DNA of 64,000 nucleotides. It comes from Bacteroidales bacterium (GTDB lineage Bacteria; Bacteroidota; Bacteroidia; Bacteroidales; UBA1715). Below are positions 1-64,000 of the stretch, piece by piece. Within the stretch, counting starts at the first letter, position 1. The number at the start of each line of letters is the position of its first letter. The translations under genes were made by a program, and so were the position numbers. Location of the stretch: the NCBI GenBank assembly GCA_045599365.1, contig JAZRVS010000185.1, positions 43,919 through 107,918 on the forward strand, read 5' to 3'. A model generated the notes under the pieces. That model was not told the DNA's origin. It did no database searches and was given only the letters and a program-made list of their open reading frames with translations.

Positions 1-3000
1 TAGGTGATCGCGACCATCAATATTACGAATTAGTACAACAGTTTGCTTTACTCCTTCTACTTTAGAAATGGCATTTTCCACCTCCCCAAGCTCAATACGT
101 AATCCATTGAGTTTTACCTGATTATCAAGGCGACCAAGAACATCAACTCTTCCGTCAGGCAACCAACGGGCGTAATCGCCAGAGCGATAGACTCTTATAC
201 CTTGATAGTTGATGAATCGTTCAGTTGTTTGTTCTGGAAGATTGTTATATCCCGAAGCTACGCCTATACCTCCGATATATAATTCTCCAACAACTCCCAT
301 AGGAAGTTCATTGCCATCGGAATCAACAACAAATTCAGTATAGTTGAGTAATGGGGGTCCTATCGTAATCTGATTCGTATTTGTCAATTCCGCACAATTT
401 GACGATACCGTGATTTCTGTAGGTCCATACGTATTGAAAATTCGTAAATTCATTGAATGCAGACGTTCAAGAAGTTTGTCGGAGTACTTTTCTCCACCGC
501 TCATAATAACTTTACAATGAGACAACATTTCACAGAAATCATTGCTTTCCATGCAATTTAACAAACGTGAAGGTGTACCATTGATTGCTTGTGCGCCAGT
601 TTTGCGGAACAATTCTGCAAGTAAAATTGGGTTATTGACCTCGTCTTCGCTTGCCAGTACAGCCGTTATGCCATTATGCAAAGCTCCACCATATTCTTTC
701 AACGACATATCGAAAGATAGGGTTGTGATGCAAATATAAGCTTTCACATTTTCTGTCTTGAGGCTATGTATATGAGCATTGGCAGGATGGTCGTACAAAT
801 AATTGCATATACTTTCATGACGGAGCATTACACCCTTAGGACGTCCAGTTGACCCAGATGTGTATATTAGATATACAAGATCATCTGGACTGACGAACAC
901 ATTCGGATTACTTGCATAATCATCTGCATTATAAGTAAACAAATCATCAACAAGAATTGCATTGTCCTTATGTTCAGCCAAGTGTTCCTTGGTAGTAATG
1001 ACAAAAGTAGCTTTGGAATCGTCAGTTATAAGATTTATTCTTTCTGCAGGATATGTAGGATCGCAAGGAATGTAAGCTGCACCAGCTTTGCTTACACCGA
1101 ATATGCAACACAATACCTGACTCGTACGAGGTAAAAGCAATACAACTTTGTCACCTCGTTTTACGCCTTTTGCTATTAAAGCATGAGCAACACGATTACA
1201 TTCTGCATTGAATTCCTTAAATGTCAATTGACGGTCACAAGCATATACAGCCAATGCGTCAGGAGTTTTTTCTGCCCAATATTCTATTGGTTCGTAGAAA
1301 CGCTTGAATGGCACATCAGCAAGTGCAGTTGTTCGTAGAGTTTCAATCTTTTTCTTTTGCGCATCGCTCATAATAGAAATCTTCTTCACAAACTCGTTTG
1401 GTTGTGATATAAAGTTTACTATGGCTGTTTTATATGCTTCGGCGAAATTATTTGCAAGTTCTGGCGAATACAAAGCCTCGTCATATCCAATAGTTATCTC
1501 GTGCCCTCCATTTGTTGAGTTGTTGATGACTATTTTCATTTTGAACTTTGCAAGATCAAGGGATAGACCCTTTAGAGTCGCTTTTTCTCCATGAACAATG
1601 TTATTGTCAAGAACACCTACCTGATATTCAAATACAATCTCAGGCTTGAATCCATAATCGGCTGCAATTTGAGAAAATGGATACTGCTCGTGATAGAGGG
1701 TATCGGTGAAATTTTGATCCGTTTCTTGTATGAATTCACTTACTGATTGTTCTTTGATATTAGAACTGAGAGCAAGTGTGTTGACAAACATACCTGTCGT
1801 GTTGAAGATGCGTAAGTTGCTTCGTCCATTTGAGATTGTGCCGAGATAGACTTGTTTGTTGTTTACGAATCGGCTAACAGTGTAGTAAGCAGCGGCAAGG
1901 AATATACTCATTGGAGTTACGCCTATTTGCTTTGCCAAATGTTCTACGGGATTCATATCTATAGCACATACGGACTTCCCAATTGTATGGCTGGCTGCAT
2001 CGTTTTTAGGTAAATCGGCTGTTATTTCACTAGCACCTTCACAACATGCGAGGCGAGAATCAAAGAAAGATTTGGCTGATAGGTATTCTTCTCCATCTTT
2101 TGCGGCTATCTGTTCTTCAGCGAATTGCAGATATGAATAATTTTCCGCTTCTATTTTCGTACCATTTAGTCGATTGGCAATCTCTTTTGTAATCAAATCA
2201 ATGGAGCCACCATCAGAAATAAGGTGATGAATATCCATAAAGAGATGGGTACAACTTTCCGTTTTTACTATTTCAAAGCGGAACAAAGGTCCTTGTGCAA
2301 GGTCGAAATGACGAATGAAACTCTTTCCGTAAGAATCAATCTCGCTTTCGGATAGTTCGGTGATAGGAATATTAAAAGAAATGTGTTTATTGAGAATCTG
2401 TCTCGTTTCTCCATCTACAGTTTCAAATGTAAGCCAAAAACTTTGATGGTTTTCAACTGTTGCTTTGACGGCATTCTGAAGTTCCTCGGCAGAAATTGAT
2501 TCACTGAGATTAAGAACCAATGGTATATTGTACAATGTAGAATTAGGGAATTTCAGACAATCGAGATACACTCCTATTTGTGGATATGTTAACGGAGCAA
2601 AGTCGTTAGAAGTCTTTGATTCTTTGGAATTTGTTGTTTCCCCCGATTCTTGCCCATCAGCAGTTGGTTTTGCTCCGCCATTCATCCACAAAGTAAGAAT
2701 TTCGTTTTCTATGCTTTGCAGAGAACCTGTTTTAGCCAATGTTTTTGAGTTTACTTGTACACCAAATTTTTTATAGATGAGAGTCGCAAGTTTAATGCTT
2801 GAAATTGAAGTCAGTCCTACATATCCCAAAATATCAGTAATAGAGAAATCCTCTGTATTGACCACAGAAGCAATGATAGTTTTGAGTTCTTTTTCTAACG
2901 CATTGAGAGGAGCAGCGGAAACATTATCGCTACCAGTACCTTTTGATTTTGGTTCTGGTTTTGGTAAAGCTTTTTTATCTACTTTCTGATTCACATTAAG

Positions 3001-6000
3001 TGGAATTTTCTCAATCTGCATAGTAACAGCAGGCACCATATATGGCGGTTTTTGGTCAAGTATAAATGCGTTGAGAGCATCAATGTCCACTTCGTTTGCA
3101 CTTACCACGTATGCGGCAATGAATTTCCCGCCATTAGGGTCGTCAAATGCCTGAACGGTTACGTCTGAAATGCCATTGAAATCACGGATTACAGATTCAA
3201 TTTCCTTCAATTCGATGCGGAACCCACGAATTTTTACTTGCCCGTCTTTACGACCAACAAATTCAATGTTTCCATCCTGACGATAGCGAACGATATCACC
3301 GCTGTGATAAGCCCGTTCTCCGTTCATTGTGAAGAAGGCTTCTGCTGTTTTATCGGGACGATTCAAATATCCACGACCAACTTGTTTGCCCACAATAATA
3401 AGTTCTCCAGCGGCGCCCACAGGTAACCGATGTAGATTTTTGTCCACAACATAGCAATCAAGCAAGTCGGTTGGCTTACCAATAGGAATGTTAGATTCCT
3501 TCTTCAGTACAGGAGTGTTTGTCGCGAAAATAGTACATTCTGTGGGTCCGTATAAGTTATGGAATGTGTAACCTTGTGCGGGTTCAACGCTGATAAGTTT
3601 TTCTCCACCAACCGACAAATGTTTGAGTGAGTGATTCTCGGTGTTGAGAAGGAACTGAACTCCAACTTGTGTTGTAATAAAACTATGGGTGATATTGTTT
3701 TTCTCGAAATATTCATTCAATGCCACAAGATCAAGTCTGATTTCTTCTGCAATAATGTGAATTGTTGCGCCCGTTGTCAGTGCTGGATATAAATCCATCA
3801 TATTTGCATCAAATCCGAACGATGCATAGGCTGCAACATGGTGTTCGGGTTTCAAATCGTAGTAGCGACGATAATATTTGATGAAAGCAACAAGATTCTG
3901 ATGTTCCAGCATTACGCCTTTTGGTACACCAGTAGAACCTGATGTATAAAGGAGTATGAATAGATTTTGTGGGGTAAGATTGCAAATAGGAGTTTCCTGT
4001 TGTTCTATATTTTCAAGTTCGCTTGTAACTACCACTTCTCCTTCGTATTCGTTGATAATAGGACGAAGTTCATCATCTGTTATGAGCAACGCTGCATCGG
4101 CATCTTTCACCATAAAGTTCAGTCGTTCCTGTGGATAACTCGGGTCAAGAGGTTGATAGGCACAACCAGCTTTCATTGCAGCAAGTGGCAGAATGAATAT
4201 ATATTCATTCCTTGGAATGAGTATAGATACTACAGGTTCCGTTTTGCCACAATCTTTTATTTTGCTGTAGATAAATCCTCCAATTTTACTGCTCAATTCG
4301 TCTAATTCCTTGTAGGTATATTTCTTGTCTTTGAATACGGCAGCTACATTATCGGGATATTGTTTCGCTGCTCTTTGGAACAGAGACAACACAGTTTGGT
4401 CGGCATCTTCATCGGCCGAAACAGGATTGCTTTTTGCGTTGAAAGAGTCAAGCAGAGAAATCATTTGTTCGTTGCTCACGGTTACGTCACTCATATTTTC
4501 GCGGACAAGCAATTCTGTTACAATATGTTGAACAGCATCGGCAAAGCCTTTCACCATTGTCTCAGAGAAAAGGCTCGCATCATATTGCACGTTAATTATG
4601 CCTCCTTCTTCCACATTACCTTCTATAAGTACGGAAAGTGGAAATTTTGCTTTTTGAAGTTCCAACTTTTGAATTTTCAATTCACCGTTGTAACAGCGAT
4701 ATTTGTTGAGAACTCCAACTTGATATGCGTACAGTATGTTGGCCGTATATCCGTATTTTTCAACTATCTTGCTATACGGATAATCCTCGTTTGCCAAAGT
4801 TTCAAGGAATGTGTCGGCAACTTGTTGTAGATAATTGTTCACACTGAGGCTCGTATCTACTTTGCTTATCAATGGTAACGTGTTTACAAACATTCCGAAT
4901 GTGTTCGATATTTGTAGATTGCTTCTTCCATTGGAAACAGTACAAAGACCTACTATATCTTCTGTCGTATATTTGCTGATAGCAATTGTCATTGCTGCAA
5001 GATAGAGCGATGCAGGTGTAATATTCAATTGCTTGCATTTTGCTTGTACAGACTGTAAGTCTGTCGAAATTTTCACGTTTGCTTGCTGATGACTATTGTC
5101 ATTGTCATATTTATCAGGAAGTAGCGCCGATGCTTCTTCTATCTGACTAAGTTGTTCCGCAAAAAACTGTTCGGTTGCGGCATCTATCGTTTGGTTTGTT
5201 ACAAATTGATAGTAATTGTATTGCTCTTGTTCTAACGATTTTCCTTCAAGAGCCTGACACAATTGGTTATAGAATATATCTAACGAACCGCCATCCATAA
5301 CGAGATGATGGAAATCAGCAAATAAATATACCGAAGATGCACATTCAACAATTTCGAAGCGACAAAGCGGTCCTTCATGCAATGCAAACGGACGCACAAA
5401 GCTATTCTTCTCTTGCTCCAATTCTTGCTCAGTCATTGTTGTGACATGACAATCAATAGTTTTGTTCTCCATAAAACATTGATATACATCTCCATTTTCG
5501 TCGTTTTGAAAATGAGTGTACAAATGTGGATGAGCATCGAATATTTTATTTAAAGCTTCCCTTACTTGAACTGCATTGATACCTTGTGGCATTGTAAGAC
5601 AGACAGGTATATTGTATTGAATGTCATCGGGATTACTTATACATTCAGCATAAATGCCACGTTGAGAAAATGAAAGTGGTGCCGATGATATTTTTGCGTT
5701 TTGATTTGTGGAAATGTCTTCGATGCTTTGCAATTTTGTGGCTAAATCTTTAATTGTTGGATATCGCAATATGTCACGTACAGAAAGAGTTGCATTCATT
5801 TTGCTACTTACAAATACCGAAAGACGGATAGCAAGCAACGAAGTCAGACCTGCGCTTATAAGATTTGTTGTAATGCCGAAGTTTGTGTTCTCAATTATTT
5901 CTGCTACAATATCATACAATGATTGCTCAACCGCTGTTGTCGGCATAATTTTCTCTTCCTCAGAAATTGTAATGACAGGTTGAGGTAGAGCCTTGAGGTC

Positions 6001-8757
6001 GGTTTTCCCGTTAGGCGAGATAGGCATTTTCTCCAATTGCACGAAAATGGTAGGAATCATATAGTGGGTAAGACTTTTGCCCATCTGTTCCTTGAGAAGA
6101 GTTTCTAACGATTTTCTATCGGTATAGTCATTCTTTACGTTTTCTTTGAGAGTGTAGTATGCCACAAGATGGTCGTGACCATCAACGCTCTTAATCATTG
6201 CTACACCTTCTTTGACCTGAGGTTGTTTATTCAGTACAGTCTCTACCTCACCAAGTTCTATTCGGAGACCATTAAGTTTTATTTGGTGGTCTTTACGACC
6301 AAGAATGACAACTTCACCTTCGGTATTCCAATACGCGTAATCGCCAGACTTATAGTAGCGTTCGCCATTGTAATCAATAAATGCTTCGGCTGTTTTTTCT
6401 GGTAAATCATTATATCCAGCAGAAACGCCAAGTCCACCGATGATAAGTTCGCCCGTAACACCTACAGGAAGTTCGTTCAAATCTTCATCTACAACGTATT
6501 CCGTAACATTCAATAATGGACGACCAATCGTTATGTGATTTGCATGTGTTAATTCCTTACCATTACAGCTAACGCTGATTTCTGTCGGTCCGTACGTATT
6601 GAATAGACGTGCTGTTGGGGCAAGTTCCTTGATTTGTGGAAGAAGTGTTGGCGGATATTTTTCTCCACCAAGTACAATGAATTTACATTGTGAAAATGCC
6701 TTTTGGAAATCGGGAAGGTCAAGAAACATCTTTAAACGCGAAGGTGTTCCACTGAAACCATCAACATTTGTTTGATTCATCAAATTTGCCAAAGACTGTG
6801 GATTGTTGACTTGGTCCTCGTTGGCAAAAACTAGTTTCATACCGTTGAAAAGTGCAGATCCTATTTCCTTGAGCGAAAGGTCAAAACTTACTGTGGTAAT
6901 ACAAAGCATAGTTTTGCAATCGTTTACAAGAGCGTGGAAATGACGATTTTCCTCGTGGTCAGTAAGATAATTGCAAATACCGATGTGGCGAAGCATTACA
7001 CCTTTCGGACGGCCTGTTGAACCAGATGTATAAATGAGATATGCGAGAGATTCGCTGTCTTGTTTTATGTTCGGATTTGTGTCATTGCCTTTTGTTGTAA
7101 GCAATTCTTCTACATCGAGTGCTCGCTCTCCGTAATCAGACATTTTATCTTTTGTAGTGATTATGAAGCGTGCATGGCTATCATCTGTTATAAGCTTGAT
7201 ACGTTCTGCCGGATATTCTGGGTCGCACGGAATGTAGGCTGCACCTGTTTTCATTACGCCAAACATCGCGATGAGATGCCAACTCTTACGTGGTAATAAT
7301 AAACAAATACGTTCACCTGGCAAAACTCCCTTTTGGATGAGTGCATGAGCAAGAATATTTGCTTTTTCGTTGAACTCACGGTACGACAGTGTTTCGTTAC
7401 AAGCAATGACAGCTGTCGCGTCAGGAGTTTTTTCTGCCCAATATTCAATGCTATTGTGGAAAAGAGGGAATCTAACGGCTGAAGCGTCAAGACAAGTATG
7501 ATGTAGTTTTGCAACTTCTTCCTGCTGGCGTTCGCTCATAATTGATACAGAAAGTAGTTTTCCTTCTGGATTTTCAAGAAAATGCGACACAACAGCGTCC
7601 ATAGATTCTGCAAATCTGCTCACATATTCAGACGAATATTTTGCAGTATCGTAGTTTAGAACAATGGCTGGTTTGTCATCTATGTTATGTATCGTTATTG
7701 TGAAAGGACAAGTCTGATTATTGATATATAGAGCATCAACCTTAACGTCTTTGTTATTTATATAGAAATGATTCCCAAATGTTCCGTATTGGTATGTAAA
7801 TCGAACATGTTGTTCTACGCCATAATTGTTCACAATTGACGCAAATGGATATTCCTCGTGTTGGCGAGTTTCTTGAAACATACGGCGAATGCCGTGGATA
7901 AAATCGCACACGCATATATCTTCAATTTTGCAAACAAGTGGTATGGTGTTTACAAACATACCAACAACGCCCTTGGTTAGAGGATTCAAACGACCGTTGC
8001 TGATAGTCGTCATACATAAATCCTTGGTATTTGTATATCTGCTGAGTGTATAAAATGCCGCAGCCATGAATAGAGCCGATGGTGCGGTATCAAGAGCTTT
8101 TGCCTTCGTCATAACATCGGGTATGCTGACGAACTGCACAATTTCCTTGTGAGAACCATTTTCTCCGTTGAGGTCTCCCGAAAGTTGAGTTGACGTTACC
8201 CCATCTGCAAACAATGTATCGTAATATGCTTTATGATCCGTCGTGTCGGACTGTTGAGCTTCAGAAAATTCAATATACGAATGTGATTCGGCACAAGGTT
8301 CAACTCCTTCGAGTGCTGCACAGATTTCAGTTATGAGAATATTGAGTGATGTACCATCATAAACAAGATGATGAAAATCCACTAACAATATTGTTCCCGA
8401 TGGAGTGTCAAGTACTTCGGCTCTGTAGAGAGGACCTTGCTCAATATCAAATCTTCGACTGAAATTTTTCTTGACTTCTATTACACAGTTTTCATCAACT
8501 TTTGAAGTCTTTACTTCTGCCACACAGTGTTCAGCAAATACTTGAGTGGGTTTACCATTTCTGTCTTCAAAATGAGAGAACAAGGTAGGATGACACTCTA
8601 ATACTTTTTTCGTCGCAACAACAACCATTTCCAGGGAAATGCCATTAGGAAAGGATATGGCATGAGGATTATTGTAACGCAGATTCTCTGGTTCAAGAAT
8701 GCAGTCTATATAAACTCCTTGTTGTGCGTGTGTAATATGCGAAGTTTTGCTACTCAT
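1..8757 (-). CDS. Non-ribosomal peptide synthetase, N-terminal part (C-A-T / C-A-T / C-A...); C-terminus lies beyond the left window edge
   Basis: Minus-strand frame starts at ATG 8755-8757 (MSSKTSHITHAQQGVYIDC...) and stays open to position 1. It is absent from the ORF track because it is edge-truncated. Three condensation HHxxxDG motifs were read directly: DFHHLVYDGT ~8351-8377, ADFHHLVMDGGS 5285-5319, MDIHHLISDGGS 2203-2235. Three adenylation A3 motifs: YLIYTSGSTGRPKG 7001-7041, LLYTSGSTGVPKG 3915-3953, YLIYTSGSTGRPKG 833-873. Two carrier-protein serine motifs: SAGLTSLLAIRL ~5836-5850, GYVGLTSISS 2797-2826. Confidence 0.9.
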   Translation of the reverse strand, partial: MSSKTSHITHAQQGVYIDCILEPENLRYNNPHAISFPNGISLEMVVVATKKVLECHPTLFSHFEDRNGKPTQVFAEHCVAEVKTSKVDENCVIEVKKNFSRRFDIEQGPLYRAEVLDTPSGTILLVDFHHLVYDGTSLNILITEICAALEGVEPCAESHSYIEFSEAQQSDTTDHKAYYDTLFADGVTSTQLSGDLNGENGSHKEIVQFVSIPDVMTKAKALDTAPSALFMAAAFYTLSRYTNTKDLCMTTISNGRLNPLTKGVVGMFVNTIPLVCKIEDICVCDFIHGIRRMFQETRQHEEYPFASIVNNYGVEQHVRFTYQYGTFGNHFYINNKDVKVDALYINNQTCPFTITIHNIDDKPAIVLNYDTAKYSSEYVSRFAESMDAVVSHFLENPEGKLLSVSIMSERQQEEVAKLHHTCLDASAVRFPLFHNSIEYWAEKTPDATAVIACNETLSYREFNEKANILAHALIQKGVLPGERICLLLPRKSWHLIAMFGVMKTGAAYIPCDPEYPAERIKLITDDSHARFIITTKDKMSDYGERALDVEELLTTKGNDTNPNIKQDSESLAYLIYTSGSTGRPKGVMLRHIGICNYLTDHEENRHFHALVNDCKTMLCITTVSFDLSLKEIGSALFNGMKLVFANEDQVNNPQSLANLMNQTNVDGFSGTPSRLKMFLDLPDFQKAFSQCKFIVLGGEKYPPTLLPQIKELAPTARLFNTYGPTEISVSCNGKELTHANHITIGRPLLNVTEYVVDEDLNELPVGVTGELIIGGLGVSAGYNDLPEKTAEAFIDYNGERYYKSGDYAYWNTEGEVVILGRKDHQIKLNGLRIELGEVETVLNKQPQVKEGVAMIKSVDGHDHLVAYYTLKENVKNDYTDRKSLETLLKEQMGKSLTHYMIPTIFVQLEKMPISPNGKTDLKALPQPVITISEEEKIMPTTAVEQSLYDIVAEIIENTNFGITTNLISAGLTSLLAIRLSVFVSSKMNATLSVRDILRYPTIKDLATKLQSIEDISTNQNAKISSAPLSFSQRGIYAECISNPDDIQYNIPVCLTMPQGINAVQVREALNKIFDAHPHLYTHFQNDENGDVYQCFMENKTIDCHVTTMTEQELEQEKNSFVRPFALHEGPLCRFEIVECASSVYLFADFHHLVMDGGSLDIFYNQLCQALEGKSLEQEQYNYYQFVTNQTIDAATEQFFAEQLSQIEEASALLPDKYDNDNSHQQANVKISTDLQSVQAKCKQLNITPASLYLAAMTIAISKYTTEDIVGLCTVSNGRSNLQISNTFGMFVNTLPLISKVDTSLSVNNYLQQVADTFLETLANEDYPYSKIVEKYGYTANILYAYQVGVLNKYRCYNGELKIQKLELQKAKFPLSVLIEGNVEEGGIINVQYDASLFSETMVKGFADAVQHIVTELLVRENMSDVTVSNEQMISLLDSFNAKSNPVSADEDADQTVLSLFQRAAKQYPDNVAAVFKDKKYTYKELDELSSKIGGFIYSKIKDCGKTEPVVSILIPRNEYIFILPLAAMKAGCAYQPLDPSYPQERLNFMVKDADAALLITDDELRPIINEYEGEVVVTSELENIEQQETPICNLTPQNLFILLYTSGSTGVPKGVMLEHQNLVAFIKYYRRYYDLKPEHHVAAYASFGFDANMMDLYPALTTGATIHIIAEEIRLDLVALNEYFEKNNITHSFITTQVGVQFLLNTENHSLKHLSVGGEKLISVEPAQGYTFHNLYGPTECTIFATNTPVLKKESNIPIGKPTDLLDCYVVDKNLHRLPVGAAGELIIVGKQVGRGYLNRPDKTAEAFFTMNGERAYHSGDIVRYRQDGNIEFVGRKDGQVKIRGFRIELKEIESVIRDFNGISDVTVQAFDDPNGGKFIAAYVVSANEVDIDALNAFILDQKPPYMVPAVTMQIEKIPLNVNQKVDKKALPKPEPKSKGTGSDNVSAAPLNALEKELKTIIASVVNTEDFSITDILGYVGLTSISSIKLATLIYKKFGVQVNSKTLAKTGSLQSIENEILTLWMNGGAKPTADGQESGETTNSKESKTSNDFAPLTYPQIGVYLDCLKFPNSTLYNIPLVLNLSESISAEELQNAVKATVENHQSFWLTFETVDGETRQILNKHISFNIPITELSESEIDSYGKSFIRHFDLAQGPLFRFEIVKTESCTHLFMDIHHLISDGGSIDLITKEIANRLNGTKIEAENYSYLQFAEEQIAAKDGEEYLSAKSFFDSRLACCEGASEITADLPKNDAASHTIGKSVCAIDMNPVEHLAKQIGVTPMSIFLAAAYYTVSRFVNNKQVYLGTISNGRSNLRIFNTTGMFVNTLALSSNIKEQSVSEFIQETDQNFTDTLYHEQYPFSQIAADYGFKPEIVFEYQVGVLDNNIVHGEKATLKGLSLDLAKFKMKIVINNSTNGGHEITIGYDEALYSPELANNFAEAYKTAIVNFISQPNEFVKKISIMSDAQKKKIETLRTTALADVPFKRFYEPIEYWAEKTPDALAVYACDRQLTFKEFNAECNRVAHALIAKGVKRGDKVVLLLPRTSQVLCCIFGVSKAGAAYIPCDPTYPAERINLITDDSKATFVITTKEHLAEHKDNAILVDDLFTYNADDYASNPNVFVSPDDLVYLIYTSGSTGRPKGVMLRHESICNYLYDHPANAHIHSLKTENVKAYICITTLSFDMSLKEYGGALHNGITAVLASEDEVNNPILLAELFRKTGAQAINGTPSRLLNCMESNDFCEMLSHCKVIMSGGEKYSDKLLERLHSMNLRIFNTYGPTEITVSSNCAELTNTNQITIGPPLLNYTEFVVDSDGNELPMGVVGELYIGGIGVASGYNNLPEQTTERFINYQGIRVYRSGDYARWLPDGRVDVLGRLDNQVKLNGLRIELGEVENAISKVEGVKQTVVLIRNIDGRDHL

Positions 8758-8902
8758 ATTGTAATCGTGTAAATGTTATTTAAATAAATCATTCGTTTTG
8801 TGAAAGTTTGGTAATGCGTTATCAGAATTGGCATAACAACAAACCAAACTTAAACGATTGTTTCATACAAAGTTTTCTTGAATGGGGAAAGCTATATGAA
8901 TA

Positions 8903-9211
8903 CTATGGAATTATAGTAAACAAGGTGTCAAATCCTACTATTTGGAATATTTGCAGAATATTTTCTTTCAAGCCTATTAAAGAAATGCTGCCACCAATCT
9001 CCTTTGCTTTCTTGTTGAACAATAAAAGTGTTCGCAAACCCGAAGATGAAATATATTCAAGATTCGAGAAGTCAAGTGTAATCTGTTTTCCTTTATTATC
9101 TATTATTGGTAGCAATTGTTCTGTTAACTCTTGAGTAGCTGCAGTATCTAATTGATTTCCAATCTCTACAAGAGCTTTGTTTGCATCGTTTGTTTTAATG
9201 TTTGCTATCAT
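8903..9211 (-). CDS. STAS-domain protein (anti-sigma-factor antagonist, SpoIIAA-like)
   Basis: 102-aa ORF. The ...ITLDFSNLEYISSSGLRTLLLFNKKAKEIGGSISLIGLKENILQIFQIVGFDTLF pattern is typical of STAS/SpoIIAA proteins. Same strand as the NRPS and ~145 bp upstream of it. Confidence 0.7.
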   Translation of the reverse strand: MIANIKTNDANKALVEIGNQLDTAATQELTEQLLPIIDNKGKQITLDFSNLEYISSSGLRTLLLFNKKAKEIGGSISLIGLKENILQIFQIVGFDTLFTIIP

Positions 9212-9616
9212 AAGTAATTAATTTATAGAACAAAAATGTTTTGTAAACACCATATAAGATGTTAGCTATCAAGTCGTTATTGAACGACTTAACCATCGTA
9301 CAAAGTACGAAAAAAAAAATGAGTATATCAAGTAAAGAAAGAAAGATTTGCCCCCATTCTCTATAATAAATGAAAAATAGAGGTGATGATATACATCTTG
9401 TATGCGATTTAGTTATCAGTTGCCTGTTCTCATTTTCAAGCAAACCTCTTTGTGTTATTCAACGTACCATTATGGAAATCAAACTGAAAATGAGTCTCGA
9501 TACCTGTTTACAAATGATTGTGTCGACAACTTGTATATTGTTTCCAAAATATATTTTTGTTTTTATGGTGACAAGAATCTAAAAAATACGTACTTTCGTT
9601 ACGAAAAATTATCTAT

Positions 9617-11092
9617 ATGTTACGAAAACTTAGAATCGCATTTGCAATTATATTTTTTGCTTGCATCACCCTTTTATTCCTTGATTTTACGGGAACCATC
9701 CATGCTTATTTTGGATGGATGGCAAAAATTCAGCTTTTGCCTGCAATTTTGGCTCTTAATGTACTTGTCGTCGTTGGATTACTTTTACTGACAATCATTT
9801 TTGGTCGAGTGTATTGTTCAATAATTTGTCCGTTGGGAATTATGCAAGATGTGATTGCATGGTTTGGAAAGAAAAGCAAGAAAAATCGCTATTCTTTTTC
9901 TCCAGCAAAAAACAAATTGCGAATTATAGTGTTCATTGCATTTGTCGTTTTGTTGATTATTCCAGGCTTAAATGCAATTGCTGTGATAATTGCTCCTTAT
10001 AGTGCATACGGACGAATTGCATCAAATCTTTTTGCTCCGATTTATCAATTGGCAAACAATGGCTTGGCTTATTTGGCGGAGCGTTTTGATAGCTACACGT
10101 TCTATAGCGTTGATATTTGGATAAAAAGCATTTCAACTTTGGTTGTTGCCATTGTAACATTTGTGGTTTTTGCAATTTTATCGTGGCGAAACGGGCGAAC
10201 TTGGTGCAACACAATTTGTCCCGTTGGAACATTGCTTGGCGCATTTTCAAGATTGTCAATATTCAAAATTCAAATTGATACCGATGCGTGTGCAAGTTGT
10301 GGGTTGTGTGCAAAAAAATGTAAATCATCGTGCATAGATACCGAATCAAAAACAATTGAATATAGCCGTTGCGTTGTGTGTTTTGACTGTTTGGAATCGT
10401 GCAATAAGAATGCAATTAAATTTAAACCAAAGAAAAAGGAGGCAAGTGCCACATCAGAAACTGTTGACGATTCAAAACGAAAATTTCTTTCTGTGTCTGC
10501 TTTGTTACTTGCTGGAGCAACAGTAAAGGCACAAGAAAAGAAAGTTGATGGCGGTCTTGCAGAGATTTTAGATAAAGAAGTTCCAACTCGGGCAGTTCCG
10601 CCAAAACCAGCAGGTGCATTAAGTCTAAAGAACTTCAATCAACATTGTACAGGTTGCCAATTGTGCGTGTCGGTTTGTCCAAATCAAGTTTTGCAACCGT
10701 CAACCAACATATCATCGCTCATGCAACCAGAAATGACGTTTGAGCGTGGTTATTGTCGTCCAGAATGTGTGAAATGTTCGGAAGTTTGTCCTACGGGTGC
10801 TATAAAACCAATTACCACTGCCGAAAAATCGTCTATACAAATCGGTCATGCTGTTTGGATAGAAGATAATTGCATTGTAAAAACCGATGGCATTGGCTGT
10901 GATATTTGCGAAAGACATTGTCCTGTTGGCGCAATTATGCTGGTTTCGAGAACTGGAATGTCAGGTTCCTTAAAATATCCTGTAATCAACACTGAAAGAT
11001 GTATTGGTTGTGGAGCATGCGAACATTTATGTCCTGCTCGTCCACATAGTGCTATGTATGTGGAAGGAAACGAAATTCAAAGAGAAATATAA
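9617..11092 (+). CDS. Membrane-anchored 4Fe-4S polyferredoxin (NapH/MauN-like N-terminus)
   Basis: 491 aa with hydrophobic N-terminal segments carrying CSIICPLG and CNTICPVG motifs. About six CxxCxxCxxxC(P) clusters follow: CASCGLCAKKC, CVVCFDCLESC, CTGCQLCVSVCP, CVKCSEVCP, CDICERHCP, CIGCGACEHLCP. Confidence 0.8.
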   Translation: MLRKLRIAFAIIFFACITLLFLDFTGTIHAYFGWMAKIQLLPAILALNVLVVVGLLLLTIIFGRVYCSIICPLGIMQDVIAWFGKKSKKNRYSFSPAKNKLRIIVFIAFVVLLIIPGLNAIAVIIAPYSAYGRIASNLFAPIYQLANNGLAYLAERFDSYTFYSVDIWIKSISTLVVAIVTFVVFAILSWRNGRTWCNTICPVGTLLGAFSRLSIFKIQIDTDACASCGLCAKKCKSSCIDTESKTIEYSRCVVCFDCLESCNKNAIKFKPKKKEASATSETVDDSKRKFLSVSALLLAGATVKAQEKKVDGGLAEILDKEVPTRAVPPKPAGALSLKNFNQHCTGCQLCVSVCPNQVLQPSTNISSLMQPEMTFERGYCRPECVKCSEVCPTGAIKPITTAEKSSIQIGHAVWIEDNCIVKTDGIGCDICERHCPVGAIMLVSRTGMSGSLKYPVINTERCIGCGACEHLCPARPHSAMYVEGNEIQREI

Positions 11093-11109
11093 CCCACAAA
11101 AAGAAAACT

Positions 11110-12918
11110 ATGGACCGCAGACAATTCTTAAAAATATTTGGAGCAGGAACGGCTGTAACTGCTGCTACTTTAGCTGGATGTTCAAACAAAAAAGACCAAT
11201 CAACCGAAACGGCAATTTTAGGAGAAATTCCTACCGATAAAATGACGTATCGTCCTGATACACATGGCGATAAAGTTTCTATTTTGGGTTTTGGTTGTAT
11301 GCGTTTTCCAACAATTGAAGGGAAAAGTGGTCGCGAAGATTCCGAAAACGAAATCGACCAAGAGGAAATCAATCGAATGGTTGACTATGCAATAGAACAT
11401 GGTGTAAATCTTTTCGATACATCTCCAGCCTATTGTCAAGGGCGCTCCGAAAAAGCGTTGGGAATAGCGTTGAGCCGACATAAAAGAAGTGAATATCGTG
11501 TCTCTACAAAACTTTCTAATTTTGGTGTATTCACTCGCGAAGCTTCGTTGGAAATGTATCAAAATTCTTTCAAAGAATTGCAGGTAGATTATTTAGATTA
11601 CTATTTGTTGCATTCTGTTGGTGGTGGCGAAGACGCAATGGGCTATTTCCGAGCTCGCTACATAGACAATGGTTTGCTCGATTTTTTAATAGAGGAACGT
11701 AATGCTGGCAGAATCAAAAATCTTGGCTTTTCGTATCACGGCGATGTTCGGATTTTTGATTATCTATTGTCGCGACACGATGAGATTCATTGGGATTTTG
11801 TTCTCATCCAATTGAATTATGTTGATTGGAATCATGCAAAAGATTCAAACCCAAATAACACAAATTCAGACTATTTGTACAACGAATTGGACAAACGCGC
11901 TATACCGATTTTTGTAATGGAACCATTGTTGGGTGGACGTTTGGCTAATTTGAGCGACCATGCAGTTGAATTGCTGAAAGAGCAAAATCCGCAAGCAAGT
12001 ATTGCCTCATGGGCTTTCCGATTCGCAGGTTCAAAACCACGAATTTTGACGGTTTTGAGCGGAATGACGTATATGGAACATTTGCAGGACAATATTCGTA
12101 CGTATGCGCCTCTCAAGCCATTGGACGAAAGTGAATATCAGTTACTTGACGAGATTGCAAAAATCTATGTCAATTTTCCGATGATTCCTTGCAATAGTTG
12201 TCAATATTGTATGCCGTGTCCGTATGGCTTGGATATTCCAGGAATTTTCAATCACTACAACAAATGTTTGAACGAAGGAACTATACAGGAAAATAGACAG
12301 AGCAAAGATTATCAAAAAGCGCGAAAAGCTTTTTTGGTCGGCTACGATAGAAGTGTGCCAAAATTGCGACAAGCAAATCATTGCGTTGGATGTAACAAAT
12401 GTCTTTCTCCTTGCCCACAACGAATCAATATTCCTGCCGAAATGCGAAGAATTGACGCATACGTGGAAAATCTCAAACAAAATGGTGCTGACCTTGGTTC
12501 AGCAGCGGTTCTTGCTATGTTGATTCGTAAACTCGACGAAGGTAATTTTTCGTGTGTGATTCATAAAAATGGCGAAACACGAACATTTTCGCAGCGTGGC
12601 GTAAAAGATTTACACGAATTGAATAAAAACAACGATTCATTTTTGAAAGATTCTCGCATTGCCGACAAGGTTATTGGTAAAGGTGCTGCAGCATTGATTG
12701 TACTTGGTGGCGCAAAAGAAGTCCGTACGCACGTGATTTGTACATCGGCAAAAGAATTATTGCAACAAAATGGAATTCAAGTAGTTTTTGACGAGGAAGT
12801 TGATCATATAATCAATAATTCAAAAACCGACTGGTGTCCATTGGAAAAACTTGTAAAAGATTGCAAAACAGCCGACGAGTGTTGGCCGATTATAGAGAAG
12901 TTCGTAGAGAAGAATTAA
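11110..12918 (+). CDS. Tat-exported lipoprotein: aldo/keto reductase fused to a 4Fe-4S dicluster domain and a DUF1893-like C-terminus
   Basis: N-terminus MDRRQFLKIFGAGTAVTAATLAGC has a twin-arginine RRxFLK motif plus a lipobox Cys. AKR-like core (FDTSPAYCQGRSEKALG...). Ferredoxin motifs CNSCQYCMPCP and CVGCNKCLSPCP. C-terminal segment resembles DUF1893. Confidence 0.8.
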   Translation: MDRRQFLKIFGAGTAVTAATLAGCSNKKDQSTETAILGEIPTDKMTYRPDTHGDKVSILGFGCMRFPTIEGKSGREDSENEIDQEEINRMVDYAIEHGVNLFDTSPAYCQGRSEKALGIALSRHKRSEYRVSTKLSNFGVFTREASLEMYQNSFKELQVDYLDYYLLHSVGGGEDAMGYFRARYIDNGLLDFLIEERNAGRIKNLGFSYHGDVRIFDYLLSRHDEIHWDFVLIQLNYVDWNHAKDSNPNNTNSDYLYNELDKRAIPIFVMEPLLGGRLANLSDHAVELLKEQNPQASIASWAFRFAGSKPRILTVLSGMTYMEHLQDNIRTYAPLKPLDESEYQLLDEIAKIYVNFPMIPCNSCQYCMPCPYGLDIPGIFNHYNKCLNEGTIQENRQSKDYQKARKAFLVGYDRSVPKLRQANHCVGCNKCLSPCPQRINIPAEMRRIDAYVENLKQNGADLGSAAVLAMLIRKLDEGNFSCVIHKNGETRTFSQRGVKDLHELNKNNDSFLKDSRIADKVIGKGAAALIVLGGAKEVRTHVICTSAKELLQQNGIQVVFDEEVDHIINNSKTDWCPLEKLVKDCKTADECWPIIEKFVEKN

Positions 12919-13083
12919 GAGATAAGAAATAAGAGTTAAGAGAGAAGAATTAAGAGTTAAGAATTAGGAGTTAAGAATTAGGAGTTAAGAATTAAGAGTT
13001 AAGAATTAGGAGTTAAGAGATAAGAATTAAGAGAGAAGAATTATTAATTGATAACTTAAAACTGACAACTAAAAACTAAAATT
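12919..13083. repeat. Period-7/14 tandem array (GAGTTAAGAATTAR)n that runs into a (CTnAnAA)n heptamer array immediately before tatA
   Basis: Read directly: gagttaagaattaa/gagttaagaattag units repeat about 6 times, then ttgataa cttaaaa ctgacaa ctaaaaa ctaaaat. TAA/TAG stops occur in all three plus-strand frames. Confidence 0.85.
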
Positions 13084-13284
13084 ATGATACACACACTTTT
13101 AATGATTGGAATGCAAGAAATTATCGTAATTGCGATAATCGTATTGTTATTATTTGGAGGAAAGAAAATTCCCGAATTGATGAAAGGTCTTGGCAAAGGC
13201 GTTAAGAGTTTTAAAGATGGTATGAATGGTACCGACGAAAACGCAGCAAAACCAGACAACAAAAATGAACAACAAAACCAATAG
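13084..13284 (+). CDS. tatA: Twin-arginine translocase subunit TatA/E
   Basis: 66 aa. Single N-terminal TM helix followed by an amphipathic segment (...[28 protein letters not shown]), the canonical TatA signature. Confidence 0.85.
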
Positions 13285-14041
13285 CGGCGAGCTTACTTTT
13301 TGGGACCATTTAGACGAACTACGAACATGTCTCATTCGTATGATTGTGGCAGTATTTGTTTGTGGTATTGTTGCATTTTGTTTTAAAGATTTCCTTTTTA
13401 CAATTGTTTTTGCTCCGAAAAGTCCAGATTTTATAACCTATCGTTTTTTTTCTTTTTTGGGGACAAATATTGAATCGTTCAGCGTTCAACTTATCAACAC
13501 CGAGCTTGCGCAACAGTTCCTTATTCACTTAAAAATTGCAATGTATGCAGGTGCGTTATGTATTTCGCCATACATAATTTATTCATTGTTTCATTTTATA
13601 TCACCAGCATTATATTCACATGAGAAGAAAGCTTCAATAAAAGCAATTGGTGGTGGATATGTTATGTTTATGTTGGGCGTATTATTGACGTATTTTTTGA
13701 TTTTTCCACTCACATTTCGATTTTTTGGAACATATCAAGTAAGCGAAGAAGTTATAAATTATATCTCGCTTTCGTCGTACATTAGTACGCTATTGCTTCT
13801 CTGCTTGTTGATGGGAATTATGTTCGAAATACCCATAGTTTGTTGGCTACTTGCGCGTTTTGGCATTCTCAAAGCAGAATTTATGAAGCAATATCGTCGC
13901 CACGCAATTGTCGTTATTTGTATTATTGCAGCCATCATCACACCTACAGCCGATGCGTTCACATTGGGAATAGTTGCATTGCCGATTTATTTTTTGTATG
14001 AATTCAGCATTGGAATTGTGAAAAGGACAAATGTTGCATAA
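13265..14041 (+). CDS. tatC: Twin-arginine translocase subunit TatC
   Basis: [25 protein letters not shown]... (TatC-type FWDHLxELR start) and a multi-TM protein. The internal ATG at 13265 is preferred over the ORF-track start at 13226. Overlaps the tatA 3' end. Confidence 0.85.
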
Positions 14042-14071
14042 CTGAAACATTTTTTTGCAGTAACAATCTTT

Positions 14072-14113
14072 CTACTGAAAACTTTTATCAAAATACGTAA
14101 AAGTTTTCAGTAG
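14072..14113. repeat. 42-bp palindromic hairpin, copy 1 (possible bidirectional terminator between tatC and the ATPase gene)
   Basis: ctactgaaaactttt-atcaaaatacgt-aaaagttttcagtag: a perfect 15-bp stem. Identical to 15342-15383. Confidence 0.8.
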
Positions 14114-14119
14114 AGAATT

Positions 14120-15298
14120 TTATAGTTCATCTATTTGTAAAAATTCCTTCAAAGTAGTATGACGTACCGCGCTTGTTGAATAATCAATATCATCATTGGT
14201 AATCAATATTTTTTGATTTCTATTGTCAATTTTGTCAAATGCTGAAAATTCACGAGAATAAGCCTTTTCATCAGCCACACTATATGCGACTTGTACGAAA
14301 TAGGTTTTATTATCCTTTTGAGCCATAAAATCTATTTCCTTTTCGCTGTTATATACTTGCAAAGTATAACCGCGATACAATAATTCGTTATACACGATAT
14401 TTTCTAAGTTGTGAGTTACATCATATCGATTAGAATTACAACGTAAACTATTGAACGCCACATCTGCATTGTATATCTTTTTGTAAAAGGCAAGTTCTTG
14501 TTTGGTTTTGGTAGAATATTGACCGATGCTTTCAATAATAAATGCTTCTTCCAAATACGACAGGTAGCTCATAATTGTATAAATTGAGCAATTTGAGTGG
14601 GCATTTTTTATATAATCATAGATTGATTTTGCCGAATAAATGCGTGAATTTGATAGCAATACAAAATTAACCAAGTGTCGAAACAAATCGCTTTTTCTAA
14701 TTTTATATCGATTTATTATATCATTAGAAACAATTGTGTTATCCAAATCGCTCAAATATTGAATTTGTGCGTCAAGAGTATCAAACTCGAAACGCTTCGG
14801 AAAACCGCCCCACACCAAATAATCGCTTATGCTTGGCGTTTTTCTCAGTTGCTGACAATATTCACAGATTTCCTTGTACACGAATGGACGTATTCGAATG
14901 GAGACATAACGTCCACTCAATTCCTTCACAAATTCGCCCGACAATAGTTTTGAATTTGAACCCGTAATAAATACAGAATTGTTGTGTAAACGTAAAGTTT
15001 TACAGGCATCTTGCCAACCTTGTAGTGTTTGTATTTCATCAAAAAACAAATAGCATTTGCCATTTGTTCTATGCGAGTCAACATAATGTAACAAATCGTT
15101 GGCATTTTGAATCATCATAGATGTGCGTACATCTTCAAAATTCAGATAAATCACGTTATCTGTCTTTTGCTTTATCTCGTCCATTATCTGACTAAATATC
15201 ACCGACTTACCACAACGTCGAATGCCAGTTATTACCTTAATCAAATCCGAGTCGTAAAATGGACGAACTTTCGCTACGTAATGCTCTCTTTGAATCAT
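14120..15298 (-). CDS. AAA+ ATPase of the AAA_14/DUF4143 family
   Basis: MIQREHYVAKVRPFYDSDLIKVITGIRRCGKSV... with Walker A GIRRCGKS. Length and layout are typical of DUF4143 ATPases. The start at 15298 is chosen because the upstream ORF-track extension runs into the hairpin repeat. Confidence 0.8.
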   Translation of the reverse strand: MIQREHYVAKVRPFYDSDLIKVITGIRRCGKSVIFSQIMDEIKQKTDNVIYLNFEDVRTSMMIQNANDLLHYVDSHRTNGKCYLFFDEIQTLQGWQDACKTLRLHNNSVFITGSNSKLLSGEFVKELSGRYVSIRIRPFVYKEICEYCQQLRKTPSISDYLVWGGFPKRFEFDTLDAQIQYLSDLDNTIVSNDIINRYKIRKSDLFRHLVNFVLLSNSRIYSAKSIYDYIKNAHSNCSIYTIMSYLSYLEEAFIIESIGQYSTKTKQELAFYKKIYNADVAFNSLRCNSNRYDVTHNLENIVYNELLYRGYTLQVYNSEKEIDFMAQKDNKTYFVQVAYSVADEKAYSREFSAFDKIDNRNQKILITNDDIDYSTSAVRHTTLKEFLQIDEL

Positions 15299-15341
15299 AT
15301 CTACTGAAAACTTTTTACAAAAATAACAAAAGGTTTCAATA

Positions 15342-15383
15342 CTACTGAAAACTTTTATCAAAATACGTAAAAGTTTTCAGTAG
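15342..15383. repeat. 42-bp palindromic hairpin, copy 2 (identical to 14072-14113)
   Basis: Exact 42/42 match read directly. A partial third copy (ctactgaaaactttttac) lies at 15301-15318. Confidence 0.8.
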
Positions 15384-15426
15384 AATTTGGAATAATAGAA
15401 AATTGACAGTCTCAATTTAACTTTAT

Positions 15427-16340
15427 TTACATCAGTACAAAATCACTCAAAGGACGAATGGTTGCCCGATATGTATTAAGACGTTGTTTGATATTAACAG
15501 ACTTGTCCTGCTCTACCGTTTTTGTGTTATCAAAATGAACAACAATATAGTGTGTGGCGTGTTCGGGAGAAAATCCAACTTTTTCCAATGCCTCACGCGT
15601 CCATATCTGGAATGTTCCTGCTTTTTTCAATTTAAAAATTTGACAATCGTTGCCTCCCGTATGTAACAAAACATACTTCATTCGTTCAAATCCTGCTGTT
15701 ATTTGCAACGAGCCTTTTGATTCGTTTGCACGCATATAGCAGATACCCTTTTCAATCATTAATTTACGTTTGTCGACAGACGAATGATTAACAAGCACCA
15801 TTGGTTCTGTTGACGAATCAGACATTTTTCGCAACATTTTCTCTGCTATTTCAGGATTTTCAATCTCCTGACGACGACGTTTTCCCAATTCCAAATATTC
15901 TTGTTCTTGGTCGATTCCGATAAAATTGCGTCCCAAAAGATTTGCCGCAATACCTGTCGTACAACTTCCTGCAAACGGATCAAGAATGGTATCACCCTTA
16001 TTTGTTGATGCTAAAATTATGCGATTCAAAAGTTTTAGAGGTTTTTGCGTTGGATGTTTACCGCAAGTTTTCTCCCACAAACCAACTGCCGACATTCGCC
16101 AAACATCAGTCATTTGCTTGTCACCATTGAGACGTTTCATTACATTGTAGTTGAATTTGTGTGGCTTCTTTTCCGATTTACGAGCCCAAATAATTAGTTC
16201 GGTAGAAAAAGTAAAATAACGGCAACTAATGTTTGGCGCAGGGTCGGATTTTTGCCACGTTATGTAGTTCAAAATCTTATACCCCAATTCCTTTAAGCAC
16301 CGTTGAACGACAAAAATATTGTGATACGTTCCCGTGTGGA
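15427..16340 (-). pseudogene. N-terminally truncated DNA methyltransferase (N4/N6 beta-class type) with a ~150-aa C-terminal extension
   Basis: Contains GTYHNIF..., HPTQKPLKLLNRII and DPFAGSCTTG (AdoMet motif I). The DPPY-type catalytic motif that precedes these in this class is missing. The apparent N-terminus (MVYERGRRRSLVH) is an out-of-frame reading of the neighbouring DUF1016 fragment. Confidence 0.7.
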
Positions 16341-16733
16341 CCAAACTTCGTCGGCGGCCTCGTTCATATACCAAAGCCGAATCTCTTCGTTATCAACACT
16401 AAGCAATCTTCTGTAATGACTCCAGCTCAATTCGTGACGCAGTGTGTCACAAATTGGAAACGCTTTGAAAAACAATCTCATATATCTTAAATTGCTTTCG
16501 TCAAATCCCTTTCCAAACTCGTTGGTAAGTCGTTCCGCTAAATTTTTCATTACCTGTTTCCCATATTCAGCACGTTCCCACTTTAGTTCATCCTCTGTTA
16601 TTAATCGACCAATCTCCCAATAGGCGGTTACCATTGTGAAATTTACAGCACGATAAGCTGTCTGTCTTGCCTTTTGCAAAACGGAGGAAATGGCTGTATA
16701 TAATGTATCATTACGTATTAATTTTTCTGGCAT
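16330..16733 (-). pseudogene. DUF1016 (YhcG-type PD-(D/E)xK nuclease family) N-terminal fragment, C-terminally truncated
   Basis: MPEKLIRNDTLYTAISSVLQKARQTAYRAVNFTMVTAYWEIGRLI...NEAADEVWSTRE matches the DUF1016 N-terminal domain. The reading breaks right after WSTRE, where the methyltransferase fragment begins (~16330-16340). Confidence 0.65.
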
Positions 16734-17079
16734 TGGTATGTCTTTAGAATTATAGCAAACGCTACGTTAAACTTTTGTGGTTACTTTTTTATTCTTTAGT
16801 TCAAAGATAGATCTTTTTTACACAAACATAATAAAAATGCTATTTTTTCACTTCTTATTTGAATATAATTTTTCCCCATCAACCAATCCACAGCCGAATA
16901 AGCATGAATTTGTTGAGTACCTATCGTTATCAAACGACTTTCGTCAAAACTTATCAATGTTAGATTGTTGCAATGAAGTGGAGCAAACGTGGATCATTTT
17001 TTGCAAAATAGCGTAATAGAAACGTCAAAATTTTACATTTTAGCGTAATAGAATTATAAAATCTTTTGCAAATTTTCTT

Positions 17080-17871
17080 TCATTCCTCCCATCCATCGTA
17101 ATTTGCAGTTTCGGGCATAAAATAATTTCCAATACGAAAATCAATGTCAGCCTTATGGGCTTGACTCAGTTGATGTTTTCGCGGAATACGATATATTTTT
17201 CCGTCTTTAATAAAATGTGCTCCTGTTTGATGAAATCGGAACGGAATATTTTTCTCAACGCACTGGCGACGCAAGTCGAGAATCCAATCGTAATTGCACG
17301 GACGGGCGTAAACTCCAGATTCCCCACCAACCGAAACTTCTTCTATTGTGTTGTCAAGATAGTGCGAAACATCAACGTGTTCAAGCAATGGCGCAATTGT
17401 TAGAGATTTATGTTTTATTGGCACCGATTTAAAAATTGGCAATCTGTAGTCTGCCATTGCCTGATTTTCAATGGTACAACCAACCATCACGTTGTCGTAG
17501 CCATCGCCCCAATCGTCGGGAATGCATTCCATAAAACGGTCTATTCGTTTTGTGAAAAAGTAGAAATACAAATCTTTTCTTTCACGAATCATTTCCCAGC
17601 ATTCTGGTCGCCATTCATCTGCATCTTTCAAAAGAAAATCGGAGGTAAAACAGGTAAAAACAACCTTTCCCGACGGAATTTTATAGGATTTGTCTCGTTT
17701 CCGTTTTATTGGCAAGTCAAAAGCTGCGGTTTTTCGGGCAATACTGCTACTGACCTCGCTTCCATACATTTCGTCTTGACGATATACATAACAATATTTG
17801 CAACCCGGACTGATTTTCGTACATCCGTGCCACGGATTCCAATCTGCATATATGCTCCACGCTTCTGACAC
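17080..17871 (-). CDS. DUF5131 / phage Gp37-Gp68 family protein
   Basis: N-terminus ...WNPWHGCTKISPGCKYCYVY is the hallmark Cys motif of this family. 263 aa. Confidence 0.8.
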   Translation of the reverse strand: MSEAWSIYADWNPWHGCTKISPGCKYCYVYRQDEMYGSEVSSSIARKTAAFDLPIKRKRDKSYKIPSGKVVFTCFTSDFLLKDADEWRPECWEMIRERKDLYFYFFTKRIDRFMECIPDDWGDGYDNVMVGCTIENQAMADYRLPIFKSVPIKHKSLTIAPLLEHVDVSHYLDNTIEEVSVGGESGVYARPCNYDWILDLRRQCVEKNIPFRFHQTGAHFIKDGKIYRIPRKHQLSQAHKADIDFRIGNYFMPETANYDGWEE

Positions 17872-17896
17872 AAAATTAGTGTTTTATGATTACTTC

Positions 17897-18856
17897 TTAA
17901 TTCTTAAATTCTATCATGTGTTTGTACACAATCAACGAAATTTGTGCGATAATCTCTTCTAAATCTTGATATTGCATAGATTTATTCTCACAAAACACAG
18001 CAATACCATACGTGATGTTTTTGTCAAGAAGAGTTACAAAACCAACATCATTAATACCTTCGCAAATGCCATTATTCATTGGCCCCGTCCCTGTTTTGTG
18101 AGCAATTCCAACTTGAGCATTGTTTACATATCGAGGCAACCGACTTTCGCCTGTTTTACAATTGATTAGCATTTCTGTAAGCCAATTGAGTAATGAATCG
18201 CAGTAGTCAGATTTGAAAGAAGGCGTTGTTGCAATGTCGTGTATAAACTTTGCCGCATCCGATGGCGTTGTGAAATTGTCATAGCAACGATTGGGAACTT
18301 CGTGCTGTTCTTGTTCTGTCCAACGTACATTCGTGTTTTGTAATTTTGAATCTCCAAGGGGAAATGTTTTAATAAATTGAGTCGTAACTTCGGGATTTGC
18401 AACATTATTGAAAAGGATATCGCAGGCGTTATTGTCACTGAGTTGCAGAGAATACTGCAAAAGTTCCTCTATGGTTAAATTAACATCTTGATTTGGAAAT
18501 CTCTGTGCAAGCGGACTATACGTATTTATGTGAAGTTCCTTTTGGAAAACATGAATGGAATCTTGTAGTGAAATATTTTTTTGACACAATACATCAAGAA
18601 CTGCTGTCGCTTGATACAATTTGCAAACGCTATACATAGGAAACTTTGTGTCTCCATTTATGTTACAAATTTCTTTGCCCTGACACCAAACAGAAACGCC
18701 AACAATAGCATCTTTAGCAGCAAGATATGATTCTATTTGTTTTTGCAGTTGTTGCGCATACGTGCTATTCATTAGAAGTAATGAAAGCAGTGTGTAAACT
18801 ATTCTTTTTATGAAAGGCATTGAATAAAATAAAAAACGAGAAATGAAATGTTTCAC
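17897..18856 (-). CDS. Class A beta-lactamase (Bacteroidales CfxA/CblA/CepA-like lineage)
   Basis: Signal-peptide-like N-terminus. SxxK motif as MYSVCK, SDN motif as LSDNNACD, KTG motif as HKTGTG. The true start may be the internal Met (MPFIKR...). Confidence 0.8.
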   Translation of the reverse strand: MKHFISRFLFYSMPFIKRIVYTLLSLLLMNSTYAQQLQKQIESYLAAKDAIVGVSVWCQGKEICNINGDTKFPMYSVCKLYQATAVLDVLCQKNISLQDSIHVFQKELHINTYSPLAQRFPNQDVNLTIEELLQYSLQLSDNNACDILFNNVANPEVTTQFIKTFPLGDSKLQNTNVRWTEQEQHEVPNRCYDNFTTPSDAAKFIHDIATTPSFKSDYCDSLLNWLTEMLINCKTGESRLPRYVNNAQVGIAHKTGTGPMNNGICEGINDVGFVTLLDKNITYGIAVFCENKSMQYQDLEEIIAQISLIVYKHMIEFKN

Positions 18857-18877
18857 TCCTCGTTTTAGACTTTTGTT

Positions 18878-20191
18878 TTAATTGAATAGATTTTCGTGAA
18901 CAGCAACCAATGCTTTATTCTTGTTTTCAGTATCAATAAGAACAGAAATATTGTGTTCACTACCTCCGTAACAAATCATTCGTACTGGAATGTCTTTCAA
19001 TGCTTTAAGAACTTCTGTCGCATGTCCTTGCTCTTCGGCAATCATATTCCCAACGATACAAATAATTGTTTGATCTTTATCAACTTCAACGGTTCCCAAT
19101 GTTTTCAATTCATCAACTATTTGTGCTAAATAGTCAATTTTGTCAATTGTCAATGAAACAGCAACTTCCGAAGTGGTGATGAGGTCAATAGGTGTTTTGT
19201 ATTTCTCAAAAATTTCAAATACACGACACAAGAAACCGTACGCGAGCAACATTCTACCCGATTTAATTTTTATCGCTGTTAATCCGTCTTTTGCAGCGAT
19301 GGCTTTTACGCCTGTCCCTGTTGTTTTGTTTGAAATTTTAGTTCCATGAGCTTCTGGTTGCATTGTGTTTTTTAAGAATACAGGAATATTTTTCACTTTT
19401 GCAGGAAGTACTGTTGAAGGATGAAGAATTTTAGCTCCAAAATATGCTAATTCTGCTGCTTCATCAAATGACATTTCTGCAATTGGATGAGTATTTTTTA
19501 CAATACGAGGATCGTTGTTGTGAATACCATCAATGTCAGTCCAAATTTCTACTGCATCAGCGTTGATTGCTGCACCAATAAGTGAAGCTGAGTAATCACT
19601 TCCGCCTCGTTTTAGGTTATCAACTTCGTTTTTGTCGTTCATACAAATAAACCCTTGAGCAATGAACAACATTGTGCTTGGATATTGATTTAATATATCT
19701 TGTAAGTGTTTTTCTATTTCAGCTTGAATAGGTTCTCCATCAGCATCAACAAACATGAAATCTAACGAATTCAATAGCACAGAAGGAATATTGTTTTCTT
19801 CGTGATATAACTGTACTAAATTCGTTGACATAATTTCGCCGCGAGCAAGAATCATTTTCTCGGCTTGAATGTTGAATGGTTTATTGGCAAATGAACGAAC
19901 AATATTGCATTCACGAGCAATTATTGCAGTTGCTTTATCGCGATATGTTTGAGATGTGAGTAAACCTTCTATTACACCCGCATATTTTTTCTCTAATGCA
20001 GATATTAAATTTGACGCACCATCTGCATTGCCTTTTTTGTAGTAATCAGAAATCTCTACAAGATTGTTTGTCGTTCCCGACATTGCCGAAAGCACTACTA
20101 TTTGTTGAGTTCCATCAGTAATAAGTTTGGAAACATTTTTCATTCTTTCTGGTGAACCAACCGAAGTGCCACCGAATTTCAATACCTTCAT
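18878..20191 (-). CDS. lysC: Aspartate kinase
   Basis: MKVLKFGGTSVGS... and the C-terminal ACT-like region fit aspartokinase. ATG at 20191 is preferred over the TTG at 20212. Confidence 0.9.
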   Translation of the reverse strand: MKVLKFGGTSVGSPERMKNVSKLITDGTQQIVVLSAMSGTTNNLVEISDYYKKGNADGASNLISALEKKYAGVIEGLLTSQTYRDKATAIIARECNIVRSFANKPFNIQAEKMILARGEIMSTNLVQLYHEENNIPSVLLNSLDFMFVDADGEPIQAEIEKHLQDILNQYPSTMLFIAQGFICMNDKNEVDNLKRGGSDYSASLIGAAINADAVEIWTDIDGIHNNDPRIVKNTHPIAEMSFDEAAELAYFGAKILHPSTVLPAKVKNIPVFLKNTMQPEAHGTKISNKTTGTGVKAIAAKDGLTAIKIKSGRMLLAYGFLCRVFEIFEKYKTPIDLITTSEVAVSLTIDKIDYLAQIVDELKTLGTVEVDKDQTIICIVGNMIAEEQGHATEVLKALKDIPVRMICYGGSEHNISVLIDTENKNKALVAVHENLFN

Positions 20192-20261
20192 CTTCTTAAA
20201 TTTTGTCGCCAAAAGTACGAAAAAGAATTTGAAAGTAGAATATGATTATCATGATAGATGA

Positions 20262-20388
20262 GTTTTTAGTTGTCTGGTATCTGATATTAGATGAATCACT
20301 AAGAGGAAACATTTTTACCCTATTGTGAAAAAATGATGGCTGAACCTGATATTAACAACTTAAACCTGAAGGATACTGAAAATTTATG
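20262..20388 (-). repeat. Dispersed structured intergenic element, diverged copy G (inverted, head-to-head with copy A)
   Basis: tagttgtctggtatctgatattagatgaatc...tttaccctattgtgaaaaaatga...ctgaacctgatat aligns by eye with the minus-orientation copy at 29354-29476. Confidence 0.45.
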
Positions 20389-20545
20389 GAAACAATGTAC
20401 AGGTTGTCAGCACAATTATTTGTAATTAGGTATCAGTAGTCAGTTCTCAGTATGATTTTCATAATGGTAAGATGATTACACAAAGGGGGCATCTGACAAC
20501 TGATAACTGGCAACCGACAACTAAATTGTTACCAAGATGTATATC
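20389..20545 (+). repeat. Dispersed structured intergenic element, copy A
   Basis: gaaacaatgtacaggttgtcagcacaattatttgtaattaggtatcagtagtcagttctcagtatgattttcataatggtaagatgattacacaaagggggcatctgacaactgataactggcaaccgacaactaaat...ccaagatgtat. Confidence 0.7.
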
Positions 20546-20605
20546 ATTACCAAACTTAATATGAAAACTTTCTTCAAAACAAATGTGGTGAATTTCTTTT
20601 TTTTG

Positions 20606-20613
20606 TAAATTTG
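20606..20613 (+). promoter_or_regulatory. Candidate Bacteroidetes -7 box (TAAATTTG) upstream of nqrA
   Basis: Matches the TAnnTTTG consensus, 29 bp upstream of the nqrA ATG. No clean -33 TTTG at canonical spacing. Confidence 0.35.
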
Positions 20614-20641
20614 CGCGTTTCTATAGAATTACTTTAACAAA

Positions 20642-21991
20642 ATGTCAAAAACAGTCAAATTAAGAAAGGGTTTTGATATAAAAATGCAAGGTGTAGCCGA
20701 GCATATTTTTACTCAGAATCCAATGCCCGAAGCAGTGGCATTAAAACCGACAGATTTCGTTGGTCTTGTAGCGAAGTTGTCGGTGAAAGAAGGCGATAAG
20801 GTTTTAGCCGGAGATCCACTATTTGTTGACAAATTGCGTCCAGAAGTTCAATTCACATCTCCTGTGAGTGGAACTGTTTCTGCTATCAATCGTGGTAACA
20901 GACGTGCTTTGTTGAGTGTTGTGGTTACTCCAGACAAAGAAACCGAGTACAAACAATTTGAGTCAACAAATGTAGATTCAATGTCGAGAGAACAAATTAT
21001 TTCGACATTGATGAATGCTGGCGTTTGGCCATTTGTAAAACAACGTCCGTACGATGTGATTGCAAATCCAAACGACAAACCAAAAGCAATTCATATCTCT
21101 ACATTCGATACAGCTCCGTTGGCTCCTGATTACACGTTTGCTTTGGAAGATTCTGCAGCAGATTTCCAAATTGGTGTAAATGCATTAAAGAAATTAACTG
21201 ATGGTGCAGTTAATTTGAATGTATATAAGGAGGATAGAGCAAAAACGACGTTTACGCAAATTCAAGGTGTAGAACAAAATTTCTTCCAGGGACCTCACCC
21301 AGCAGGAAATGTTGGCGTACAAATTCATCATATTGATCCTATCAATAAGGGTGATGTTGTATGGGTTGTCAATCCACAAGATGTTGTGATTATCGGTCGT
21401 TTGTTCTCAAAAGGAGTTTTTGATGCTCGCGTAGTGGTTGCTTTAACTGGTGCAGTAAAAGGACCTCGTTATTACAAGACTATACTTGGTGCAAGTATTA
21501 AATCTTTCTTGGCATCAGAACAACTTGATGATAATATGCGTGTCATCAGTGGTAACGTGTTGACTGGAACTAAGTTGTCGAAAGATGACTATATTAGTTT
21601 CTACGATTCTCAAGTAACTGTAATTCCAGAAGGAACAGAACCAACATTTATGGGTTGGTTAGCTCCAGGGTTCGGTCGCCATAGTTTTAGTAGAGCTTTC
21701 TTCTCTTGGTTAACTCCAAATAAAAAATATGTTCTGAACACGAACACAAATGGTGGCGTAAGAGCATTCGTGTTTACGGGAGTTTATGAACAAGTATTAC
21801 CAATGGATATCTATCCAATGCAATTGTTGAAGGCAATTCTTGCAGAAGATATAGATAAGATGGAACAATTGGGAATTTATGAGGTCGTTCCAGAAGATTT
21901 CGCTCTTTGTGAATATGTTTGTCCTTCTAAAATTGAAATTCAATCAATTTTACGTCAAGGTCTTGATACAATTAGAAAAGAATTTAATTAG
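20642..21991 (+). CDS. nqrA: Na+-translocating NADH:quinone oxidoreductase subunit A
   Basis: 449 aa and first gene of a six-gene nqr-ordered operon. Family-typical sequence. Confidence 0.9.
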   Translation: MSKTVKLRKGFDIKMQGVAEHIFTQNPMPEAVALKPTDFVGLVAKLSVKEGDKVLAGDPLFVDKLRPEVQFTSPVSGTVSAINRGNRRALLSVVVTPDKETEYKQFESTNVDSMSREQIISTLMNAGVWPFVKQRPYDVIANPNDKPKAIHISTFDTAPLAPDYTFALEDSAADFQIGVNALKKLTDGAVNLNVYKEDRAKTTFTQIQGVEQNFFQGPHPAGNVGVQIHHIDPINKGDVVWVVNPQDVVIIGRLFSKGVFDARVVVALTGAVKGPRYYKTILGASIKSFLASEQLDDNMRVISGNVLTGTKLSKDDYISFYDSQVTVIPEGTEPTFMGWLAPGFGRHSFSRAFFSWLTPNKKYVLNTNTNGGVRAFVFTGVYEQVLPMDIYPMQLLKAILAEDIDKMEQLGIYEVVPEDFALCEYVCPSKIEIQSILRQGLDTIRKEFN

Positions 21992-22000
21992 TAGTGTAGT

Positions 22001-23191
22001 ATGAAAGCTGTAGAAAATTTTATACAGAAAACCAAACCTAATTTTGAAAAGGGTGGTAAGTATGAGAAATGGCTTCCTATATACGAGAGTTTCGAAACGT
22101 TTTTGCACGTTCCAGGAACGGTTACGTTGAAGGGTAGTCACGTTCGCGATGCGATAGATTTGAAACGTGCTTTGATTATTGTAATCTTTGCATTGATTCC
22201 TGCATTGTTATTTGGTATGTACAATGTTGGTTCATTATATTATACGTCTATAGGACAAGAATTTACTATGTGGGGCGCTCTTGGCTATGGATTTTTGAAG
22301 GTATTACCTTTAATAATTGTATCTTACGTTGTTGGATTGGGCGTTGAATTTACGTTCTGCTACATTCGTGGACACGAAATTAGTGAAGGATACCTTGTTT
22401 CGGGTTTGATAATTCCGATGATTGTTCCTGTTGACATTCCTCTATGGGAACTTGCGCTCGCTGTTATCTTCGCTGTGATTATCGGTAAGGAAGCATTTGG
22501 TGGTACAGGTATGAATATTGTGAATCCAGCGTTACTTGCTCGAGCATTCTTGTTCTTCTCGTATCCAGCACAAATGTCTGGATCTTCAGTTTGGGTACAT
22601 AGCAACGATACTGCTGTTGTTGATGGTTTCTCTGGCGAAACAGTACTTGGTCAATTAAATAATGGCGTTGCTCCAGATGCTATTTATAGTGGATTCGCAT
22701 CAAATCAACTTTCTCTTTGCGATTTATTCGTTGGAAATTATGCTGGTTGTGTTGGCGAAACGTCTGTAATTGCAATTTTGATTGGTGCAGCAATTTTGTT
22801 GTTCACTGGCATTGCAAGTTTCAGAATTATGTTCTCTGTATTCGCTGGAGGTTTCTTAATGGGATTGTTAATGAATGCAATTGCTCCAGAAGGCAACAAT
22901 GTGATGAATCTTCCTGCTTTACAACATTTGTTAATCGGTGGTTTCGCATTTGGTGCTGTGTTTATGGCAACAGATCCTGTTACTGCTGCTCAAACAAATA
23001 TTGGTAAATGGATCTATGGTTTCTTGATTGGCGTGTTTGCAATTATGATTCGTTGCTTGAATCCTGCTTATCCAGAAGGTATGATGCTTTCAATCTTGTT
23101 GATGAACGTATTTGCTCCTCTTATTGACCACTTGGTTGTTCAAGCAAATATTAAGAGACGATTGAAACGTACAAAGGTTACTAACGCTTAA
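22001..23191 (+). CDS. nqrB: Na+-NQR subunit B
   Basis: Polytopic membrane protein with ...GGTGMNIVNPALLARAFLFF... and ...FMATDPVTAA. Confidence 0.9.
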   Translation: MKAVENFIQKTKPNFEKGGKYEKWLPIYESFETFLHVPGTVTLKGSHVRDAIDLKRALIIVIFALIPALLFGMYNVGSLYYTSIGQEFTMWGALGYGFLKVLPLIIVSYVVGLGVEFTFCYIRGHEISEGYLVSGLIIPMIVPVDIPLWELALAVIFAVIIGKEAFGGTGMNIVNPALLARAFLFFSYPAQMSGSSVWVHSNDTAVVDGFSGETVLGQLNNGVAPDAIYSGFASNQLSLCDLFVGNYAGCVGETSVIAILIGAAILLFTGIASFRIMFSVFAGGFLMGLLMNAIAPEGNNVMNLPALQHLLIGGFAFGAVFMATDPVTAAQTNIGKWIYGFLIGVFAIMIRCLNPAYPEGMMLSILLMNVFAPLIDHLVVQANIKRRLKRTKVTNA

Positions 23192-23203
23192 TTTGATACA
23201 ACG

Positions 23204-23971
23204 ATGGAAAAAAGTAACTCATATATATTTGTATATTCATTAGTATTAGTCGTTCTTATTGCGACGTTACTATCTGTGGCTGCTTTCTCTTTGAAACCTG
23301 CTCAACAAGCAAATATCAAAATTGAGAAGATGCAAAACATCTTGAATGCAGTCAAAATCGAAGCTGAAACAAGTGAGGCAGAAACAGTATTCAACGAAAA
23401 ATTAAAAGACTTCTTTTTCGTGAAAAAAGGTACTGCTGAGGTTGCAACAGCAGAATCTATCAAACAAACTGATATGTTCAATTTGCAAAACGATGGCGAA
23501 AATTTGCCAGTGTACGAAGTTGAAGGCGAAAATGATACATATTTCGTTATTCCTTTGAATGGCGCTGGTTTGTGGGGCCCAATTTGGGGTTATATTTCAA
23601 TCGCAAAATCAGACTGCAGTACAGTATTAGGAACTGTGTTCGATCACGCAAGTGAAACAGCTGGTTTGGGTGCTGAAATTGTAAAACCAAAATTCCGCGA
23701 TAGATTTGAAGGTAAACACATCTTTAAAGATGGTGAATTTACATCAGTAAAAGTAATGAAGGGTGGAGCTACAAACGATTACAACGAAATTGATGCTATT
23801 TCGGGTTCAACAAAAACTTGTGATGGCGTTACAAATATGTTGAATGATTGTTTGAGTGGTTATGCAACATATTTCTTGTCAGTTGTTGGTGGCGCTGTTG
23901 CTCAAGAACCAGTTGCTGATACTGTTGCAAATCCTGTTGCAGATACTCTTAATGTTGAATCTTTAAATTAG
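23204..23971 (+). CDS. nqrC: Na+-NQR subunit C
   Basis: Single N-terminal TM. FMN-attachment-type motif ...DAISGSTKTCDG. Confidence 0.85.
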   Translation: MEKSNSYIFVYSLVLVVLIATLLSVAAFSLKPAQQANIKIEKMQNILNAVKIEAETSEAETVFNEKLKDFFFVKKGTAEVATAESIKQTDMFNLQNDGENLPVYEVEGENDTYFVIPLNGAGLWGPIWGYISIAKSDCSTVLGTVFDHASETAGLGAEIVKPKFRDRFEGKHIFKDGEFTSVKVMKGGATNDYNEIDAISGSTKTCDGVTNMLNDCLSGYATYFLSVVGGAVAQEPVADTVANPVADTLNVESLN

Positions 23972-23978
23972 TAAAACA

Positions 23979-24635
23979 ATGGCTGAAGAAAAAGAATCTT
24001 TGTTTTCTAAAAACAATATAAAATTATTGACTGGACCACTGAGTTCGTCAAACCCTATCACAGTGCAAGTGTTGGGTATTTGTTCAGCATTGGCTGTAAC
24101 TGCAAAAGTTGAATCTGCTATCGTTATGGGTTTGGCTGTAACAATAGTTGTAGGTGTTGCAAATATGGTGATTTCAATGATGAGAAATACGATTCCTAAT
24201 CGTATCCGTATCATCGTTCAATTGTTGGTTGCTGCAACATTGGTAATCTTGGTTGACCAAATATTGAAAGCGTTCTCTTACGGTGTAAGTAAACAACTTT
24301 CTGTATATGTTGGTTTAATTATTACAAACTGTATCTTAATGGGACGTATGGAAGCATTTGGTTTGGGTAATAAACCTTGGCCTTCATTCCTTGATGGTAT
24401 TGGTAATGGCTTGGGATATGGTATGATATTGGTGATTATTGCAGTTGCTCGTGAACTTTTTGGAGCAGGGACAATCACATTGCCAATCGCTGGCGAAATC
24501 CAAATTCTACCACAAGGATTCTATGAATGTGGTTATGAGAACAACGGTTTCTTCTTGATGCCTCCAATGGCATTGATTATCGTTGCTATTATTATTTGGG
24601 TTCAACGTTCACGTAATAAAGATTTAATTAAGTAA
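23979..24635 (+). CDS. nqrD: Na+-NQR subunit D
   Basis: 218-aa polytopic RnfE/NqrD-type protein in the conserved operon position. Confidence 0.9.
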   Translation: MAEEKESLFSKNNIKLLTGPLSSSNPITVQVLGICSALAVTAKVESAIVMGLAVTIVVGVANMVISMMRNTIPNRIRIIVQLLVAATLVILVDQILKAFSYGVSKQLSVYVGLIITNCILMGRMEAFGLGNKPWPSFLDGIGNGLGYGMILVIIAVARELFGAGTITLPIAGEIQILPQGFYECGYENNGFFLMPPMALIIVAIIIWVQRSRNKDLIK

Positions 24636-24656
24636 GGACTTTAAAAGATTACGATT

Positions 24657-25271
24657 ATGGATTTGTTAAACTTATTCGTTAAATCAATTTTTATAGATAA
24701 CATGGTGTTCGCATTCTTCTTGGGAATGTGTTCATTCATTGCTGTATCTAAAAATGTGGGAACAGCTGCTGGTTTAGGATTGGCAGTAACATTCGTGCTT
24801 GCAATTACAGTTCCAATTGATTACATGTTGGACAAATATGTATTGCAACCAGGAGCACTTTCATGGATGGGTGAAGGTTTTGCAGATGTTGACTTGAGTT
24901 TCTTGAGTTTCATCATCTTTATCGCTGTCATTGCTTCTTTCGTACAATTAGTCGAAATGGTTGTGGAAAAATTCGCTCCAGCATTGTATTCTTCTCTTGG
25001 TATTTTCTTGCCTTTGATTGCTGTAAACTGCGCTATTCTTGGTGGATCGTTGTTTATGCAACAAAGAGGGTACGAAACTCTTGGTGAAGCAACTGTGTTT
25101 GGTTTGGGTTCTGGTATTGGTTGGTTCTTGGCAATTGTTGGTATTGCAGCAATTAACGAAAAAATCAAATACTCTCACGTGCCTGCCGCATTGAAAGGTG
25201 TTGGAATCACATTCATTGTAACTGGTTTGATGGGTGTTGCATTTATGAGTTTTATGGGTATTAAATTATAA
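24657..25271 (+). CDS. nqrE: Na+-NQR subunit E
   Basis: 204-aa polytopic RnfA/NqrE-type protein in the conserved operon position. Confidence 0.9.
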
Positions 25272-25286
25272 TAAAAATAGACTGAT

Positions 25287-26576
25287 ATGATTTTTGGTGA
25301 TGCATCGGCAGGTTTAATAATTGGGGCAAGTGTTATTGTCTTCCTGCTAATAATTATATTGTTGGTCGCTTTACTTTTGTTAGCAAAAGCAAAGTTGTTG
25401 CCATCGGGAAAAGTTAATTTGTTCATCAACGATAAAGAACCTATGGAAGTAAATCCAGGTAGTTCTTTGTTGAGTACATTGCAAGGTCAAAATATCCTTC
25501 TTCCATCTGCTTGTGGTGGCGGTGGTGCATGTGGTATGTGTCGTTTGCGCGTAACTGAAGGTGGTGGAGATATTCTTCCTACAGAAAAAGGGTTCTTCTC
25601 TCGTAAAGAACAAAATGATAACTGGCGTTTGGCTTGCCAAGTAAAAGTTAAGAATGATCTTCATATTAAGATTCCAGAATCGGTACTAGGTATTAAGGAA
25701 TGGGAATGCGAAGTTATTTCCAATAAGAATGTGGCTTCTTTCATTAAGGAATTCAAAGTTAAGTTGCCAGCTGGCGAACACATGGATTTCTTGCCAGGTT
25801 CTTATGCACAAATCAAAATTCCTGCTTACGATCTTAATTACGCCGATTTTGATAGAAGTTTGATAGGTGATTTATATGTTCCAACATGGGAAAAATTCGG
25901 GTTATTCGGTCTAAAACAAAAGAATACAGAACCAACGGTTCGTGCATATTCAATGGCTAACTATCCTGACGAAGGAGATATCATTACGCTGACAGTTCGT
26001 ATTGCTACACCTCCATTCAAACCAAAAGATCAAGGTCTAGGCTTTATGGACGTTCCTTGTGGTATTGCTTCTACCTATATTTTCTCACTTAAACCAGGTG
26101 ATAAAGTAATTATGAGTGGACCTTATGGTGATTTCCACCCAGTATTTGATAGCAAACGCGAAATGATTTGGGTTGGTGGTGGAGCTGGTATGGCTCCTCT
26201 TCGTGCTCAAATTATGCACATGCTAAAAACACTTCACACTCGTGACCGTGAAATGCATTATTTCTATGGAGCACGTGCTATTGACGAGGTATTTTTTATG
26301 GAAGACTTCTTGGAATTGGAAAAAGAATATCCAAATTTCCATTTCCACTTGGCACTTGACCGTCCAGATCCAAAGGCAGATTCTCTTGGCGTTAAATACA
26401 CTCCAGGTTTCATTGCGCCTGTAATGGGTGATACGTATTTGAAACAACACGAGGCACCAGAAGATATTGAATACTACTTGTGTGGTCCTCCAATGATGGC
26501 TAAAACCGTTCTTGACTTGTTAGATAGTCTTGGCGTTGATAGCAATATGATTCGTTTCGATAACTTCGGCGGATAA
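25287..26576 (+). CDS. nqrF: Na+-NQR subunit F
   Basis: N-terminal TM, 2Fe-2S motif CGGGGACGMC, then an FAD/NADH-binding domain (RAYSMANYP..., GGGAGMAP). Confidence 0.9.
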   Translation: MIFGDASAGLIIGASVIVFLLIIILLVALLLLAKAKLLPSGKVNLFINDKEPMEVNPGSSLLSTLQGQNILLPSACGGGGACGMCRLRVTEGGGDILPTEKGFFSRKEQNDNWRLACQVKVKNDLHIKIPESVLGIKEWECEVISNKNVASFIKEFKVKLPAGEHMDFLPGSYAQIKIPAYDLNYADFDRSLIGDLYVPTWEKFGLFGLKQKNTEPTVRAYSMANYPDEGDIITLTVRIATPPFKPKDQGLGFMDVPCGIASTYIFSLKPGDKVIMSGPYGDFHPVFDSKREMIWVGGGAGMAPLRAQIMHMLKTLHTRDREMHYFYGARAIDEVFFMEDFLELEKEYPNFHFHLALDRPDPKADSLGVKYTPGFIAPVMGDTYLKQHEAPEDIEYYLCGPPMMAKTVLDLLDSLGVDSNMIRFDNFGG

Positions 26577-26600
26577 TAAACATCAACATTTAGAATATGT

Positions 26601-26631
26601 AGAGACGGAGAATACTCCGTCTCTTTTTTTT
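26601..26631 (+). terminator. Rho-independent terminator after nqrF
   Basis: agagacgga-gaatac-tccgtctct (9-bp stem) followed by a T8 run. Confidence 0.75.
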
Positions 26632-26670
26632 GTCCCCCGTATTTTTCTTTTCTGGCGGAGAACTTCTATA

Positions 26671-26786
26671 GAACAATATACAATTTGGCAGCACAATCAT
26701 TTATAATCAACTATCAGTAGTTAGTATTCAGTTTGATTTCCAAAATGGTAATTGATTACACAAAGAGATTCATCTAACAACTATAT
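26671..26786 (+). repeat. Dispersed structured intergenic element, copy B
   Basis: gaacaatatacaatttggcagcacaatcatttataatcaactatcagtagttagtattcagtttgatttccaaaatggtaattgattacacaaagagattcatctaacaact. Confidence 0.7.
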
Positions 26787-26847
26787 GTGTAAGTAATCTT
26801 GTGTATTTATTAATTTATTGAAAATCAATCTAATGTATTTGTTGCGT

Positions 26848-26948
26848 GATTTCAATAATGGGCGCTAACTCAAAAAAAAACATAGTTAGCGCCCAAAATA
26901 GATTTCCAATAATGGGCGCTAACTCAAAAAAAAACATAGTTAGCGCCC
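26848..26948. repeat. Tandem duplication (period 53 bp) of a hairpin unit
   Basis: gatttc(c)aataatGGGCGCTAACTcaaaaaaaaacatAGTTAGCGCCC occurs twice (26848-26894 and 26901-26948). 11-bp stem with an A9-containing loop. Confidence 0.8.
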
Positions 26949-26969
26949 GTTATTGTTTTAGAATTTCTG

Positions 26970-26977
26970 TATATTTG
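26970..26977 (+). promoter_or_regulatory. Candidate -7 box (TATATTTG) upstream of the 26999 ATPase gene
   Basis: Matches TAnnTTTG, 22 bp upstream of the ATG. Confidence 0.35.
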
Positions 26978-26998
26978 CAGCTGTAATATATTGATGTT

Positions 26999-28408
26999 AT
27001 GGAAGATAATAAGATTGTTGGTCGTCGTCGCGAGTGTTCTATTTTATCTCGTTTGCTGAAATCTACCGAGTCTGAGTTCATCGTTGTGTATGGTCGTCGC
27101 CGAGTAGGAAAGACTTTTTTCATAAATCGCTATTTTAATGACGATTTTGCTTTTAAGTTGACTGGGCTTGCTGAAAAGAATAAAGAAATGCAGTTGCAAA
27201 ATTTTGCAGATGCTTTGATTCGTTTTACAAAAACACAATTTTCAGTTCCAAAAACATGGTTCGAGGCTTTTAATCAGCTGCGGAATATGTTAGAGAATAA
27301 AAAGTCCGACAAAAAGAAGGTCGTTTTTATTGACGAATTGTCGTTTATGGATACTCCTCGTAGTGGGCTGATTACAGCATTAGAACATTTTTGGAATGAT
27401 TGGGCTAGTTCTCGTAATGACATTGTCCTTATTATTTGCTGTTCTGCAACATCGTGGATATCTAATAAAATTTTGAAAAACCATGGCGGTTTGCACAATC
27501 GTGTTACTTGTCGGTTATATATAAAACCTTTTACCTTGGCTGAAACGAAGGAGTATATTAGACATAAGGGTCTTCAAATGGAAGAGAAAGAAATTGCTGA
27601 ATGCTATATGATTATGGGTGGTATTCCGTATTATCTCAAACATTTACAAAAAGGTAAGAGTCTTGCTCAAAATATTGATTCAATTTTCTTTAGACGTAAG
27701 GAAGGCCTTGATGGTGAGTTTGAAAATTTATATGCATCGTTGTTCAAAAATTCAGAGAATTATGTAAAGGTAATAGAAGCATTGAGCAGTAAAAATAAAG
27801 GTCTAACCCGAAAGGAATTGTTGGAAAAAACGAATTTGATAGATAATGGACATTTTGCTCAAATTCTTTCTGACTTAGACGATTGCGATTTTATTCGTAA
27901 ATATAGAGGATATGGAAAAAATGAACGACAAAGCCTTTACCAGTTAACGGATTTTTATTCTTTTTTCTATTTTAAATACATAAAAAAATATAAGTCGGCG
28001 GATAAAGATTTTTGGATACACCAAATAAATACTCCTTCTTATAATGCGTGGGCTGGATATGCGTTTGAACAATTATGTCTGTATCATCATTCTCGAATAG
28101 AAAATACATTGGGAATTTCGGGAATTCAAACGGAAATTTTTGCTTGGAATGGACAACATGCTCAAATAGACCTTGTTATAAAACGTGCTGATAAGGTCAT
28201 TAATGTATGCGAAATAAAGTTTTGTGAATCAGAATTTGTAATTACAAAAAAATATCGTGACGAAATAGTAAACAAAATAAATGCTTTTCGTAGAGAGAAT
28301 AAAATTCGGTGGGCAATTCATTTGGTTATGATTACCGCTAATGGACTATACCCAACAGAATATACTTCATTGGTACAAAACGAGGTGTTTTTGTCTGATT
28401 TATTTTAA
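26999..28408 (+). CDS. AAA ATPase of the archaeal-ATPase/DUF234 type
   Basis: ...GRRRECSILSRLLKSTESEFIVVYGRRRVGKTFFINRYF (Walker A GRRRVGKT), Walker B VVFIDEL. 469 aa with the family-typical C-terminal domain. Confidence 0.75.
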   Translation: MEDNKIVGRRRECSILSRLLKSTESEFIVVYGRRRVGKTFFINRYFNDDFAFKLTGLAEKNKEMQLQNFADALIRFTKTQFSVPKTWFEAFNQLRNMLENKKSDKKKVVFIDELSFMDTPRSGLITALEHFWNDWASSRNDIVLIICCSATSWISNKILKNHGGLHNRVTCRLYIKPFTLAETKEYIRHKGLQMEEKEIAECYMIMGGIPYYLKHLQKGKSLAQNIDSIFFRRKEGLDGEFENLYASLFKNSENYVKVIEALSSKNKGLTRKELLEKTNLIDNGHFAQILSDLDDCDFIRKYRGYGKNERQSLYQLTDFYSFFYFKYIKKYKSADKDFWIHQINTPSYNAWAGYAFEQLCLYHHSRIENTLGISGIQTEIFAWNGQHAQIDLVIKRADKVINVCEIKFCESEFVITKKYRDEIVNKINAFRRENKIRWAIHLVMITANGLYPTEYTSLVQNEVFLSDLF

Positions 28409-28533
28409 GAAAACAATATACAATTTGGCAACAAAATCACTTGTAATCAGGTGTCAGTAGTCAGTTTATTTCCATAATGGTAAATTGATTACACAAAGAG
28501 TTTCGTCTAACAACTGATAACTGACAACTAAAT
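28409..28533 (+). repeat. Dispersed structured intergenic element, copy C
   Basis: gaaaacaatatacaatttggcaacaaaatcacttgtaatcaggtgtcagtagtcagtttatttccataatggtaaattgattacacaaagagtttcgtctaacaactgataactgacaactaaat. Confidence 0.75.
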
Positions 28534-28562
28534 ATCCTCCTTGACATTTGGTATCATTTATG

Positions 28563-28570
28563 TATATTTG
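28563..28570 (+). promoter_or_regulatory. Candidate -7 box (TATATTTG) upstream of the endonuclease gene
   Basis: Matches TAnnTTTG, 19 bp upstream of the ATG. A TTTG lies at 28547-28550, closer than canonical spacing. Confidence 0.35.
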
Positions 28571-28588
28571 ATAGAAAAATGAATAAAA

Positions 28589-29353
28589 ATGAAACGGGTT
28601 CTTATATTCTATCTTATGTTGTGTACGCTGTCATTGTGTGCGCAACAACGCTTTAATTTTAACTTATCGGATATAGCAAAGATTCAAGATAATCGCCCTT
28701 GTCAAGTAATTGTACACGAAGGTTATACTGTGGGCTACAATACTCAATTATGTATTCCAAATTGGGTTGCATACGAGATTACTTCAAAGGAGGCACAAGG
28801 TCAAGTTCCTCGAAAAGGTCATGATTTTTTTACAACCGATCCTTTGGCACAAGGTACAGTTGTTTCGTATTACGATTATTCTGGTTCGGGTTACGATCGG
28901 GGACACATGGCTCCTGCTGGCGATATGAAATGGAGTGTGAAGGCTATGGAAGAAAGTTTTTATATGACAAATATGTGTCCTCAAAATGGTAATTTGAATG
29001 GTGGCGATTGGCGTATTTTGGAAGAAAAGATTCGTTCGTGGGCTTCGCAATATGGCAGTTTGTACGTTGTTTGTGGACCCATTGTGTCAGAAAATCATGC
29101 AACAATTGCCAATGGGAAAATTGCAGTTCCAGATGCTTTTTTTAAGGTTATTATTCGCAAAACAAAAGATGGCGCAGAGTCCATAGGATTTATTTATAAA
29201 AACGAAGCTGGTCATCATTCAATGTCATCGTATGCTATGCCTGTTGATAGCGTGGAACGTGTTACCAATATTGATTTCTTTAATAAATTACCAAAGTCGT
29301 TGGAATCTTCTGTAGAAGCAAATTTCTCTTTACCAGCTTGGGGTTTAAAATGA
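28589..29353 (+). CDS. Secreted DNA/RNA non-specific endonuclease (NucA/EndoG family)
   Basis: Signal peptide MKRVLIFYLMLCTLSLCAQQ. Active-site motif GYDRGHMAPAGD and downstream NMCPQ. Confidence 0.85.
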   Translation: MKRVLIFYLMLCTLSLCAQQRFNFNLSDIAKIQDNRPCQVIVHEGYTVGYNTQLCIPNWVAYEITSKEAQGQVPRKGHDFFTTDPLAQGTVVSYYDYSGSGYDRGHMAPAGDMKWSVKAMEESFYMTNMCPQNGNLNGGDWRILEEKIRSWASQYGSLYVVCGPIVSENHATIANGKIAVPDAFFKVIIRKTKDGAESIGFIYKNEAGHHSMSSYAMPVDSVERVTNIDFFNKLPKSLESSVEANFSLPAWGLK

Positions 29354-29476
29354 GTTGCTGTTTGTGAGTTGTCAGTTATTAGACGAATCTTTTTGTGCAA
29401 TAGACTTACCTTTATGGAGGTCAAATTGACTACTGAAAACTGGTACATGGCTACAGCCAACTTGTATATTGTTTCC
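29354..29476 (-). repeat. Dispersed structured intergenic element, copy D (inverted orientation)
   Basis: Reverse complement reads ggaaacaatatacaagttggctgtagccatgtaccagttttcagtagtcaatttgacctccataaaggtaagtctattgcacaaaaagattcgtctaataactgacaact. Confidence 0.7.
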
Positions 29477-29554
29477 TTTTATTTTATCTTCAAATAGTGT
29501 TTCGTTGCCCTTTTTTATCTATTTTTGACAAAAATTTTAAGTTTCTGATTGATT

Positions 29555-31036
29555 ATGCAAAATTTGCTCATTTACAATACTTTAACGCGACAAAAAGAAT
29601 TGTTTAAACCATTGCATGCTCCACATGTTGGTATGTATGTTTGTGGTCCAACGGTATATGGCGATGCTCATTTAGGTCATGCTCGCCCTGCAATTACGTT
29701 TGATGTCTTGTTTCGTTACTTGAATCATTTAGGCTATAAGGTTCGTTATGTTCGCAATATTACCGATGTTGGTCACTTGGAACATGATGCCGATGAAGGT
29801 GAAGATAAAATTGCAAAAAAGGCTCGCTTGGAACAAAAAGAACCAATGGAGGTTGCGCAATATTATACGAACCGATTCCGTAATGCTATGGCAGCATTGA
29901 ACGTATTGCCTCCAAGTATTGAACCTCAGGCTTCTGGACATATTATTGAGCAAATCAATTTCGTGAAAAAAATTCTTGACGCGGGTTACGCTTACGAAAG
30001 TCAGGGTTCTATCTATTTCGATGTTCGTAAATACAATAAAGATTTTCGTTATGGCAAACTTTCTAATCGAAATATTGAGGAACTTTTAGCTACAACGCGC
30101 GAACTCGATGGACAAGACGAAAAGCAGTGTTCGTTAGATTTTGCTCTTTGGAAAAAAGCTCAGCCAGAGCATATAATGCGTTGGCCGTCTCCTTGGAGTG
30201 ATGGCTTCCCTGGCTGGCACATGGAATGTTCGGCAATGGGTACAAAATATCTGGGAGAAACATTTGATATTCATGGTGGTGGTATGGATTTGATTTTCCC
30301 TCACCACGAGTGTGAAATTGCACAGTCAACGGCTGCTCTTGGTCATGAGTCTGTCAAGTATTGGATTCATAACAATATGATTACCATTGCAGGCAAGAAG
30401 ATGGGAAAATCGTATGGAAATTTTATCACTCTTGATGAATTTTTCAATGGCTCTCATAAAGATAACGAAGGAAATGAAATGCTTGCTCAAGCATATAGTC
30501 CAATGACAATTCGTTTTTTTATTTTGCAAGCACACTATCGTAGTACGGTCGATTTTAGCAACGATGCTTTGCAAGCCGCAGAGAAAGGTTTTGCTCGTTT
30601 GGTAGAGGCATATAATCGTTTACAAAAAATCACTCCAAGTGCTACATCAACTGTCGATGTAACGGGTCTTGCAGAACGATGCGAAGAAGCAATGTGCGAT
30701 GATTTGAATACTCCAATTGTGATTTCTCATTTGTTTGATGCTACTAAAGCAATCAATCTAATAACAGATGGAAAAGCTACAATCACAAAAGAAGATTTAG
30801 ACGAATTAAAACAGACATTTGATGTATTTGTAAAAGATATTCTTGGTTTACGAGTTGAAGAATCTAATAATCAACAAGATAAAGCATATAAGGGCGCTAT
30901 AGATTTGTTGTTAGACATTCGTAAACATGCAAAAGCGAATAAAGATTGGGCTACAAGCGATAAAATTCGCGATGAATTGGCAAAACTTGGTTTTTCAGTA
31001 AAAGATACAAAAGACGGATTTGAATGGAGTTTGTAG
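29555..31036 (+). CDS. cysS: Cysteine--tRNA ligase
   Basis: HIGH motif as HLGHAR, zinc/active-site WHMEC, KMSKS motif as KMGKS. ATG at 29555 is preferred over the TTG at 29549. Confidence 0.95.
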
Positions 31037-31038
31037 GT

Positions 31039-32481
31039 TTATCCTACACTCCCTTCCATAGAAAGAGCTATCAATTTGTGAGCTTCTACGGCAAATTCCA
31101 TAGGTAAATGGGTCAGCACTTCTTTTGCAAAACCATTTACAATTAGGCTCATTGCACTTTCTGTAGATATTCCTCGTTGGTTACAATAGAAAATTTGTTC
31201 GTCAGCAATTTTTGATGTCGTTGCTTCGTGTTCTACGGTTGCTGTATTGTTTTGAATATCTATCACAGGAAATGTGTGTGCTCCACATTTTGAGCCAATA
31301 AGGAGGGAATCACATTGCGAAAAATTGTGGGCATTTTCAGCGGATTTACTCATTTTTACTAAACCACGATATGAGTTATTGCTCTGACCAAGAGAAATAC
31401 CTTTGGAGATAATGGTACTTTTGGTGTTTTTCCCAATATGTATCATTTTTGTTCCTGTGTCGGCTTGCTGATGATTACGGGTAACGGCAACAGAATAAAA
31501 TTCTGACACAGAATTATCTCCTTTCAAGATGGTACTTGGGTATTTCCACGTAATAGCAGACCCAGTCTCTACTTGTGTCCACGAAATTTTTGAATTGTTT
31601 CCCTTGCAAAGTCCACGTTTTGTTACAAAATTGTAAATACCACCATTCCCATCTTTGTCCCCAGCATACCAATTTTGTACTGTAGAGTATTTTATTTCGG
31701 AATTTTCGTGTGCAACCAATTCTACAACGGCAGCGTGAAGTTGATTTTCGTCACGCATTGGAGCGGTGCAGCCTTCAAGATAACTTACGTATGCATCATC
31801 GTCAGCAACTATTAGTGTACGCTCAAATTGTCCTGTTTTAGATGCATTAATACGAAAATATGTTGATAATTCCACTGGACAGCGAACGCCTTTCGGAATA
31901 TAGACAAACGAACCATCACTAAAAACTGCGGCATTTAGGGCTGCATAGTAGTTGTCGGTATAAGGGACAACGGAACCTAAATATTTTTTTACTAATTCGG
32001 GATAGGTTTTTGCTGCTTCACTAAACGAACTGAAAATGATACCTTTTGCATTTAATTGATCACGGAATTGTGTGTGTACTGACACACTATCAAAAACTGC
32101 ATCTACAGCTACACCAGAAAGCATTTTTTGTTCTTCCAAGGGAATTCCCAATTTATTGAATGTATCAATAATTTCTGGATCAACTTCGTCAAGGGACTCG
32201 TATTTTGCTTTATTTTTGGGTTGTGCATAATAACTAATTGCTTGGAAATCAGGCATGTCAAAGTGTAAATGCCCCCATGTTGGATGTTCAAGTGTAGTCC
32301 AATGTCTATATGCTTTTAAGCGAAATTCCAATAACCAATCAGGTTCTTGTTTAACGGTTGAAATACGACGTATGATGTCTTCGTTTAAACCTGGCGGGAA
32401 AATGTCGGTTTCAACATTTGAAGTAAATCCATATTTATATTCCTCGGATTCTAAATTGTCAAGGACGTCTTGGTCTGCCAT
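31039..32481 (-). CDS. sufB: Fe-S cluster assembly protein SufB
   Basis: 480 aa with clear SufB family similarity throughout (e.g. ...[22 protein letters not shown]..., ...[12 protein letters not shown]...). Confidence 0.95.
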
Positions 32482-32483
32482 TT

Positions 32484-33194
32484 CTATTCCATTAATGTTT
32501 CAAAGTCAATAGGTGTGCCAGAATTAAGTATTTCTGTGATAGTTCCATTGGAGCATTGCAACATACGAGATGGGAATTTTTCGGTCATTTGTACGTTGTG
32601 TGTAACTAAAAATATTGTACATCCCGATTTAGCAATTTCGTGGAATAGTTGAAATATTTCCTCAGATGTTTCTGGATCAAGATTTCCAGTTGGTTCATCT
32701 GCTAAGATTATTTCTGGATCGTTAAGTAATGCACGAGCAATTGCTACGCGTTGTTGTTCACCACCAGCAAGTTGTTGTATCATACTATTTTCCTTATCAG
32801 ACATGCCAACTTGCTTCAATACTTCTGAAATACGAGCTTGTATTTGTGATGCTTTAGTCCAACCTGTAGCTTTTAGTACAAACGCTAAATTTTCGTGAAC
32901 ATTTCTATCAGAAAGTAATTGAAAGTCTTGGAAAACTACAGAGACTTTTCTCCGAAGATACGGAATTTTTGAACGCTTTATTTTGTTCAAATCGTAGTCC
33001 GCAATCATTGCTTCGCCGTCAAGCAATGCTATTTCGGCATCCATTGTTTTGAGTAAACTTGATTTTCCTGCGGCTGTTTTACCAATAAGATACACCAATT
33101 CTCCTTCGGCAACAGAAAAAGACACGTTTGTCAATATTGGATTATGGTAATCGTAACCAATTGTTGCATTGTTAAAATAAATCTTGTTCGCCAT
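32484..33194 (-). CDS. ftsE: ABC ATP-binding protein, FtsE-like
   Basis: Walker [11 protein letters not shown], signature LAGGEQQR, Walker [12 protein letters not shown]. Size and layout fit FtsE. Confidence 0.75.
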
Positions 33195-33300
33195 AACAAT
33201 AGAATTTTCGCAAAGATAAAAAAATGAGTAGAAATCTTGATTGTTCGTAATGATTTTCTGAATTATTCATTTTCTTTGCATAAGAAATAATTGATATAGG

Positions 33301-33418
33301 AAATAATATACAAGTTGGTTTAGTTGTCAGTATTCAGTTTTGTTTTCTTTTCTTAATGTAAAATTAATTATACAAAGAGGGGGGCTGATAACTTCCTCCT
33401 GATACCTGACAACTTAAT
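33301..33418 (+). repeat. Dispersed structured intergenic element, copy E
   Basis: aaataatatacaagttggtttagttgtcagtattcagttttgttttcttttcttaatgtaaaattaattatacaaagaggggggctgataacttcctcctgatacctgacaactt. Confidence 0.65.
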
Positions 33419-33428
33419 AAGAAAAATT

Positions 33429-34037
33429 ATGTGGGTCGTTTGTTCTGATTTAGAAGGCGTATTTGTTCCAGAAGTGTGGATAAATGTTGCGAGAATTACA
33501 GGTATTGATGCTTTAAAAATTACCACTCGCGATGAGCCAGATTACGATAAACTAATGAAATATCGTTTGAAAATTTTAGATGAACATAATCTTAAAATTC
33601 AAGATATTCAAAGAGTTATAACAAATATTAAACCATTAGATGGCGCTTTGGAATTTACTAAATGGTTGCGCGAAATTAGTCGTTTTGTTATTGTCTCCGA
33701 CACATTCCAAGAATTTGCAAAACCACTTATGAAGCAACTTGACAATCCATTTATTTTGTGTCATTCGTTAGAAATTGCTAAAGATGGTCAAATAACGAAT
33801 TATAAACTTCGTCAGTCAGACCCAAAACGAAGAACAGTAGAAGCATTTCAAAGTATGAATTTTAAGGTTATTGCTTTTGGAGATTCGTATAACGATGTGT
33901 CGATGTTGAAAAAAGCAGAAGTTGGAATTCTATTCTGTCCACCACAAAAAGTTATAGACGAATTCCCAGAATTGCCAGTTGCGCATAATTATGCGGAATT
34001 GAAGGCTTTGATAGAAGAACATATTTACGAAGAATAA
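33429..34037 (+). CDS. thrH: Phosphoserine phosphatase / homoserine phosphotransferase ThrH
   Basis: MWVVCSDLEGVFVPEVWINVARITGIDALKITTRDEPDYDKLMKYRLKILDEH... is nearly colinear with Pseudomonas ThrH as I recall it (DLEGV, SDTF and GDSYND HAD motifs). Confidence 0.85.
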   Translation: MWVVCSDLEGVFVPEVWINVARITGIDALKITTRDEPDYDKLMKYRLKILDEHNLKIQDIQRVITNIKPLDGALEFTKWLREISRFVIVSDTFQEFAKPLMKQLDNPFILCHSLEIAKDGQITNYKLRQSDPKRRTVEAFQSMNFKVIAFGDSYNDVSMLKKAEVGILFCPPQKVIDEFPELPVAHNYAELKALIEEHIYEE

Positions 34038-34465
34038 TGGAAGAGTTTCCTAAAAAAATAACTACTTTTTTAAAAAAACATCACGTTGTTACTGTTGCAA
34101 CGTGCAAGGATAATCAGCCTTGGTGTTTCAATGCATTTTATGCATTTGATGAAGATTCTCATTCGCTTATTATAACTTCGCACGAAGATACGAAGCACGT
34201 GCAACAAGTGTTACAAAATGCGAAAGTTGCTGCCAGTGTTGTACTTGAAACTGAGATAGTTGGTAAGGTTCAGGGCCTACAAATAGCAGGCGAAATGTCA
34301 ATGTGCAACGGAGAATACGAGAAAATAGCAAATAAAATCTACATAAAACGATTCCCATTTGCTACGCTTGCCCCCAAAACCTTGTGGCGCATAGAAATTT
34401 TTGATGCAAAATACACCGACAATACACTTGGCTTCGGTAAAAAATTGACGTGGCGAAAGGAATAA
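34037..34465 (+). CDS. yhbP: Pyridoxamine 5'-phosphate oxidase-fold protein, YhbP (UPF0306) family
   Basis: ...KKHHVVTVATCKDNQPWCFNAFYAFD... and C-terminal KYTDNTLGFGKKLTW closely resemble E. coli YhbP. Confidence 0.7.
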   Translation: MEEFPKKITTFLKKHHVVTVATCKDNQPWCFNAFYAFDEDSHSLIITSHEDTKHVQQVLQNAKVAASVVLETEIVGKVQGLQIAGEMSMCNGEYEKIANKIYIKRFPFATLAPKTLWRIEIFDAKYTDNTLGFGKKLTWRKE

Positions 34466-34502
34466 AAAAAGTCCGTTTGTGAGTTTTTCATACCTCCGTT
34501 TT

Positions 34503-34638
34503 TCGTGACCGCTCACGTTATGTGATTCTCATATGAAATTGAGCCATCGTGACCGCTCACGATGACCATTTTTTATATGAATTTAAGGCATCGTTAATGG
34601 TTACGATGACCGTTTTTTATATATACGAATTTTGACGA
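34503..34638. repeat. Three degenerate ~44-bp tandem repeats upstream of the capsule locus
   Basis: Units begin at 34503, 34547 and 34591: tcgtgaccgctcacg...tatgaaattgagcca / tcgtgaccgctcacgatgaccattttttatatgaatttaaggca / tcgttaatggttacgatgaccgttttttatatatacgaatttt. Confidence 0.7.
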
Positions 34639-34663
34639 TTCTTTTTTCCATTCAATAGAGGTG

Positions 34664-34795
34664 GAAATATAGGCAGGTATCAGTTTTTAGTAGTTAGTTT
34701 TCAGTTTGATTTCCATAAAGGTAAGTTGATTGCATAAAGAGATTTGTCTAACAACTGGTAACTTACAACTAATTTACTGCCAAGATGTATGTCGT
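34664..34795 (+). repeat. Dispersed structured intergenic element, copy F
   Basis: ...ggcaggtatcagtttttagtagttagttttcagtttgatttccataaaggtaagttgattgcataaagagatttgtctaacaactggtaacttacaactaatttactgccaagatgtatg. Confidence 0.7.
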
Positions 34796-34841
34796 AAACA
34801 TTTTTTTTCTTGCTTGTGTTACTTATTTGTGTAATATTTGA

Positions 34842-34849
34842 TATATTTG
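34842..34849 (+). promoter_or_regulatory. Candidate -7 box (TATATTTG) for the capsule-locus promoter
   Basis: Matches TAnnTTTG inside a T-rich stretch upstream of upxY. Confidence 0.3.
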
Positions 34850-34928
34850 CTATTATTACGTGGATTGGGGGTTGTTGGTTGGACGTAATTCATTTTATAT
34901 CAATTCTGTTGTGTACGGAGTTATTCCT

Positions 34929-35663
34929 ATGCTACAAAATAACATTGGCAATGCATTTGCCAAGGATAACCAGGGTGTCGATGGTGTAATTTTAACAGAT
35001 ACAAGTAGTTCATCACAATGTGCTACGTCCCCCTCTTGGTCTTGCGATTCAATAGGGCAGTCGGTAGAGTATGTGCCTCAATGGTTTGTGATACGTGCTA
35101 CTCAAGGACGTGCAGAAAAAGTTTACAAAGGTCTTATGGAATCTGTTACGACTCATGCAATTAGTGATAGTTGCGAGTTCTATCTCCCTATGGTAGCCAT
35201 ACGTCAGATTGATAAATCGAATGCGGAAAAACCAATAAGAATTGTTGTAAAACAACCTCTTGACAATAGTTTGTTGTTCGCTCATTGCACGCTTCCTCAA
35301 TTTCGTGATATTTTGCAGCTTCCTATCTCTGGACTCACTCCGTATTACGACCATACACGCCAGACGGAATATGGTCGCAATCCGTTTCTGGTAGTTCCCG
35401 ACAGCCAGTTTTTGAGTTTTCGGACTATTATCGATTCCGAGATGGAGGGTATTGTTACTGACCAAAACGATATGCCTACATTCTTCCAAGGAGATCGGGT
35501 GCGCGTGGTTGACGGACCTTTTACAGGAGTTGAAGGCTACGTGCTTCGTTACAAACACCAGCTTCGTGTGTTCGTACAATTGGATTGCCTTGGAACATTT
35601 GCAACTGCCTACGTGCCAAGAGCGTATTTGGAGAAGATGGATGATAAGACGATAAGACAATAA
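34929..35663 (+). CDS. upxY: UpxY-family (NusG-like) transcription antiterminator heading a capsular polysaccharide locus
   Basis: NGN-like start QWFVIRATQGRAEKVYKGL and a KOW motif GDRVRVVDGPFTGVEGYVLRYKHQLRVFV. The start is uncertain: ATG at 34929, or GTG at 35073 (MPQWFVIRAT...), which would give a family-typical length. Confidence 0.8.
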   Translation: MLQNNIGNAFAKDNQGVDGVILTDTSSSSQCATSPSWSCDSIGQSVEYVPQWFVIRATQGRAEKVYKGLMESVTTHAISDSCEFYLPMVAIRQIDKSNAEKPIRIVVKQPLDNSLLFAHCTLPQFRDILQLPISGLTPYYDHTRQTEYGRNPFLVVPDSQFLSFRTIIDSEMEGIVTDQNDMPTFFQGDRVRVVDGPFTGVEGYVLRYKHQLRVFVQLDCLGTFATAYVPRAYLEKMDDKTIRQ

Positions 35664-35858
35664 GTCGATGAGATGATAAGACAATAAGACAACGTGATTT
35701 GCCGACATACAGACTCGCTGACTCACCGACTTACAGACCTGTCGACATACAGACTCGCAGACTTAATAGAGGTCAACAAGACAACGAGTCAACAAGTTTT
35801 GCTAACTTGCCGACTTGTGGACTTGTAGACTTGCCGACTCAAATACTCCCCGACTTGT
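35643..35858. repeat. Phase-locked period-8 oligomer array (27 consecutive octamers, many ending in GAC)
   Basis: gataagac gataagac aataagtc gatgagat gataagac aataagac aacgtgat ttgccgac atacagac tcgctgac tcaccgac ttacagac ctgtcgac atacagac tcgcagac ... cgacttgt ggacttgt agacttgc cgactcaa atactccc cgacttgt. It begins inside the last codons of upxY. Confidence 0.85.
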
Positions 35859-35921
35859 CAAAACAGCAGGCTGAGCGAATTAGAAATTATGTACTTTAAC
35901 TAAGAAAAAACTTAAATAATT

Positions 35922-36719
35922 ATGACAGATAATACGAAATTCCAGATTATAGAAAATCTCTTGCAAGAATTTGAGAAGAAGACTGGTATGTCTCGTGAAG
36001 AGGTTGAAATGGAACTACTCAAGTTCATCACCGAAAAGAATAATTGTTCGATTTTTCAGGAGAATTCATCGGTCGAAGGTTGTAATAATGCATCTGACTA
36101 TGATATGGATAATTATCCTCATTTTTCCCTTTGTAAGAACATACAAAAGTATACTCTTCGTGTCACTCTTCATGGAATCAAACCTGCTATTTATCGTAAG
36201 GTTACGGTACCGACCAACATTACTCTTCGACACCTTTCTGAACTACTTCTGCCCCTTATGGGTTGGGAAGATTATCATATGAATCAATTCCGTAAGGGCT
36301 ACGACGTCTATAGTCCTGCCTATCAGAGAGAGTTCGATTTCCCTTCGTGGGGTGAAACTCGCAATTTTAATCAGGAGGATTATACTCTATCTGACATCCT
36401 TAGCGAGAAAGGAAAGACTATAGAGTGGGAGTATGACTTTGGTGACTCGTGGTGTCATGATATTCGCCTCTCTTCCATTGGCGAATATAGTGAAGGAGAA
36501 CCTCTAATTTCTTTTGTACAAGGAGAACGTGCGTGTCCTCCCGAAGATTGTGGCGGTGTTTGGGGATATGAGGAATTGCTACAGATATACGAGAAAAAGA
36601 AATCTGGCAAACGCCTTAGTGTTGACGAGAGGGAACACCTTAGCTATTATGATATAGATGATCCTGACTTCTTTGACTCTTCCTTCGCACACGAACTCTG
36701 CAAGAATTTTTGCGAGTGA
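35922..36719 (+). CDS. pRiA4b ORF-3-like (PRiA4_ORF3 / MM3350-like) family protein
   Basis: YTLRVTLHGIKPAIYRKVTVPTNITLRHLSELLLPLMGWEDYHMNQF...EYDFGDSWCHDIRL...CPPEDCGGVWGYEELL are hallmark motifs of this family. Confidence 0.8.
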   Translation: MTDNTKFQIIENLLQEFEKKTGMSREEVEMELLKFITEKNNCSIFQENSSVEGCNNASDYDMDNYPHFSLCKNIQKYTLRVTLHGIKPAIYRKVTVPTNITLRHLSELLLPLMGWEDYHMNQFRKGYDVYSPAYQREFDFPSWGETRNFNQEDYTLSDILSEKGKTIEWEYDFGDSWCHDIRLSSIGEYSEGEPLISFVQGERACPPEDCGGVWGYEELLQIYEKKKSGKRLSVDEREHLSYYDIDDPDFFDSSFAHELCKNFCE

Positions 36720-36823
36720 TAGACGTTTTAGAGTTTAGAGGTGTTCTTCGTTTCTTTTAATATATTGTTTTGAAAATAAATTGTACTTTCGTGGTCGCAG
36801 AATGAATTAGCAAAACATTGAAT

Positions 36824-37366
36824 ATGAGTCTCGGTTTAATTTCAAATAGACAAAAGGTAGGAGCTTTGCTCGCTTACCTCTGTGTGCGTATCCCTGATAT
36901 GCAGTTGCTGAAGATTCTTTATTTAATTGCTGAGGATTCCGTGTGTTTGCGTTCTATTCCTGTGACTTGGTTGGAGTATCAAGCATGGGAATAGGGACCT
37001 GTGGCTCATGAGGTTTATGAGGCTAAGAGTGGGGCTTTCTTTGATTACATTCAGTGCGAAAAAAAGGATGATGGCAAATGGCATGTGAATGCATTGGTGC
37101 ATCATGCGTTTCAGTTAGAGAAGGATATGCAGAAGACGAGCCAGTGGGAGAAGGAATTGATTGAGCGCATCATTGAGCGATGCAAGGACTTGTCAGCAGA
37201 TCAACTTACGGGTGAGACTCATACGTCAGACTCGCTTTGGAACAAAGTCGTAACGGAAAATAATATTGATTTTAGTCGCAATCCGAAGACTGCAATTCGT
37301 CTGTGTTTGAGTCGAGATGCGAGATTGAAAAATCGCAGTGGTTGGCACAGGCTATGTAGGTTTTAG
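36824..37366 (+). pseudogene. Panacea/DUF4065 (SocA/GepA-like antitoxin domain) gene interrupted by an in-frame TAG
   Basis: The frame starts at ATG 36824 (MSLGLISNRQKVGALLAYLCVRIPDMQLLKILYLIAEDSVCLRSIPVTWLEYQAWE), hits TAG at 36992-36994, then continues in the same frame GPVAHEVYEAK...SADQLTGETHTSDSLWNK. The stop falls exactly in the conserved aW-x-x-GPV motif. Confidence 0.65.
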
Positions 37367-37373
37367 CGGTGCA
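37329..37373 (+). pseudogene. ugd: Fossil 5' fragment of UDP-glucose 6-dehydrogenase, copy 1
   Basis: aaaatcgcagtggttggcacaggctatgtaggttttagcggtgca encodes KIAVVGTGYVGFSGA, the Rossmann N-terminus of Ugd. It has no start codon and is preceded by TGA. Confidence 0.6.
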
Positions 37374-37492
37374 AAAGCATTAGGTGTAAAAATGGAGAAG
37401 GTGGATAAAATCAATAATCGTATATAGTTATGACATATTGTACGATGTGACGGAGAAAAATTTTAGTTCAAAATAACGAATTAACATCATAT

Positions 37493-37921
37493 ATGGCCGA
37501 AAAGACCAACGAAAATAATAACATACAATTGATTGATGGCAACAACAGCCAGATAGTCATCTACACTTCTTCCGATGGCAAGGTCAATCTTGATGTGCAG
37601 ATAGATGCCGATACTGTGTGGCTTACACAACAGCAGATAGCTCAACTCTATGGCAAGGCGGTTTCCACCATCAACGAGCATATCAAAAATATTTTGGAAG
37701 AAGAAGAGTTGAAAGAGGATGTGTGTGTAAAGAAATTCGGAATTTCCGAATTTCAGCAGAAAACCCCATTCTACTATAATCTCAGCATGATAATATCGGT
37801 TGGTTATCGTGTCCGTTCCAAGCAAGGAACACTCTTCCGCCAGTGGGCAACAAAGCGTCTTGAGGAAGCCATCATGAACGAGGAAAACGTGCCTCTTGAT
37901 TATCGTGATGATTGTGCATAA
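37493..37921 (+). pseudogene. RhuM-family protein, N-terminal ~140 aa only (C-terminally truncated)
   Basis: ...VWLTQQQIAQLYGKAVSTINEHIKNILEEEEL...FYYNLSMIISVGYRVRSKQGTLFRQWATKRLEE matches the RhuM N-terminal region. The ORF stops at the first bases of the 99-bp repeat. Confidence 0.65.
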
Positions 37922-38014
37922 ATCTTATGTGATGGTTATGTGATTAGAAGTGTTAAACATTACGTAATTGATTGAAAATCAATAATTATTTTATGTGATG
38001 GTTATGTGATTAAG
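37916..38014. repeat. 99-bp direct repeat, copy 1
   Basis: gcataaatcttatgtgatggttatgtgattagaagtgttaaacattacgtaattgattgaaaatcaataattattttatgtgatggttatgtgattaag. It contains ttatgtgatggttatgtgatta twice around a short palindrome attgattgaaaatcaat. Confidence 0.85.
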
Positions 38015-38056
38015 TTGTATAGAGAGGTGACGTTTAAGTGTAAATAATTTAGTAGC

Positions 38057-39508
38057 ATGAATGATAAAGAACTCCAAAATATATTAGCCGATATTCAAGC
38101 TTCTTCTAAGGAATGTGAATGGATAGAGTTAAAGCATAACAATTGGAAACCAGAACTTATCGGTGAGTATGTATCTGCTCTTTCTAATGGAGCAGCATAT
38201 ATGGGGCAATCAAAGGCTTATCTTGCTTTTGGTCTAAATGATGAAACTCATGCTATTGAAGGAACTAATTTTGACCCACAAAAATTAAAAATAGGAAATC
38301 AAGAGTTGGAAAATTGGATTGCGACTCAACTCACACCACGAATTGATTTTTCTTTTCATGAATTAATAACAAACCAGGGGCGAGTAGTAATTATAATAAT
38401 AGATTCGGCGGGAAATACCCCGGTGAAGTTTCGTGGAGAAAGTTACATTCGAGTTGGCTCATATAAGAAACCTCTTGCAGAACATCCTGAACGAGAACGA
38501 AAAATATGGCAAAATACTTTACATAGTAGTTTTGAAACAAAAATAGCAAAGGTTGGAGTGTCAGAAGATCAAGTCCTTAATTTAATAGATTATCCTACCG
38601 CATTTCGGCTTCTAAACATCCCATTGCCAGAGAATCGTACAGCAATAATTGATAAATTACAAGAGGAGCAATTTGTAGTTAAACGTCCATCTTGTTATGA
38701 TATTACTAATCTTGGAGCAATACTTTTTGCTAATAAATTGTCAGATTTTATTACTCTCAAGCGTAAGGCCGTTCGTCTTATCTTTTACAAAGAAGAAGAC
38801 CGTATAAATGCAATTCGTGAAGTGTACATTGATAAGGGATACGCAATAGGATTTGAAGGTTTGATTCAAAATATATCGGATAATCTTCCTTCTAATGAGC
38901 AAATAGGAAAGGTCTTTCGTCAAGACATACCAATCTATCCACCTTTAGCTATACGTGAATTTGTTGCGAATGCATTGATTCATCAAGATTTTTCTTTGGG
39001 AGGTTCTGCGCCAATGATAGAAATATTTAAGTGTCGTATAGAAATTACAAATCCAGGTAACCCACTTATAGATACTCTTCGGTTTATTGATCATGCTCCT
39101 CTTAGCAGAAATGAATTATTGGCATCTACAATGCGTAGAATGCGGTTTTGTGAGGAACGAGGAAGTGGTATTGATCGTGCATTAGCACAATGTGAATTGC
39201 ATCAGTTGCCAGCGCCCTCCTTTTTTAAAGATGATTTATTTACCAAGGTTACAATGTTTGCTCCAAAAACTCTTCGTCAAATGAATTCAGAAGATAAAAT
39301 AAGAGCTTGCTATCAGCATTGTTGTTTGCAGTATGTTGCTGGCAAAAAGATGACTAATGAATCTTTTCGAGATCGTTTAGGAATTGAGCCACAAAATTAC
39401 TCAACTGCATCCCGTATTATTTCGGATACTATAGATGCTAAATTTGTAAAACCTTATTCGGAGAGTCAGTCTAAGAAATACGCTCAGTATATTCCTATAT
39501 GGGCATAA
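38057..39508 (+). CDS. AlbA_2 (Schlafen-like divergent AAA) + HATPase_c_4 domain protein, 'putative DNA-binding/RecG-like transcriptional regulator' family
   Basis: N-terminus ...ECEWIELKHNNWKPELIGEYVSALSNGAAYMGQSKAYLAFGLNDETHAIEGTNF is typical of AlbA_2. The central REFVANALIHQDF... is typical of the HATPase_c_4 part. 483 aa. Confidence 0.75.
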   Translation: MNDKELQNILADIQASSKECEWIELKHNNWKPELIGEYVSALSNGAAYMGQSKAYLAFGLNDETHAIEGTNFDPQKLKIGNQELENWIATQLTPRIDFSFHELITNQGRVVIIIIDSAGNTPVKFRGESYIRVGSYKKPLAEHPERERKIWQNTLHSSFETKIAKVGVSEDQVLNLIDYPTAFRLLNIPLPENRTAIIDKLQEEQFVVKRPSCYDITNLGAILFANKLSDFITLKRKAVRLIFYKEEDRINAIREVYIDKGYAIGFEGLIQNISDNLPSNEQIGKVFRQDIPIYPPLAIREFVANALIHQDFSLGGSAPMIEIFKCRIEITNPGNPLIDTLRFIDHAPLSRNELLASTMRRMRFCEERGSGIDRALAQCELHQLPAPSFFKDDLFTKVTMFAPKTLRQMNSEDKIRACYQHCCLQYVAGKKMTNESFRDRLGIEPQNYSTASRIISDTIDAKFVKPYSESQSKKYAQYIPIWA

Positions 39509-39601
39509 ATCTTATGTGATGGTTATGTGATTAGAAGTATTAAATATTGTGTAATTAATTGAAAATCAATGATTATTTTATGTGATGGTTATGTGATTAA
39601 G
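39503..39601. repeat. 99-bp direct repeat, copy 2
   Basis: gcataaatcttatgtgatggttatgtgattagaagtattaaatattgtgtaattaattgaaaatcaatgattattttatgtgatggttatgtgattaag. A few substitutions relative to copy 1. Confidence 0.85.
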
Positions 39602-39696
39602 CAAATAAAATTCATTATTTTGTTCTATGGTAGATAACCAAGAATGACAGTTAAGCATAATGGTCAACAAAAACGAAGGAATATTTATTATATACA

Positions 39697-39786
39697 ATGA
39701 CATCGTTTGAAAATATTAAAATTGCAGTAGCTGGCACAGGCTATGTAGGTCTTAGCATCGCTACATTCATTCAAATGAAAATATAA
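39697..39786 (+). pseudogene. ugd: Fossil 5' fragment of UDP-glucose 6-dehydrogenase, copy 2 (29 codons)
   Basis: MTSFENIKIAVAGTGYVGLSIATFIQMKI-stop. Confidence 0.7.
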
Positions 39787-39809
39787 AATTTATCAACCTA
39801 CATCGTGTT

Positions 39810-40025
39810 ATGAATATCAGAGATATATCACAATACATTGTGGCGCTTATAGCTGAATTTGCAAAGCGCTATCAGCTCACAGATCGACAGGCAGCTCGCT
39901 ACCTTAGCCGCTACCATGCTCTTGAAATGTGCCAAAAACACTATGGCTTCATGCACACTCAATCTTTCGAGTCCAATATCGCTGACCTTGCTGCCTATTG
40001 TCAGCGAATGGGTGGACAACTATAG
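39810..40025 (+). CDS. DUF3791-family small protein
   Basis: 71 aa. MNIRDISQYIVALIAEFAKRYQLTDRQAARYLSRYHALEMCQKHYGFMHTQSFE... matches my recollection of DUF3791. Confidence 0.65.
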   Translation: MNIRDISQYIVALIAEFAKRYQLTDRQAARYLSRYHALEMCQKHYGFMHTQSFESNIADLAAYCQRMGGQL

Positions 40026-40039
40026 TACAAATATCAACA

Positions 40040-40519
40040 ATGATACTCTATCACGGATCAAATACAAGCATTGACAACATAGACTTGACTCGATGCAACA
40101 GGTACAAAGACTTCGGACAAGCCTTCTACCTCACTACCGATCTTAAACAAGCAGAGGAGGTTGCTAAGGCAAGGACTGAATTCTTCGGAGGGGAACCAGT
40201 GATCAACACTTACGAGTTTGATGAAACACTACTTACCGATGGCTCTCTCGCCTTTCAGTCCTTCCCATCCTATACTGATGAGTGGACAGAATTCGTCTTT
40301 AATCACCGTGATGAAACCAACGTGCCACCTCACATGCATAATTTTGACATTGTCTATGGACCTATAGCCAACGATCGTGTGGGCATGCAAGTGCGAAACT
40401 ACCGTCAAGGCTACATTACACTCGAAGAATTTCGCAGAAGACTACAATACATGAAAGGCGAAACTTACCAGTATGCCTTCTGCACTACACGTGCCATATC
40501 AAAACTTCGCAAGTTATGA
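40040..40519 (+). CDS. DUF3990-family protein
   Basis: MILYHGSNTSIDNIDLTRCNRYKDFGQAFYLTTDLKQAEE... ATG at 40040 is preferred over the longer ORF-track start. Overlaps the next gene by 4 nt (ATGA). Confidence 0.7.
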   Translation: MILYHGSNTSIDNIDLTRCNRYKDFGQAFYLTTDLKQAEEVAKARTEFFGGEPVINTYEFDETLLTDGSLAFQSFPSYTDEWTEFVFNHRDETNVPPHMHNFDIVYGPIANDRVGMQVRNYRQGYITLEEFRRRLQYMKGETYQYAFCTTRAISKLRKL

Positions 40520-40752
40520 CTATGCATATTTCACTCGAGGAGTTTCGCTTCATGATCGAAGACATTACCTCCGACCTCATACAGATGCTCATCGAGCGCG
40601 AAGGCTACACCCTTCCTCAAGCCGTGGATGCCGTTTATAATTCCGACATCTATGCTGCCTACATCCGTCCTGAAACTGCCCTCTATTACCAGTCATCTAG
40701 TTATATCTACGAGTACCTTCTCCGCGAACTCCGTACCGGCAAACTGCAGTAA
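40516..40752 (+). CDS. Second DUF3791-like small protein
   Basis: 78 aa. ...FMIEDITSDLIQMLIEREGYTLPQAVDAVYNSDIYAAYIRPETALYYQSSSYIYEYL. Translationally coupled to the DUF3990 gene. Confidence 0.6.
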   Translation: MTMHISLEEFRFMIEDITSDLIQMLIEREGYTLPQAVDAVYNSDIYAAYIRPETALYYQSSSYIYEYLLRELRTGKLQ

Positions 40753-40777
40753 AGAATATAAATACACAAAAACATAT

Positions 40778-40924
40778 ATGAACACTTCATTTCAAGATCT
40801 AAAAATCGCAGTAGCTGGTACAGGCTATGTTGGTTTGTCTATAGCAACCTTGCTTGCACAACATCATATGGAGACCCGCAAAATGAACCTTGCTGAATTC
40901 TTGGAGAAGGAGATTGTGAAATAA
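40778..40924 (+). pseudogene. ugd: Fossil 5' fragment of UDP-glucose 6-dehydrogenase, copy 3 (48 codons)
   Basis: MNTSFQDLKIAVAGTGYVGLSIATLLAQHH followed by unrelated residues and a stop. A full-length Ugd would be roughly 400 aa or more. Confidence 0.7.
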
Positions 40925-41005
40925 ATATGATCAAGGGTATAAAATACGAAATTATTATTAAGTATAATGTGCAATAGGTTGATGATAAAAAGATAGTTTA
41001 AATTT

Positions 41006-42202
41006 ATGAATAACAAATTAATCACAGTAACTAGTCCATTACTTCCCAATCTTGATGAGTTCCACGAGATGCTGCAGCAAATCTGGGACTCCAAGTGGAT
41101 TACCAACAACGGTCAGTTTCACAAACAACTGGAAGCTGCTCTTGCGGAGTATCTCAAGGTGCCTTACATCAGCCTCTTCACCAACGGAACCTTGCCTCTG
41201 CTTACGGCTCTTCAGGCACTTAGAATCACTGGCGAAGTAATCACTACACCTTATAGTTTTGTTGCAACGACTCATTCTATCTGGTGGAACGGATGCAAAC
41301 CAGTGTTTGTGGATATTGATCCTAAAACGGGAAATCTTGAACCAAATAAGATTGAGGCTGCCATCACTCCTCGTACCACGGCTATTATGCCTGTTCACTG
41401 CTATGGCAAACCTTGTGACGTGCGCGCCATCAAGGAAATTGCGGACAAATACGGACTGAAAGTCATCTACGATGCAGCTCACGCATTTGCTCTGGAGATT
41501 CCTAAGTATGAGACGGATTATAAAGTTGCATTCGATGAGGCAACTAATGTACTTGCTCCTTCAAAGGCGACAAAACATGTGGAAGTTGAGACTGAGTCAA
41601 TTTTGAACTGGGGTGACATCAGCACTTTGAGCTTCCATGCCACCAAGGTCTATAACACCATCGAAGGTGGTGCAATGATAATGCAAGATGCCGAAACCAA
41701 GAAACGTATCGATTACCTCAAGAACTTTGGCTTTGCAGGTGAGACTACAGTCATTGGTCCTGGTATCAATAGCAAGGTGGATGAGATGCGTGCAGCATAT
41801 GGTCTTCTTAACTTGAAGCAGGTGGATCAGGCAATTGCCAATCGCCAGAAGGTGGCTAATGCCTATCGTGAAGCTCTTAGAGGCATAGAAGGAATCACCT
41901 TCTTCGAGGACATGCCTGGAGTCAAGCACAACTACAGTTACTTCCCTATGTTCATCGATGCAGAGAAATACGGCACAACCCGTGACGAGCTGTACTTCAA
42001 GATGAAAGAGGCGAATGTCCTTGGCAGGCGTTATTTCTATCCTCTTATATCTGAGTTCTCTACTTACAGAGGATTAGAAAGTGCGAATCCTGCGAACTTG
42101 CCTAACGCTCGCAAGATGGCAGATAGTGTAATTTGTCTGCCTATGCATCATGAGCTTTCAGATAACGACATAGAACGTACTCTCGCATTCTTAAAAAAAT
42201 AA
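41006..42202 (+). CDS. DegT/DnrJ/EryC1/StrS-family sugar aminotransferase
   Basis: ...FHKQLEAALAEYLKVPYISLFTNGTLPL..., DAAHAF, SFHATKVYNTIEGGAMI (PLP-lysine region), ...VICLPMHHELS. Carries ~25 extra residues between the DAAH and SFH motifs. Confidence 0.85.
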   Translation: MNNKLITVTSPLLPNLDEFHEMLQQIWDSKWITNNGQFHKQLEAALAEYLKVPYISLFTNGTLPLLTALQALRITGEVITTPYSFVATTHSIWWNGCKPVFVDIDPKTGNLEPNKIEAAITPRTTAIMPVHCYGKPCDVRAIKEIADKYGLKVIYDAAHAFALEIPKYETDYKVAFDEATNVLAPSKATKHVEVETESILNWGDISTLSFHATKVYNTIEGGAMIMQDAETKKRIDYLKNFGFAGETTVIGPGINSKVDEMRAAYGLLNLKQVDQAIANRQKVANAYREALRGIEGITFFEDMPGVKHNYSYFPMFIDAEKYGTTRDELYFKMKEANVLGRRYFYPLISEFSTYRGLESANPANLPNARKMADSVICLPMHHELSDNDIERTLAFLKK

Positions 42203-42220
42203 ATCATAGAACATTAAAGT

Positions 42221-43381
42221 ATGCAAAAGTTTATAGTAAAAAATCTTGGTCCAATACAAAATACGAGTATTGACATAGGCGATTTGACCATCCTCATAGG
42301 AACACAGGCCAGTGGCAAGAGCCTCCTCCTTCAGATGTTTAAGCTTGCCAAGGATCGTAAGTCCATAATGAAACGTCTGGATAATTATGGCTTTATTGTT
42401 AAATCCAATGCTGACAATCTTTTGAACAGATATCTGGGCGATGGTCTGGCTACCATGTGGCAAGACGACACCGAAATAAACGATAATGGCAATCATTATA
42501 CATCAAAGGAATCGCTTATTAAGAATCCGACAAACAGCATTGTCGATAAAGTCTTCTATGTACCGGCACAACGCATCCTTAGCATAGCAGACGGTAGGCC
42601 CAAAAATTTCATGGAATTTGGTGAGAGCGATCCCTATGTTCTGCGTTCCTTCAGCGAAACGCTACGATTGTTTGCGCATGGAGGCATGGGGGGAAGTAAT
42701 GTAATCTATCCACTCAAGAATCGACTGAAGGGTTCTGTTAAGAAGATGTTCAATGAGACAATCTTTCACGATGGTAAGGTTGTAATGGAAGAAATAGCCG
42801 GTCAACGAAAGATAGCCATGGATATCAATGGAATGCGGTTGCCTCTTATGACATGGAGTGCAGGACAAAAGGAGTTTTTGCCATTGCTTATGGCATTCTA
42901 TTGTCTCTCCGGACCTGTTCAAAATGTTATCAACCCACGGCAATATGAATATGTCATCATAGAGGAACCGGAAATGGGCTTACACCCACTCGCTATTCAG
43001 ACTATCATTCTTGAGATTATAGAACTTATTCACAATGGCTACAAGGTAATTGTCAGTACGCATTCACCAGTTCTTCTCGAGTTTGCCTGGGTACTGAGTG
43101 CCCTCAGAGGAATACTGGCCTCAAAGCGCCTTGATGCTCTTTCTGAACTTTTCCGTCTTTCACCACATAGCAATACCAAGGAGATATTAACTGATATCTA
43201 CGAAAAGAATGTCAAAACATATTACTTTTCACGAAAGGAAGACAAAGTCGTATCTACCGATATCTCATCACTTGATGTTATGAGCGACAATGTTGATATT
43301 ACCGAATGGGGTGGATTGACACAGTTTTCTACATTAGCAAATGATGTTGTTTCAAAATATATAGCTAAATATGGCGAATAA
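42221..43381 (+). CDS. ABC-type (AAA_21/AAA_15-like) ATPase, stand-alone, defence-associated class
   Basis: Walker A GTQASGKS, ABC-signature-like WSAGQKE, Walker B YVIIEEPEMGLHP, H-loop VSTHSP. 386 aa with no TM or transporter partner. Confidence 0.8.
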   Translation: MQKFIVKNLGPIQNTSIDIGDLTILIGTQASGKSLLLQMFKLAKDRKSIMKRLDNYGFIVKSNADNLLNRYLGDGLATMWQDDTEINDNGNHYTSKESLIKNPTNSIVDKVFYVPAQRILSIADGRPKNFMEFGESDPYVLRSFSETLRLFAHGGMGGSNVIYPLKNRLKGSVKKMFNETIFHDGKVVMEEIAGQRKIAMDINGMRLPLMTWSAGQKEFLPLLMAFYCLSGPVQNVINPRQYEYVIIEEPEMGLHPLAIQTIILEIIELIHNGYKVIVSTHSPVLLEFAWVLSALRGILASKRLDALSELFRLSPHSNTKEILTDIYEKNVKTYYFSRKEDKVVSTDISSLDVMSDNVDITEWGGLTQFSTLANDVVSKYIAKYGE

Positions 43382-43835
43382 CAAGAAATCTGCATTTCAA
43401 GAAGCAGTAGAAAACACACCTGAAGTGAAGGCTGGATATTGTAGCGGATTAAAGGCAGTAAAGGGTTCCGACCGTTCCAAGATTGTTTCTTCCAAAACCC
43501 TTCTTATTAACGGTAGTCTTGACATAGACTCGTGTGTAAAGGGAATCTATCCAAAGGAAAACAGATGGGATTATGCTATATCCTATAACGATGAAATCAC
43601 CTTTCTTGAGATTCACCCTGCATACGACAAGGAAATCGTGGTCCTGCAGAGAAAGTTGAGTTGGCTGAAGGCATGGCTAAAGTCAAAAGCTCCTCTCATC
43701 AATGCTCTTCCCATGTCTGATAAGCCCTTCTGTTGGGTACCTTCTGGCGAGAATGGATTTTTATCTACATCCGTTTCAAGAAAGAAGATAGCCTTGTTGG
43801 GAATATCCTACGAGAACCGACTGATATTAAGATAG
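43371..43835 (+). CDS. Hypothetical 154-aa protein, translationally coupled partner of the ATPase
   Basis: Its start overlaps the ATPase stop by 11 nt (aaatATGgcgaaTAA). I recognise no family. Possible nuclease-like D...D...ExH spacing (LDIDSC / RWDYAI / FLEIHPA). Confidence 0.55.
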   Translation: MANNKKSAFQEAVENTPEVKAGYCSGLKAVKGSDRSKIVSSKTLLINGSLDIDSCVKGIYPKENRWDYAISYNDEITFLEIHPAYDKEIVVLQRKLSWLKAWLKSKAPLINALPMSDKPFCWVPSGENGFLSTSVSRKKIALLGISYENRLILR

Positions 43836-43846
43836 TAAAAAATAAA

Positions 43847-44026
43847 ATGAATGTGCTCAATAACCCACTCACCTCAGAGTTCTCGACCTACAGAGGATTA
43901 GATTCAGCAAAACCTGAGAATCTCCCGAATGCTCACAAGATGGCGGATAGCGTTATCTGCTTGCCTATGCATCATGAGCTTTCACAGGAAGACATAGAGC
44001 GGATACTGAATTTGATACTTAAGTAA
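43847..44026 (+). pseudogene. Duplicated 3' end of a degT-type aminotransferase gene
   Basis: MNVLNNPLTSEFSTYRGLDSAKPENLPNAHKMADSVICLPMHHELSQEDIERILNLILK parallels the C-terminus of the intact gene (NVLGRRYFYPLISEFSTYRGLESANPANLPNARKMADSVICLPMHHELSDNDIERTLAFLKK, ~42014-42202). Confidence 0.8.
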
Positions 44027-44052
44027 AATGTGAATAAATAAAACTGAATAAA

Positions 44053-44952
44053 ATGAACAAGAACATGCAAGAAACAAGAGATTTCCTCAAGAGCATTGGA
44101 ATGCCAGAAGGAGATCTTTATTCACTTCCTACTTCAGAGAAGCGTTTCCCTGATGGTGGTCAGTACCGCTTCGAGGTTCCTGGAATTCAGGGTCCTGGCC
44201 CTATGAAGGCACTCTTGGAACAACTTGATGAGTATGGCATCCAGATTCATCGCGTAACACAAACAAAGGGTATCATGTTCCTTACCGATGAAGAAATCAA
44301 GCAGATGGTGGCATTGGCAGAGAAGTATCACGTACAGTTGGTACTTGCTTGTGGCCCTCGTGCTACAACCGATACTTCTGCATCAGTAAAGACCGAAGAA
44401 GGCCAGCGTATGGGTTATCGTCTTCGTGGTCAGGAACAGATAGTTCGTGGATTTGAAGAAATCAGACGTGGAGCTCGCCTCGGTGTTCGTGGATTCCTTA
44501 TTTATGATGAGGGTTTGCTTTATGCTCTTAATGAAGCGCGCAAGTCCGGCTTCATACCGGCAGACTGCCACTTCAAGATTTCTGCTCATTCAGGTCACGG
44601 AAATCCGTGTTCCGCCCATGTGCTTGAGTCATTGGGTGCCAACAGCATCAACCCTATTCGCGACATCCAGATTCAGATGCTTGCCGCAATGCGTGCCGCT
44701 ATTGACGTGCCTATCGATCTGCATACCGAGAATCCTAAATCCAGTGGTGGTTTTATCCGTCACTACGAGGTTCCGGAGTTTGTACGTGTAGCTGCTCCTG
44801 TCTATCTGAAGACCGGTGGATCTGTTGCTGCTAATCACAGTTATGATACCACTGAGAAGGAGGCAAAGCAGAGGGCAAAGCAGATTCTGCTGGTAAAGAG
44901 AGTGCTGGACGAGTATTATCCTGATGCAGTTGTGTCTCCAAAATTAAAGTAA
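44053..44952 (+). CDS. Hypothetical enzyme-like protein (family not recognised; alternating pattern suggests a barrel-type fold)
   Basis: 299-aa ORF tightly packed with the downstream genes. No motif I can name. Confidence 0.5.
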   Translation: MNKNMQETRDFLKSIGMPEGDLYSLPTSEKRFPDGGQYRFEVPGIQGPGPMKALLEQLDEYGIQIHRVTQTKGIMFLTDEEIKQMVALAEKYHVQLVLACGPRATTDTSASVKTEEGQRMGYRLRGQEQIVRGFEEIRRGARLGVRGFLIYDEGLLYALNEARKSGFIPADCHFKISAHSGHGNPCSAHVLESLGANSINPIRDIQIQMLAAMRAAIDVPIDLHTENPKSSGGFIRHYEVPEFVRVAAPVYLKTGGSVAANHSYDTTEKEAKQRAKQILLVKRVLDEYYPDAVVSPKLK

Positions 44953-44953
44953 C

Positions 44954-46189
44954 ATGGAAAGCAAACCTGTTGCTGTCGTTCTTGGCGGAACAAGTCCACA
45001 TGTTATCCTTACTCAAAAACTAAAACAAAGAGGGTATTATGTGGTACTTGTAGATTACTTGGATAATCCCCCAGCCAAGAGGGTGGCAGATGAGCACATA
45101 CAGGCAAGTACTCTAGACCAAGAAAAAGTACTTGATATTGCTGGCCATAAGAATGCTTCTTTAGTAATCAGCACATGTATTGACCAGGCTAATAGCGTAT
45201 GTTGCTATGTTGCTGAGAAATTAGGCTTGCCACATCCGTATAGTTATAAAACATCATTAGATGTAACTGACAAGGGCTTGATGAAGAAGATAATGACTGA
45301 TAATGGTATTCCGACTTCTTCATACACATTGTCAGATTCCATTGATAATATTGATTGGAACAAGGTCTTATATCCTGCGGTTGTGAAGCCAGTTGATTGT
45401 AACAGTTCCAAGGGTGTTCGTAGGGTGGATTCTGAAGAAGAAACTAAACTCAGAGTTAAGGAGGCTCTTGAACTTAGCAGAACGCACATGGCGATTATCG
45501 AAGGATTCAACCAAGGCGAAGAGATTCAAGTTGATTGTGTCTCCACTAATGATGGCGTTAAAGTTGTCCTGACTAGACAGAAAAAGAAGATAAAAGGGAA
45601 GTGCAACCAGATGGTTCTTAATTCTACAGGCTCCATTCTCCCTGCTCCTCTCAATGAACAATTGAACAGGCAGGCGCAAGAGATTGCTGAAAAGATTGCA
45701 ACATCATTTGGACTGCACAATACTCCTTTCTTTTATCAGGCAATTGTTACAGACAAAGGGATTCAAGTCCTTGAGTTCGCACCTCGGATAGGAGGCGGAT
45801 TAAGTTACTATGTAATTAAGGAACTTGCTGGATTTGATGTCGTTGAAGCTGCTATTGACTCTTTTATGGGTAATGATATCGTTTTCAATGGAAAGTCTCT
45901 TGACAAGTGTTACTCGACGAATCTGCTATATATGCGTCCTGGGGTTTTTGACCACATAGAAGGACTTAATGAACTCAAAGAACTTGGCGTAGCGACAGAA
46001 GTCTTTGTTATGAAAAACAAAGGAACTGAAGTTGATGGTGATATGAGAAGTTCCAATAGAGTTGCAGCATTTGTGTTGTCTGCAAATAGTTATGATGAAT
46101 TAAAGACTAAGGAAAAGAAAGCAATTGAGAGTGTTGAAATTATAGACGAGGCAGGTGCTCCTCTCTTAAATCGTTCCATTTATGATTAA
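44954..46189 (+). CDS. ATP-grasp ligase (1 of 4)
   Basis: Pre-ATP-grasp Rossmann-like N-terminus (VAVVLGGTSPHVILTQKLKQRGYYVVLVD), then ...DKGLMKKIMTDNGIPT...YPAVVKPVDCNSSKGV.... Confidence 0.8.
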   Translation: MESKPVAVVLGGTSPHVILTQKLKQRGYYVVLVDYLDNPPAKRVADEHIQASTLDQEKVLDIAGHKNASLVISTCIDQANSVCCYVAEKLGLPHPYSYKTSLDVTDKGLMKKIMTDNGIPTSSYTLSDSIDNIDWNKVLYPAVVKPVDCNSSKGVRRVDSEEETKLRVKEALELSRTHMAIIEGFNQGEEIQVDCVSTNDGVKVVLTRQKKKIKGKCNQMVLNSTGSILPAPLNEQLNRQAQEIAEKIATSFGLHNTPFFYQAIVTDKGIQVLEFAPRIGGGLSYYVIKELAGFDVVEAAIDSFMGNDIVFNGKSLDKCYSTNLLYMRPGVFDHIEGLNELKELGVATEVFVMKNKGTEVDGDMRSSNRVAAFVLSANSYDELKTKEKKAIESVEIIDEAGAPLLNRSIYD

Positions 46190-46197
46190 CAATTAAT

Positions 46198-47337
46198 ATG
46201 ATACATCATCAATATAACCCCAGTTACAAGTTTGTTAAGGCACCAGTTGACTTTAACAAATACACAGATCGCGAATTGCTACAATATTGTCTTGGAGCAA
46301 CAATGTATATGCCTGGAACAAAAGATTTTGCACAGGCAGTAATTGACAGGAAGTATCCTGGACTGACCTCTATGGTTATGTGCTTTGAGGATGCTTGTAA
46401 GTTGGAAGACGTTCCTGCTGCCGAACTCAATAGTATCCATGTGCTCGACACCTTGGCTGATGCTGTAGATAACGGCACATTGAAGTATGAGGATATTCCT
46501 CTTATTTTTTTCCGTGTGCGTTCGGTTGAGCAATTCAAACACTTTGCGTCCATGCTCAAGCCTCGTCACATCAAGTTTCTGTGCGGTTTCAATTTTCCCA
46601 AGTTCAACAGCATCACGGCAGCTCCTTATATGGAGCACTTGGTTGAGTTGAATGCAAAGTTCGGTGAGATAATATATGGCATGCCAATCATCGAAGACTC
46701 TCGTGTTGCATACAAAGAGACGCGTCTGCTTGAACTTATGGCCATAAAGAATGTTTGTGACTGCCACAAGAAACTCATTCTAAATGTACGTGTCGGTGGA
46801 ACCGACTTCAGTAGCTGTTTTGGTGTCCGTAGAGGTATCAACTATACTATTTATGACATAATGACCGTAAGTAACTGCCTGATGGATATCCTCAATGTGT
46901 TCACCAGAAACAATGACTATACAGTCAGTGGGCCAGTATGGGAATATTTCAAGGCTAACAAGAGCATGAAGAATATGGAAGAACTGCCTAAGGTTGATCT
47001 TCAGCAAACCCTTCTGAAACGTAAAGCCGTAGTCAACGATGCTGTTGATGGACTGATGCGCGAACTTGTGCTTGATCAGGCAAATGGCTTCATGGGCAAG
47101 ACCTGCATCCATCCGACACACCTTAACTACATTAACGGAATGTTGGCTGTCACGAAAGATGAATACGATGACGCATATCAGATTATGCACACATCAGGTG
47201 GTGTGATAAAGGGCAGCAAGGGCATGAATGAAATTGGACCACACAAGAATTGGGCTCAGCGTATTTTGATGCGTGCCGAAGCTTATGGTGTCATTGAGAA
47301 CGATGCTAGTTATATTGATTTATTTGGAGTAAAATAA
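46198..47337 (+). CDS. HpcH/HpaI aldolase / citrate-lyase beta (CitE)-like family protein
   Basis: ...SMVMCFEDA... and ...GFMGKTCIHPTHL... resemble the CitE/HpcH acidic and IHP motifs. 379 aa with an N-terminal extension. Confidence 0.65.
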   Translation: MIHHQYNPSYKFVKAPVDFNKYTDRELLQYCLGATMYMPGTKDFAQAVIDRKYPGLTSMVMCFEDACKLEDVPAAELNSIHVLDTLADAVDNGTLKYEDIPLIFFRVRSVEQFKHFASMLKPRHIKFLCGFNFPKFNSITAAPYMEHLVELNAKFGEIIYGMPIIEDSRVAYKETRLLELMAIKNVCDCHKKLILNVRVGGTDFSSCFGVRRGINYTIYDIMTVSNCLMDILNVFTRNNDYTVSGPVWEYFKANKSMKNMEELPKVDLQQTLLKRKAVVNDAVDGLMRELVLDQANGFMGKTCIHPTHLNYINGMLAVTKDEYDDAYQIMHTSGGVIKGSKGMNEIGPHKNWAQRILMRAEAYGVIENDASYIDLFGVK

Positions 47338-47339
47338 AA

Positions 47340-48335
47340 ATGCCCAAAATACTTCATACATATCGTTATACAGGACGTCCTTGGGAAATACTGAAATCAG
47401 TAGTTCCCGAGGGCTATACTATCAAGACATTAGACGAACCTACACAAGAGCAACTTGTCAAAGAAGCGGCTGATGCTGATTATTTATTGGTGAGTGGCCG
47501 CCTGAAGATTAACAAAGAGGTGTTGGATAGTGCCAAGAACCTGAAGATGATTCAGCGCACCGGTGTAGGCACAGAGATGCTTGACAAGGAGGAAATCAAA
47601 TCTCGCAACATCCCAGTATATGTGAATGCTGGAGTCAATGCTAGAAGCGTGGCAGAACATACGCTCACGCTTATGCTTACATGCCTTAAGCGAATACCTG
47701 CTATTGACAAGCAGGTTCGTAATGGTGTATGGAAGAAACAGGAAACAGGTACTTCCTGTCACGAACTCTATGGTAAAACTGTTGCTCTTGTGGGTATGGG
47801 TGCTATAGGTCGCCAGGTCGCCAAATATCTTAATTGCTTTGGCGCAAGAGTTATTTATACTGACATCTTCCAGCAGCCTAAAGAAATAGAGGAAGAGTTG
47901 AGCCTCACATTCTACCCATTCCTTCAACAATCAACAATCAACAATCAACTCCTTGCGGAAGCCGACATTCTGTCTTTCCATTGTCCACTCACTGGGGATA
48001 ATGTTGAAATGCTGAATGCTTCAACCATTAGCAAAATGAAAGATGGTTCAATTGTTATAAATACCGCTCGTGGTAAACTCATCAATGAAGTAGCATTGCT
48101 CGAAGCTCTCAAATCTGGCAAACTTGCCTCAGCTGGTTTGGATGTGCATTATGAAGAACCAATGCTAAAGGATGATCCTCTTTACACGCTTGATAATGTT
48201 ATCCTCACTCCTCATATTGCTGGACTCTCTTTTGAGACCTTCCATTCGATGATGAAGGGTGCTGTGGATAACATAGTGGCTTACGAAAATAATCAGTTAG
48301 AAGAAATAAGTAATAAATTAATAAAACTACCATGA
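47340..48335 (+). CDS. D-isomer-specific 2-hydroxyacid dehydrogenase
   Basis: NAD motif VALVGMGAIGRQVA, NTARGKLINEVALLEALKSGKLASAGLDV, catalytic LTPHIAG. Confidence 0.85.
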   Translation: MPKILHTYRYTGRPWEILKSVVPEGYTIKTLDEPTQEQLVKEAADADYLLVSGRLKINKEVLDSAKNLKMIQRTGVGTEMLDKEEIKSRNIPVYVNAGVNARSVAEHTLTLMLTCLKRIPAIDKQVRNGVWKKQETGTSCHELYGKTVALVGMGAIGRQVAKYLNCFGARVIYTDIFQQPKEIEEELSLTFYPFLQQSTINNQLLAEADILSFHCPLTGDNVEMLNASTISKMKDGSIVINTARGKLINEVALLEALKSGKLASAGLDVHYEEPMLKDDPLYTLDNVILTPHIAGLSFETFHSMMKGAVDNIVAYENNQLEEISNKLIKLP

Positions 48336-49459
48336 TTAAGAAACTCTTGATTAGGATAATGGGGTGGAAAAGATCCATGACAAATTATTGGGTCAGTAAT
48401 CACTTGGATTCCTATTGCTCTTTTTTGATAAGAACCAATAGGTATAAGAAGATCAACTGCTGGGGGGGGGAAAACTTTGTGGAGATGTTCAATGAATCAA
48501 GCAGAGATTTTCTTGAGAAAGGTGATTTGCAAAATGAATCATTAATGAGTGAATTACTTTTGGATACCCTAAAATGTAACTTCAAGTATGGTGTGAACCC
48601 AGAGGAGTATTTCATACACGATTTCCGTCACAAGGATTCCAAGATACGCGAAACATACCTCCCCAAATCACTAAAAGATCAGTTGGTTATAAAGCAACTT
48701 GGTGATAAGATGAAAATAGCATTTGTGGAACTGAAAGATAAATATAAGTTTTATCAAATTGCTGGAAAGTATTTTAAGAGGGAGGCATATTCTATAACAA
48801 AAGATTCAGACATAAAGGACTTTGAAATCTTTGTAAGCAAACATCCACGTTTTATCGCAAAACCCATTCAAGGACGTTATGGCAAGAATACCGCTATCTA
48901 TAATATTGATGATTATGATGGTAATGTAGCCCGATTGTTTGGAGTATTACTTTCAATAACAAGCGAATGGATAGTAGAAGAACTCATTACTCAAGATTCC
49001 CGTATGGAAGAATGGAATCCAACATCAGTAAATACAATCAGAATACCTTCGTTCAGAACAAGAGATGGTATTCAAATACTATATCCTTTCTTTAGAATGG
49101 GACGAAAAGGCAGTGTTGTAGATAATGCAGGCAGTGGTGGTATAGCGGTTTCTGTCGATGCGAAAATCGGTGTTTTTACAACTGATGGTATGGACGAGGC
49201 TGGAAATGTCTTTGTTAAGAATCCGGATAATGGTAAAATCATAAAAGGATGGCAAGTCCCGAAGTGGAGCGAACTCCTTGCATTTGCAAAAGAGGTACAC
49301 GAATCACTCCCTATTTATCACAAGTATGTAGGTTTTGATTTTGCACTCACACCTAGTGGTTGGGTTCTTGTAGAGGGCAACTGGGGTGATTTTATCTGTC
49401 AACAGTCAACGCTTCATCGTGGGTTGCGTAAGGAGTTTGAGTCCATGATAAATGATTGA
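48332..49459 (+). CDS. Sugar-transfer-associated ATP-grasp (ATPgrasp_ST-like) protein (2 of 4)
   Basis: ...FIAKPIQGRYGKNTAIY..., ...NAGSGGIAVSVD..., ...VGFDFALTPSGWVLVEGN fit this family. ATGA overlap with the upstream gene. Contains a G9 tract at 48462-48470. Confidence 0.65.
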   Translation: MIKKLLIRIMGWKRSMTNYWVSNHLDSYCSFLIRTNRYKKINCWGGENFVEMFNESSRDFLEKGDLQNESLMSELLLDTLKCNFKYGVNPEEYFIHDFRHKDSKIRETYLPKSLKDQLVIKQLGDKMKIAFVELKDKYKFYQIAGKYFKREAYSITKDSDIKDFEIFVSKHPRFIAKPIQGRYGKNTAIYNIDDYDGNVARLFGVLLSITSEWIVEELITQDSRMEEWNPTSVNTIRIPSFRTRDGIQILYPFFRMGRKGSVVDNAGSGGIAVSVDAKIGVFTTDGMDEAGNVFVKNPDNGKIIKGWQVPKWSELLAFAKEVHESLPIYHKYVGFDFALTPSGWVLVEGNWGDFICQQSTLHRGLRKEFESMIND

Positions 49460-49530
49460 TAGGGTACTATTATTCACAGCTATTGAGTTTTGCCACAAAG
49501 AGTAGCTTCACTACTATTATATTTTATATT

Positions 49531-50883
49531 ATGACAGTCAATTTTTTAAGCAGTATCCACTCTATCCGTAAGGAAGACATCCCCCTAGAAGTATGGCATC
49601 AAGCTCGCAGAGCATTGATTGACTACCTGAGTGTGACTCTTTCTGGAGCAAAAGCATTCTGTGAGAAGGAAACTGCCTATGTGGATGCATTGGGGGAGAT
49701 TGGTGACGCAACAGTCTTTGGTCTTAGTCGCAAATGCTCTATGCAGACAGCGGCTCTCATGAATGGTATGAGCGCTCATGTGATAGAATTGGATGATGGT
49801 CATAGAAGAGGTGCACTCCATGTTGGTGCAACCGTTTTCTCGGCACTACTCCCTGTGGCAGAGCATGAACATCTTTCTTCTGAAGATTTGCTCTATGGTG
49901 CTATCATCGGTTATGAAGCCACTATACGACTTGCTTGTGCTGTGCAACCTGGAAATAAACTTCGTGGCTATCATGCTACAGGCACATGCGGCACGGTAGG
50001 TGCAGCTATGGGAATTGCGGCTGCTCTTGGTCTCGACTTTAACCAGATGAAATCAACACTTTCAGCTGCAGTGACAAGTGCAGCTGGAGTGTTGGAGATG
50101 CAGGAAGACAATGCAGACTTGAAACCACTAAATGTGGGGCGTGCAGCTATGGATGCAGTAGCTGCTGCTTATCTTGGTAAAGCTCGATTTAAGGCTCCAA
50201 TAGATGCTATTGGTGGAAAGAGAGGTTTCCTGAAGGTGATGACGGATGATCCACATACGGAATTCATAACGGATTTTGAAAAGGATGCACCTTTGGCAAT
50301 CACACAAATCTATATGAAAACCTATGCCGCATGTCGTCATACCCATCCTGCCATTGAAGCCGCCCTTACTCTTCGACCTCAACTTATTGACTCGTTGACA
50401 TGTGGACTCGTTGACTCCATCACAGTCGAAACCTATAAACTTGCTGTAGTGGGTCACGACCATACTGACATTCTTGGCATTAGTTCAGCCAAAATGAGTA
50501 TGCCATTTGTTGTTGCTCTCGCTTTAGTAAAGGGCTCTGCTGGTATGGAAGACTTTAATGAAGCAAACGTAGCAGATGAGGAGATACTATCACTTACAAG
50601 GAAGGTTAATGTAGTAGAGAACGAAGAACTTTCGGCATTAGTACCTGTGAAACGTGCTTCTATCCTTAATATAAAGATGAAGGACGGCATGACTCTTTCT
50701 CATCGTGTGGATTATCCTAAGGGCGAGCCCGAGAATCCTTTGTCAGATGAAGAACTTATCCAGAAGTTTAACACTCTCGCCATGGATAGTGGCCTCACAG
50801 CAGAGAATTGCAACAAAGCAATAGAATTAATAAATCAACCAACATTCAACGTCAATACACTCATTGACTTGTTGGCATTATAA
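49531..50883 (+). CDS. MmgE/PrpD-family protein (2-methylcitrate dehydratase / cis-aconitate decarboxylase superfamily)
   Basis: ...ARRALIDYLSVTLSGA..., ...MNGMSAHVIELDDGHRRGALHVGATV... ATG at 49531 is preferred over the ORF-track start at 49456. Confidence 0.85.
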   Translation: MTVNFLSSIHSIRKEDIPLEVWHQARRALIDYLSVTLSGAKAFCEKETAYVDALGEIGDATVFGLSRKCSMQTAALMNGMSAHVIELDDGHRRGALHVGATVFSALLPVAEHEHLSSEDLLYGAIIGYEATIRLACAVQPGNKLRGYHATGTCGTVGAAMGIAAALGLDFNQMKSTLSAAVTSAAGVLEMQEDNADLKPLNVGRAAMDAVAAAYLGKARFKAPIDAIGGKRGFLKVMTDDPHTEFITDFEKDAPLAITQIYMKTYAACRHTHPAIEAALTLRPQLIDSLTCGLVDSITVETYKLAVVGHDHTDILGISSAKMSMPFVVALALVKGSAGMEDFNEANVADEEILSLTRKVNVVENEELSALVPVKRASILNIKMKDGMTLSHRVDYPKGEPENPLSDEELIQKFNTLAMDSGLTAENCNKAIELINQPTFNVNTLIDLLAL

Positions 50884-50888
50884 GGGAA

Positions 50889-51893
50889 ATGATGTCAAAA
50901 CAATACAATTATTGCTTGGACTTTGTCAAGGGTATTGCCTGTATATTTGTAGTGCTAATGCATTGTGAGTTTCCGGGTCTGTTAGGAACTGCAGTACAAG
51001 CTATCAGTAGGTTTTGTGTCCCTCTGTTTTTCATGGTTTCTGGCTATTTCTGCTTCAAACCTGAAGTTACCCTAAATGGGGGGGGTAATTTATTGAAAAT
51101 CAATAAGAAAGTAAAACACATAACAAAAATAACAATCAATGCTTGTATATTCTATACGGTATTTACAATTTTGCTATGCTTACTTGGGAAAGATATCGAC
51201 TGGTCAATTTCAAAAATGGGAATCTTTTCGTGGTTAGTCTTCAATGCCCCTGCTTGGGCTGGAGTTGCAGGTCAATATTGGTTCCTTTTTGCATTACTCT
51301 ATACTTACATATTCTATGGCGTATTGATACGTTTGGGGTGGCTTAAGCAAGCCTATTGGTTGGCAGGTGCTATGTTCATTGTATATATTGTGATGGCGCA
51401 AGGAATGCACCTTGCAGGAATGGGTGTTCCGAATATGATCTACCGTAACTGGCTTGTGGAAGGATTTGCATACTTCATGTTAGGTCATTGGATTCATCAT
51501 CATCAAGACAACCTCAGGTTTGATAATAGGATTCTGCTAATAATAGTTTTGGTGAGTACTATGCTATGTTGGGTTGAACGTTTCCTTATGGGGCGTGATT
51601 TCGGCGTGAATATTGTTACAATACCACAAGTATTCTGTTTGTTCCTTTATGCTGTCAATAATCCTACTTTGCATAAGGGTGCGATTCAAGAAATTGGAAA
51701 ACGTTATTCAATGTTCGTTTACATTATTCATCCTGCCGTATGGCATGGGTTGGAATTCGTATATGCAAAAGTCGGCTTGTCTGAGAATATGCCAGCTCTA
51801 TATCTTATGCCAATATTTGTGGTGTTCATGACATTATTTGTATCTCATTTAGTATATACGCTTAATAATAGGACAAAACTTTCAACAATATGA
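50889..51893 (+). CDS. Membrane acyltransferase family 3 (O-acyl/acetyltransferase)
   Basis: ...LDFVKGIACIFVVLMHCEF... and about 10 TM segments. Contains a G8 tract at 51078-51085. Confidence 0.8.
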   Translation: MMSKQYNYCLDFVKGIACIFVVLMHCEFPGLLGTAVQAISRFCVPLFFMVSGYFCFKPEVTLNGGGNLLKINKKVKHITKITINACIFYTVFTILLCLLGKDIDWSISKMGIFSWLVFNAPAWAGVAGQYWFLFALLYTYIFYGVLIRLGWLKQAYWLAGAMFIVYIVMAQGMHLAGMGVPNMIYRNWLVEGFAYFMLGHWIHHHQDNLRFDNRILLIIVLVSTMLCWVERFLMGRDFGVNIVTIPQVFCLFLYAVNNPTLHKGAIQEIGKRYSMFVYIIHPAVWHGLEFVYAKVGLSENMPALYLMPIFVVFMTLFVSHLVYTLNNRTKLSTI

Positions 51894-52399
51894 TAGAATT
51901 AACAACCCCATTCCGGGAGGAAGACATTGCCAAACTGAAAGTTGGTGACGTGGTCTCCATATCTGGCTATATCTATACCGGTCGTGATGCTGTCCTCCCC
52001 AAGATTGTGAAGCATGCCGAGGATGGCACGTTGGCTGACATCAATGTGGATCTGCAAGGTCAGGTCATCTTCCATACTGCTGTGAGTCCTGCCGGTGTGG
52101 GACCTACGTCAAGCAATAAGCTGGAGATTGAATCCAGCTTTGAACCGCTTTCACTCCATGGCATCAAGATGCACCTTGGCAAAGGTGCCATCAAGCCGGA
52201 GACTGTGAAGGCATTGGCAGAGAACAATGCAGTCTTTGCAATCATCCCTCCCGTAACGGCTCTTTTAGGTAGTCAGACTTCTGACATCAAAGTGGTATGC
52301 TATCCAGAACTGGGTATGGAGGCACTTCATTCAATCAAGGTAGAGAACTATCAAGCCATCATAGCAGCTGCTCAGGGTAAGAGCATCTATGACCGCTAG
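51890..52399 (+). CDS. Fe-S type hydro-lyase beta subunit (class I fumarase C-terminal domain / TtdB-like)
   Basis: ...GDVVSISGYIYTGRDAVLPKI..., ...AGVGPTSSNKLE..., ...HLGKGAI fit the family. 169 aa. Confidence 0.8.
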   Translation: MIELTTPFREEDIAKLKVGDVVSISGYIYTGRDAVLPKIVKHAEDGTLADINVDLQGQVIFHTAVSPAGVGPTSSNKLEIESSFEPLSLHGIKMHLGKGAIKPETVKALAENNAVFAIIPPVTALLGSQTSDIKVVCYPELGMEALHSIKVENYQAIIAAAQGKSIYDR

Positions 52400-52432
52400 T
52401 TGAATGTTGAATGATTATAGTTGAATGAAATT

Positions 52433-52822
52433 ATGGATGATAAATCAAACATATTTGCGTATCGTAAGTTGAATGTTTACCACAAGGCAAAGGAATGGAT
52501 TAAGGATGTTTATTCCTTGATTGAGAAATTTCCTCCTGTTGAGAGGTATGCATTGGCTGATCAAGTAAGACGTGCTTCATTTTCTGTAACATCAAATATT
52601 GCAGAAGGTTCTTCAAGAAGTTCCAGAAAAGAAGAGGCACATTTCATAGAAATGTCATTCGGCTCTCTAATGGAAGTGCAATCTCAACTTGAGATAGCTC
52701 AAACTCTTGGTTATCTCTCACAATCCGACATAGATCTGATTGATGAAAAGACAGTGGTAATTGCAAAGATGTTATCTGGTTTAAAATCTCCTTTATTAAA
52801 AGAAAATCAAAATGGAAAATAA
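52433..52822 (+). CDS. Four-helix-bundle protein (23S rRNA intervening-sequence protein family)
   Basis: ...YRKLNVYHKAKEWIKDVYSLIEKFPPVERYALADQVRRASFSVTSNIAEGSSRSS..EAHFIEMSFGSLMEVQSQLEIA is a family hallmark. ATG at 52433 is preferred over the TTG at 52421. Confidence 0.8.
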   Translation: MDDKSNIFAYRKLNVYHKAKEWIKDVYSLIEKFPPVERYALADQVRRASFSVTSNIAEGSSRSSRKEEAHFIEMSFGSLMEVQSQLEIAQTLGYLSQSDIDLIDEKTVVIAKMLSGLKSPLLKENQNGK

Positions 52823-53687
52823 TAATATCAACAATCAACAATCATCTATCATCAATAAGGTCGCAGACTGTCTCGTAAGAGCAGGCTCGACCTTCCGTGA
52901 GGATCAGAAAGAGGCATATCGTAGAGCTATTTCAAGTGAGAGTAACGAAGCTTCCTGCTGGGTGATGAAGCAGGTTCTGGATAATGCCCTTGTTGCAGAA
53001 AAGAACTGTGGTCCTCTTTGCGATGATACAGGAATACCTCACGTGTTCATTGAGGTGGGGAAGAATCGTACAATCACCGGTCAGATGATGGCAGATATCA
53101 AAGAGGGCATCCGTCAAGGATTGCGTATGCTCCCTGGTCGTCCAATGGCCATCAAGGGAAATGACTATGAACGCATTGACCAGAGTGGAGGACTGAACGA
53201 AGATAGTGGCGCTTTGCTTCCTTCACCTTTCCTGATTAAGGAAGTGGATGAGGAGGACACCCTTCGTTTGACCGTACTGATGCTTGGGGGCGGTCCAGCT
53301 ATCCGTGGCATAACCCAACGCGTATTCCATAAGCATAGCGTACATGTAGTCATAGATGAGATTGTCAATCGTGCTACACCAGCTGTAAGCCAGTTGGGAT
53401 GCTCACCTTGCACATTGGCAATTGGCATTGGTCGTTCACAGTTCGAAGCCACCAGCCTCATGATGGAAGCCATGGCAAAAGGTGATTTTGGTGTTCAGAG
53501 TGACTTTGAGAAGACTATCACCGATAGAGTAAACGAATCAAATACTGGGGCTTTAGGTCTTGGCGGAAAGACTTCCGTCCTTGCCACTTTTGCCAAGGTT
53601 GGCCCTCAGCGTGCAAGCGGAGTCCGCATTGTTGCCTTACGTCCTTGCTGCTGCTTTGAACCGAGAAGAGCAACGATAGAATTGTAG
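52812..53687 (+). CDS. Fe-S type hydro-lyase alpha subunit (class I fumarase N-terminal domain / TtdA-like)
   Basis: ...PLCDDTGIPHVFIEVG... (family QDTG-type motif), ...GGGPAIRG..., and C-terminal Cys residues. 291 aa. Confidence 0.8.
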   Translation: MENNNINNQQSSIINKVADCLVRAGSTFREDQKEAYRRAISSESNEASCWVMKQVLDNALVAEKNCGPLCDDTGIPHVFIEVGKNRTITGQMMADIKEGIRQGLRMLPGRPMAIKGNDYERIDQSGGLNEDSGALLPSPFLIKEVDEEDTLRLTVLMLGGGPAIRGITQRVFHKHSVHVVIDEIVNRATPAVSQLGCSPCTLAIGIGRSQFEATSLMMEAMAKGDFGVQSDFEKTITDRVNESNTGALGLGGKTSVLATFAKVGPQRASGVRIVALRPCCCFEPRRATIEL

Positions 53688-53775
53688 TGTATTGCCCCCA
53701 CGAAACCCCAAAAATAAAACCGCAAAAGCCATAGGCCAGTCGGCGGTGGATAAGAAGTAAACAATGCATTAGAGA

Positions 53776-55041
53776 ATGAAGAAAGATTTTTCAGGGAAGA
53801 AGCTGTTGGTTTTGGCAGGGGCTGACGTACATAGAAAGTTAGTCAGTGCGGCAAAGGGAATGGGCGTATATGTGATTGTTACGGACAATCTTGACCCCTC
53901 GGTGTCCCCAGCCAAAAAGATAGCAGATGAGTATTGGAATATAGACATAACCGATGTCGATTCCATTGTGAAGAAATGTATGGAAGCGCACGTGGATGGT
54001 GTCCTTACATATTCGATAGATCCTGCACAACTGCCGTATTGCAAGATATGCAGCAGACTCAATCTTCCGTGCTACGGAACCTTGGAGCAATTTGAAATAA
54101 TGACAAACAAGCGACTATTCAAGGATTTTTGCATAAAGAATGGAGTGGAGGTTGTTCCTGAATATACGATGGAGGATGTCAATAATGATAGAGTGGAATA
54201 TCCCGTCTTGGTGAAACCATTGGAGAGCAGAGGCTCTCGTGGTCAGTCAGTCTGCAATATCAGGGATGAGGTGCGTACTGCTGTCGATATTGCAAGGAGA
54301 GAGTGCAGCAGAAATGGATATATTATAGAAAGGTATCTCGGGGATGAATATCAGGATATGGCTCTGGCATACGTTGTGGTTGACTGCATCCCATATCTCG
54401 TAAAGTGTGGAGACAGGAATTTGGGAAGGAAAGAGGATAATCTTGACAGACAACAGATGGTGGCGGTACTGCCATCGAGGTATGCCAGTGAATATGTAGA
54501 GAAATGCAGCCCCCTTGTTGAGGCGATGATATCTAACTTGGGCATAAAGTTCGGCGCCGTTTTCCTTCAGGGATTTTATAAGGGAGGGCATATCTACATG
54601 TATGATCCGGGATTGCGTTTGCCGGGAAGTGATTTTGATCTGGTCCTGCGTAAAAGCACGGGTCTTGATTTGCCCTCGACTTTTGTCCATTATGCCTTGA
54701 CTGGCGATACGAAATATGCATTCGGCCCCTTGAAGAACGCATATCAAATGGGTGGGGCAATTTGTTTGATTTTTGCAGTGGCGGTTCGTCCAGGGGTTGT
54801 TAGTGAAGTTTTGGGAATAGAAGCATTTTCGAAAGACGAACGGATTCTATCGATTGATCAAAGGATATATCCAGAAGATACTATTCCAAGCACTGGAGAT
54901 ATCAGGCAACGGGCAATCGAATTGATAGTGTACCTGCCAGACAGAGAATCCATCCCTGAATTTGCGAAGTATGTATATGATACGTATCACGTGATTGATA
55001 TAGAAGGAAAAGATATGATTTGTTCACGAGTTGATTTTTGA
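53776..55041 (+). CDS. ATP-grasp ligase (3 of 4)
   Basis: KKLLVLAGADVHRKLVSAAKGMGVYVIVTD..., ...NKRLFKDFCIKNGVEVVPE..., YPVLVKPLESRGSRGQSV. Confidence 0.8.
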   Translation: MKKDFSGKKLLVLAGADVHRKLVSAAKGMGVYVIVTDNLDPSVSPAKKIADEYWNIDITDVDSIVKKCMEAHVDGVLTYSIDPAQLPYCKICSRLNLPCYGTLEQFEIMTNKRLFKDFCIKNGVEVVPEYTMEDVNNDRVEYPVLVKPLESRGSRGQSVCNIRDEVRTAVDIARRECSRNGYIIERYLGDEYQDMALAYVVVDCIPYLVKCGDRNLGRKEDNLDRQQMVAVLPSRYASEYVEKCSPLVEAMISNLGIKFGAVFLQGFYKGGHIYMYDPGLRLPGSDFDLVLRKSTGLDLPSTFVHYALTGDTKYAFGPLKNAYQMGGAICLIFAVAVRPGVVSEVLGIEAFSKDERILSIDQRIYPEDTIPSTGDIRQRAIELIVYLPDRESIPEFAKYVYDTYHVIDIEGKDMICSRVDF

Positions 55042-55051
55042 TTATTCCAAG

Positions 55052-56263
55052 ATGAAGCATAATACAACAATAATGTTCGTTGAGGCATCAAATGATATGC
55101 TTCCTTGGTTTAAACGTGCTCGGGAGTTCGGATACCGCTGTGTAGTATGCGGTACAGATAAATCAAAGGAGATGGCTCGTGATGCTGACGCATATTATGA
55201 TATGCCATATTCTGATAGGAATGGGTGTATTGCTATCGCAGAAAGAGAGAAGGTTGACGGTGTGATAGGTGGAGGTGACCAGTCTGCTCTAACAGCAGCC
55301 TATGTAGCGAAAGCTTTGTTACTGCCCGGTAACGATCCAAAGGGAATGGAACGTATGATGAATAAACAGGAATTCCGGGAACTGCAAAAGGAACTGGGTC
55401 TTGCCCATCCTGAATTTGTATATGCTTCTGAGTTGAATTCGTTTATTGAGAAGGTTCGGGGAATGACGTTTCCAATAATTGTCAAACCAGGGCAAATGTC
55501 ATCGAGCAGAGGAGTGAAAGTTTTCAATTCTTTTGACCATAATAGTTTGGCGGAACATTTTATATATTGCCGAGGTCTTTCCTACAACGATGTGGTTTGC
55601 GCAGAGCAATACTTCGAGATTCTGGAAAGAGTAGTATATGAGTTCAATCCTTTTATTAATGGAGACAAAATGATCTGGTCTGGGAATATGATTGATATTC
55701 ATTCCAGATATTGCCCTGAAGTCCCATCCGGAGGTTCTTGGCCAATGCCAATTCTTCCCCAAATGCGACAGAAGGCAGAAAATGATATTCTTAAAGTATT
55801 GCTTGCAACAAATTTCAAGTTCGGTGAGGTCAATGTAGAATCTTTTTTCACTTCCGAAGGCGATTTTGTTATTCTCGAGGTTAATCCTAGGCGTTGTGGG
55901 GGAGGTGTGCAAAAATATATTCAATATTCATCTGGTAAGGATTATATCGGTATGCTTGTATCACTTGCTGTAGGGGATAGCTCTTTTTTTGATGAACAGT
56001 TCAAGAAGACGATTTGCCAAGTAAACCCCATTAGCGCATTCGCGGTTTATTCGAACTCTGCGCGTGTTTTTAATGATATTGAGGTGGATGAAGAATTGAA
56101 ACCGTATTTGTATGAGACCTATTTATGTGTGGATAAAGGGAGTACTACTCGTGCTTGCCAGAATTATCATGATAAAATTGGTACAATGGTTTTCCATTTC
56201 CCTTCCACAGATATTCAAAAACAGTACATTTATCGGATGGAAGATTTTGTTCAGGTAATTTGA
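55052..56263 (+). CDS. ATP-grasp ligase (4 of 4)
   Basis: ...NKQEFRELQKELGLAHPEF..., FPIIVKPGQMSSSRGVKV, ...VILEVNPRRCGGG. ATG at 55052 is preferred over the TTG at 55031. Confidence 0.7.
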   Translation: MKHNTTIMFVEASNDMLPWFKRAREFGYRCVVCGTDKSKEMARDADAYYDMPYSDRNGCIAIAEREKVDGVIGGGDQSALTAAYVAKALLLPGNDPKGMERMMNKQEFRELQKELGLAHPEFVYASELNSFIEKVRGMTFPIIVKPGQMSSSRGVKVFNSFDHNSLAEHFIYCRGLSYNDVVCAEQYFEILERVVYEFNPFINGDKMIWSGNMIDIHSRYCPEVPSGGSWPMPILPQMRQKAENDILKVLLATNFKFGEVNVESFFTSEGDFVILEVNPRRCGGGVQKYIQYSSGKDYIGMLVSLAVGDSSFFDEQFKKTICQVNPISAFAVYSNSARVFNDIEVDEELKPYLYETYLCVDKGSTTRACQNYHDKIGTMVFHFPSTDIQKQYIYRMEDFVQVI

Positions 56264-56305
56264 TGGATTGAATAGGAAGAAACAGTAATAAGTATCGAGA
56301 AAGTA

Positions 56306-57760
56306 ATGTCCCAAGAATCTCTAAAAAATAAAACAGTAAAAGGTGTAGGTTGGTCAGCGGTGGATAATGTCGCCCAGTATGCGGTGTCGTTTGTGGTCGG
56401 CATTGTGCTGGCTCGACTGCTGAGTCCGGACGATTACGGGCTGATAGGTATCATCGCTATCTTTACGGCAGTCTGTACAGCCATCATCAATGGTGGTTTC
56501 AGTACGGCTCTTATCCGCAAGAACGACTGCACGGACGATGACTACAATACCGCTTTCATCGTCAACCTCGGTCTCAGTCTTGTGCTATATGCCGTCATCT
56601 TCCTCTGTTCTCCGCTCATCGCCAATTTCTTCGGCAAGCAGGAACTAGTGGCGTTGACAAGGGTGTCGTCCATCACGATGATAATAGGAGCCCTTGCCAT
56701 AGTGCAACAGACACGTCTAACAAAGAGAATAGATTTCAAGACACAGACCAAAATCTCGCTCATCTCGGCAATCTCTAGTGGCGTGATAGGTATTGGGATG
56801 GCGTTGGTAGGATGTGGTGTATGGTCGTTGGTGTGCCAGGGTATAGCATCGCAATTGTTGAAGACAATCCTGCTGTGGTTCTACAACAAGTGGGTGCCAA
56901 GGTTACGGTTCTGCAAAGAATCTTTTAATGAACTATTCGGCTTTGGCTGGAAGATGATGGTGTCGGGAATTCTGGACAGCACTTGGCAGCAATTGTATCA
57001 AGTAGTTGTAGGTAAGTTTTATAGTCCCGCAACTTTAGGACAATATACAAGGGCAAAGCAGTTCTCGCAACTTTTCTCTTCGAACTTGACAAGTGTTATC
57101 CAGCGAGTGACATATCCGGTATTGAGCACTATTCAGGACGAAAAAGAGCGTATGATTGAGGCATATAGGAGAATCATCAAACTTACAATGTTCATCACAT
57201 TTACTTGTATGTTCGCTTTGGGTGCAGTTTCTGAACCATTATTATATTGCCTGATTGGAGAAAAATGGCATGAGGCGGCAACATATTTGCCGTTGATTTG
57301 CTTTGTCGGATCGTTATATCCTCTTCATGCCATCAACTTGAATATGTTGCAGGTGCAGGGAAGGAGCGATCTGTTCTTGTTCCTTGAAATTGTCAAGAAA
57401 ATTGTCGGGCTTGCCCCATTGTTGGTTGGCGCATTTGTGGGAATATTTCCAATGTTATATATTTCAATTGTTACGAGTTTCATTAATTATTTGCTCAATT
57501 CATATTTCCCAGGTAAATTGTTGGGCTATACTTCTTGGAAACAACTGAAAGATATTGCACCTTCATTTTTTATTGCTTTGACGATGGCATTGATTGTATG
57601 GTTGTTGAAGTATCTTCCATTGTCGAATTGGGCGATACTGCCGATACAGATTGTGGTAGGTGTAGTAACCTTTTTCGTATTGTGCAAGGTGACGAAGAAC
57701 AAGGAATATGAAGAGGTAAAAAAGATAGTTATGCCGTTGTTTTTGAAATTTAAAAAGTGA
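56306..57760 (+). CDS. wzx: Polysaccharide flippase (MOP/Wzx family)
   Basis: 484 aa and about 12-14 TM segments. N-terminus ...KTVKGVGWSAVDNVAQYAVSFVVGIVLARLLSPDDYGLIG is typical of Wzx. Confidence 0.85.
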   Translation: MSQESLKNKTVKGVGWSAVDNVAQYAVSFVVGIVLARLLSPDDYGLIGIIAIFTAVCTAIINGGFSTALIRKNDCTDDDYNTAFIVNLGLSLVLYAVIFLCSPLIANFFGKQELVALTRVSSITMIIGALAIVQQTRLTKRIDFKTQTKISLISAISSGVIGIGMALVGCGVWSLVCQGIASQLLKTILLWFYNKWVPRLRFCKESFNELFGFGWKMMVSGILDSTWQQLYQVVVGKFYSPATLGQYTRAKQFSQLFSSNLTSVIQRVTYPVLSTIQDEKERMIEAYRRIIKLTMFITFTCMFALGAVSEPLLYCLIGEKWHEAATYLPLICFVGSLYPLHAINLNMLQVQGRSDLFLFLEIVKKIVGLAPLLVGAFVGIFPMLYISIVTSFINYLLNSYFPGKLLGYTSWKQLKDIAPSFFIALTMALIVWLLKYLPLSNWAILPIQIVVGVVTFFVLCKVTKNKEYEEVKKIVMPLFLKFKK

Positions 57761-57793
57761 TAATATGGAACAGATATATACACCAACAAAGGA

Positions 57794-58802
57794 CTATAAT
57801 TATCTAGGAAATTTAGACAGCTAATAAAGATAAAAAAATAATAAATTAGCTGTATGAAAAGTAAAAGGAAATTTAGTTCAGAGTTTAAGGCCAAGGTAGC
57901 TATCGAAGTTCTCAAAGAACAGTCAATGTTGTCGGAATTGGCGACGAAGTATCAATTGACTCCCAACCAAATATCTCAATGGAAGAAAGAGTTTTTGGTA
58001 AAAGCCCCGCAAGTGTTTTCAATGAAGCCCCCGGAGAAATCCCATGAGGATGAAGTAAACGCGCTATATAAGAAAATAGGCGAGTTGCAAATAGCGAATG
58101 ATTTTCTAAAAAAAAGTTGTCGTGACCTTCAACAGTACCGAACGTATGAGGTTGTTGGAAACAGGAAACAAAAAGTTAAGTGTGAGCAAACAATGCCTAT
58201 CCCTGCTCCAGGAAACGAGACCTATCCGTACCTGCTTCGAAACATGCGGATAGACCGCGTGAACAAGGTCTGGGAAATGGACATAACCTATCTTCCTATG
58301 AAGCGTGGCTTTATGTACCTTGCTGCGATAATCGACGTGTATAGCAGATGTATCGTCGGTTGGGACATATCAAACACGATGGAGTCCGAATGGTGCAGCT
58401 CTATCGTGTCGCAGGCTATCGAAAGGCATGGAAGCCCCGAGGTTTTTAACACAGATCAGGGTAGCCAGTTTACGAGCAAGGTGTTTACCGAAAACCTAAA
58501 GGGCCATAATGTGAAAATCAGTATGGACGGACGTGGAAGGGCAACCGACGACATCTATATTGAAAGATTTTGGAGAAGCATCAAATACGAAGACTTTCAT
58601 ATAAATGTCTATGATACACCCCAAGACCTAAGGAAAGGTGTGGCAGACTACATCTATTTTTACAATAATGTTAGGCCGCATCAGTCGTTACAGTATCAAA
58701 GACCAATTTCTGTTTTTAAAGTTATTGCGTAACAAAGAAAATCTTGATGGATTTATCATTAACTAAGCAAAAAAGTTGTCTAAATTTACTGGAGTATTAT
58801 AG
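57794..58802 (+). mobile_element. IS3-family insertion sequence, internally deleted (~1.0 kb)
   Basis: Imperfect terminal inverted repeats: ctataattatctaggaaatttagacag (57794-57820) versus the reverse complement of gttgtctaaatttactggagtattatag (58775-58802). OrfA-type HTH N-terminus, an A8 slippery run at 58108-58115 and an rve DDE core. Confidence 0.75.
57854..58732 (+). pseudogene. IS3 transposase remnant (OrfA and the rve domain joined by an internal deletion)
   Basis: After the A8 run the -1 frame reads ...KKLSVSKQCLSLLQ (typical OrfB start) and then stops. The rve core (YPYLLRN...VWEMDITY...AAIIDVYSR...FNTDQGSQFTS...) is back in the OrfA frame. This implies loss of the ~60-100 aa OrfB N-terminal region around 58210-58222. 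Confidence 0.7.
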
Positions 58803-58843
58803 TGAACCTATCATAAAAACAAACGATTACAATTTATATATTT

Positions 58844-59896
58844 ATGTTAATTAAAACATTTGCACCTGTAATTATTACAACTCTAAATAGGTTTGATCAT
58901 TTTAAACAATGTTTAGAATCACTTGAAAATTGTAAGTATGCGGATGAGACAGATGTTTATATAGCTCTTGACTATCCACCTTCAGAGGAATATGAGGAAG
59001 GATGGAAGTTGATTGATAGATATATTCGAGACAAAGAAAAACAAAATGGGTTTAAAAATTTAATTGTATATAGACGAACAGAAAATTATTTTTTCTCTGG
59101 TAGAGGAAATTTGCGAGTAGCAATAAATGATTTACCCAAAAACGTTGATAGATATATTACATCGGAGGATGATAACATTTTTTCTCCACTCTTTCTTGAA
59201 TATATGAACTTATGTCTTGAAAAATATGAAGATAATCCTGATGTTGTATGTGTTACGGGATATAGTTATCCTGTTGATTGGAGTCGGAGTGAGGGGGCGA
59301 CAATTCAGTTACAGAATTTTAATGCATCTGCTTGGGGATGGGCATGGTGGAGAGAAAAGAAAAACAAAATAGAAAATGATTTTTTGGATGAAATATTATT
59401 TCATAATGCTACAATAGATATTAAGAATGGCAAGTATAAACGACTCATTGCTCCAGCTCTTATTGAATATACAGATTATATAAAAGGCGCAGATGTTAAA
59501 TTACAAAAACGAATGACAGATGTTGGTATGCGTATATATATTGCGATGAGGGACAAGTATGTCGTTTCGCCATTGATATCTTTTGTACGAAATAAGGGAT
59601 TTGATGGTTCGGGACAATATTGTGGCAATAATCAACATTTGTTGGATAATTCAAATGCGTTAACATACGACTATGTTCATCAGCCAATATATGAGAGTGA
59701 TAATTTTAATATTGTAGAGAATAATAATGATTTACTTGAAGAAAATAGATGTAAACTCAGTAAGTTTGATAATCGCTCTTATGGGTCTTTATGTAAGAGT
59801 ATGATGGTTATATGGGAAGTGAAATTGTTAGGAATTTCTTATGTTAGAATTAAATATAAACTTAAGAGTTTGTTGAAGAAGTTGGTAAATTATTGA
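58844..59896 (+). CDS. Glycosyltransferase (GT-A fold, family not assigned)
   Basis: N-terminus FAPVIITTLNRFDHFKQCLESLENC and an acidic SEDDN motif. Sits in CPS locus context. Confidence 0.65.
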   Translation: MLIKTFAPVIITTLNRFDHFKQCLESLENCKYADETDVYIALDYPPSEEYEEGWKLIDRYIRDKEKQNGFKNLIVYRRTENYFFSGRGNLRVAINDLPKNVDRYITSEDDNIFSPLFLEYMNLCLEKYEDNPDVVCVTGYSYPVDWSRSEGATIQLQNFNASAWGWAWWREKKNKIENDFLDEILFHNATIDIKNGKYKRLIAPALIEYTDYIKGADVKLQKRMTDVGMRIYIAMRDKYVVSPLISFVRNKGFDGSGQYCGNNQHLLDNSNALTYDYVHQPIYESDNFNIVENNNDLLEENRCKLSKFDNRSYGSLCKSMMVIWEVKLLGISYVRIKYKLKSLLKKLVNY

Positions 59897-60006
59897 TTTG
59901 TATGTGATAGAAGGCCTTTATCCTATTTTGCTTTGATGATTATCTTATTAATTTATGCAAATTAGCAACCAATAGTAAAGTTGATTAAAATTAGTAAATA
60001 TAATTT

Positions 60007-60771
60007 ATGATACCCAAAATAATTCATTATTGCTGGCTCAGTAATGTCCCTATTCCTGCTAAACTTCAAAAATGCATGGAGTCATGGAAAAAACACCTTC
60101 CAGATTACGAATTTATGTTATGGAATTTTGATAGATTTCCAAGAGGTAAAAGTAAATGGGTAGATGAAGCTTTTGATAATAAAAAGTATGCCTTTGCCGC
60201 TGATTATATTAGATTGTATGCTTTGTACAATTATGGTGGAATTTATTTAGATATGGATGTTGAAGTGTTAAAACCATTTGATGATTTCCTTGATATGAAT
60301 ACTATGATGTGTTATGAGAATCATATGGTGTTATCTAACTTAGAAGTTGCAGCTTTTGGTGTAGAAACTAACTCAAAATGGGTAGGAGATTGTCTGCATT
60401 ATTATGATTCTAAGAATTTTGTGAATCAAGATGGTACTTTTAATATGACGGTTCTTCCGATTATTGTGAGAAATCAATTAAAAGCAACAGGTCATTCAAT
60501 CAAGTTGGTCAGAAGCATTAGAGAAGCATTAAATGCGGAATTAGAAGATTCTATACCAATTTTTGATTATACATTTTTTAGCCCAAAATGTTATGAAACT
60601 GGGGAACTCAAAATCTCATCGTCTACATATTCTATTCATCATTTCGCTGGTTCTTGGTTGCCGTGGGAACAGGTGATAGAAAGTAAAATATGGTCATTCT
60701 TAGGATTAAAGCCACATCGTTTTATGTGGCACTTGGATAATTTTTTATTAAAAATTGGAATTAAAAGATAA
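60007..60771 (+). CDS. Glycosyltransferase, GT32 / capsular polysaccharide synthesis (Gly_transf_sug) type
   Basis: IPKIIHYCWLS...WKKHLPDYEFMLWN...AADYIRLYALYNYGGIYLDMDVEV (DxD). Confidence 0.8.
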   Translation: MIPKIIHYCWLSNVPIPAKLQKCMESWKKHLPDYEFMLWNFDRFPRGKSKWVDEAFDNKKYAFAADYIRLYALYNYGGIYLDMDVEVLKPFDDFLDMNTMMCYENHMVLSNLEVAAFGVETNSKWVGDCLHYYDSKNFVNQDGTFNMTVLPIIVRNQLKATGHSIKLVRSIREALNAELEDSIPIFDYTFFSPKCYETGELKISSSTYSIHHFAGSWLPWEQVIESKIWSFLGLKPHRFMWHLDNFLLKIGIKR

Positions 60772-60826
60772 TCTGCTATAGGGAAGTATAAAATAAGTTT
60801 AAGAATTATTTGTGATTCGGAAAAAG

Positions 60827-61978
60827 ATGAAGGCAATAGCAAATAATCAAAGTGGAAATGTTGTAATTCCAATAATATATTCGATAGCATCTTTGACTTA
60901 CATTTTCCGTCCTTTTATTCCAACTGGAATAATGGATGAGTTGGTTGTGTTGTTATTGGGAATTTTGGGATATAGGTATATTTTCAAATGTAGAGAATTT
61001 GTGAGAATTGTTCTATTTCTATTTTTTTTCTTGGTTTATTCTCTTTTGATTGAAATAAATAGATGGGAAGCAGTTTTTTTTGATTTCTTGTTATTTTTGA
61101 AACCATTTATAAGTTTTTTTGTCCCGTTAACAATGCCTTTTGTCCTTACAAATCGACAAATGGCATATTTTAAAAAGATTTTTTTTCTTTGCTGTGTGTA
61201 TTGTATTGTTCAGATTCCGTTTGTAAATCAGTTATATGAAAATGATTCTGCATATTGTGCTTGTTGTATCATCTCAAGTGTAAGTTATCTGTTTTTCTCA
61301 AGTTGTACCAAAAAAGACCTTATTTTTTCAACCATAGTTTTATGTATGGGGTTATCTACATTTAAGGCTAAATTCATAACAGAATTTATATTTTTTGTGT
61401 TTGTAGTGTTTTTTCTTCGTTCGAAAATTCGCTTAAATATTAAATGGATTTTTCTCATAGTTGCTATTGCCTTGATTTCTATATATTTTAACTATGAGAA
61501 GTTTAGTATCTATTTCTATGCAGGATCTGAAGATGGTATATCAAGAACAATGTTCTACTACAAATCTATAAATGTATTGCAAGACTATTTCCCGTTAGGA
61601 CCAGGATTTTCTACTTACGGTACTGAAGGAGCAGCTCAATTTTATTCTCCGTTATATCATAAATATGGTTTTGATAGTTTTTGGGGAACAATGGAAGTGG
61701 ACTATAAAACTGACCACGATTTTTTACATGATACATTCTATCCCGTGTTAGCTCAATTTGGAATTGTTGGTGTTGTCTTGTATGTATTGTTTTGGAAAAG
61801 ACGATGGAACGAGGGCTGTCAATTGAATGGAAATTCGTATAAACTTTTTTTGTTTGTTTTTTTTGTGATATTTGTACAGAATCTCGCAGATAATGCATTT
61901 ACTAGTGCAATAGGAGTATCTCTTATGATGTTATTGGCTATGCTTATATCTAAGAAAGAAGAGGGTAAACGATTATAA
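60827..61978 (+). CDS. wzy: O-antigen/capsule repeat-unit polymerase (Wzy-like)
   Basis: Very AT-rich, Phe/Ile-rich polytopic membrane protein with a late periplasmic-loop region. Position between glycosyltransferases fits Wzy. ATG at 60827 is preferred over the GTG at 60812. Confidence 0.7.
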   Translation: MKAIANNQSGNVVIPIIYSIASLTYIFRPFIPTGIMDELVVLLLGILGYRYIFKCREFVRIVLFLFFFLVYSLLIEINRWEAVFFDFLLFLKPFISFFVPLTMPFVLTNRQMAYFKKIFFLCCVYCIVQIPFVNQLYENDSAYCACCIISSVSYLFFSSCTKKDLIFSTIVLCMGLSTFKAKFITEFIFFVFVVFFLRSKIRLNIKWIFLIVAIALISIYFNYEKFSIYFYAGSEDGISRTMFYYKSINVLQDYFPLGPGFSTYGTEGAAQFYSPLYHKYGFDSFWGTMEVDYKTDHDFLHDTFYPVLAQFGIVGVVLYVLFWKRRWNEGCQLNGNSYKLFLFVFFVIFVQNLADNAFTSAIGVSLMMLLAMLISKKEEGKRL

Positions 61979-61992
61979 TATATAAAGTTTGT

Positions 61993-63042
61993 ATGCAACC
62001 AAAAGTTTCAATAATAGTTCCATGTTATGGGGTTGAGAAGTATATTGATCGGTGCATGGAGAGTCTTGTGAATCAGACTTTGCGAGATATAGAGATCATC
62101 CTCGTGGATGATGTGAGCCCAGATCGTGTGCCTGAGATGTGCGATGAATGGGCGAAGAAAGATAATCGTATCAAAGTCATCCATAAAGAAAAGAATGGTG
62201 GACTTGGTTTTGCTCGCAATACAGGTCTCGACGCTGCTACTGGTGAGTATGTGGCGTTCGTAGATAGTGATGATTATGTGGATGTTCAGATGTATGAGAC
62301 TTTATTTGCAATTGCAAAAGACGCCAATTGTGATACAGTTTTTTGTGGTGTGAACATAGAAAATCAGCCAGGTCTATGGGAAAAACACATTGAGGTTGAT
62401 AAAATCTGTGTACTGGATAAAAGCGAGGCTTGGACTTATGCTAAGGACATGATAGCATGTCTTCCTGGGATAAAAAAGGAAAGATTGCATGAGATGTCTG
62501 TATGGCACTCTATATACAACCTTAGCATCATAAGAGATAATCAATTGACGTTCCTATCTGAGCGCGATGTAGCTTCAGAGGATATTCCTTTTCAGATAGA
62601 TTTCTTTAGGCATGTTAACAGAATGGCTGTTGTTCCTTTCGCTTTCTACTATTATTGCTTTAACGGAGCTTCATTGACTACGACTTTCAAGAAAGAAAAG
62701 CACTCACGTTTTGCACATTTGCGTGATGTGCTGATAGATAAGATGGGTGATGATCCTGAAGCAGCAGTAAGAGCTGATAGGTTCTTTATTGGTTGTAGCC
62801 GAGCATTTTTCTTGAAACTCGTAAATACTCCTATTAGCGGTAAGATATCTATCATTAGAGAAGTGCTAAATGAAGGAGGCATTTGGGAGAAGGTCAGGAA
62901 AGATTTTGAGATTGGCTACCTGCCAAAAGCACAAAGTGTGTTCTATTTGTTTCAATCTCGAAAAATGCCAATAGCTTTGTTTGTATATGCAAAGCTATTT
63001 ATTTTATTAAAACAAATGTGTGGGAAAAAAATACTCGCATAA
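61993..63042 (+). CDS. Family 2 glycosyltransferase
   Basis: KVSIIVPCYGVEKYIDRCMESLVNQTLRDIEIILVDDVSPD...FVDSDD. Confidence 0.85.
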   Translation: MQPKVSIIVPCYGVEKYIDRCMESLVNQTLRDIEIILVDDVSPDRVPEMCDEWAKKDNRIKVIHKEKNGGLGFARNTGLDAATGEYVAFVDSDDYVDVQMYETLFAIAKDANCDTVFCGVNIENQPGLWEKHIEVDKICVLDKSEAWTYAKDMIACLPGIKKERLHEMSVWHSIYNLSIIRDNQLTFLSERDVASEDIPFQIDFFRHVNRMAVVPFAFYYYCFNGASLTTTFKKEKHSRFAHLRDVLIDKMGDDPEAAVRADRFFIGCSRAFFLKLVNTPISGKISIIREVLNEGGIWEKVRKDFEIGYLPKAQSVFYLFQSRKMPIALFVYAKLFILLKQMCGKKILA

Positions 63043-63614
63043 TGAAAAAGATCAAAAGACTTGTGTGCTTGGCTTTGTATTACGGCTTTGCACAGTATCT
63101 GCCGGATTCGTATGGTCCGATTAAACCAATCGCTAATGCTAGTAATGCAATTCGTGTGTTTTTGGTGAAGCGTATCTTTAAGAAGTGTGGCAAGATACGT
63201 ACCATCAACAGAAAGGCATACTTTGGTAATGGTAAGGATGTGGAGATGGGTGATTTCTCTACATTGGGTGCAAGGAGTTGGATTCCTAACAATACGATTA
63301 TTGGCAAGAGTGTGATGTTTGGTAGAGATAGTCTTATTCTGTGGGATAATCACCGCTTTGACCGCATTGACATTCCTATCAATGACCAAGGGTATTATCC
63401 ACGAGTGCCGACTGTGATAGAAGATGATTGCTGGATTGGTTTGCGATCGCTGATTACTGTGGGCAGGCACATTTCAAAGGGTACTATCGTGGCAATGGGT
63501 TCGGTGGTGACTAAGGATTTTCCTGAGTATTCTATCATTGGCGGTAACCCTGCGAAGCTTATCAAATCGAGACTTCAGAATGTAGATAATAGTCAGTCGG
63601 GGGGTAAATTATAG
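63042..63614 (+). CDS. Hexapeptide-repeat (LbH) acyl/acetyltransferase
   Basis: ...IEDDCWIGLRSLITVGRHISKGTIVAMGSVVTKDFPEYSIIGGNPAKLI. The ATG at 63042 overlaps the GT2 stop (TAATG). Confidence 0.8.
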   Translation: MKKIKRLVCLALYYGFAQYLPDSYGPIKPIANASNAIRVFLVKRIFKKCGKIRTINRKAYFGNGKDVEMGDFSTLGARSWIPNNTIIGKSVMFGRDSLILWDNHRFDRIDIPINDQGYYPRVPTVIEDDCWIGLRSLITVGRHISKGTIVAMGSVVTKDFPEYSIIGGNPAKLIKSRLQNVDNSQSGGKL

Positions 63615-63662
63615 ATCTCTGTTCTCGTATAACTTAGTTGCTGCATAGTTGCTTAAATTTAG

Positions 63663-64000
63663 ATGATTATGCAGAACAATAAGGTTATACGAGTGTTTTT
63701 TACTGCTCTCTATTACGGCTTTGCCCAATACTTGCCAGACAGCTATACTCCCGTAATAGGGAAATTCGCAAATTGGCTGAGAATTGCATGCTGCAAGCGG
63801 ATATTTAAGTATTGCGGTCCGAAGGTGTCGAACATCAACCGTAAGGCTTTCTTCGGGAAGGGGGACGAAGTTGAGATTGGTGTCTATAGCAGTATAGGAG
63901 CCAACTGTACGTTGCACCCGAAGGTGAAGATTGGCAAGTATGTGATGATGGGACCTGAGGTGTATATGGTGGGTAATAACCACATTACTGCTGATCCAGA
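63663..64000 (+). CDS. Second LbH acetyltransferase paralogue, 3'-truncated by the window edge
   Basis: MIMQNNKVIRVFFTALYYGFAQYLPDSYTPVIGKFAN... parallels the N-terminus of the previous gene (LVCLALYYGFAQYLPDSYGPIKPIAN). Open to position 64000 and not in the ORF track because it is edge-truncated. Confidence 0.7.
   Translation, partial: MIMQNNKVIRVFFTALYYGFAQYLPDSYTPVIGKFANWLRIACCKRIFKYCGPKVSNINRKAFFGKGDEVEIGVYSSIGANCTLHPKVKIGKYVMMGPEVYMVGNNHITADP

Follow-up and report, generated by a model that had tools for sequence, protein, structure and literature searches.

Candidate defence cassettes between duplicated gene ends at the head of a Bacteroidales capsule operon

Results

Cassette array behind upxY

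Within its first 9 kb, a capsule (CPS) operon of an uncultured Bacteroidales bacterium holds small candidate phage-defence or toxin-antitoxin cassettes. Our preferred reading, to which we give about even credence, is that the stretch from upxY to the capsule genes is a hot spot of cassette turnover inside the operon, moved by single homologous crossovers at gene ends. Coordinates refer to the window, the whole 64,000-nucleotide stretch of DNA that was analysed, and all features described lie on the + strand.

Pfam annotation places four cargo blocks, all operon-directed, between upxY (34929-35663) and a conserved capsule module: a PRiA4_ORF3 gene with a Panacea pseudogene, a RhuM fragment with an AlbA_2/HATPase gene, a DUF3791/DUF3990 triad, and an AAA ATPase with a 154-aa partner. 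An earlier sequence-only reading had proposed this layout, with neither upxZ nor a sugar gene behind upxY, and the gene content agrees on both points. The capsule module starts with a 299-aa gene, an ATP-grasp gene and a C-C bond lyase gene (44053-47337), which have thousands of homologues at 80-98% identity. Among the blocks, GC content ranges from 35.5% to 45.1%. Short stretches of local operon sequence stand on either side of each of blocks 2 to 4, and also of the AlbA_2 gene inside block 2; they come from the 5′ end of ugd, the 3′ end of degT or an intergenic repeat. Around block 1 no clear repeat is seen. Every fossil falls at a cassette boundary, with gaps of 14-38 nt.

The first gene of the operon encodes a UpxY-family NusG paralogue, assigned by the NCBIfam antiterm_UpxY model (90.8 bits, under the cut-off of 100) together with its position in orthologues, which share 73-88% identity and occupy the same place in relatives; Pfam gives weak NusG and KOW matches. 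Its start at 34929 was chosen from conservation of the N-terminus among relatives. A motif scan found a consensus match to a candidate Bacteroides-type promoter (TTTG ... TAtaTTTG, 34822-34849) ~80 nt 5′ of upxY, and the site shows none of the inverted repeats expected of an invertible promoter. Directly 3′ of upxY lies a tract of 8-nt periodicity with an imperfect hairpin at its centre (35643-35860); its fold z-score of -1.67 is not significant. A comparable tract follows upxY in relative L003, whose contig ends inside it, and another flanks an ATPase_2 cassette in relative L034. The tract gives way to a 34-nt fossil of the 3′ end of a DUF4325 (STAS-like) gene (35859-35892), 97% identical to positions 15281-15314 of relative L001, where the gene is intact.

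In block 1, the PRiA4_ORF3-family gene (35922-36719, Pfam E 4.9e-44) matches a hypothetical protein of known structure (PDB 2i1s, E 7.6e-25) and has no PADLOC match. The Panacea (SocA-like antitoxin) pseudogene (36818-37322; Pfam SocA_Panacea E 7e-4, below cut-off) keeps one reading frame, which extends to 37366 and has a single in-frame TAG at 36992-36994, and its 3′ end merges into the first ugd fossil. Block 2 opens with a RhuM-family N-terminal fragment (37493-37921; PADLOC PDC-S05, E 1.4e-42, residues 18-129), for which the Pfam RhuM match is confined to profile positions 17-57 of 252. The AlbA_2 + HATPase_c_4 gene that follows (38057-39508; Pfam E 1.7e-21 and 1.1e-16) marks the lower end of the GC range at 35.5% and has weak PADLOC matches only. 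It is bracketed by a 99-nt direct repeat, absent from the sequence-only reading and here called repeat R, whose copies are 94% identical and begin at the stop codons of the RhuM fragment (37916-38014) and of the AlbA_2 gene (39503-39601). Copy 1 contains the 22-mer TTATGTGATGGTTATGTGATTA twice, and four matches to this 22-mer were found against 0.01 expected.

Block 3 is a three-gene cassette (39810-40752; PADLOC PDC-M13) composed of a DUF3791 gene (39810-40025), a DUF3990 gene of the ADP-ribosyltransferase clan (40040-40519), both assigned by Pfam, and a 78-aa gene. The last had been taken for a second DUF3791 gene, an assignment we withdraw: it has neither a Pfam DUF3791 match nor BLASTP similarity to gene 1, and it matches small PDC-M13 subunits. 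The nearest other copies of the triad are 78% identical in nucleotide sequence, with homology whose limits coincide with the start and stop codons (39808-40752). Block 4 (42221-43835) pairs an AAA_21/AAA_15 ATPase gene (42221-43381; PDC-M56A, E 1.4e-153) with an overlapping gene for the 154-aa partner (43371-43835; PDC-M56B, E 7.4e-47), each matched by PADLOC over its full length.

Gene-end fossils and allele mosaics

Searches by tblastn with the full-length Ugd proteins of two relatives matched only three places in the window; a full-length ugd is lacking throughout the 64 kb, in keeping with the earlier proposal of three ugd 5′ pieces, none of which grows into a complete gene. A 30-nt degenerate ugd pattern likewise occurs at exactly these three sites, against 0 expected. 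Fossil 1 (37317-37424, E 6e-5) spans codons about 8-60 and is decayed, with 5-6 non-synonymous changes within a 48-nt core; its identity had been recognised but its limits (37329-37373) had not, as it extends to 37424, carries an internal deletion and lacks the ugd start codon. Fossil 2 (39664-39780, E 1.6e-7) comprises upstream region, an ATG at 39697 and about 25 codons. It differs from the intact ugd of L034 by two synonymous changes in 48 nt, and its distal 30 nt are common to L034 as part of the triad unit. Fossil 3 (40766-40870; tblastn match 40748-40870, E 6e-13) has its ATG at 40778 and runs for 30 codons before it is truncated, with an 18-codon open reading frame tail after it; its counterpart in L034 is a full-length gene. 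Between fossils 2 and 3 there are 11 synonymous and no non-synonymous differences, a pattern that marks them as different ugd alleles.

The degT gene next to block 4 is intact (copy A, 41006-42202; Pfam DegT E 1.5e-93), and a second copy of its 3′ end (copy B, 43850-44026; Pfam DegT E 2.4e-6) lies on the far side of the cassette. The proposed bracketing of block 4 by two degT ends is borne out by alignment of 42041-42177 with 43865-44001 (77% identical), which holds a 23-nt identical core, and the copies differ at 23 synonymous and 9 non-synonymous sites (pN/pS 0.11). Relative L030 matches copy A as far as about 42177 and copy B from about 44002 onwards, so that the two form a reciprocal mosaic. 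The last eight codons of copy A (from about 42178) are unlike those of L030; the 5′ part of A joined to the tail of B encodes ELSDNDIE-RILNLILK, the exact C-terminus of L030 DegT, and the 5′ part of B joined to the tail of A encodes a second coherent C-terminus, ELSQEDIE-RTLAFLKK. The 5′ part of copy B is a foreign allele, and the sequence from about 44002 matches the tail seen in L030. The copies are spaced 1824 bp apart, an insertion with PDC-M56 A and B relative to L030.

Because the copies differ almost only at synonymous sites, the repeat arms are pieces of different functional alleles, not decayed local duplicates. Arms of this kind would be expected of cassettes that carry along part of a conserved gene.

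Comparison with relatives

The array is variable among relatives, as had been anticipated: those with UpxY at 62-80% identity lack it, and in them upxY is followed directly by rfb genes, ugd or a flippase. L030 provides an empty site for block 4. Its degT, which aligns to 41006-42179 at 79%, is followed at once by the 299-aa gene, and its positions 2726-6197 are co-linear with 43865-47335 of the window. L034, an independent assembly, carries a ugd fossil, the triad and a full-length ugd in this order; it is 97.1% identical to window positions 39741-40783, and identity falls to 75% in the 80 aligned columns that follow, within ugd (Fisher p 9e-12), and to nil past 40860. The L030 empty site and the L034 identity break at the ugd start place cassette breakpoints at the fossils, where they had been predicted, and the relatives thus support cassette turnover at these points. 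No same-species comparator was found, and the contig of the nearest relative, L003, breaks right after upxY.

These comparisons also bear on whether the array could be a chimera produced in assembling a metagenome-derived genome. The window comes from a 112.5-kb NCBI contig of an uncultured lineage, and related contigs frequently break in this region. However, at 73-94% the repeats have diverged too far for an assembler to be misled, L034 independently repeats the order of fossil 2, triad and ugd start at 97% identity, and L030 shows the same continuity from degT copy B into the downstream genes. We regard a chimera as scarcely credible.

Cassettes of the relatives also sit between direct repeats of 28-190 nt: ugd repeats of 28 nt bracket the triad in L034, 53-nt repeats (rfbD 3′ end plus hairpin) bracket an ATPase_2 cassette in L001, repeats of about 190 nt bracket a DUF4325 + HATPase_c_2 pair in the same relative, and repeats bracket a DUF1016 cassette adjoining a glmS 5′ fossil in L018. 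Taken together, the fragments are genuine gene-end fossils at cassette boundaries, far above chance, as first suggested. The 23S_rRNA_IVP gene between the fumarase genes is an operon-embedded cassette that is polymorphic without any duplication, and gene-end duplication is therefore not universal.

Direct repeats around blocks 2 to 4, made of local sequence, and around four cassettes in three independent relatives are not predicted if the fossils are passive scars of illegitimate joins and deletions during capsule-locus exchange, with gene ends playing no part in capture. Nor would such scarring predict a reciprocal mosaic that keeps degT intact, or arms from other functional alleles. Scars of unrelated origin do abound, including the DUF4325 fossil, the Panacea nonsense codon, the truncated RhuM and ugd, the tail after fossil 3 and the glmS fossil in L018; the decay of ugd fossil 1 and the unflanked block 1 also fit this account, which we consider unlikely but far from negligible.

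Site-specific integration would account for direct repeats that bracket inserts, for a target that stays intact (degT here, ugd in L034) and for a short identical core in each pair, such as the 23 nt in degT. The inserts would then be miniature integrative elements mobilised by a recombinase encoded elsewhere, with the duplicated gene ends as att sites and each element bringing a replacement gene end. Tyrosine recombinases are numerous in Bacteroidales genomes, and replacement gene ends are a feature of many islands integrated at the ends of genes or tRNAs. Against this, no recombinase was found within 34-57 kb or within 20 kb upstream of the array. Its absence from the interval had been noted before, to which we add an IS3-family transposase gene (57854-58732) in the same operon, 14 kb downstream, the sole transposase in the vicinity. 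Moreover, no motif is common to the repeats, their lengths differ greatly, and their targets, at least five in number, are unrelated: the 5′ end of ugd, the 3′ ends of degT and rfbD, repeat R, and an intergenic or wHTH fossil. One recombinase would not suffice for all of them. We judge this account distinctly unlikely.

Cargo function and expression

A PADLOC check, as the sequence-only reading had suggested, matched three of the four blocks to candidate defence families (PDC-S05, PDC-M13 and PDC-M56), and the families matched by cargo here and in relatives are PDC-S05, M13, M56, S02 and S27. These matches suggest a possible defence role for the cargo, which includes a block that is a pseudogene pair and another that is a fragment. 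Instead, the genes might be regulators or accessory factors of capsule production, such as wHTH/AlbA_2 proteins and ATPases. PADLOC gives no convincing match for AlbA_2 or PRiA4_ORF3, the cargo is all co-directional and densely packed in the operon, and ATPase_2 genes of similar type recur in related CPS operons. Yet three sets of cargo genes (triad, RhuM fragment, ATPase pair) match candidate families whose definition rests on their association with defence islands, with PDC-M56 matched over its full length; the same triad is found outside capsule loci, beside other genes of defence-associated candidate families; orthologous operons lack the cargo; and two cargo genes (Panacea and RhuM) are inactivated. 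A capsule function is, in our estimate, improbable.

UpxY proteins are antitermination factors for whole CPS operons (PMC11685472), and the cassettes are probably transcribed within the UpxY-antiterminated operon, to judge from co-orientation, short gaps and the lack of a predicted + strand terminator or of a promoter motif in the gaps. Prediction gave no enrichment of + strand terminators in the array, and the Bacteroides-type TAnnTTTG motif is absent from its intergenic gaps.

Discussion

The geometry of the array suggests that gene ends act as homology arms, and we infer homologous recombination with a circular intermediate. Under the turnover reading, cassettes would be small modules that lack a recognisable promoter and stem from the common pool of genes associated with defence islands. 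Circular or looped-out DNA carrying a cassette and a piece of a conserved gene would recombine with the resident gene, and the crossover would leave the insert between an intact gene copy and a truncated fossil; these repeats would in turn permit the cassette to loop out. The present array would reflect repeated rounds followed by deletions, one of which took the body of ugd. Against the crossover, the arms measure 28-190 nt and are 77-94% identical, with longest identical runs of about 20-23 nt, and are thus a poor RecA substrate. In Bacteroides, transfer of large chromosomal segments with subsequent homologous replacement has been documented (PMC5729914).

The sequence-only reading was not aware of a description of this layout as a defence-island architecture; the layout is in part anticipated by a published case: in Bacteroidales glycan operons with invertible promoters, resistance genes have been captured 3′ of upxY (Yan et al. 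2022, PMC8748976). As far as the portion of that report used here extends, the two cases share non-glycan genes directly behind upxY, with neighbouring glycan genes (upxY, wecA) degenerate or fused there, and expression of captured genes from the glycan-operon promoter, which for our array is inferred. They differ in cargo, which here consists of candidate defence or toxin-antitoxin genes instead of resistance genes, and in form, since the present array stacks its cassettes and neither an invertible promoter nor a local invertase was found for it. Duplicated gene ends flank the cassettes here, and such ends are not described in the same portion of PMC8748976.

Defence islands and chromosomal defence hot spots flanked by conserved core genes, such as those of the E. 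coli pan-genome (PMC10121019), resemble the array in holding variable defence-type genes at one position between conserved flanks, with presence or absence varying among relatives and heterogeneous GC. In contrast to them, the array lies inside one antiterminated biosynthetic operon with all cargo operon-directed, has no mobile-element genes, and has conserved flanks partly duplicated with each insertion.

Integron arrays share a platform promoter followed by compact, co-directional cassettes with no promoter motif, gained or lost singly; unlike integrons, the array has no IntI integrase, attI or attC, and its boundaries are pieces of host genes that differ from cassette to cassette. Campbell-type integration of suicide plasmids yields truncated target, insert and intact target, with direct repeats that allow re-excision, and repeated rounds with IS26 translocatable units yield arrays separated by direct IS26 copies. 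The product geometry of both is the same as here, whereas the array has no vector backbone or IS element, its arms are short, diverged pieces of capsule genes, and a natural circular intermediate is hypothetical. Tandem islands at tRNA or gene ends encode or need an integrase and use one fixed att core, as opposed to several unrelated targets and no integrase here; like the array, they leave fossil gene ends between inserts and a functional target gene. The duplicated gene ends that flank most of the cassettes suggest recombination at these places as the route by which cassettes come and go, with no recombinase nearby.

Operon and leader gene

The array is embedded in a long plus-strand polysaccharide operon whose first gene (34929-35663) encodes a probable UpxY-family NusG paralogue. 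The protein scores 90.8 bits against NCBIfam antiterm_UpxY, just below the cut-off of 100, and its Pfam NusG and KOW matches also lie below their cut-offs; its long N-terminus is kept in relatives, where the orthologues are likewise the first gene of capsular polysaccharide (CPS) operons. A Bacteroides-type promoter motif stands ~80 nt upstream of upxY, and inverted repeats like those bordering promoters that invert were not found there. upxZ was not found as the second gene in the window or in comparator loci L001, L002, L004 and L007, and no sugar gene directly follows upxY in the window. Downstream of upxY, genes for DegT, ATP-grasp, C-C lyase, dehydrogenase, acyltransferase and flippase proteins run on the plus strand to ~57.8 kb and beyond.

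Several other features surround this operon. Between upstream housekeeping genes and the region of the upxY promoter are two tandem 44-nt units (34503-34622), each made of a terminator-like hairpin with a T run after it, and an IS3-family transposase gene (57854-58732; HTH_Tnp_1 and rve domains) is found within the operon directly after the flippase gene. The minus strand of 1-8775 is a single stop-free frame of at least 2925 codons running off the left window edge, a very large gene. Outside the operon, further candidate defence genes (14120-16374 and 26999-28408) encode an AAA_14/DUF4143 ATPase (PDC-S01, E 1e-117), beside an N6/N4 DNA methylase, and an ATPase_2 protein (PDC-S27, E 1e-194) of the same family as a cassette within relatives' capsule operons.

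Order and cargo of the array

The array after upxY spans 8.4 kb. It opens with a tract of 8-nt periodicity (35643-35860), then has a 34-nt DUF4325 gene fossil, a PRiA4_ORF3 gene and a Panacea gene that runs into ugd fossil 1, the first of three truncated 5′ ends of ugd. An N-terminal RhuM fragment follows, then an AlbA_2/HATPase_c_4 gene between two copies of a 99-nt direct repeat, repeat R (94% identity), ugd fossil 2, a DUF3791/DUF3990/78-aa cassette (the triad) and ugd fossil 3. An intact degT gene, an AAA ATPase gene with its 154-aa partner, and a second degT 3′ end complete the series before a conserved 299-aa gene and the remaining capsule genes.

The periodic tract is built of units such as GATAAGAC, GTCAACAA and CTTGTGGA around a central imperfect hairpin, and its folding is not significantly better than that of shuffled sequences. 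In the closest relative (L003, 10730-11131), too, upxY is followed by a tract of this kind, within which the contig ends, and such tracts lie on both sides of an ATPase_2 cassette in locus L034 (1-59 and 1481-1547). The tract may represent a junction prone to recombination, or else an RNA element. Rfam gave no match anywhere in the window.

Each repeat R contains two copies of a 22-mer, TTATGTGATGGTTATGTGATTA, itself a tandem of two 11-mers (37925-37946, 37991-38012, 39512-39533 and 39578-39599). This 22-mer has seven exact matches in IMG/VR phage contigs (L023-L029). It is intergenic or overlaps a stop codon, in opposite orientation to the genes, in the five contigs read (L023, L025, L026, L027 and L028/L029), and is exactly conserved despite mostly unrelated flanks; L028 and L029 share flanks.

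The cargo had been described from sequence alone as defence or toxin-antitoxin (TA)-like, and this holds in part. Three blocks match PADLOC candidate families: the RhuM fragment (PDC-S05, as a fragment), the triad and the ATPase pair. The triad has a small subunit, a DUF3990 subunit and a second small subunit in a row, as PDC-M13 requires (best matches: M13A 3e-16, M13B 4e-43, M13C 2e-13); DUF3990 belongs to the Pfam ADP-ribosyltransferase clan (PMC7955679). Both subunits of PDC-M56 are present, adjacent and matched over their full length (PDC-M56A, E 1.4e-153, with residues 1-382 of the query aligned to 1-379 of the 382 profile positions; PDC-M56B, E 7.4e-47, 3-148 of 151), and their genes overlap by 11 nt. 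However, the PADLOC scan returned candidate families only, with no experimentally validated defence system among the cargo and no convincing defence match for AlbA_2 or PRiA4_ORF3, and two cargo genes are inactive. The PanA/Panacea type II TA pair (PMC8832971) needs an intact Panacea-domain antitoxin beside a toxin gene, whereas the Panacea ORF in the window contains one in-frame TAG stop, has its 3′ end replaced by ugd fossil 1 and matches the domain below the Pfam cut-off. PDB sequence searches with the 154-aa partner, PRiA4_ORF3 and AlbA_2 gave no functional lead, a scan of viral contigs for the PDC-M56 ATPase was empty, and exact-protein look-ups for DegT and the upstream 142-aa gene returned no match.

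Gene-end fossils and their alleles

The fossils exceed chance. Full-length Ugd proteins from relatives match the three ugd fossils (E 6e-13, 1.6e-7 and 6e-5) and nothing else in the 64 kb, where no intact ugd was found with these queries, and a degenerate 30-mer matches exactly the three sites with zero expected. The two degT 3′ ends, copy A (the end of the intact gene, to 42202) and copy B (43850-44026), are 77% identical over 137 nt, and the second matches Pfam DegT at E 2.4e-6. The three ugd pieces and the repeated degT end reported in the sequence-only reading are thus real. Past ugd fossil 3 and before degT, the frame runs on for 18 codons (40871-40927; METRKMNLAEFLEKEIVK), possibly a further fossil of a gene end.

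Duplication in place with later decay was weighed as the origin of the degT copies and of ugd fossils 2 and 3, and was rejected because nearly all differences are synonymous. Between copies A and B there are 23 synonymous and 9 non-synonymous changes (pN/pS 0.11), so the 5′ part of copy B comes from a different, functional degT allele and is not a decayed local duplicate; ugd fossils 2 and 3 differ by 11 synonymous and no non-synonymous changes, and fossil 2 differs from the intact ugd of L034 by 2 synonymous changes in a 48-nt core.

Comparison with relatives

Content at the conserved position differs among the window, L001, L002, L004, L007, L018, L030 and L034. Since loci with UpxY proteins 62-80% identical lead straight from upxY into rfb genes, ugd or a flippase gene, the array is, as judged from these sequences, specific to the window's lineage. 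The closest relative, L003 (UpxY 88%), has the same upstream synteny but is unusable as a comparator because its contig stops within the repeat tract immediately behind upxY. UpxY gave no matches in metagenome scans, whether searched singly or in an alignment, and a genome scan recovered only two loci, both distant. Relatives are present in Logan samples SRR25429215, SRR25429217 and the SRR211508xx-211510xx series.

The decisive comparators are L030 and L034. Locus L030 has the order flippase, degT and 299-aa gene, and lacks the ATPase pair. Its degT aligns to window 41006-42179 and, from 162 nt before the degT stop codon, its sequence aligns unbroken to window 43865-47335. Because L030 aligns across both degT copies, the window carries an insertion of 1824 bp, equal to their spacing. 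Site by site, L030 goes with copy A as far as about 42177 and, from about 44002 on, with copy B; at the protein level, the 5′ part of A joined to the tail of B is the exact L030 DegT C-terminus, and the 5′ part of B joined to the tail of A is a second coherent one. We had also considered that ugd fossil 3 and degT copy B were two scars of one replacement event. This was dropped as the sole explanation because L030 confines the ATPase-pair insertion to about 42178-44001 and because the 5′ part of copy B derives from a foreign functional allele.

Locus L034, from an independent sample, reads tract, ATPase_2 cassette, tract, ugd fossil, triad and full-length ugd. Window 39741-40783 is 97.1% identical to it, whereas the next 80 aligned columns, inside ugd, are 75% identical (p 9e-12), and homology stops at 40860, the truncation point of the window ugd. 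This break, together with the differences between fossils 2 and 3, indicates that a fossil-plus-triad unit precedes different ugd alleles in the window and L034. In more distant triad copies (78% nucleotide identity), homology begins exactly at the start codon and ends exactly at the stop codon, and the flanks are unrelated. The triad is not tied to ugd, because the contexts of 68%-identical copies (L008-L017) are not capsule loci and have no ugd piece. The predicted presence or absence of cassettes with breakpoints at the fragments is supported by L030, without the ATPase pair, and by L034, with its identity break at the ugd start.

Repeats flank other cassettes in these loci. In L001, an ATPase_2 cassette (PDC-S27) lies between 53-nt direct repeats (last rfbD codons plus a hairpin) and a DUF4325 and HATPase_c_2 pair between repeats of about 190 nt; this insertion splits a regulator-like gene fossil (C-terminal winged-helix part; 16259-16560) upstream of ugd. 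In L018, a DUF1016/YhcG cassette (PDC-S02) lies between repeats, and a 42-codon glmS 5′ fossil (2563-2691) separates it from rfbA. Duplicated-gene-end flanks thus appear general in this group. The pattern is not universal, however: a 23S_rRNA_IVP gene between fumarase genes varies among relatives without duplication. This bAvd-like four-helix-bundle gene, which the capsule operon holds between its two fumarase-subunit genes (window 52421-52822; L030 10045-10434; L033 7335-7622; absent from L032), is a second kind of small operon-embedded gene.

A possible route of cassette movement

The recurring geometry is a truncated copy, a cassette and an intact copy, with reciprocal mosaic arms from other alleles. 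A DNA circle carrying a cassette and a piece of a conserved gene, on recombining with the resident gene by a single homologous crossover, would yield exactly this order, and the reverse reaction through the same repeats would permit cassette loss. We give such single-crossover integration an even chance of being correct. In its favour, no recombinase was found in the array or 20 kb upstream, in agreement with the earlier statement that the interval holds no integrase; among ORFs scanned over 9.6-57.8 kb the only recombinase domain is that of the IS3-type transposase (57854-58732), 14 kb downstream of the array. The repeats, moreover, have no common motif and comprise at least five unrelated sequences, which disfavours one site-specific system and makes a recombinase acting in trans quite improbable. 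Against the crossover model, the arms are short and diverged and the PRiA4_ORF3-Panacea block has no repeats. That the duplicated ends are passive scars seems unlikely.

Expression and significance

All cargo genes point the same way; beyond the 258-nt gap behind upxY, their spacing in the array ranges from -11 to 188 nt. No plus-strand terminator enrichment was found, the array gaps contain no TAnnTTTG motif, and a sigma-70 promoter scan, whose model is not applicable to Bacteroidota, stayed at background level. Co-direction, gaps, the lack of terminator enrichment and the lack of a promoter motif in the gaps fit the prediction that transcription starting at the upxY promoter continues through the array, with UpxY as antiterminator (PMC11685472).

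There is a published precedent for resistance genes captured immediately after upxY in glycan operons (PMC8748976), so the architecture is not new in that respect. In the literature searches, neither a stacked array of candidate defence/TA cassettes inside a UpxY-led capsule operon nor a consistent duplicated-gene-end signature with arms from other functional alleles was found described, and to this extent the claim of an undescribed architecture stands.

Gut Bacteroidales are shielded from phage adsorption mainly by their capsule type. If intracellular defence genes ride in capsule operons, defence at the surface and defence inside the cell would be expressed together as a unit, and phage-resistance phenotypes of capsule variants would have to be interpreted differently. 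The movement of chromosomal defence genes is among the open questions about defence islands, and flanking gene-end repeats offer a concrete, testable route without a recombinase of their own. More cassettes could be sought by a simple signature: within a CPS operon, a gene unrelated to glycans that has a duplicated gene end on its flanks. As a tentative and rather doubtful extension, some Bacteroidales capsule operons might be recombinase-free, integron-like platforms, in which promoterless defence cassettes carrying a conserved capsule-gene piece (ugd 5′, degT 3′ or rfbD 3′) move by RecA-dependent single crossover via circular intermediates into and out of UpxY-driven operons, so that intracellular immunity would be turned on together with one particular capsule and could be exchanged among capsule loci and among strains.

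Comparison with known mobile platforms

Unlike an integron, the window array has no IntI integrase and attI beside it (ORFs of 9.6-57.8 kb), and an inverted-repeat search of the window found no attC-type imperfect palindrome at cassette 3′ ends; repeat R occurs behind just two genes, and its 22-mers are in direct rather than inverted orientation. As in integrative elements that restore the end of their target gene, target-derived direct repeats flank the insert and the target stays intact, here degT copies A and B with intact degT, and in L034 a ugd fossil with intact ugd. Such elements carry a cognate integrase, whereas the window cassettes encode cargo genes only. Hot spots of defence genes that lie between conserved genes are a familiar feature, and the window shares with them, and with defence islands, a content that varies among relatives at a conserved position; such islands cluster at least two recognised systems, and the window has the PADLOC candidates PDC-S05 (fragment), PDC-M13 and PDC-M56.

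Follow-up and report, generated by a model that had tools for sequence, protein, structure and literature searches.

Two overlapping genes on the same strand follow an intact degT gene within a glycan-biosynthesis (polysaccharide) cluster of the 64,000-nt stretch of Bacteroidales DNA that was analysed here (the window). The question that the locus raises is whether this pair constitutes an undescribed defence system, as was claimed in a first-pass annotation made from the letters alone, and what its products might do. The relevant features are collected in Table 1. The two open reading frames were found as originally delineated, with an overlap of 11 nt, and the start of the first (A) lies 18 nt behind the degT stop. 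Considering the Pfam match of A and the PADLOC matches of both A and B, these are real genes and not chance open reading frames.

Table 1. Features of the locus, in positions of the window
Feature	Position	Strand	Description	Evidence
degT	41006..42202	+	intact DegT/DnrJ/EryC1 aminotransferase, 398 aa	PF01041 (DegT_DnrJ_EryC1) 1.5e-93, ORF list
Direct-repeat copy 1	42041..42177	+	3' end of intact degT	137 nt, 77% identical to 43865-44001
Gene A	42221..43381	+	386-aa ABC-type (OLD/AAA_15/AAA_21 class) ATPase, PDC-M56A match	PADLOC, Pfam, AF2
Walker A (P-loop)	42299..42322	+	GTQASGKS, A residues 27-34	sequence
ABC signature-like motif	42854..42874	+	WSAGQKE, A residues 212-218	sequence
Walker B / D-loop	42950..42973	+	YVIIEEPE (YVIIEEPEMGLHP), A residues 244-251	sequence
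H-loop	43055..43069	+	STHSP, A residues 279-283	sequence
Gene B	43371..43835	+	154 aa, basic (pI 9.3), PDC-M56B match, predicted PD-(D/E)xK-like fold	PADLOC, AF2, Foldseek
Putative catalytic core of B	43515..43655	+	S49, D53 ... R65-W66-D67 ... E80-x-H82 ... K95	conservation, AF2 model
Direct-repeat copy 2	43865..44026	+	orphan degT 3'-end remnant, ~last 55 codons, open frame to own stop	

As judged from profile matches, the pair is the known phage defence candidate PDC-M56 and not a new system, because PADLOC-DB already lists PDC-M56 and both proteins match it over their full length. More specifically, residues 1-382 of A aligned to positions 1-379 of the 382 positions of PDC-M56A (PADLOC-DB v2.0.0; E-value 1.4e-153, 509 bits), with the next best family at 75 bits, and residues 4-151 of B aligned to positions 3-148 of the 151 of PDC-M56B (E-value 7.4e-47), which was the sole PADLOC match of this protein. 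Moreover, the order A>>B, the adjacency and the common strand are those of the cassette definition; the two proteins, their order and their strand are the same, no structural difference was seen, and PDC-M56 is present here in intact form. Payne et al. (bioRxiv 10.1101/2024.01.29.577857) list the cassette in their Table S8 as CAS_00181 (FAM_00005>>FAM_02395, with a count of 47, apparently of instances). It was nominated there by guilt-by-embedding, because it was seen inside BREX, DISARM or type I RM systems, and the authors label the PDC systems 'untested' phage defence candidates. The main text of that preprint contains no phenotype, fold assignment or mechanism for PDC-M56, and our literature search on the name yielded no mention in paper text and no follow-up work. 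The ATPase family FAM_00005 also occurs in a cassette that is assigned to the HEC-01 model. The description of the system as undescribed thus had to be dropped. In a literal sense the small protein does match the effector of a named system, PDC-M56B, although the system so named is itself only a computational candidate. What is new here is the size of the B family, the obligate pairing in 59 of 59 loci, the fold resemblance of B, its invariant D67/E80/H82/K95 and the fold neighbours of A.

PARIS, Septu and Gabija use ATPases of the ABC/OLD type, and protein A is a stand-alone member of this class; on this point Pfam, PADLOC and the fold matches in the PDB agree with the first reading. The Pfam models AAA_21 and AAA_15 match at 8e-19 and 1.2e-18, respectively, and the remaining PADLOC matches listed are all defence ATPases (NsnB, AriA, HEC-01A, Old, GajA, PtuA and AbiLi). 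A comparison of 37 homologues revealed that the catalytic set is invariant, comprising G27, Q29, A30, S31, G32, K33 and S34 of Walker A, the Q-loop PAQR at residue 115, W212, S213, G215, Q216, K217 and E218 of the signature, E248, E249, P250 and E251 of the Walker B/D-loop, in which a Glu stands in place of the usual Asp, and S279, T280, H281, S282 and P283 of the H-loop. A loop at residues 123-129 of A (ADGRPKN) is invariant as well, though disordered. The AF2 model (pLDDT 86, pTM 0.90) has the ABC head fold and gave 194 structural matches in the PDB at E <= 1e-3. The nearest solved folds, with E-values of about 1e-8, are PtuA, from the Septu and retron effector complexes, and Rad50. PtuA is also the best match among the PDB sequences (5e-4). 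The longest helix in the model spans ~18 residues, which implies that there is no long coiled coil, and no membrane partner is encoded nearby, both in line with what had been noted at first.

The position of the pair on the same strand within a polysaccharide cluster, the recurrence of its clade in glycan loci, and one homologue that is named 'EcfA2' in one source might suggest that A belongs to the ABC ATPases of transporters, or that it has an accessory function in the surrounding glycan-biosynthesis locus. However, the matches to transporter families in NCBIfam are far under the cut-offs (E ~1e-4 or weaker, and <21 bits where >200 are required), a membrane partner is lacking, the pair resides in unrelated contexts outside the clade and an insertion scar surrounds it, so that such a role is extremely improbable.

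The family of the second protein, B, is large, with 1171 clusters at 50% identity, and has no Pfam model. Searches of Pfam, NCBIfam and PHROGs with B returned nothing credible; for HNH no match rose above noise (PHROG HNH, E 0.16), 130 diverse family members compared to Pfam at E <= 1 showed no recurrent family, and the B profile gave only chance matches to PDB sequences. A sequence link to any nuclease family was thus found neither in Pfam, nor in the PDB sequences, nor via the 130 family members. The earlier exclusion of the HNH, TOPRIM/DUF4435 and RloB types for B is borne out by the lack of any such match in Pfam, PADLOC and NCBIfam.

The motifs that had been pointed out, four in A and two in B, are all present in the sequence; those in B are GSLDIDSC at residue 48 and RWDYAISYNDEITFLEIHPA at residue 65. 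D67, E80, H82 and K95 occur in all members of a set of 138 representatives (each <=50% identical), S49, D53, R65 and W66 reach 93-99%, and the conservation of D51 is 69% only. The proposed D...D...ExH reading needs correction in this respect, as the invariant residues are D67, E80, H82 and K95. In the AF2 model of B (pLDDT 92.6) D67 precedes a strand (68-72), E80 and H82 are found at the end of the next (75-81) and K95 is located in a helix (88-105). The order of the secondary-structure elements fits an alpha-beta-beta-beta-alpha-beta core, in which D67 and E80-x-H82 take the PD and (D/E)xK positions on the beta2-beta3 hairpin. The third catalytic position would then carry a His for the Lys of (D/E)xK, with the invariant K95 on the helix that follows.

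The best Foldseek matches of B are almost all PD-(D/E)xK domains (PDB E-values 0.02-0.8, best BFVD E-value 0.003, TM-scores ~0.3-0.4) and none of those in the PDB and BFVD reached E <= 1e-3. They include Card1, Cdn1, Can2, FokI, N.BspD6I, Hjc, cap-snatching endonucleases, VRR-NUC, Mrr and RecU. The model thus most resembles PD-(D/E)xK nuclease domains, though weakly, and these matches, together with the invariant acidic/His/Lys set, are consistent with the restriction-endonuclease-like fold that was originally suspected. The closest are the nuclease domains of Card1, Can2 and Cdn1, PD-(D/E)xK proteins that are ancillary to CRISPR, with a match probability of 0.87-0.94 over ~87 columns at E-values of 0.02-0.04 and 12-15% identity. 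In contrast to these, B has no CARF domain and has His for Lys. The spacing of D67 and E80 in B presumably resembles that of the Asp and Glu in Card1. One protein of 389 aa (P0106), in which an A-like N-terminal half with the Walker A region is joined to a B domain (233-383), was considered as an informative fusion and was rejected, being judged by eye a deletion or frameshift product.

The two-gene cassette is widespread among bacteria. A scan of 185,579 species (GTDB), each represented by a single genome, found 61 loci, a number that is a lower bound because the scan relied on two conserved peptide patterns. A homologue of A is encoded directly upstream of B in 59 of the 59 testable loci, spread over ~8 phyla, and an overlap of the open reading frames is seen in 38 of 54 loci, with a gap of at most 10 nt in 13 more. 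Pairing of A and B is thus obligate across phyla and the two genes are translationally coupled, which extends the coupling that had been noted for the window. The neighbourhoods of these loci contain no conserved third gene. A metagenome scan with B retrieved distant relatives only, on short contigs.

The distribution over the phyla is sporadic and the neighbourhoods are variable. This bears on the possibility that the two genes form a housekeeping-like pair for DNA repair or recombination, consisting of a Rad50/SbcC/RecF-type ABC ATPase and its cognate nuclease. Rad50 heads are indeed found among the structural matches of A, and the modelled fold of B resembles that of structure-specific nucleases and resolvases, such as Hjc and RecU. 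Nevertheless, a presence in at least 61 loci among 185,579 species (one genome each), the changing neighbours, the insertion scars at the locus, the lack of a coiled coil in A and the fact that its best profile matches are all defence ATPases render a repair function highly improbable.

Enrichment in defence islands, for which the first annotation had proposed a check, is weak in the 61 loci. Of the 207 proteins encoded within two genes of the 61 loci, 7 are other AAA_21 ATPases, two to three match type I methyltransferase models, and the best PADLOC matches include the AbiLi, PDC-M29A and HEC-01A models; yet the share of defence genes is modest and most immediate neighbours are ordinary genes. 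The large proteins that flank the pair in three loci (L045, L052 and L009) gave no PADLOC match, and these loci are therefore not BREX or RM embeddings. In the window itself, genes upstream of the pair match the candidate systems PDC-M13 and PDC-S05 and a mad3-like ATPase. The clade to which the window belongs recurs in glycan loci; beyond it the pair is found in unrelated contexts.

The persistence of the pair in non-defence contexts would also suit an addiction or toxin-antitoxin-like module, in which a toxic nuclease, B, would be held in check by A as an ATP-dependent antidote or regulator, and the module would be maintained through cell death upon its loss rather than through a block of phages. 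The tight coupling of two genes, the small, basic and enzyme-like character of B, the Pfam name of AAA_21 ('putative AbiEii toxin, type IV TA system') and a ParA-like partition gene that adjoins one relative (L064) all point in this direction. However, in gene order and in size the two genes conform to ATPase-effector defence pairs, and no relatives were detected in 72,556 PLSDB plasmids (tblastn with B). We consider the addiction module possible, though unlikely, and it overlaps with a defence function because the boundary between toxin-antitoxin and abortive-infection systems is fuzzy.

A comparison with established systems places the pair among the ATPase-nuclease combinations without equating it to any of them. 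HEC-02 consists of an ABC ATPase and a NERD nuclease of the PD-(D/E)xK superfamily, and phage defence needs both genes (bioRxiv 10.1101/2024.01.29.577857). Our pair has the same two-gene make-up, ABC ATPase plus PD-(D/E)xK nuclease, the latter being only predicted for B. However, B has no NERD or HEC-02B match in Pfam and PADLOC, is half as large and carries ExH in place of the (D/E/Q)xK of the signature, and HEC-02A is not among the best 25 PADLOC matches of A. PARIS, in which the TOPRIM nuclease AriB is the partner of the ABC ATPase AriA (PMC11464382), likewise has a nuclease effector next to a stand-alone ABC ATPase that is similar to A in size. The AriA profiles match A at 2.8e-21 and 3.7e-19, but these matches are partial and ~430 bits below that of PDC-M56A, and B lacks a TOPRIM, DUF4435 or AriB match in Pfam and PADLOC.

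The PtuAB proteins of Septu and retron type I-A also comprise an ATPase and a small nuclease, and among the solved folds that of PtuA comes closest to A (E ~3e-8). Here the differences are a TM-score of ~0.40-0.45, an NCBIfam PtuA score of 28 bits versus a cut-off of 500, and the lack of the HNH partner PtuB at the locus. In comparison with Gabija, A has 386 aa and no TOPRIM domain, the GajA matches are confined to the Walker B region and the window has no neighbouring helicase (GajB). The Menshen protein NsnB is an ABC ATPase without coiled coil as well, and its profile spans nearly all of A (residues 3-363, 2.6e-21), but its Walker B, Q and signature motifs are degenerate, whereas A has kept the catalytic set. 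In Menshen, NsnB is flanked by NsnA (ParB-DUF262) and NsnC (inPIN + nuclease) (PMC12065111); both are missing here, where degT and glycan genes flank the pair.

Weighing these lines of evidence, we think it probable that the locus, as a member of PDC-M56, encodes an ABC-type ATPase coupled to a small PD-(D/E)xK-like nuclease that act as an abortive-infection or defence pair. Several observations speak against this reading: the structural matches of B are weak, a His takes the third catalytic position, no sequence link of B to a nuclease family was seen in the searches above, and most loci have ordinary neighbours. Moreover, relatives of B were detected neither in the 72,556 plasmids, nor in 50,697 INPHARED phages (tblastn), nor in IMG/VR (pattern scan), and in the window the pair lies within a glycan-biosynthesis operon and shows no promoter signal of its own. 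HEC-02, PARIS and Septu serve as the models from which we infer a complex between A and B, a trigger, a substrate and a defence phenotype. In such a mechanism A would oligomerise via an ATP-sandwich of its ABC heads and keep B inactive in the complex. A phage-derived cue, or the ATP or DNA state, would alter A, upon which B would be freed or activated and could cut nucleic acid via the invariant D67/E80/H82/K95 site. Phage replication would be halted, and the cell itself would probably suffer as well. If PDC-M56 indeed works in defence, it would add a further type of effector to the nucleases that are controlled by ABC ATPases (PARIS, Septu, Gabija, HEC-02), namely a compact nuclease-like protein of 17 kDa with an unusual D/E/H/K site. 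Logical targets for experiments are K33 (Walker A) and E248 and E249 (Walker B) of A, and D67, E80, H82 and K95 of B.

The duplicated degT 3' ends that were taken to mark a discrete insertion are indeed present around the pair, though the copies have diverged, and the reading of the pair as such an insertion behind degT is supported. The two are 77% identical over 137 nt, which at the protein level corresponds to a duplication of ~the last 55 codons, and the intact degT holds the upstream copy only. A like degT remnant is found downstream of B in the related contigs L074, L062 and L076, and the four cases together represent two junction types. An origin as simple target-site duplication by a transposon was rejected considering the length (137-160 nt), the 77% identity and the lack of a transposase, as was an integron-like origin, since the repeats are local gene fragments and not attC-like sites. 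According to the ORF list, no recombinase gene lies between the repeats. Bracketing repeats were also observed around unrelated genes in the window: an SLFN gene, a DUF3990 cassette and the genes at 14120 and 26999.

This configuration might point to a selfish mobile cassette, in which A and the presumed PD-(D/E)xK nuclease B would drive their own insertion (compare TnsA/TnsC and the recombination-promoting nucleases) and leave a long target duplication. The pair does lie alone between direct repeats of the local target at several unrelated sites; besides the four degT cases these are the 5' end of a GT2 gene (L063), a terminator/promoter-like 93-mer (L024) and the sites in L018, L020, L034 and L075, and the same test for bracketing repeats on 619 control intervals gave 1.5% positives. 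However, the enrichment is weak, because the rate in the GTDB loci alone is 3 of 52, the degT cases may derive from one or two old events, and no conserved element ends were seen. Moreover, like repeats around other genes of the window indicate a host-level or recombination process and not one specific to A and B. We therefore regard self-mobilisation as very unlikely. A wider and distinctly doubtful proposal is that B founds a new branch of the restriction-endonuclease fold, with a D...ExH...K site, and that in Prevotella-like bacteria the pair and neighbouring candidate-defence cassettes spread without a recombinase, duplicating a target of 30-160 bp and preferentially heading glycan (phage-receptor) loci. 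If that were true, the traffic of defence genes would be linked to the diversification of capsule loci. The recurrent target duplications at this and the adjacent cassettes may represent a route for the insertion of genes into the glycan loci of Bacteroidota.

Scans for sigma-70 promoters and terminators remained at chance level, and so did, overall, the Bacteroidetes motif TAnnTTTG, which has no site on the + strand between 41262 and 44938; Rfam returned nothing for the whole window. The module and its flanks do not differ in GC content.

The two genes of the pair, A for the ABC-type ATPase and B for its small partner, are plus-strand ORFs that share 11 nt, as seen both in the ORF listing and in the raw sequence, and the motifs quoted for them in the first-pass annotation were all found where it had placed them. 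Judged by sequence both are genuine genes, considering the Pfam matches of A (AAA_21, 8e-19; AAA_15, 1.2e-18), its 2256 clusters of homologues (E <= 1e-20) and the 1171 clusters of B relatives (50% identity, E <= 1e-3) retrieved in an exhaustive profile search. The recognition of an ATPase combined with a nuclease-like protein was correct. The module is real, intact and well conserved, and represents an instance of the catalogued two-gene candidate PDC-M56, the architecture of which follows a well-known theme. In a scan against PADLOC-DB v2.0.0, A matched PDC-M56A over its full length (1.4e-153, 509 bits; next family 75 bits), and B likewise matched PDC-M56B (7.4e-47), its sole PADLOC match. 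The term 'undescribed' thus holds only in part: the pair has been catalogued already, but without a reported phenotype, fold or mechanism.

The letters PDC denote a 'phage defence candidate'. A set of 145 of these was compiled by Payne et al. (bioRxiv 10.1101/2024.01.29.577857) out of genes that lie within BREX, DISARM or type I RM systems as embedded genes, and entered PADLOC explicitly labelled as untested. In Table S8 of that study CAS_00181 (FAM_00005>>FAM_02395; count 47, apparently instances) is marked "Assign as candidate PDC-M56", and FAM_00005 also occurs in a cassette assigned to the HEC-01 model. No mention of PDC-M56 was found in the text of any paper covered by the literature search. 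The present analysis is of value for its model-based assignment of a fold and an active site to B, for the proof that the two genes are obligately paired, and for the so far unexplained target-duplication brackets, i.e. direct repeats of local sequence on both sides of a gene or cassette.

No family for B was found in Pfam, NCBIfam or PHROG, no relative among PDB sequences, and no recurrent family among 130 diverse members of the B family. Its structural model (pLDDT 92.6, pTM 0.88) yielded no Foldseek match at E <= 1e-3; the PDB and BFVD lists, all at E > 1e-3, were both topped mainly by PD-(D/E)xK nucleases. The former contained the nuclease domains of Cdn1, Card1 and Can2 (probability 0.87-0.94), VC1899, FokI, N.BspD6I, Hjc, Bax1 and the cap-snatching endonucleases of bunyaviruses and arenaviruses, the latter VRR-NUC, Mrr, restriction endonucleases and RecU. 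Among 138 representatives of at most 50% pairwise identity, conservation is 100% for D67, E80, H82 and K95, 99% for S49 and W66, and 93-94% for G48, D53, R65 and A84, as a second check confirmed. In the model D67 caps strand 68-72, strand 75-81 ends with E80-x-H82, and K95 lies in the next helix; as modelled, D67 and E80-x-H82 take the canonical places of the PD and (D/E)xK elements on the beta2-beta3 hairpin, with His for Lys. Taken together, the fold matches, the invariance and hairpin placement of these residues and the basic character of the protein (pI 9.3) lead us to assign B, weakly and on structural grounds, to the restriction-endonuclease fold, probably as a metal-dependent nuclease or phosphodiesterase. 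One protein from the representative search, P0106 (389 aa), appears to join an A-like N-terminal half with the Walker A region to B (residues 233-383); judged by eye only, it was taken as a deletion or frameshift product and not as a natural fusion.

In A the Walker B Asp is replaced by glutamate (YVIIEEPE). Besides PDC-M56A, all its PADLOC matches are defence-type ABC ATPases (NsnB, AriA, HEC-01A, Old, PDC-M29A, PD-T4-4_A, GajA, PtuA and AbiLi). The NCBIfam matches (MAD3, retron Eco8, PtuA, transporter) were all far under the cut-offs, and those to PDB sequences marginal, a PtuA-type ATPase being the best (5e-4). In an AlphaFold2 model built from 37 homologues (pLDDT 86, pTM 0.90), A takes the form of an ABC head and lacks a long coiled coil. 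The solved structures nearest to it are PtuA, as found in Septu and retron I-A complexes, and the heads of Rad50 (E about 3e-8 to 1e-6, TM about 0.40-0.45). That the two proteins form a DNA-repair pair, with Rad50 among the folds of A and defence-type families among its PADLOC matches, is considered highly improbable. The catalytic motifs are invariant across the homologue set, and so are residues 111-144, after the Q-loop. This stretch contains the loop ADGRPKN, the one part of A left unplaced by AlphaFold (pLDDT below 50) and a possible surface for partner binding or sensing.

A and B form an obligate pair, and a mobile one. When 185,579 species, each represented by a single genome, were scanned for two conserved peptide patterns, 61 loci encoding B relatives emerged, in Bacteroidota (many Bacteroidales, Saprospiraceae, Taibaiella), Ignavibacteria, Cyanobacteria (Pseudanabaena), Campylobacterales, Acidobacteria, Armatimonadota, Planctomycetes and Firmicutes. 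The two genes are indeed kept as neighbours, an A homologue lying directly 5' of B in 59 of the 61 loci and the remaining two being cut at a contig end. Of 54 loci, 38 have overlapping ORFs and 13 more a gap of at most 10 nt. Loci in which A is more similar to the window protein tend to have a more similar B as well (Spearman 0.42 on bit scores, p = 0.003). No third gene conserved beyond the genus level was found in the 61 loci, and no B relative in plasmids, phages or IMG/VR contigs.

The best-supported model, which we hold to be reasonably probable, is that of an ATPase-controlled nuclease pair acting in defence or abortive infection. A would oligomerise, bind B and restrain it, and respond to an infection cue, upon which B would degrade nucleic acid. 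An addiction (TA-type) module would be another reading of so strict a pairing, and appears unlikely to us. PARIS (PMC11464382) and Septu provide the mechanistic templates for the defence model, the details of which are general background. The nearest validated analogue by architecture is HEC-02, an ABC ATPase with a NERD nuclease, of which both genes are required (10.1101/2024.01.29.577857).

Enrichment in defence islands was found to be modest. Pfam families that recur among the 207 proteins at most two genes away from the pair in the 61 loci include other AAA_21/AAA_15 ATPases (7/207), aminotransferases and LysR regulators, and the last two we tentatively attribute, as a group, to a block conserved beside the pair in Pseudanabaena. 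Two HsdM proteins are present, and PADLOC returned AbiLi (4), PDC-M29A (4), HEC-01A (3), PDC-M38A (2) and type I methyltransferases (2-3), but no defence match for the large proteins flanking the pair in three loci. Thus, some neighbours are of the defence type, but the association is limited, in line with the remark of Payne et al. (10.1101/2024.01.29.577857) that candidates derived from embedding show less association with other systems. The neighbours also include glycan genes (GT2, four; Poly_export, Wzz and GNVR, three each). A long plus-strand glycan-biosynthesis operon follows the pair in the window, and members of the window's clade (A 72-91% identical) lie at or in glycan loci in five of six distinct contexts examined, leaving out locus L075, the contig of which is too short to judge. 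A transporter or glycan accessory function is, despite these neighbours and with the transporter matches of A far under the cut-offs, scarcely credible.

Upstream of degT, the aminotransferase gene preceding A, genes match other PADLOC candidates labelled untested (see table). The RhuM-family ORF is probably a gene remnant. The DUF3990 protein matches PDC-M13B (5e-43) and also PDC-M10A; in two related contigs, L065 and L066, a DUF3990 gene likewise precedes A-B. The match of the 236-aa protein to the MADS mad3 ABC ATPase (2.9e-27) is to the C-terminal part of the latter; it also has weak matches to HEC-02A and AriA, and its 480-aa neighbour has no PADLOC match. This unit is possibly a further ATPase-based cassette, complete or fragmentary.

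The reported duplication of the degT 3' end around the pair was confirmed. It covers the last ~55 codons; of the two copies, the upstream one alone is part of an intact DegT/DnrJ/EryC1 gene. The order degT, A, B, degT-3'-remnant recurs in three related loci. In L074 (A 91% identical) the junction is that of the window, with a decaying remnant from degT residue ~346, and L062 and L076 have a second one, with a remnant from residue ~374 directly after the B stop, which in L062 is identical to its own degT at 34 of 36 nt. In the 61 genome loci, degT was absent from the vicinity of the pair throughout. From this recurrence, the two junctions and the 61 loci it follows that the degT link is limited to the window's clade, and that the insertion is old and not recent in this genome.

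Coordinates of the features discussed (window positions unless a locus is named)
Feature	Position	Strand	Remarks
A	42221-43381	+	386 aa
Loop ADGRPKN of A	42587-42607	+	residues 123-129; almost invariant in A homologues
B	43371-43835	+	154 aa
degT 3' ends	42041-42177, 43865-44001		77% identical over 137 nt
Two-gene unit	31039-33194	-	236-aa protein, then 480-aa protein
RhuM-family ORF, truncated	37493-37921		142 aa vs ~330-aa profiles; PDC-S05/PDC-S23 ~1e-42
SLFN_AlbA_2/HATPase_c_4 gene	38057-39508		upstream of degT
102-nt direct repeat	37913-38014, 39500-39601		93%; brackets SLFN_AlbA_2/HATPase_c_4 gene; scar kind as at A-B
Three-ORF overlapping cassette	39810-40752		DUF3791 (71 aa), DUF3990 (173 aa), 78-aa ORF
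ugd-like 5' end, three direct copies	37322-37363, 39690-39767, 40774-40851		73-86% identical
Palindromic repeat	14072-14114, 15342-15384		43 nt, identical; brackets minus-strand gene 14120-15361
~110-nt repeat	26672-26782, 28412-28515		79-85%; brackets gene 26999-28408
L063 bracket round A-B	about 1063-1155, 2919-3011		93 nt, 76%; 5' part of downstream GT2 glycosyltransferase gene
L024 element, three copies	2945-3037, 4831-4923, 6661-6753		93 nt; 97% and 80% identical; ~1.85 kb spacing

Brackets also surround A-B elsewhere. In L063 the scar is of the type seen in the window, with a different target (a GT2 5' end, not a degT 3' end). The L024 elements, consisting of a terminator hairpin and a TAAATTTG promoter-like motif, separate the cassettes [385-aa AAA_21 ATPase + 175 aa] and [A-B] in an array-like manner; this array adjoins Poly_export/Wzz capsule genes. 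Shorter brackets were found in L018, L020, L034 and L075. The enrichment (3 of 52 A-B genome loci versus 1.5% of 619 control intervals) is suggestive only. Within the window, three 5'-end copies that look UDP-glucose dehydrogenase-like (M..SF..KIAVAGTGYVGLS), none of which continues into a full-length gene, separate the cassettes [RhuM fragment + SLFN gene] and [DUF3791-DUF3990-78 aa], and single genes between direct repeats seem common in this genome. Since like brackets surround the SLFN gene, the neighbouring cassettes and two unrelated genes, we conclude that they reflect a general, recombinase-free entry route for accessory cassettes into these genomes and not an A-B-specific activity; that A-B is a self-mobilising cassette, for all its own brackets, is very unlikely. 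The cassettes may have entered by a Campbell-type single crossover, with a circle that carried part of the target, or else by homology-facilitated illegitimate recombination.

Two further observations concern the start of the window. A single minus-strand ORF (1-8775) of at least 2925 aa runs past the window start and has internal repeats 3084 nt apart, which suggests a putative multi-modular synthetase-like gene. At and just past the 3' end of a 602-aa ORF (11110-12918) lies a tandem array (12866-13068) of 7/14-nt units (TTAAGAG/AAGAATT-like) with at least nine register copies.

Follow-up and report, generated by a model that had tools for sequence, protein, structure and literature searches.

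A widespread gene cassette in a Bacteroidales capsule locus and a possible role in supplying a hydroxy acid to surface glycans

A twelve-gene block and its capsule-locus setting

We describe here an unusual set of genes in a Bacteroidales stretch of DNA 64,000 nucleotides long (the window). Twelve open reading frames (g1 to g12) occupy positions 44053-56263, all on the + strand. An earlier note on this DNA had described them as co-directional and mostly overlapping or abutting, and the coordinates, which agree with its own, and the intergenic distances of -11 to +88 nt bear this out. The block lies 26 nt from a DegT relic upstream and 42 nt from the gene for a Wzx-type flippase that closes it (56306..57760, + strand; PF13440, E = 5e-94), beyond which are a Wzy-like gene and glycosyltransferases. 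No terminator-like site is present in any gap of the block, the counts being no higher than in shuffled sequence. A UpxY-like antiterminator gene of the NusG family (34860..35663, + strand; NCBIfam antiterm_UpxY at 90.4 bits, the cut-off being 100) shows where a capsule locus of the Bacteroidales type starts, and serves here as context only. The tight gaps, this upstream gene and the Wzx, Wzy-like and glycosyltransferase genes downstream support the earlier assignment of the block to the CPS operon, and from the sequence all twelve appear to be transcribed together within a capsule locus of the Bacteroidales type.

The earlier note had also placed the block between a sugar aminotransferase and Wzx, which is correct at the Wzx side, but at the other end the intact aminotransferase is not adjacent to g1. 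The intact DegT/DnrJ/EryC1 gene (41006..42202, + strand; PF01041, E = 1.5e-93), whose top NCBIfam match is DesI (279 bits, under its cut-off of 650) and whose product probably makes a 4-amino-4,6-dideoxyhexose acceptor, is separated from g1 by a two-gene insertion and a DegT 3' relic. The relic consists of the last 53 codons (43865..44026, + strand), lies directly 5' of g1, and shares 77% identity with the C-terminus of the intact DegT and 65% with that of the DegT abutting g1 in locus L001. DegT homologues with 66-74% identity abut g1 in related Bacteroidales loci, and the relic marks the ancestral DegT-g1 junction. DegT adjoins g1 in many loci, with RmlA/RmlB or WecE alongside in several. 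Together with this insertion, an IVP insertion, an IS element and raised G+C content give the window's locus a mosaic character. A UDP-glucose dehydrogenase relic is also present, at 40628-40924.

Enzymes of the core

The first gene, g1 (44053..44952), encodes a putative 299-residue TIM-barrel enzyme, distantly U32-like and without Fe-S cysteines. The profile annotation proposed for it in the earlier note gave no match in Pfam or NCBIfam, and it still carries no label from either; a weak PF01136 match is found in 24 of 32 diverse family members. The AlphaFold2 model (pLDDT 92.9) is an (alpha/beta)8 barrel, with the conserved residues E41, D152, K175, D222, and K253 at the barrel strand ends. 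Its best Foldseek matches (TM ~0.5) are U32 Mk0906, class II aldolases, the carboxyltransferase of pyruvate carboxylase, and ICL/PEPM members, and as judged from the model these are generic for TIM barrels. Relatives of g1 occur in at least 583 species-representative genomes; the best 80 of these at least 583 matches show 67-89% identity and belong to Bacteroidota, Bacillota, Actinomycetota, Kiritimatiellota, Spirochaetota, Desulfobacterota, and Gammaproteobacteria. By this comparison g1 is the most conserved member of the cassette, not a peripheral one.

The g3 product (46198..47337) is a CitE-like TIM-barrel C-C lyase or synthase (PF15617, C-C_Bond_Lyase, E = 2.7e-111) that retains both CitE motifs, 'cfEDA' and 'GFvGKtiIHP', and its family profile weakly matches malyl-CoA lyase (5ugr), CLYBL (5vxc), and CitE (3qll). 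A D-isomer-specific 2-hydroxyacid dehydrogenase is encoded by g4 (47340..48335; PF02826 and PF00389), with short phosphoglycerate dehydrogenases, glyoxylate reductases, and McyI as nearest solved structures, and is predicted to reduce the 2-oxo acid of the pathway. The family labels given previously hold for nearly all of the genes, the exception being g6 (49456..50883; PF03972 and PF19305), which belongs to the IRG1/IDS-epimerase branch of the MmgE/PrpD family and is much nearer to IRG1, IDS epimerase, and cis-aconitate decarboxylase (CAD) than to a true PrpD (PDB matches to B. subtilis IRG1, 7.5e-32; IDS epimerase, 2e-28; CAD, 1e-19; PrpD, 3e-4); its putative substrate is a di- or tricarboxylate, which it would dehydrate, isomerise, or decarboxylate. 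The beta and alpha subunits of a two-subunit class-I-type Fe-S hydro-lyase are encoded by g8 (51890..52399; PF05683, Fumerase_C, E = 1.1e-21), with a GVGPTSSNKLE motif that 50 of 70 homologues keep, and g10 (52812..53687; PF05681, Fumerase, E = 4.5e-47), which aligns to the M. jannaschii fumarate hydratase alpha subunit (7xky, 2.7e-22) and has all three Fe-S cysteine positions, in PLCDDTG, GCSPCTLAIGIG, and RPCCCF, retained across homologues. Between them lies g9 (52421..52822), a 23S-rRNA-IVP-type four-helix bundle (PF05635, E = 1.5e-32). In all related loci the two subunit genes adjoin each other with no such gene between them, and g9 is a passenger outside the pathway. No enzyme of the block reaches an NCBIfam equivalog threshold, and we therefore assign no substrate.

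Recurrence of the cassette and its variable parts

The recurring core consists of g1, the PF15617 lyase, the IRG1-like MmgE/PrpD protein, and the two-subunit Fe-S hydro-lyase, and is found in at least 583 species genomes in many phyla. The search of other genomes that the earlier note had suggested thus recovers a conserved gene set in dozens of genomes, a recurrence that places the arrangement far beyond chance. The earlier note knew of no description of this combination in a CPS locus, and we likewise found no paper on the gene set. The cassette is real and apparently undescribed, a set of genes common to hundreds of species in several phyla at high identity.

Gene content was counted in the 46 loci flanked on each side by at least 7 kb, taking at least 30% identity as the level for ligase homologues. 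A condensing enzyme is present in all 46 (g3 in 42, an HMGL-like protein in 1, CitE in 3), and the non-orthologous replacement of g3 by HMGL-like or CitDEF proteins points to acetyl-CoA/2-oxo-acid Claisen chemistry. A g6-like PrpD protein is found in 37 loci and the g8-type hydro-lyase in 39; in four loci g1, g3, 2-HADH, and a ligase occur with PrpD and the hydro-lyase both missing, so that dehydration and rehydration can be dispensed with and only a tentative order can be given to the steps. Glycan markers are present in at least 34 of the 46, an ATP-grasp of any type in 31, and several loci pair the cassette with the dTDP-sugar genes RmlA/RmlB. Most core-bearing loci are polysaccharide loci with ATP-grasp ligases, and the connection drawn previously between the acid enzymes and a capsule context extends to the many genomes that pair them with ATP-grasps, DegT, flippases, polymerases, and initiating transferases.

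The ligases themselves are unevenly conserved. The ATP-grasp encoded by g2 (44954..46189; Pfam GARS_A, ATP-grasp_4, and LAL_C2) is of the L-amino-acid-ligase type, with BL00235 as its nearest solved structure (3vot, E = 1.4e-18); homologues lie beside the core in many loci (18 of 46 at the level used), and this type is the sole widely conserved ligase of the cassette. The g5 product (48332..49459), an ATPgrasp_ST or 'sugar-transfer associated' ligase (PF14397, E = 3.3e-40), is a variable accessory whose type occurs in a minority of related loci, occasionally in two copies. Two further accessories are divergent: g11 (53776..55041) is ATP-grasp-like, with a marginal CPSase_L_D2 match (22.1 bits against a cut-off of 19.8) and 27% identity over its full length to a second recurring ATP-grasp type (L021:6579-7871; tblastn E = 1.5e-35), and g12 (55031..56263) has a marginal Dala_Dala_lig_C match (25.7 bits against a cut-off of 24), NCBIfam ATP-grasp matches that all fall under cut-off, 27% identity to g11 over 126 residues only, and no homologue at 30% identity or above in the 46 loci. 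The earlier argument from four ligases to an oligomer and a heavily acid-decorated capsule does not carry over to the family, since only the g2 type is widely conserved and a locus may have anything from 0 to 4 ligases; the idea is particular to the window's locus and is tentative there. Also accessory is g7 (50889..51893), a membrane acyltransferase-3 (Acyl_transf_3, PF01757, E = 4.4e-30) whose type is present in just 4 of the 46 loci and which probably O-acylates the glycan.

Two types of enzyme beside the core almost never occur together (Fisher p = 1.8e-7, 46 loci): a reductase (2-HADH or Ldh_2) is found alone in 21 loci, a Ppd-like decarboxylase alone in 19, both in 1, and neither in 5. 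The decarboxylase, TPP-dependent, is accompanied by an aldo-keto reductase (AKR) in 20 or 21 loci. Their mutual exclusion suggests that reductase and decarboxylase act in place of each other on a single 2-oxo acid, which is probably the output of the core and is finished as either a 2-hydroxy acid or an alcohol.

A proposed pathway and competing interpretations

Gene content and conservation are observed directly, and every other step of the pathway we infer. We propose, with confidence that stands about midway between belief and disbelief, that the block represents a biosynthetic cassette that is widespread, moves horizontally, and sits in surface-polysaccharide loci, where it most likely makes an unusual hydroxy-carboxylic acid for attachment to a surface sugar. 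The CitE-like g3 would condense an acyl-CoA or enolate with a 2-oxo acid, and the hydroxy di- or tricarboxylate so formed would be isomerised by g6 with g8/g10, through dehydration and rehydration or in some other way. A pyruvate-like moiety would be acted on by g1, through C-C cleavage or formation or decarboxylation, the combined output being a 2-oxo acid with an anionic group retained. In the window's locus g4 would convert this to a D-2-hydroxy acid; in other genomes Ldh_2 would take the role of g4, and in further ones the Ppd-like decarboxylase and AKR would yield an alcohol one carbon shorter. A carboxylate would then be activated by g2 as an acyl phosphate and coupled through an amide bond, the amine being most likely that at C4 of the DegT-made 4-amino-4,6-dideoxyhexose. 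Further units may be added by g5, g11, and g12 in the window's locus only, the glycan O-acylated by g7, and the repeat unit flipped by Wzx. The earlier proposal that the acid is ligated to the DegT amino sugar gains from the abutment of DegT and g1 in related loci, but the window encodes neither RmlA/RmlB nor an initiating transferase, and the acceptor is therefore one that we infer. Amide-linked malate or 2-hydroxyglutarate on amino sugars is known chemistry, the precedents being malyl amides and 2-hydroxyglutarate on a 4-amino sugar (PMC3210612), and the ATP-grasp Cj1438C of Campylobacter jejuni forms an amide at the glucuronate C6 carboxylate in the capsule (PMC11800379).

The ligases also suggest another product. 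Amino acids, rather than hydroxy acids and sugars, are the usual substrates of LAL-type ligases, which speaks against the pathway above. Both the nearest structure of g2 and its LAL_C2 domain would suit a cassette making a non-proteinogenic amino acid (through the condensing enzyme, the isomerase, an oxidative 2-hydroxyacid dehydrogenase, and transamination) that the ATP-grasps build into a short peptide side chain on the glycan or a uronic acid. A similar route, in which McyI takes part, has been proposed for the beta-methylaspartate of microcystin, and g4 has McyI among its nearest solved relatives (E = 6e-40); moreover, ATPgrasp_ST resembles RimK-type glutamate ligases, a PGA_cap (CapA-like) gene lies within the cassette in several loci, and ASL/ADSL-type lyases lie beside the ligase in 4. 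We nevertheless consider this unlikely, as the dehydrogenase/decarboxylase exclusion fits two consumers of one 2-oxo acid and not a producer and a consumer, the sole aminotransferase is of the DegT type, for which the known substrates are keto sugars, and the block is without a racemase or other amino-acid enzyme.

The decarboxylases raise the prospect of a cryptic phosphonate or sulfonate pathway, in which g1, doing the work of PEP mutase or phosphosulfolactate synthase without being homologous to it, makes a 3-substituted pyruvate, and the reaction is pulled by decarboxylase and reductase, by a 2-hydroxyacid dehydrogenase, or by acetyl-CoA condensation and then aconitase-like isomerisation, the product decorating the glycan. 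Those beside g1 are named phosphonopyruvate decarboxylase in the databases and score 385 and 442 bits, over the NCBIfam equivalog cut-off of 312.5, although that model may also pick up decarboxylases that act on other 3-substituted pyruvates. The nearest relatives of the decarboxylases beside g1 (53-60% identity) are once more members of this cassette. The Ldh_2 beside g1 best matches sulfolactate dehydrogenase, at 309 bits where the cut-off is 500. No PEP mutase lies near any decarboxylase-like gene, and its motif is absent from the window and 88 loci, a search that leaves room for a canonical PEP mutase elsewhere in the carrier genomes; we know of no report of phosphonates from organisms without pepM. 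The alternatives beside g1 match a published list of phosphonopyruvate branch-point enzymes (PMC8942020), namely 2-Hacid_dh, Ldh_2, the HMGL-like protein, a PF14907 nucleotidyltransferase, and, from a distant relative, a class I/II aminotransferase. However, g1 has no specific similarity to ICL/PEPM in sequence or fold and no EDKxxxxxNS motif, and g3 accompanies the reductase or decarboxylase rather than substituting for either, and we regard this pathway as quite improbable.

A catabolic-looking variant is found in 7 Clostridia loci, as a CitD-CitE-CitF-g1-FumB-FumA-FeADH-PrpD-GlcD-ETF operon with an AraC regulator and FAD oxidase and no ligases, and the core chemistry is thus not exclusive to capsules; some Firmicutes loci have a DctM-like permease and LysR regulator without an ATP-grasp. 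These neighbourhoods and the visible mosaicism of the window's locus would fit a core devoted to organic-acid breakdown or salvage that reached the capsule locus by a hitch-hiking accident and has no role there. We find this hard to credit given the glycan genes in at least 34 of 46 loci and the interleaving of ATP-grasps with the core in 31, and gene overlaps couple the core to ligases and Wzx both in the window and in other phyla. The capsule-type loci moreover have the PF15617 lyase without CitD/CitF, which fits a separate biosynthetic version.

It is likewise very doubtful that the ATP-grasps activate a sugar carboxylate, on a uronic acid of the repeat unit, for joining to a nucleophile supplied by the cassette, since the predicted hydroxy acid or alcohol products offer no amine and would need an ester, most related loci are without uronic-acid genes, and the Cj1438C precedent for such amidation (PMC11800379) is from the TupA-like subfamily and not that of g2, although several related loci carry a gene for UDP-glucose dehydrogenase and the window has the relic of one.

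Setting and spread of the gene block

The twelve open reading frames that the earlier note placed between 44053 and 56263 are all present there on the + strand, and Pfam and NCBIfam agree with the family labels it gave them, with four refinements (g3, g6, g8+g10 and g11/g12). In order, they encode a 299-residue TIM-barrel protein (g1), an ATP-grasp ligase (g2), a CitE-like protein (g3), a D-2-hydroxyacid dehydrogenase (2-HADH; g4), a second ATP-grasp protein (g5), an MmgE/PrpD-family protein (g6), an acyltransferase-3 (g7), the beta and alpha subunits of an Fe-S hydro-lyase (FumB and FumA; g8 and g10) on either side of a four-helix bundle (g9), and two further ATP-grasp proteins (g11 and g12). 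Intergenic gaps within the block are -11 to +88 nt, with overlaps at five junctions. No terminator-like hairpin was found in these gaps by a sigma-70 promoter/terminator scan, which used a consensus that is not a Bacteroidetes one and whose overall counts equalled those of shuffled sequence. The gene for a Wzx flippase (56306-57760, +; PF13440, 5e-94) starts 42 nt after the block, and 3' of it are an IS element, glycosyltransferases (60007-60771 and 61993-63042, both + and both recognised by Pfam), a Wzy-like gene (60812-61978, +; a weak Wzy_C match) and a hexapeptide acyltransferase. At the head of the locus is an UpxY-like NusG-family gene (34860-35663) scoring 90.4 bits against the NCBIfam curated cut-off of 100. 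Judged by its genes, the locus looks like a Bacteroidales-type capsule locus. The G+C content is 0.39-0.45 over 40001-58000, from the sugar aminotransferase gene DegT to Wzx, 0.34-0.40 upstream, and 0.31-0.35 immediately downstream in the glycosyltransferase/Wzy part, a contrast in keeping with a mosaic origin, and one that points to an acquisition of the cassette separate from that of the remaining locus.

The region also holds several insertions and relics. About 5 kb of same-strand non-glycan genes lie between the UpxY-like gene and DegT (35922-40924), encoding PRiA4_ORF3, SocA/Panacea-like and RhuM fragments, a Schlafen-AlbA_2/HATPase_c_4 protein and DUF3990, and a 23-codon relic of the N-terminus of a UDP-glucose dehydrogenase is found at about 40799-40867. 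A two-gene insertion (42221-43835) separates the intact DegT (41006-42202) from g1; its first gene encodes an AAA_15/AAA_21 ATPase weakly similar to anti-phage ATPases (MADS3, PtuA and the retron Eco8 effector), and its second, which overlaps the ATPase gene, a 154-residue protein for which no family match was found. A 53-codon relic of a DegT 3' end (43865-44026) is still situated at the former DegT-g1 junction. Right after Wzx is an IS3-type transposase ORF (57854-58732) with HTH_Tnp_1 and rve in one 292-residue frame.

A search of other genomes for the conserved gene set showed that the cassette recurs widely and that the block is one copy of it. There are 3903 homologues of g3 at E <= 1e-10 and 6034 of g1 at E <= 1e-3, the best 120 in each case being at least 78% identical, and a g1 relative is encoded at a minimum of 583 places in contigs representing one genome per species, a search built on a closer, 12-sequence alignment. 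The best 80 of these at least 583 loci are 67-89% identical and belong to Bacteroidales, Prevotella, Alistipes, Lachnospiraceae, Ruminococcus, Oscillospiraceae, Erysipelotrichaceae, Eggerthellaceae, Kiritimatiellae, Spirochaetales, Desulfobacter, Desulfatiglandales, Balneola, Taibaiella and Vreelandella. An order like that of the window (DegT, g1, ligase, g3, 2-HADH, ATPgrasp_ST, variable genes, Wzx, PrpD, FumB, FumA) is seen in Paludibacteraceae and other Bacteroidales. Among the 46 loci in which g1 is flanked by 7 kb or more on both sides, compared by tblastn, a condensing or lyase enzyme is universal (g3 in 42, CitE in three and an HMGL-like protein in one); the hydro-lyase subunits are present in 39, a PrpD-like protein in 37, any ATP-grasp in 31, and a glycan-locus marker in at least 34. 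Both g5 and g7 occur in a minority of the 46, and no counterparts of g9 or g12 were found among them by tblastn. Four loci have a reduced version consisting of DegT, g1, ligase, g3 and 2-HADH and nothing else of the set. We rate the cassette, from sequence comparison, as a probable dedicated substituent pathway within a glycan locus. The earlier note had not seen this gene combination described in such a locus, and full-text searches for Pfam names and enzyme-name combinations likewise returned no paper on the set.

In Bacteroidales and Firmicutes of the gut and rumen, the capsule influences susceptibility to phages, recognition by the immune system and colonisation, yet its non-sugar substituents are almost unknown. 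The cassette is common, with thousands of metagenomic homologues in addition to the species genomes, and has been exchanged across phyla with unusually high identity. It combines an unassigned, highly constrained enzyme family with familiar organic-acid enzymes apparently recruited to new substrates, and knowledge of its product would establish a new building block of glycans and give PF15617 and the g1 family functions.

The organic-acid enzymes and g1

No protein of the block reaches an equivalog cut-off, and therefore no substrate can be read from annotation. The g3 protein is a strong member of PF15617 (E = 3e-111), and at equivalog level it is neither citrate lyase beta (citE, 23.2 bits versus 443.4) nor RipC (22.4 versus 375). 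In a profile of 21 homologues its CitE motifs, cfEDA and GFvGKtiIHPsH, align to those of malyl-CoA lyase (5ugr) and CLYBL (5vxc), and E64, D65, G297, G300, H305 and P306 are invariant throughout. The g6 protein carries both MmgE/PrpD domains (PF03972, 2e-51; PF19305, 4.5e-40), and its PDB matches are led by IRG1 (7.5e-32) and IDS epimerase (2e-28), with the branch that includes cis-aconitate decarboxylase extending to 1e-19. A true PrpD is ruled out, the best PrpD model giving 49.5 bits versus 950 and PDB entry 1szq 3e-4. In g4 the domains are clear (PF02826, 1.6e-57; PF00389, 5.5e-23) and the nearest solved relatives are short phosphoglycerate dehydrogenases, glyoxylate reductases and McyI, but all equivalog models for a substrate class score under cut-off (e.g. 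glyoxylate reductase, 207.6 bits versus 455; PGDH, 207.7 versus 454).

The hydro-lyase alpha domain of g10 is well defined (PF05681, 4.5e-47; TIGR00722, 107.2 bits versus 100.65), and its three cluster-binding cysteines, in PLCDDTG, GCSPCTLAIGIG and RPCCCF, are kept across homologues. The beta subunit, g8, falls below its cut-offs (TIGR00723, 82.7 bits versus 145.15; TtdB, 74.3 versus 264) and has a family-specific substrate motif, GPTSSNK, which differs from what we take to be the canonical fumarase/tartrate dehydratase beta motif, GPTTSxRM. With scores under cut-off and the beta motif altered, a plain fumarase or tartrate dehydratase is ruled out for the pair. The two subunit genes are split here by g9 (52421-52822), a four-helix bundle of the 23S-rRNA-intervening-sequence type that is also weakly bAvd/DGR-Avd-like, and which overlaps the start of the alpha gene by 11 nt. 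In related loci the subunit genes abut, and two of these loci (L007 and L008) hold another ORF, of 275 residues, between them; with two different genes at this position, the beta/alpha junction therefore appears to be prone to insertion.

Only g1 has no family match in Pfam or NCBIfam, and sequence and profile searches of the PDB with g1, as with g3, gave marginal matches only. A search of the whole library returned 958 cluster representatives at 50% identity. PF01136 (Peptidase_U32) matches weakly in 24 of 32 diverse relatives (2.3e-6 at best) and not in the g1 of the window, and distant members carry the NCBI name 'U32 family peptidase'. An AlphaFold2 model computed from the diverse alignment of 32 relatives is an (alpha/beta)8 barrel (pLDDT 92.9, pTM 0.91), for which the top Foldseek match is the U32 protein Mk0906 (TM 0.42-0.50); class II aldolases, pyruvate carboxylase (its carboxyltransferase domain) and ICL/PEPM members are also among the best. 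As the best matches are all at a TM of about 0.5, the reaction cannot be read from the fold alone. The conserved polar residues (E41, R146, D152, K175, S177, R214, D222, R236 and K253) map in the alignment and model at or after the C-terminal ends of the barrel strands, a placement that would be expected of a metal- and carboxylate-binding active site. In U32-type O2-independent hydroxylases such as UbiU/UbiV, conserved cysteines hold a 4Fe-4S cluster; no cysteine is invariant or nearly so in the 32-sequence alignment of g1, and an Fe-S-dependent hydroxylase of the U32 type is excluded on this ground. A canonical PEP mutase (the Ppm/pepM product) is ruled out as well, with neither the motif nor specific fold similarity.

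Finishing enzymes, ligases and a predicted pathway

The final enzyme of the cassette comes in two kinds that rarely coincide. In Firmicutes, Desulfobacterota, a spirochaete and some Bacteroidales, an aldo-keto reductase (AKR) and a TPP decarboxylase stand beside g1 instead of the 2-HADH, for example in the order Wzx, ligase, PrpD, AKR, decarboxylase, g1, g3, FumB, FumA. Among the 46 loci, 21 have only a reductase (2-HADH or Ldh_2), 19 only a decarboxylase, one both and five neither (Fisher p = 1.8e-7). The Ldh_2-family reductase, found in eight loci, best matches sulfolactate dehydrogenase, at 309 bits versus a cut-off of 500. Cassette decarboxylases score 385 and 442 bits versus the NCBIfam phosphonopyruvate decarboxylase equivalog cut-off of 312.5, and phosphonopyruvate decarboxylase is also their database name; decarboxylases scoring as equivalogs are present at L021:8793-10001, L036:8765-9895, L093:9001-10131 and L094:9001-10131 and in about 20 of the 46 related loci, and none is found in the window. 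Their closest relatives (53-60% identical) are again in the cassette, with Wzy, Wzx, a GT2 and an initiating transferase as neighbours. Read most simply, reductase and decarboxylase would share one 2-oxo acid as substrate, the reductase giving a 2-hydroxy acid, and the decarboxylase with AKR an alcohol one carbon shorter.

The ligases are a more varied group. The g2 protein passes several ATP-grasp models at 37-50 bits (Pfam gathering), is nearest to the L-amino-acid ligase BL00235 (1.4e-18), and also has a weak ATPgrasp_Ter match. The g5 protein is a member of PF14397 (138.5 bits), and g11 and g12, 27% identical to each other across 126 residues, pass ATP-grasp cut-offs marginally (22.1 bits versus 19.8, and 25.7 versus 24). 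In NCBIfam, g2 scores best against the ATP-grasp portion of the ATP-grasp-lyase fusion PRK02186. An adenylosuccinate/argininosuccinate-lyase (ASL/ADSL) type gene lies 3' of the cassette in Vreelandella (L063:13097-16924), Balneola, Taibaiella and one Bacteroidales MAG (loci L063, L023, L060 and L084), and the Vreelandella locus additionally has WbqC-like, hexapeptide transferase and cyclase genes. The lyase neighbours and the PRK02186 match together hint at a possible amination by addition of aspartate and elimination of fumarate.

The best-supported model is stepwise, and in it we infer all substrates, the order of steps and the acceptor; the gene content, order and conservation, the intact motifs, the non-orthologous replacements and the mutual exclusion of finishing enzymes are direct observations. 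A Claisen-type condensation by g3 would be followed by optional dehydration and rehydration, or isomerisation, by g6 and g8/g10; g1 would work on a pyruvate-like moiety, and g4 would reduce the resulting 2-oxo acid. The g2 ligase would then join the product, via an acyl phosphate, to the amino sugar that the DegT enzyme makes, with g5, g11 and g12 as probable locus-specific extras, after which g7 would O-acylate and Wzx flip the unit. The reading of the block in the earlier note as an acid-decorating capsule pathway is supported in part; the oligomer that it derived from the four ligases is unproven, and that idea is particular to this locus. Several points favour an amino sugar as acceptor: in many loci DegT is directly next to g1, as a 53-codon DegT relic is in the window; RmlA/RmlB or a WecE equivalog accompanies the cassette in several loci; amide-linked 2-hydroxyglutarate and malate are documented on amino sugars (PMC3210612); and an ATP-grasp enzyme amidates a Campylobacter capsule sugar (PMC11800379). 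Against it, neither RmlA/RmlB nor an initiating transferase is encoded in the window.

Known systems, a catabolic-looking variant and the phosphonate question

There are several known systems with which the cassette can be compared. The methylcitrate cycle (PrpC-PrpD-Acn-PrpB) and 2-oxo-acid elongation (LeuA-LeuCD-LeuB) similarly follow a Claisen-type condensation with removal and re-addition of water on a hydroxy di- or tricarboxylate, place a TIM-barrel lyase or a dehydrogenase last to yield a 2-oxo acid, and have a PrpD-family member. An HMGL-like (LeuA/HCS-type) enzyme stands in for g3 in two loci, and McyI, the last enzyme of the route proposed for beta-methylaspartate (citramalate to 3-methylmalate to McyI), is close to g4. 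However, the cassette relies on another protein family at each step: it uses a CitE-like PF15617 protein rather than citrate synthase or LeuA, an IRG1-like protein rather than true PrpD, a class-I-fumarase-type rather than an aconitase-type Fe-S enzyme, and a U32-like barrel rather than PrpB; it has no IPMDH/IDH-type enzyme, and it is situated in a glycan locus with ATP-grasp ligases. Capsule-locus ATP-grasps have a precedent in Campylobacter jejuni Cj1438C, which forms amide bonds on polysaccharide (PMC11800379), and g5 belongs to what Pfam predicts to be a 'sugar-transfer associated ATP-grasp' family. Unlike g2, Cj1438C is TupA-like and couples a small amine with a uronic acid, with no dedicated organic-acid pathway alongside, whereas the conserved ligase of the cassette is of the L-amino-acid-ligase type and is coupled to an acid pathway of five to seven genes. 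Literature on eukaryotic ATP-grasp enzymes had nothing that bears on the cassette.

PF15617, the family that g3 matches, was presumably defined from a Ter-linked module. As far as the work of Anantharaman et al. (2012) is summarised in PMC11994780, the Ter-operon module comprises a PRTase, a HAD, an ATP-grasp and a TIM-barrel C-C lyase, and shares with the cassette the pairing of an HpcH/CitE-like TIM-barrel lyase with an ATP-grasp amide synthetase; in contrast, the cassette has no PRTase, HAD or TerD/TerC, and the predicted Ter product is a nucleoside-like metabolite rather than a glycan substituent. Of the same class as the product predicted here are polysaccharides with amide-linked 2-hydroxyglutarate (Tenacibaculum/Flexibacter maritimum) or malate (Flavobacterium psychrophilum, Pseudoalteromonas rubra, Vibrio vulnificus and Shewanella algae), in which a hydroxy acid is amide-bound to a 3- or 4-amino sugar and its own hydroxyl is sometimes glycosylated (PMC3210612). 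These acids, however, are central metabolites or one step removed from them and would not need the cassette pathway, and none of the cassette enzyme families comes up in a paper on the O-antigen genes of T. maritimum (PMC9796276).

In seven Clostridia loci the core is found in a different setting: CitD, CitE, CitF, g1, FumB, FumA, a GldA-like Fe-ADH, PrpD, a GlcD-like FAD oxidase, ETF-beta, ETF-alpha and a second Fe-ADH, with a divergent AraC regulator gene and no ligase (L080:3164-15658, also L081, L083, L085, L086 and L088). CitF is above its equivalog cut-off, and CitE below (307 bits versus 443). In the core chemistry, the steps of g1, the hydro-lyase and PrpD therefore appear to be tied to a cleavage or condensation of the citrate-lyase type, and this chemistry can, judged from these operons, serve catabolism; the capsule-type loci differ in having another lyase and added ligases. 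The CitDEF operon has the appearance of a so far undescribed anaerobic pathway for the breakdown of organic acids, one that shares the core enzymes. The earlier note regarded a match to a known non-capsular pathway as counting against its interpretation, and this applies in part because a non-capsular setting exists, but no known pathway was identified with it.

The decarboxylases raise the question of phosphonates. Published enzymes at the phosphonopyruvate branch point are Ppm with Ppd, VlpB, FrbC/RhiG or PalB (PMC8942020), and early phosphonate and phosphonoglycan biosynthesis resembles the cassette in that equivalent alternative 'pull' enzymes and ATP-grasp ligases surround g1: across genomes a Ppd-like decarboxylase (resembling phosphonopyruvate decarboxylase), a 2-Hacid_dh reductase, an HMGL-like protein, an aldehyde reductase and a PF14907 nucleotidyltransferase lie beside it, as does a class I/II aminotransferase in an Enterobacter plasmid cluster, and this set agrees with the branch-point enzymes of that publication. 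The defining enzyme of phosphonate biosynthesis, PEP mutase, was however not found: its motif EDKxxxxxNS is absent from all six frames of the window and of 88 loci, barring two chance matches in short ORFs, no PEP mutase lies within 9-10 kb of the cassette decarboxylases, and there are no PEP_mutase Pfam matches in the lists for L093 or L094; nor is g1 of the ICL/PEPM family. Equivalog-scoring decarboxylases with no PEP mutase nearby would reflect either systematic misannotation or a hidden source of substrate, and the identity of the product would decide between misannotation and a hidden pathway. We think it improbable that g1 founds a new family making a 3-substituted pyruvate (phosphonopyruvate, or a sulfo or other heteroatom analogue) by a route with no canonical PEP mutase. 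If it did, hundreds of gut, rumen and marine bacteria would carry phosphonate-like glycan groups by a route invisible to pepM-based surveys, and the g1 family would run backwards in Clostridia, for catabolism. We treat the parallel as ground for a PEP-mutase-independent reading and keep the stepwise condensation and ligation pathway as the main model; the cassette nonetheless poses the testable question of a PEP-mutase-independent substrate source for a 'phosphonopyruvate decarboxylase'.

Distant g1 relatives are also present in Streptomyces and Nonomuraea. The Enterobacter relative, 34% identical to g1, is in an apparent small-molecule cluster on the Enterobacter chuandaensis plasmid NZ_CP097174.1 (L090, 79936-90004), where it is accompanied, beside the class I/II aminotransferase, by a phosphotransferase, an NAD(P) oxidoreductase, two 'iron-containing redox enzyme family' proteins, an M14 peptidase, an MFS transporter and a nucleotidyltransferase.
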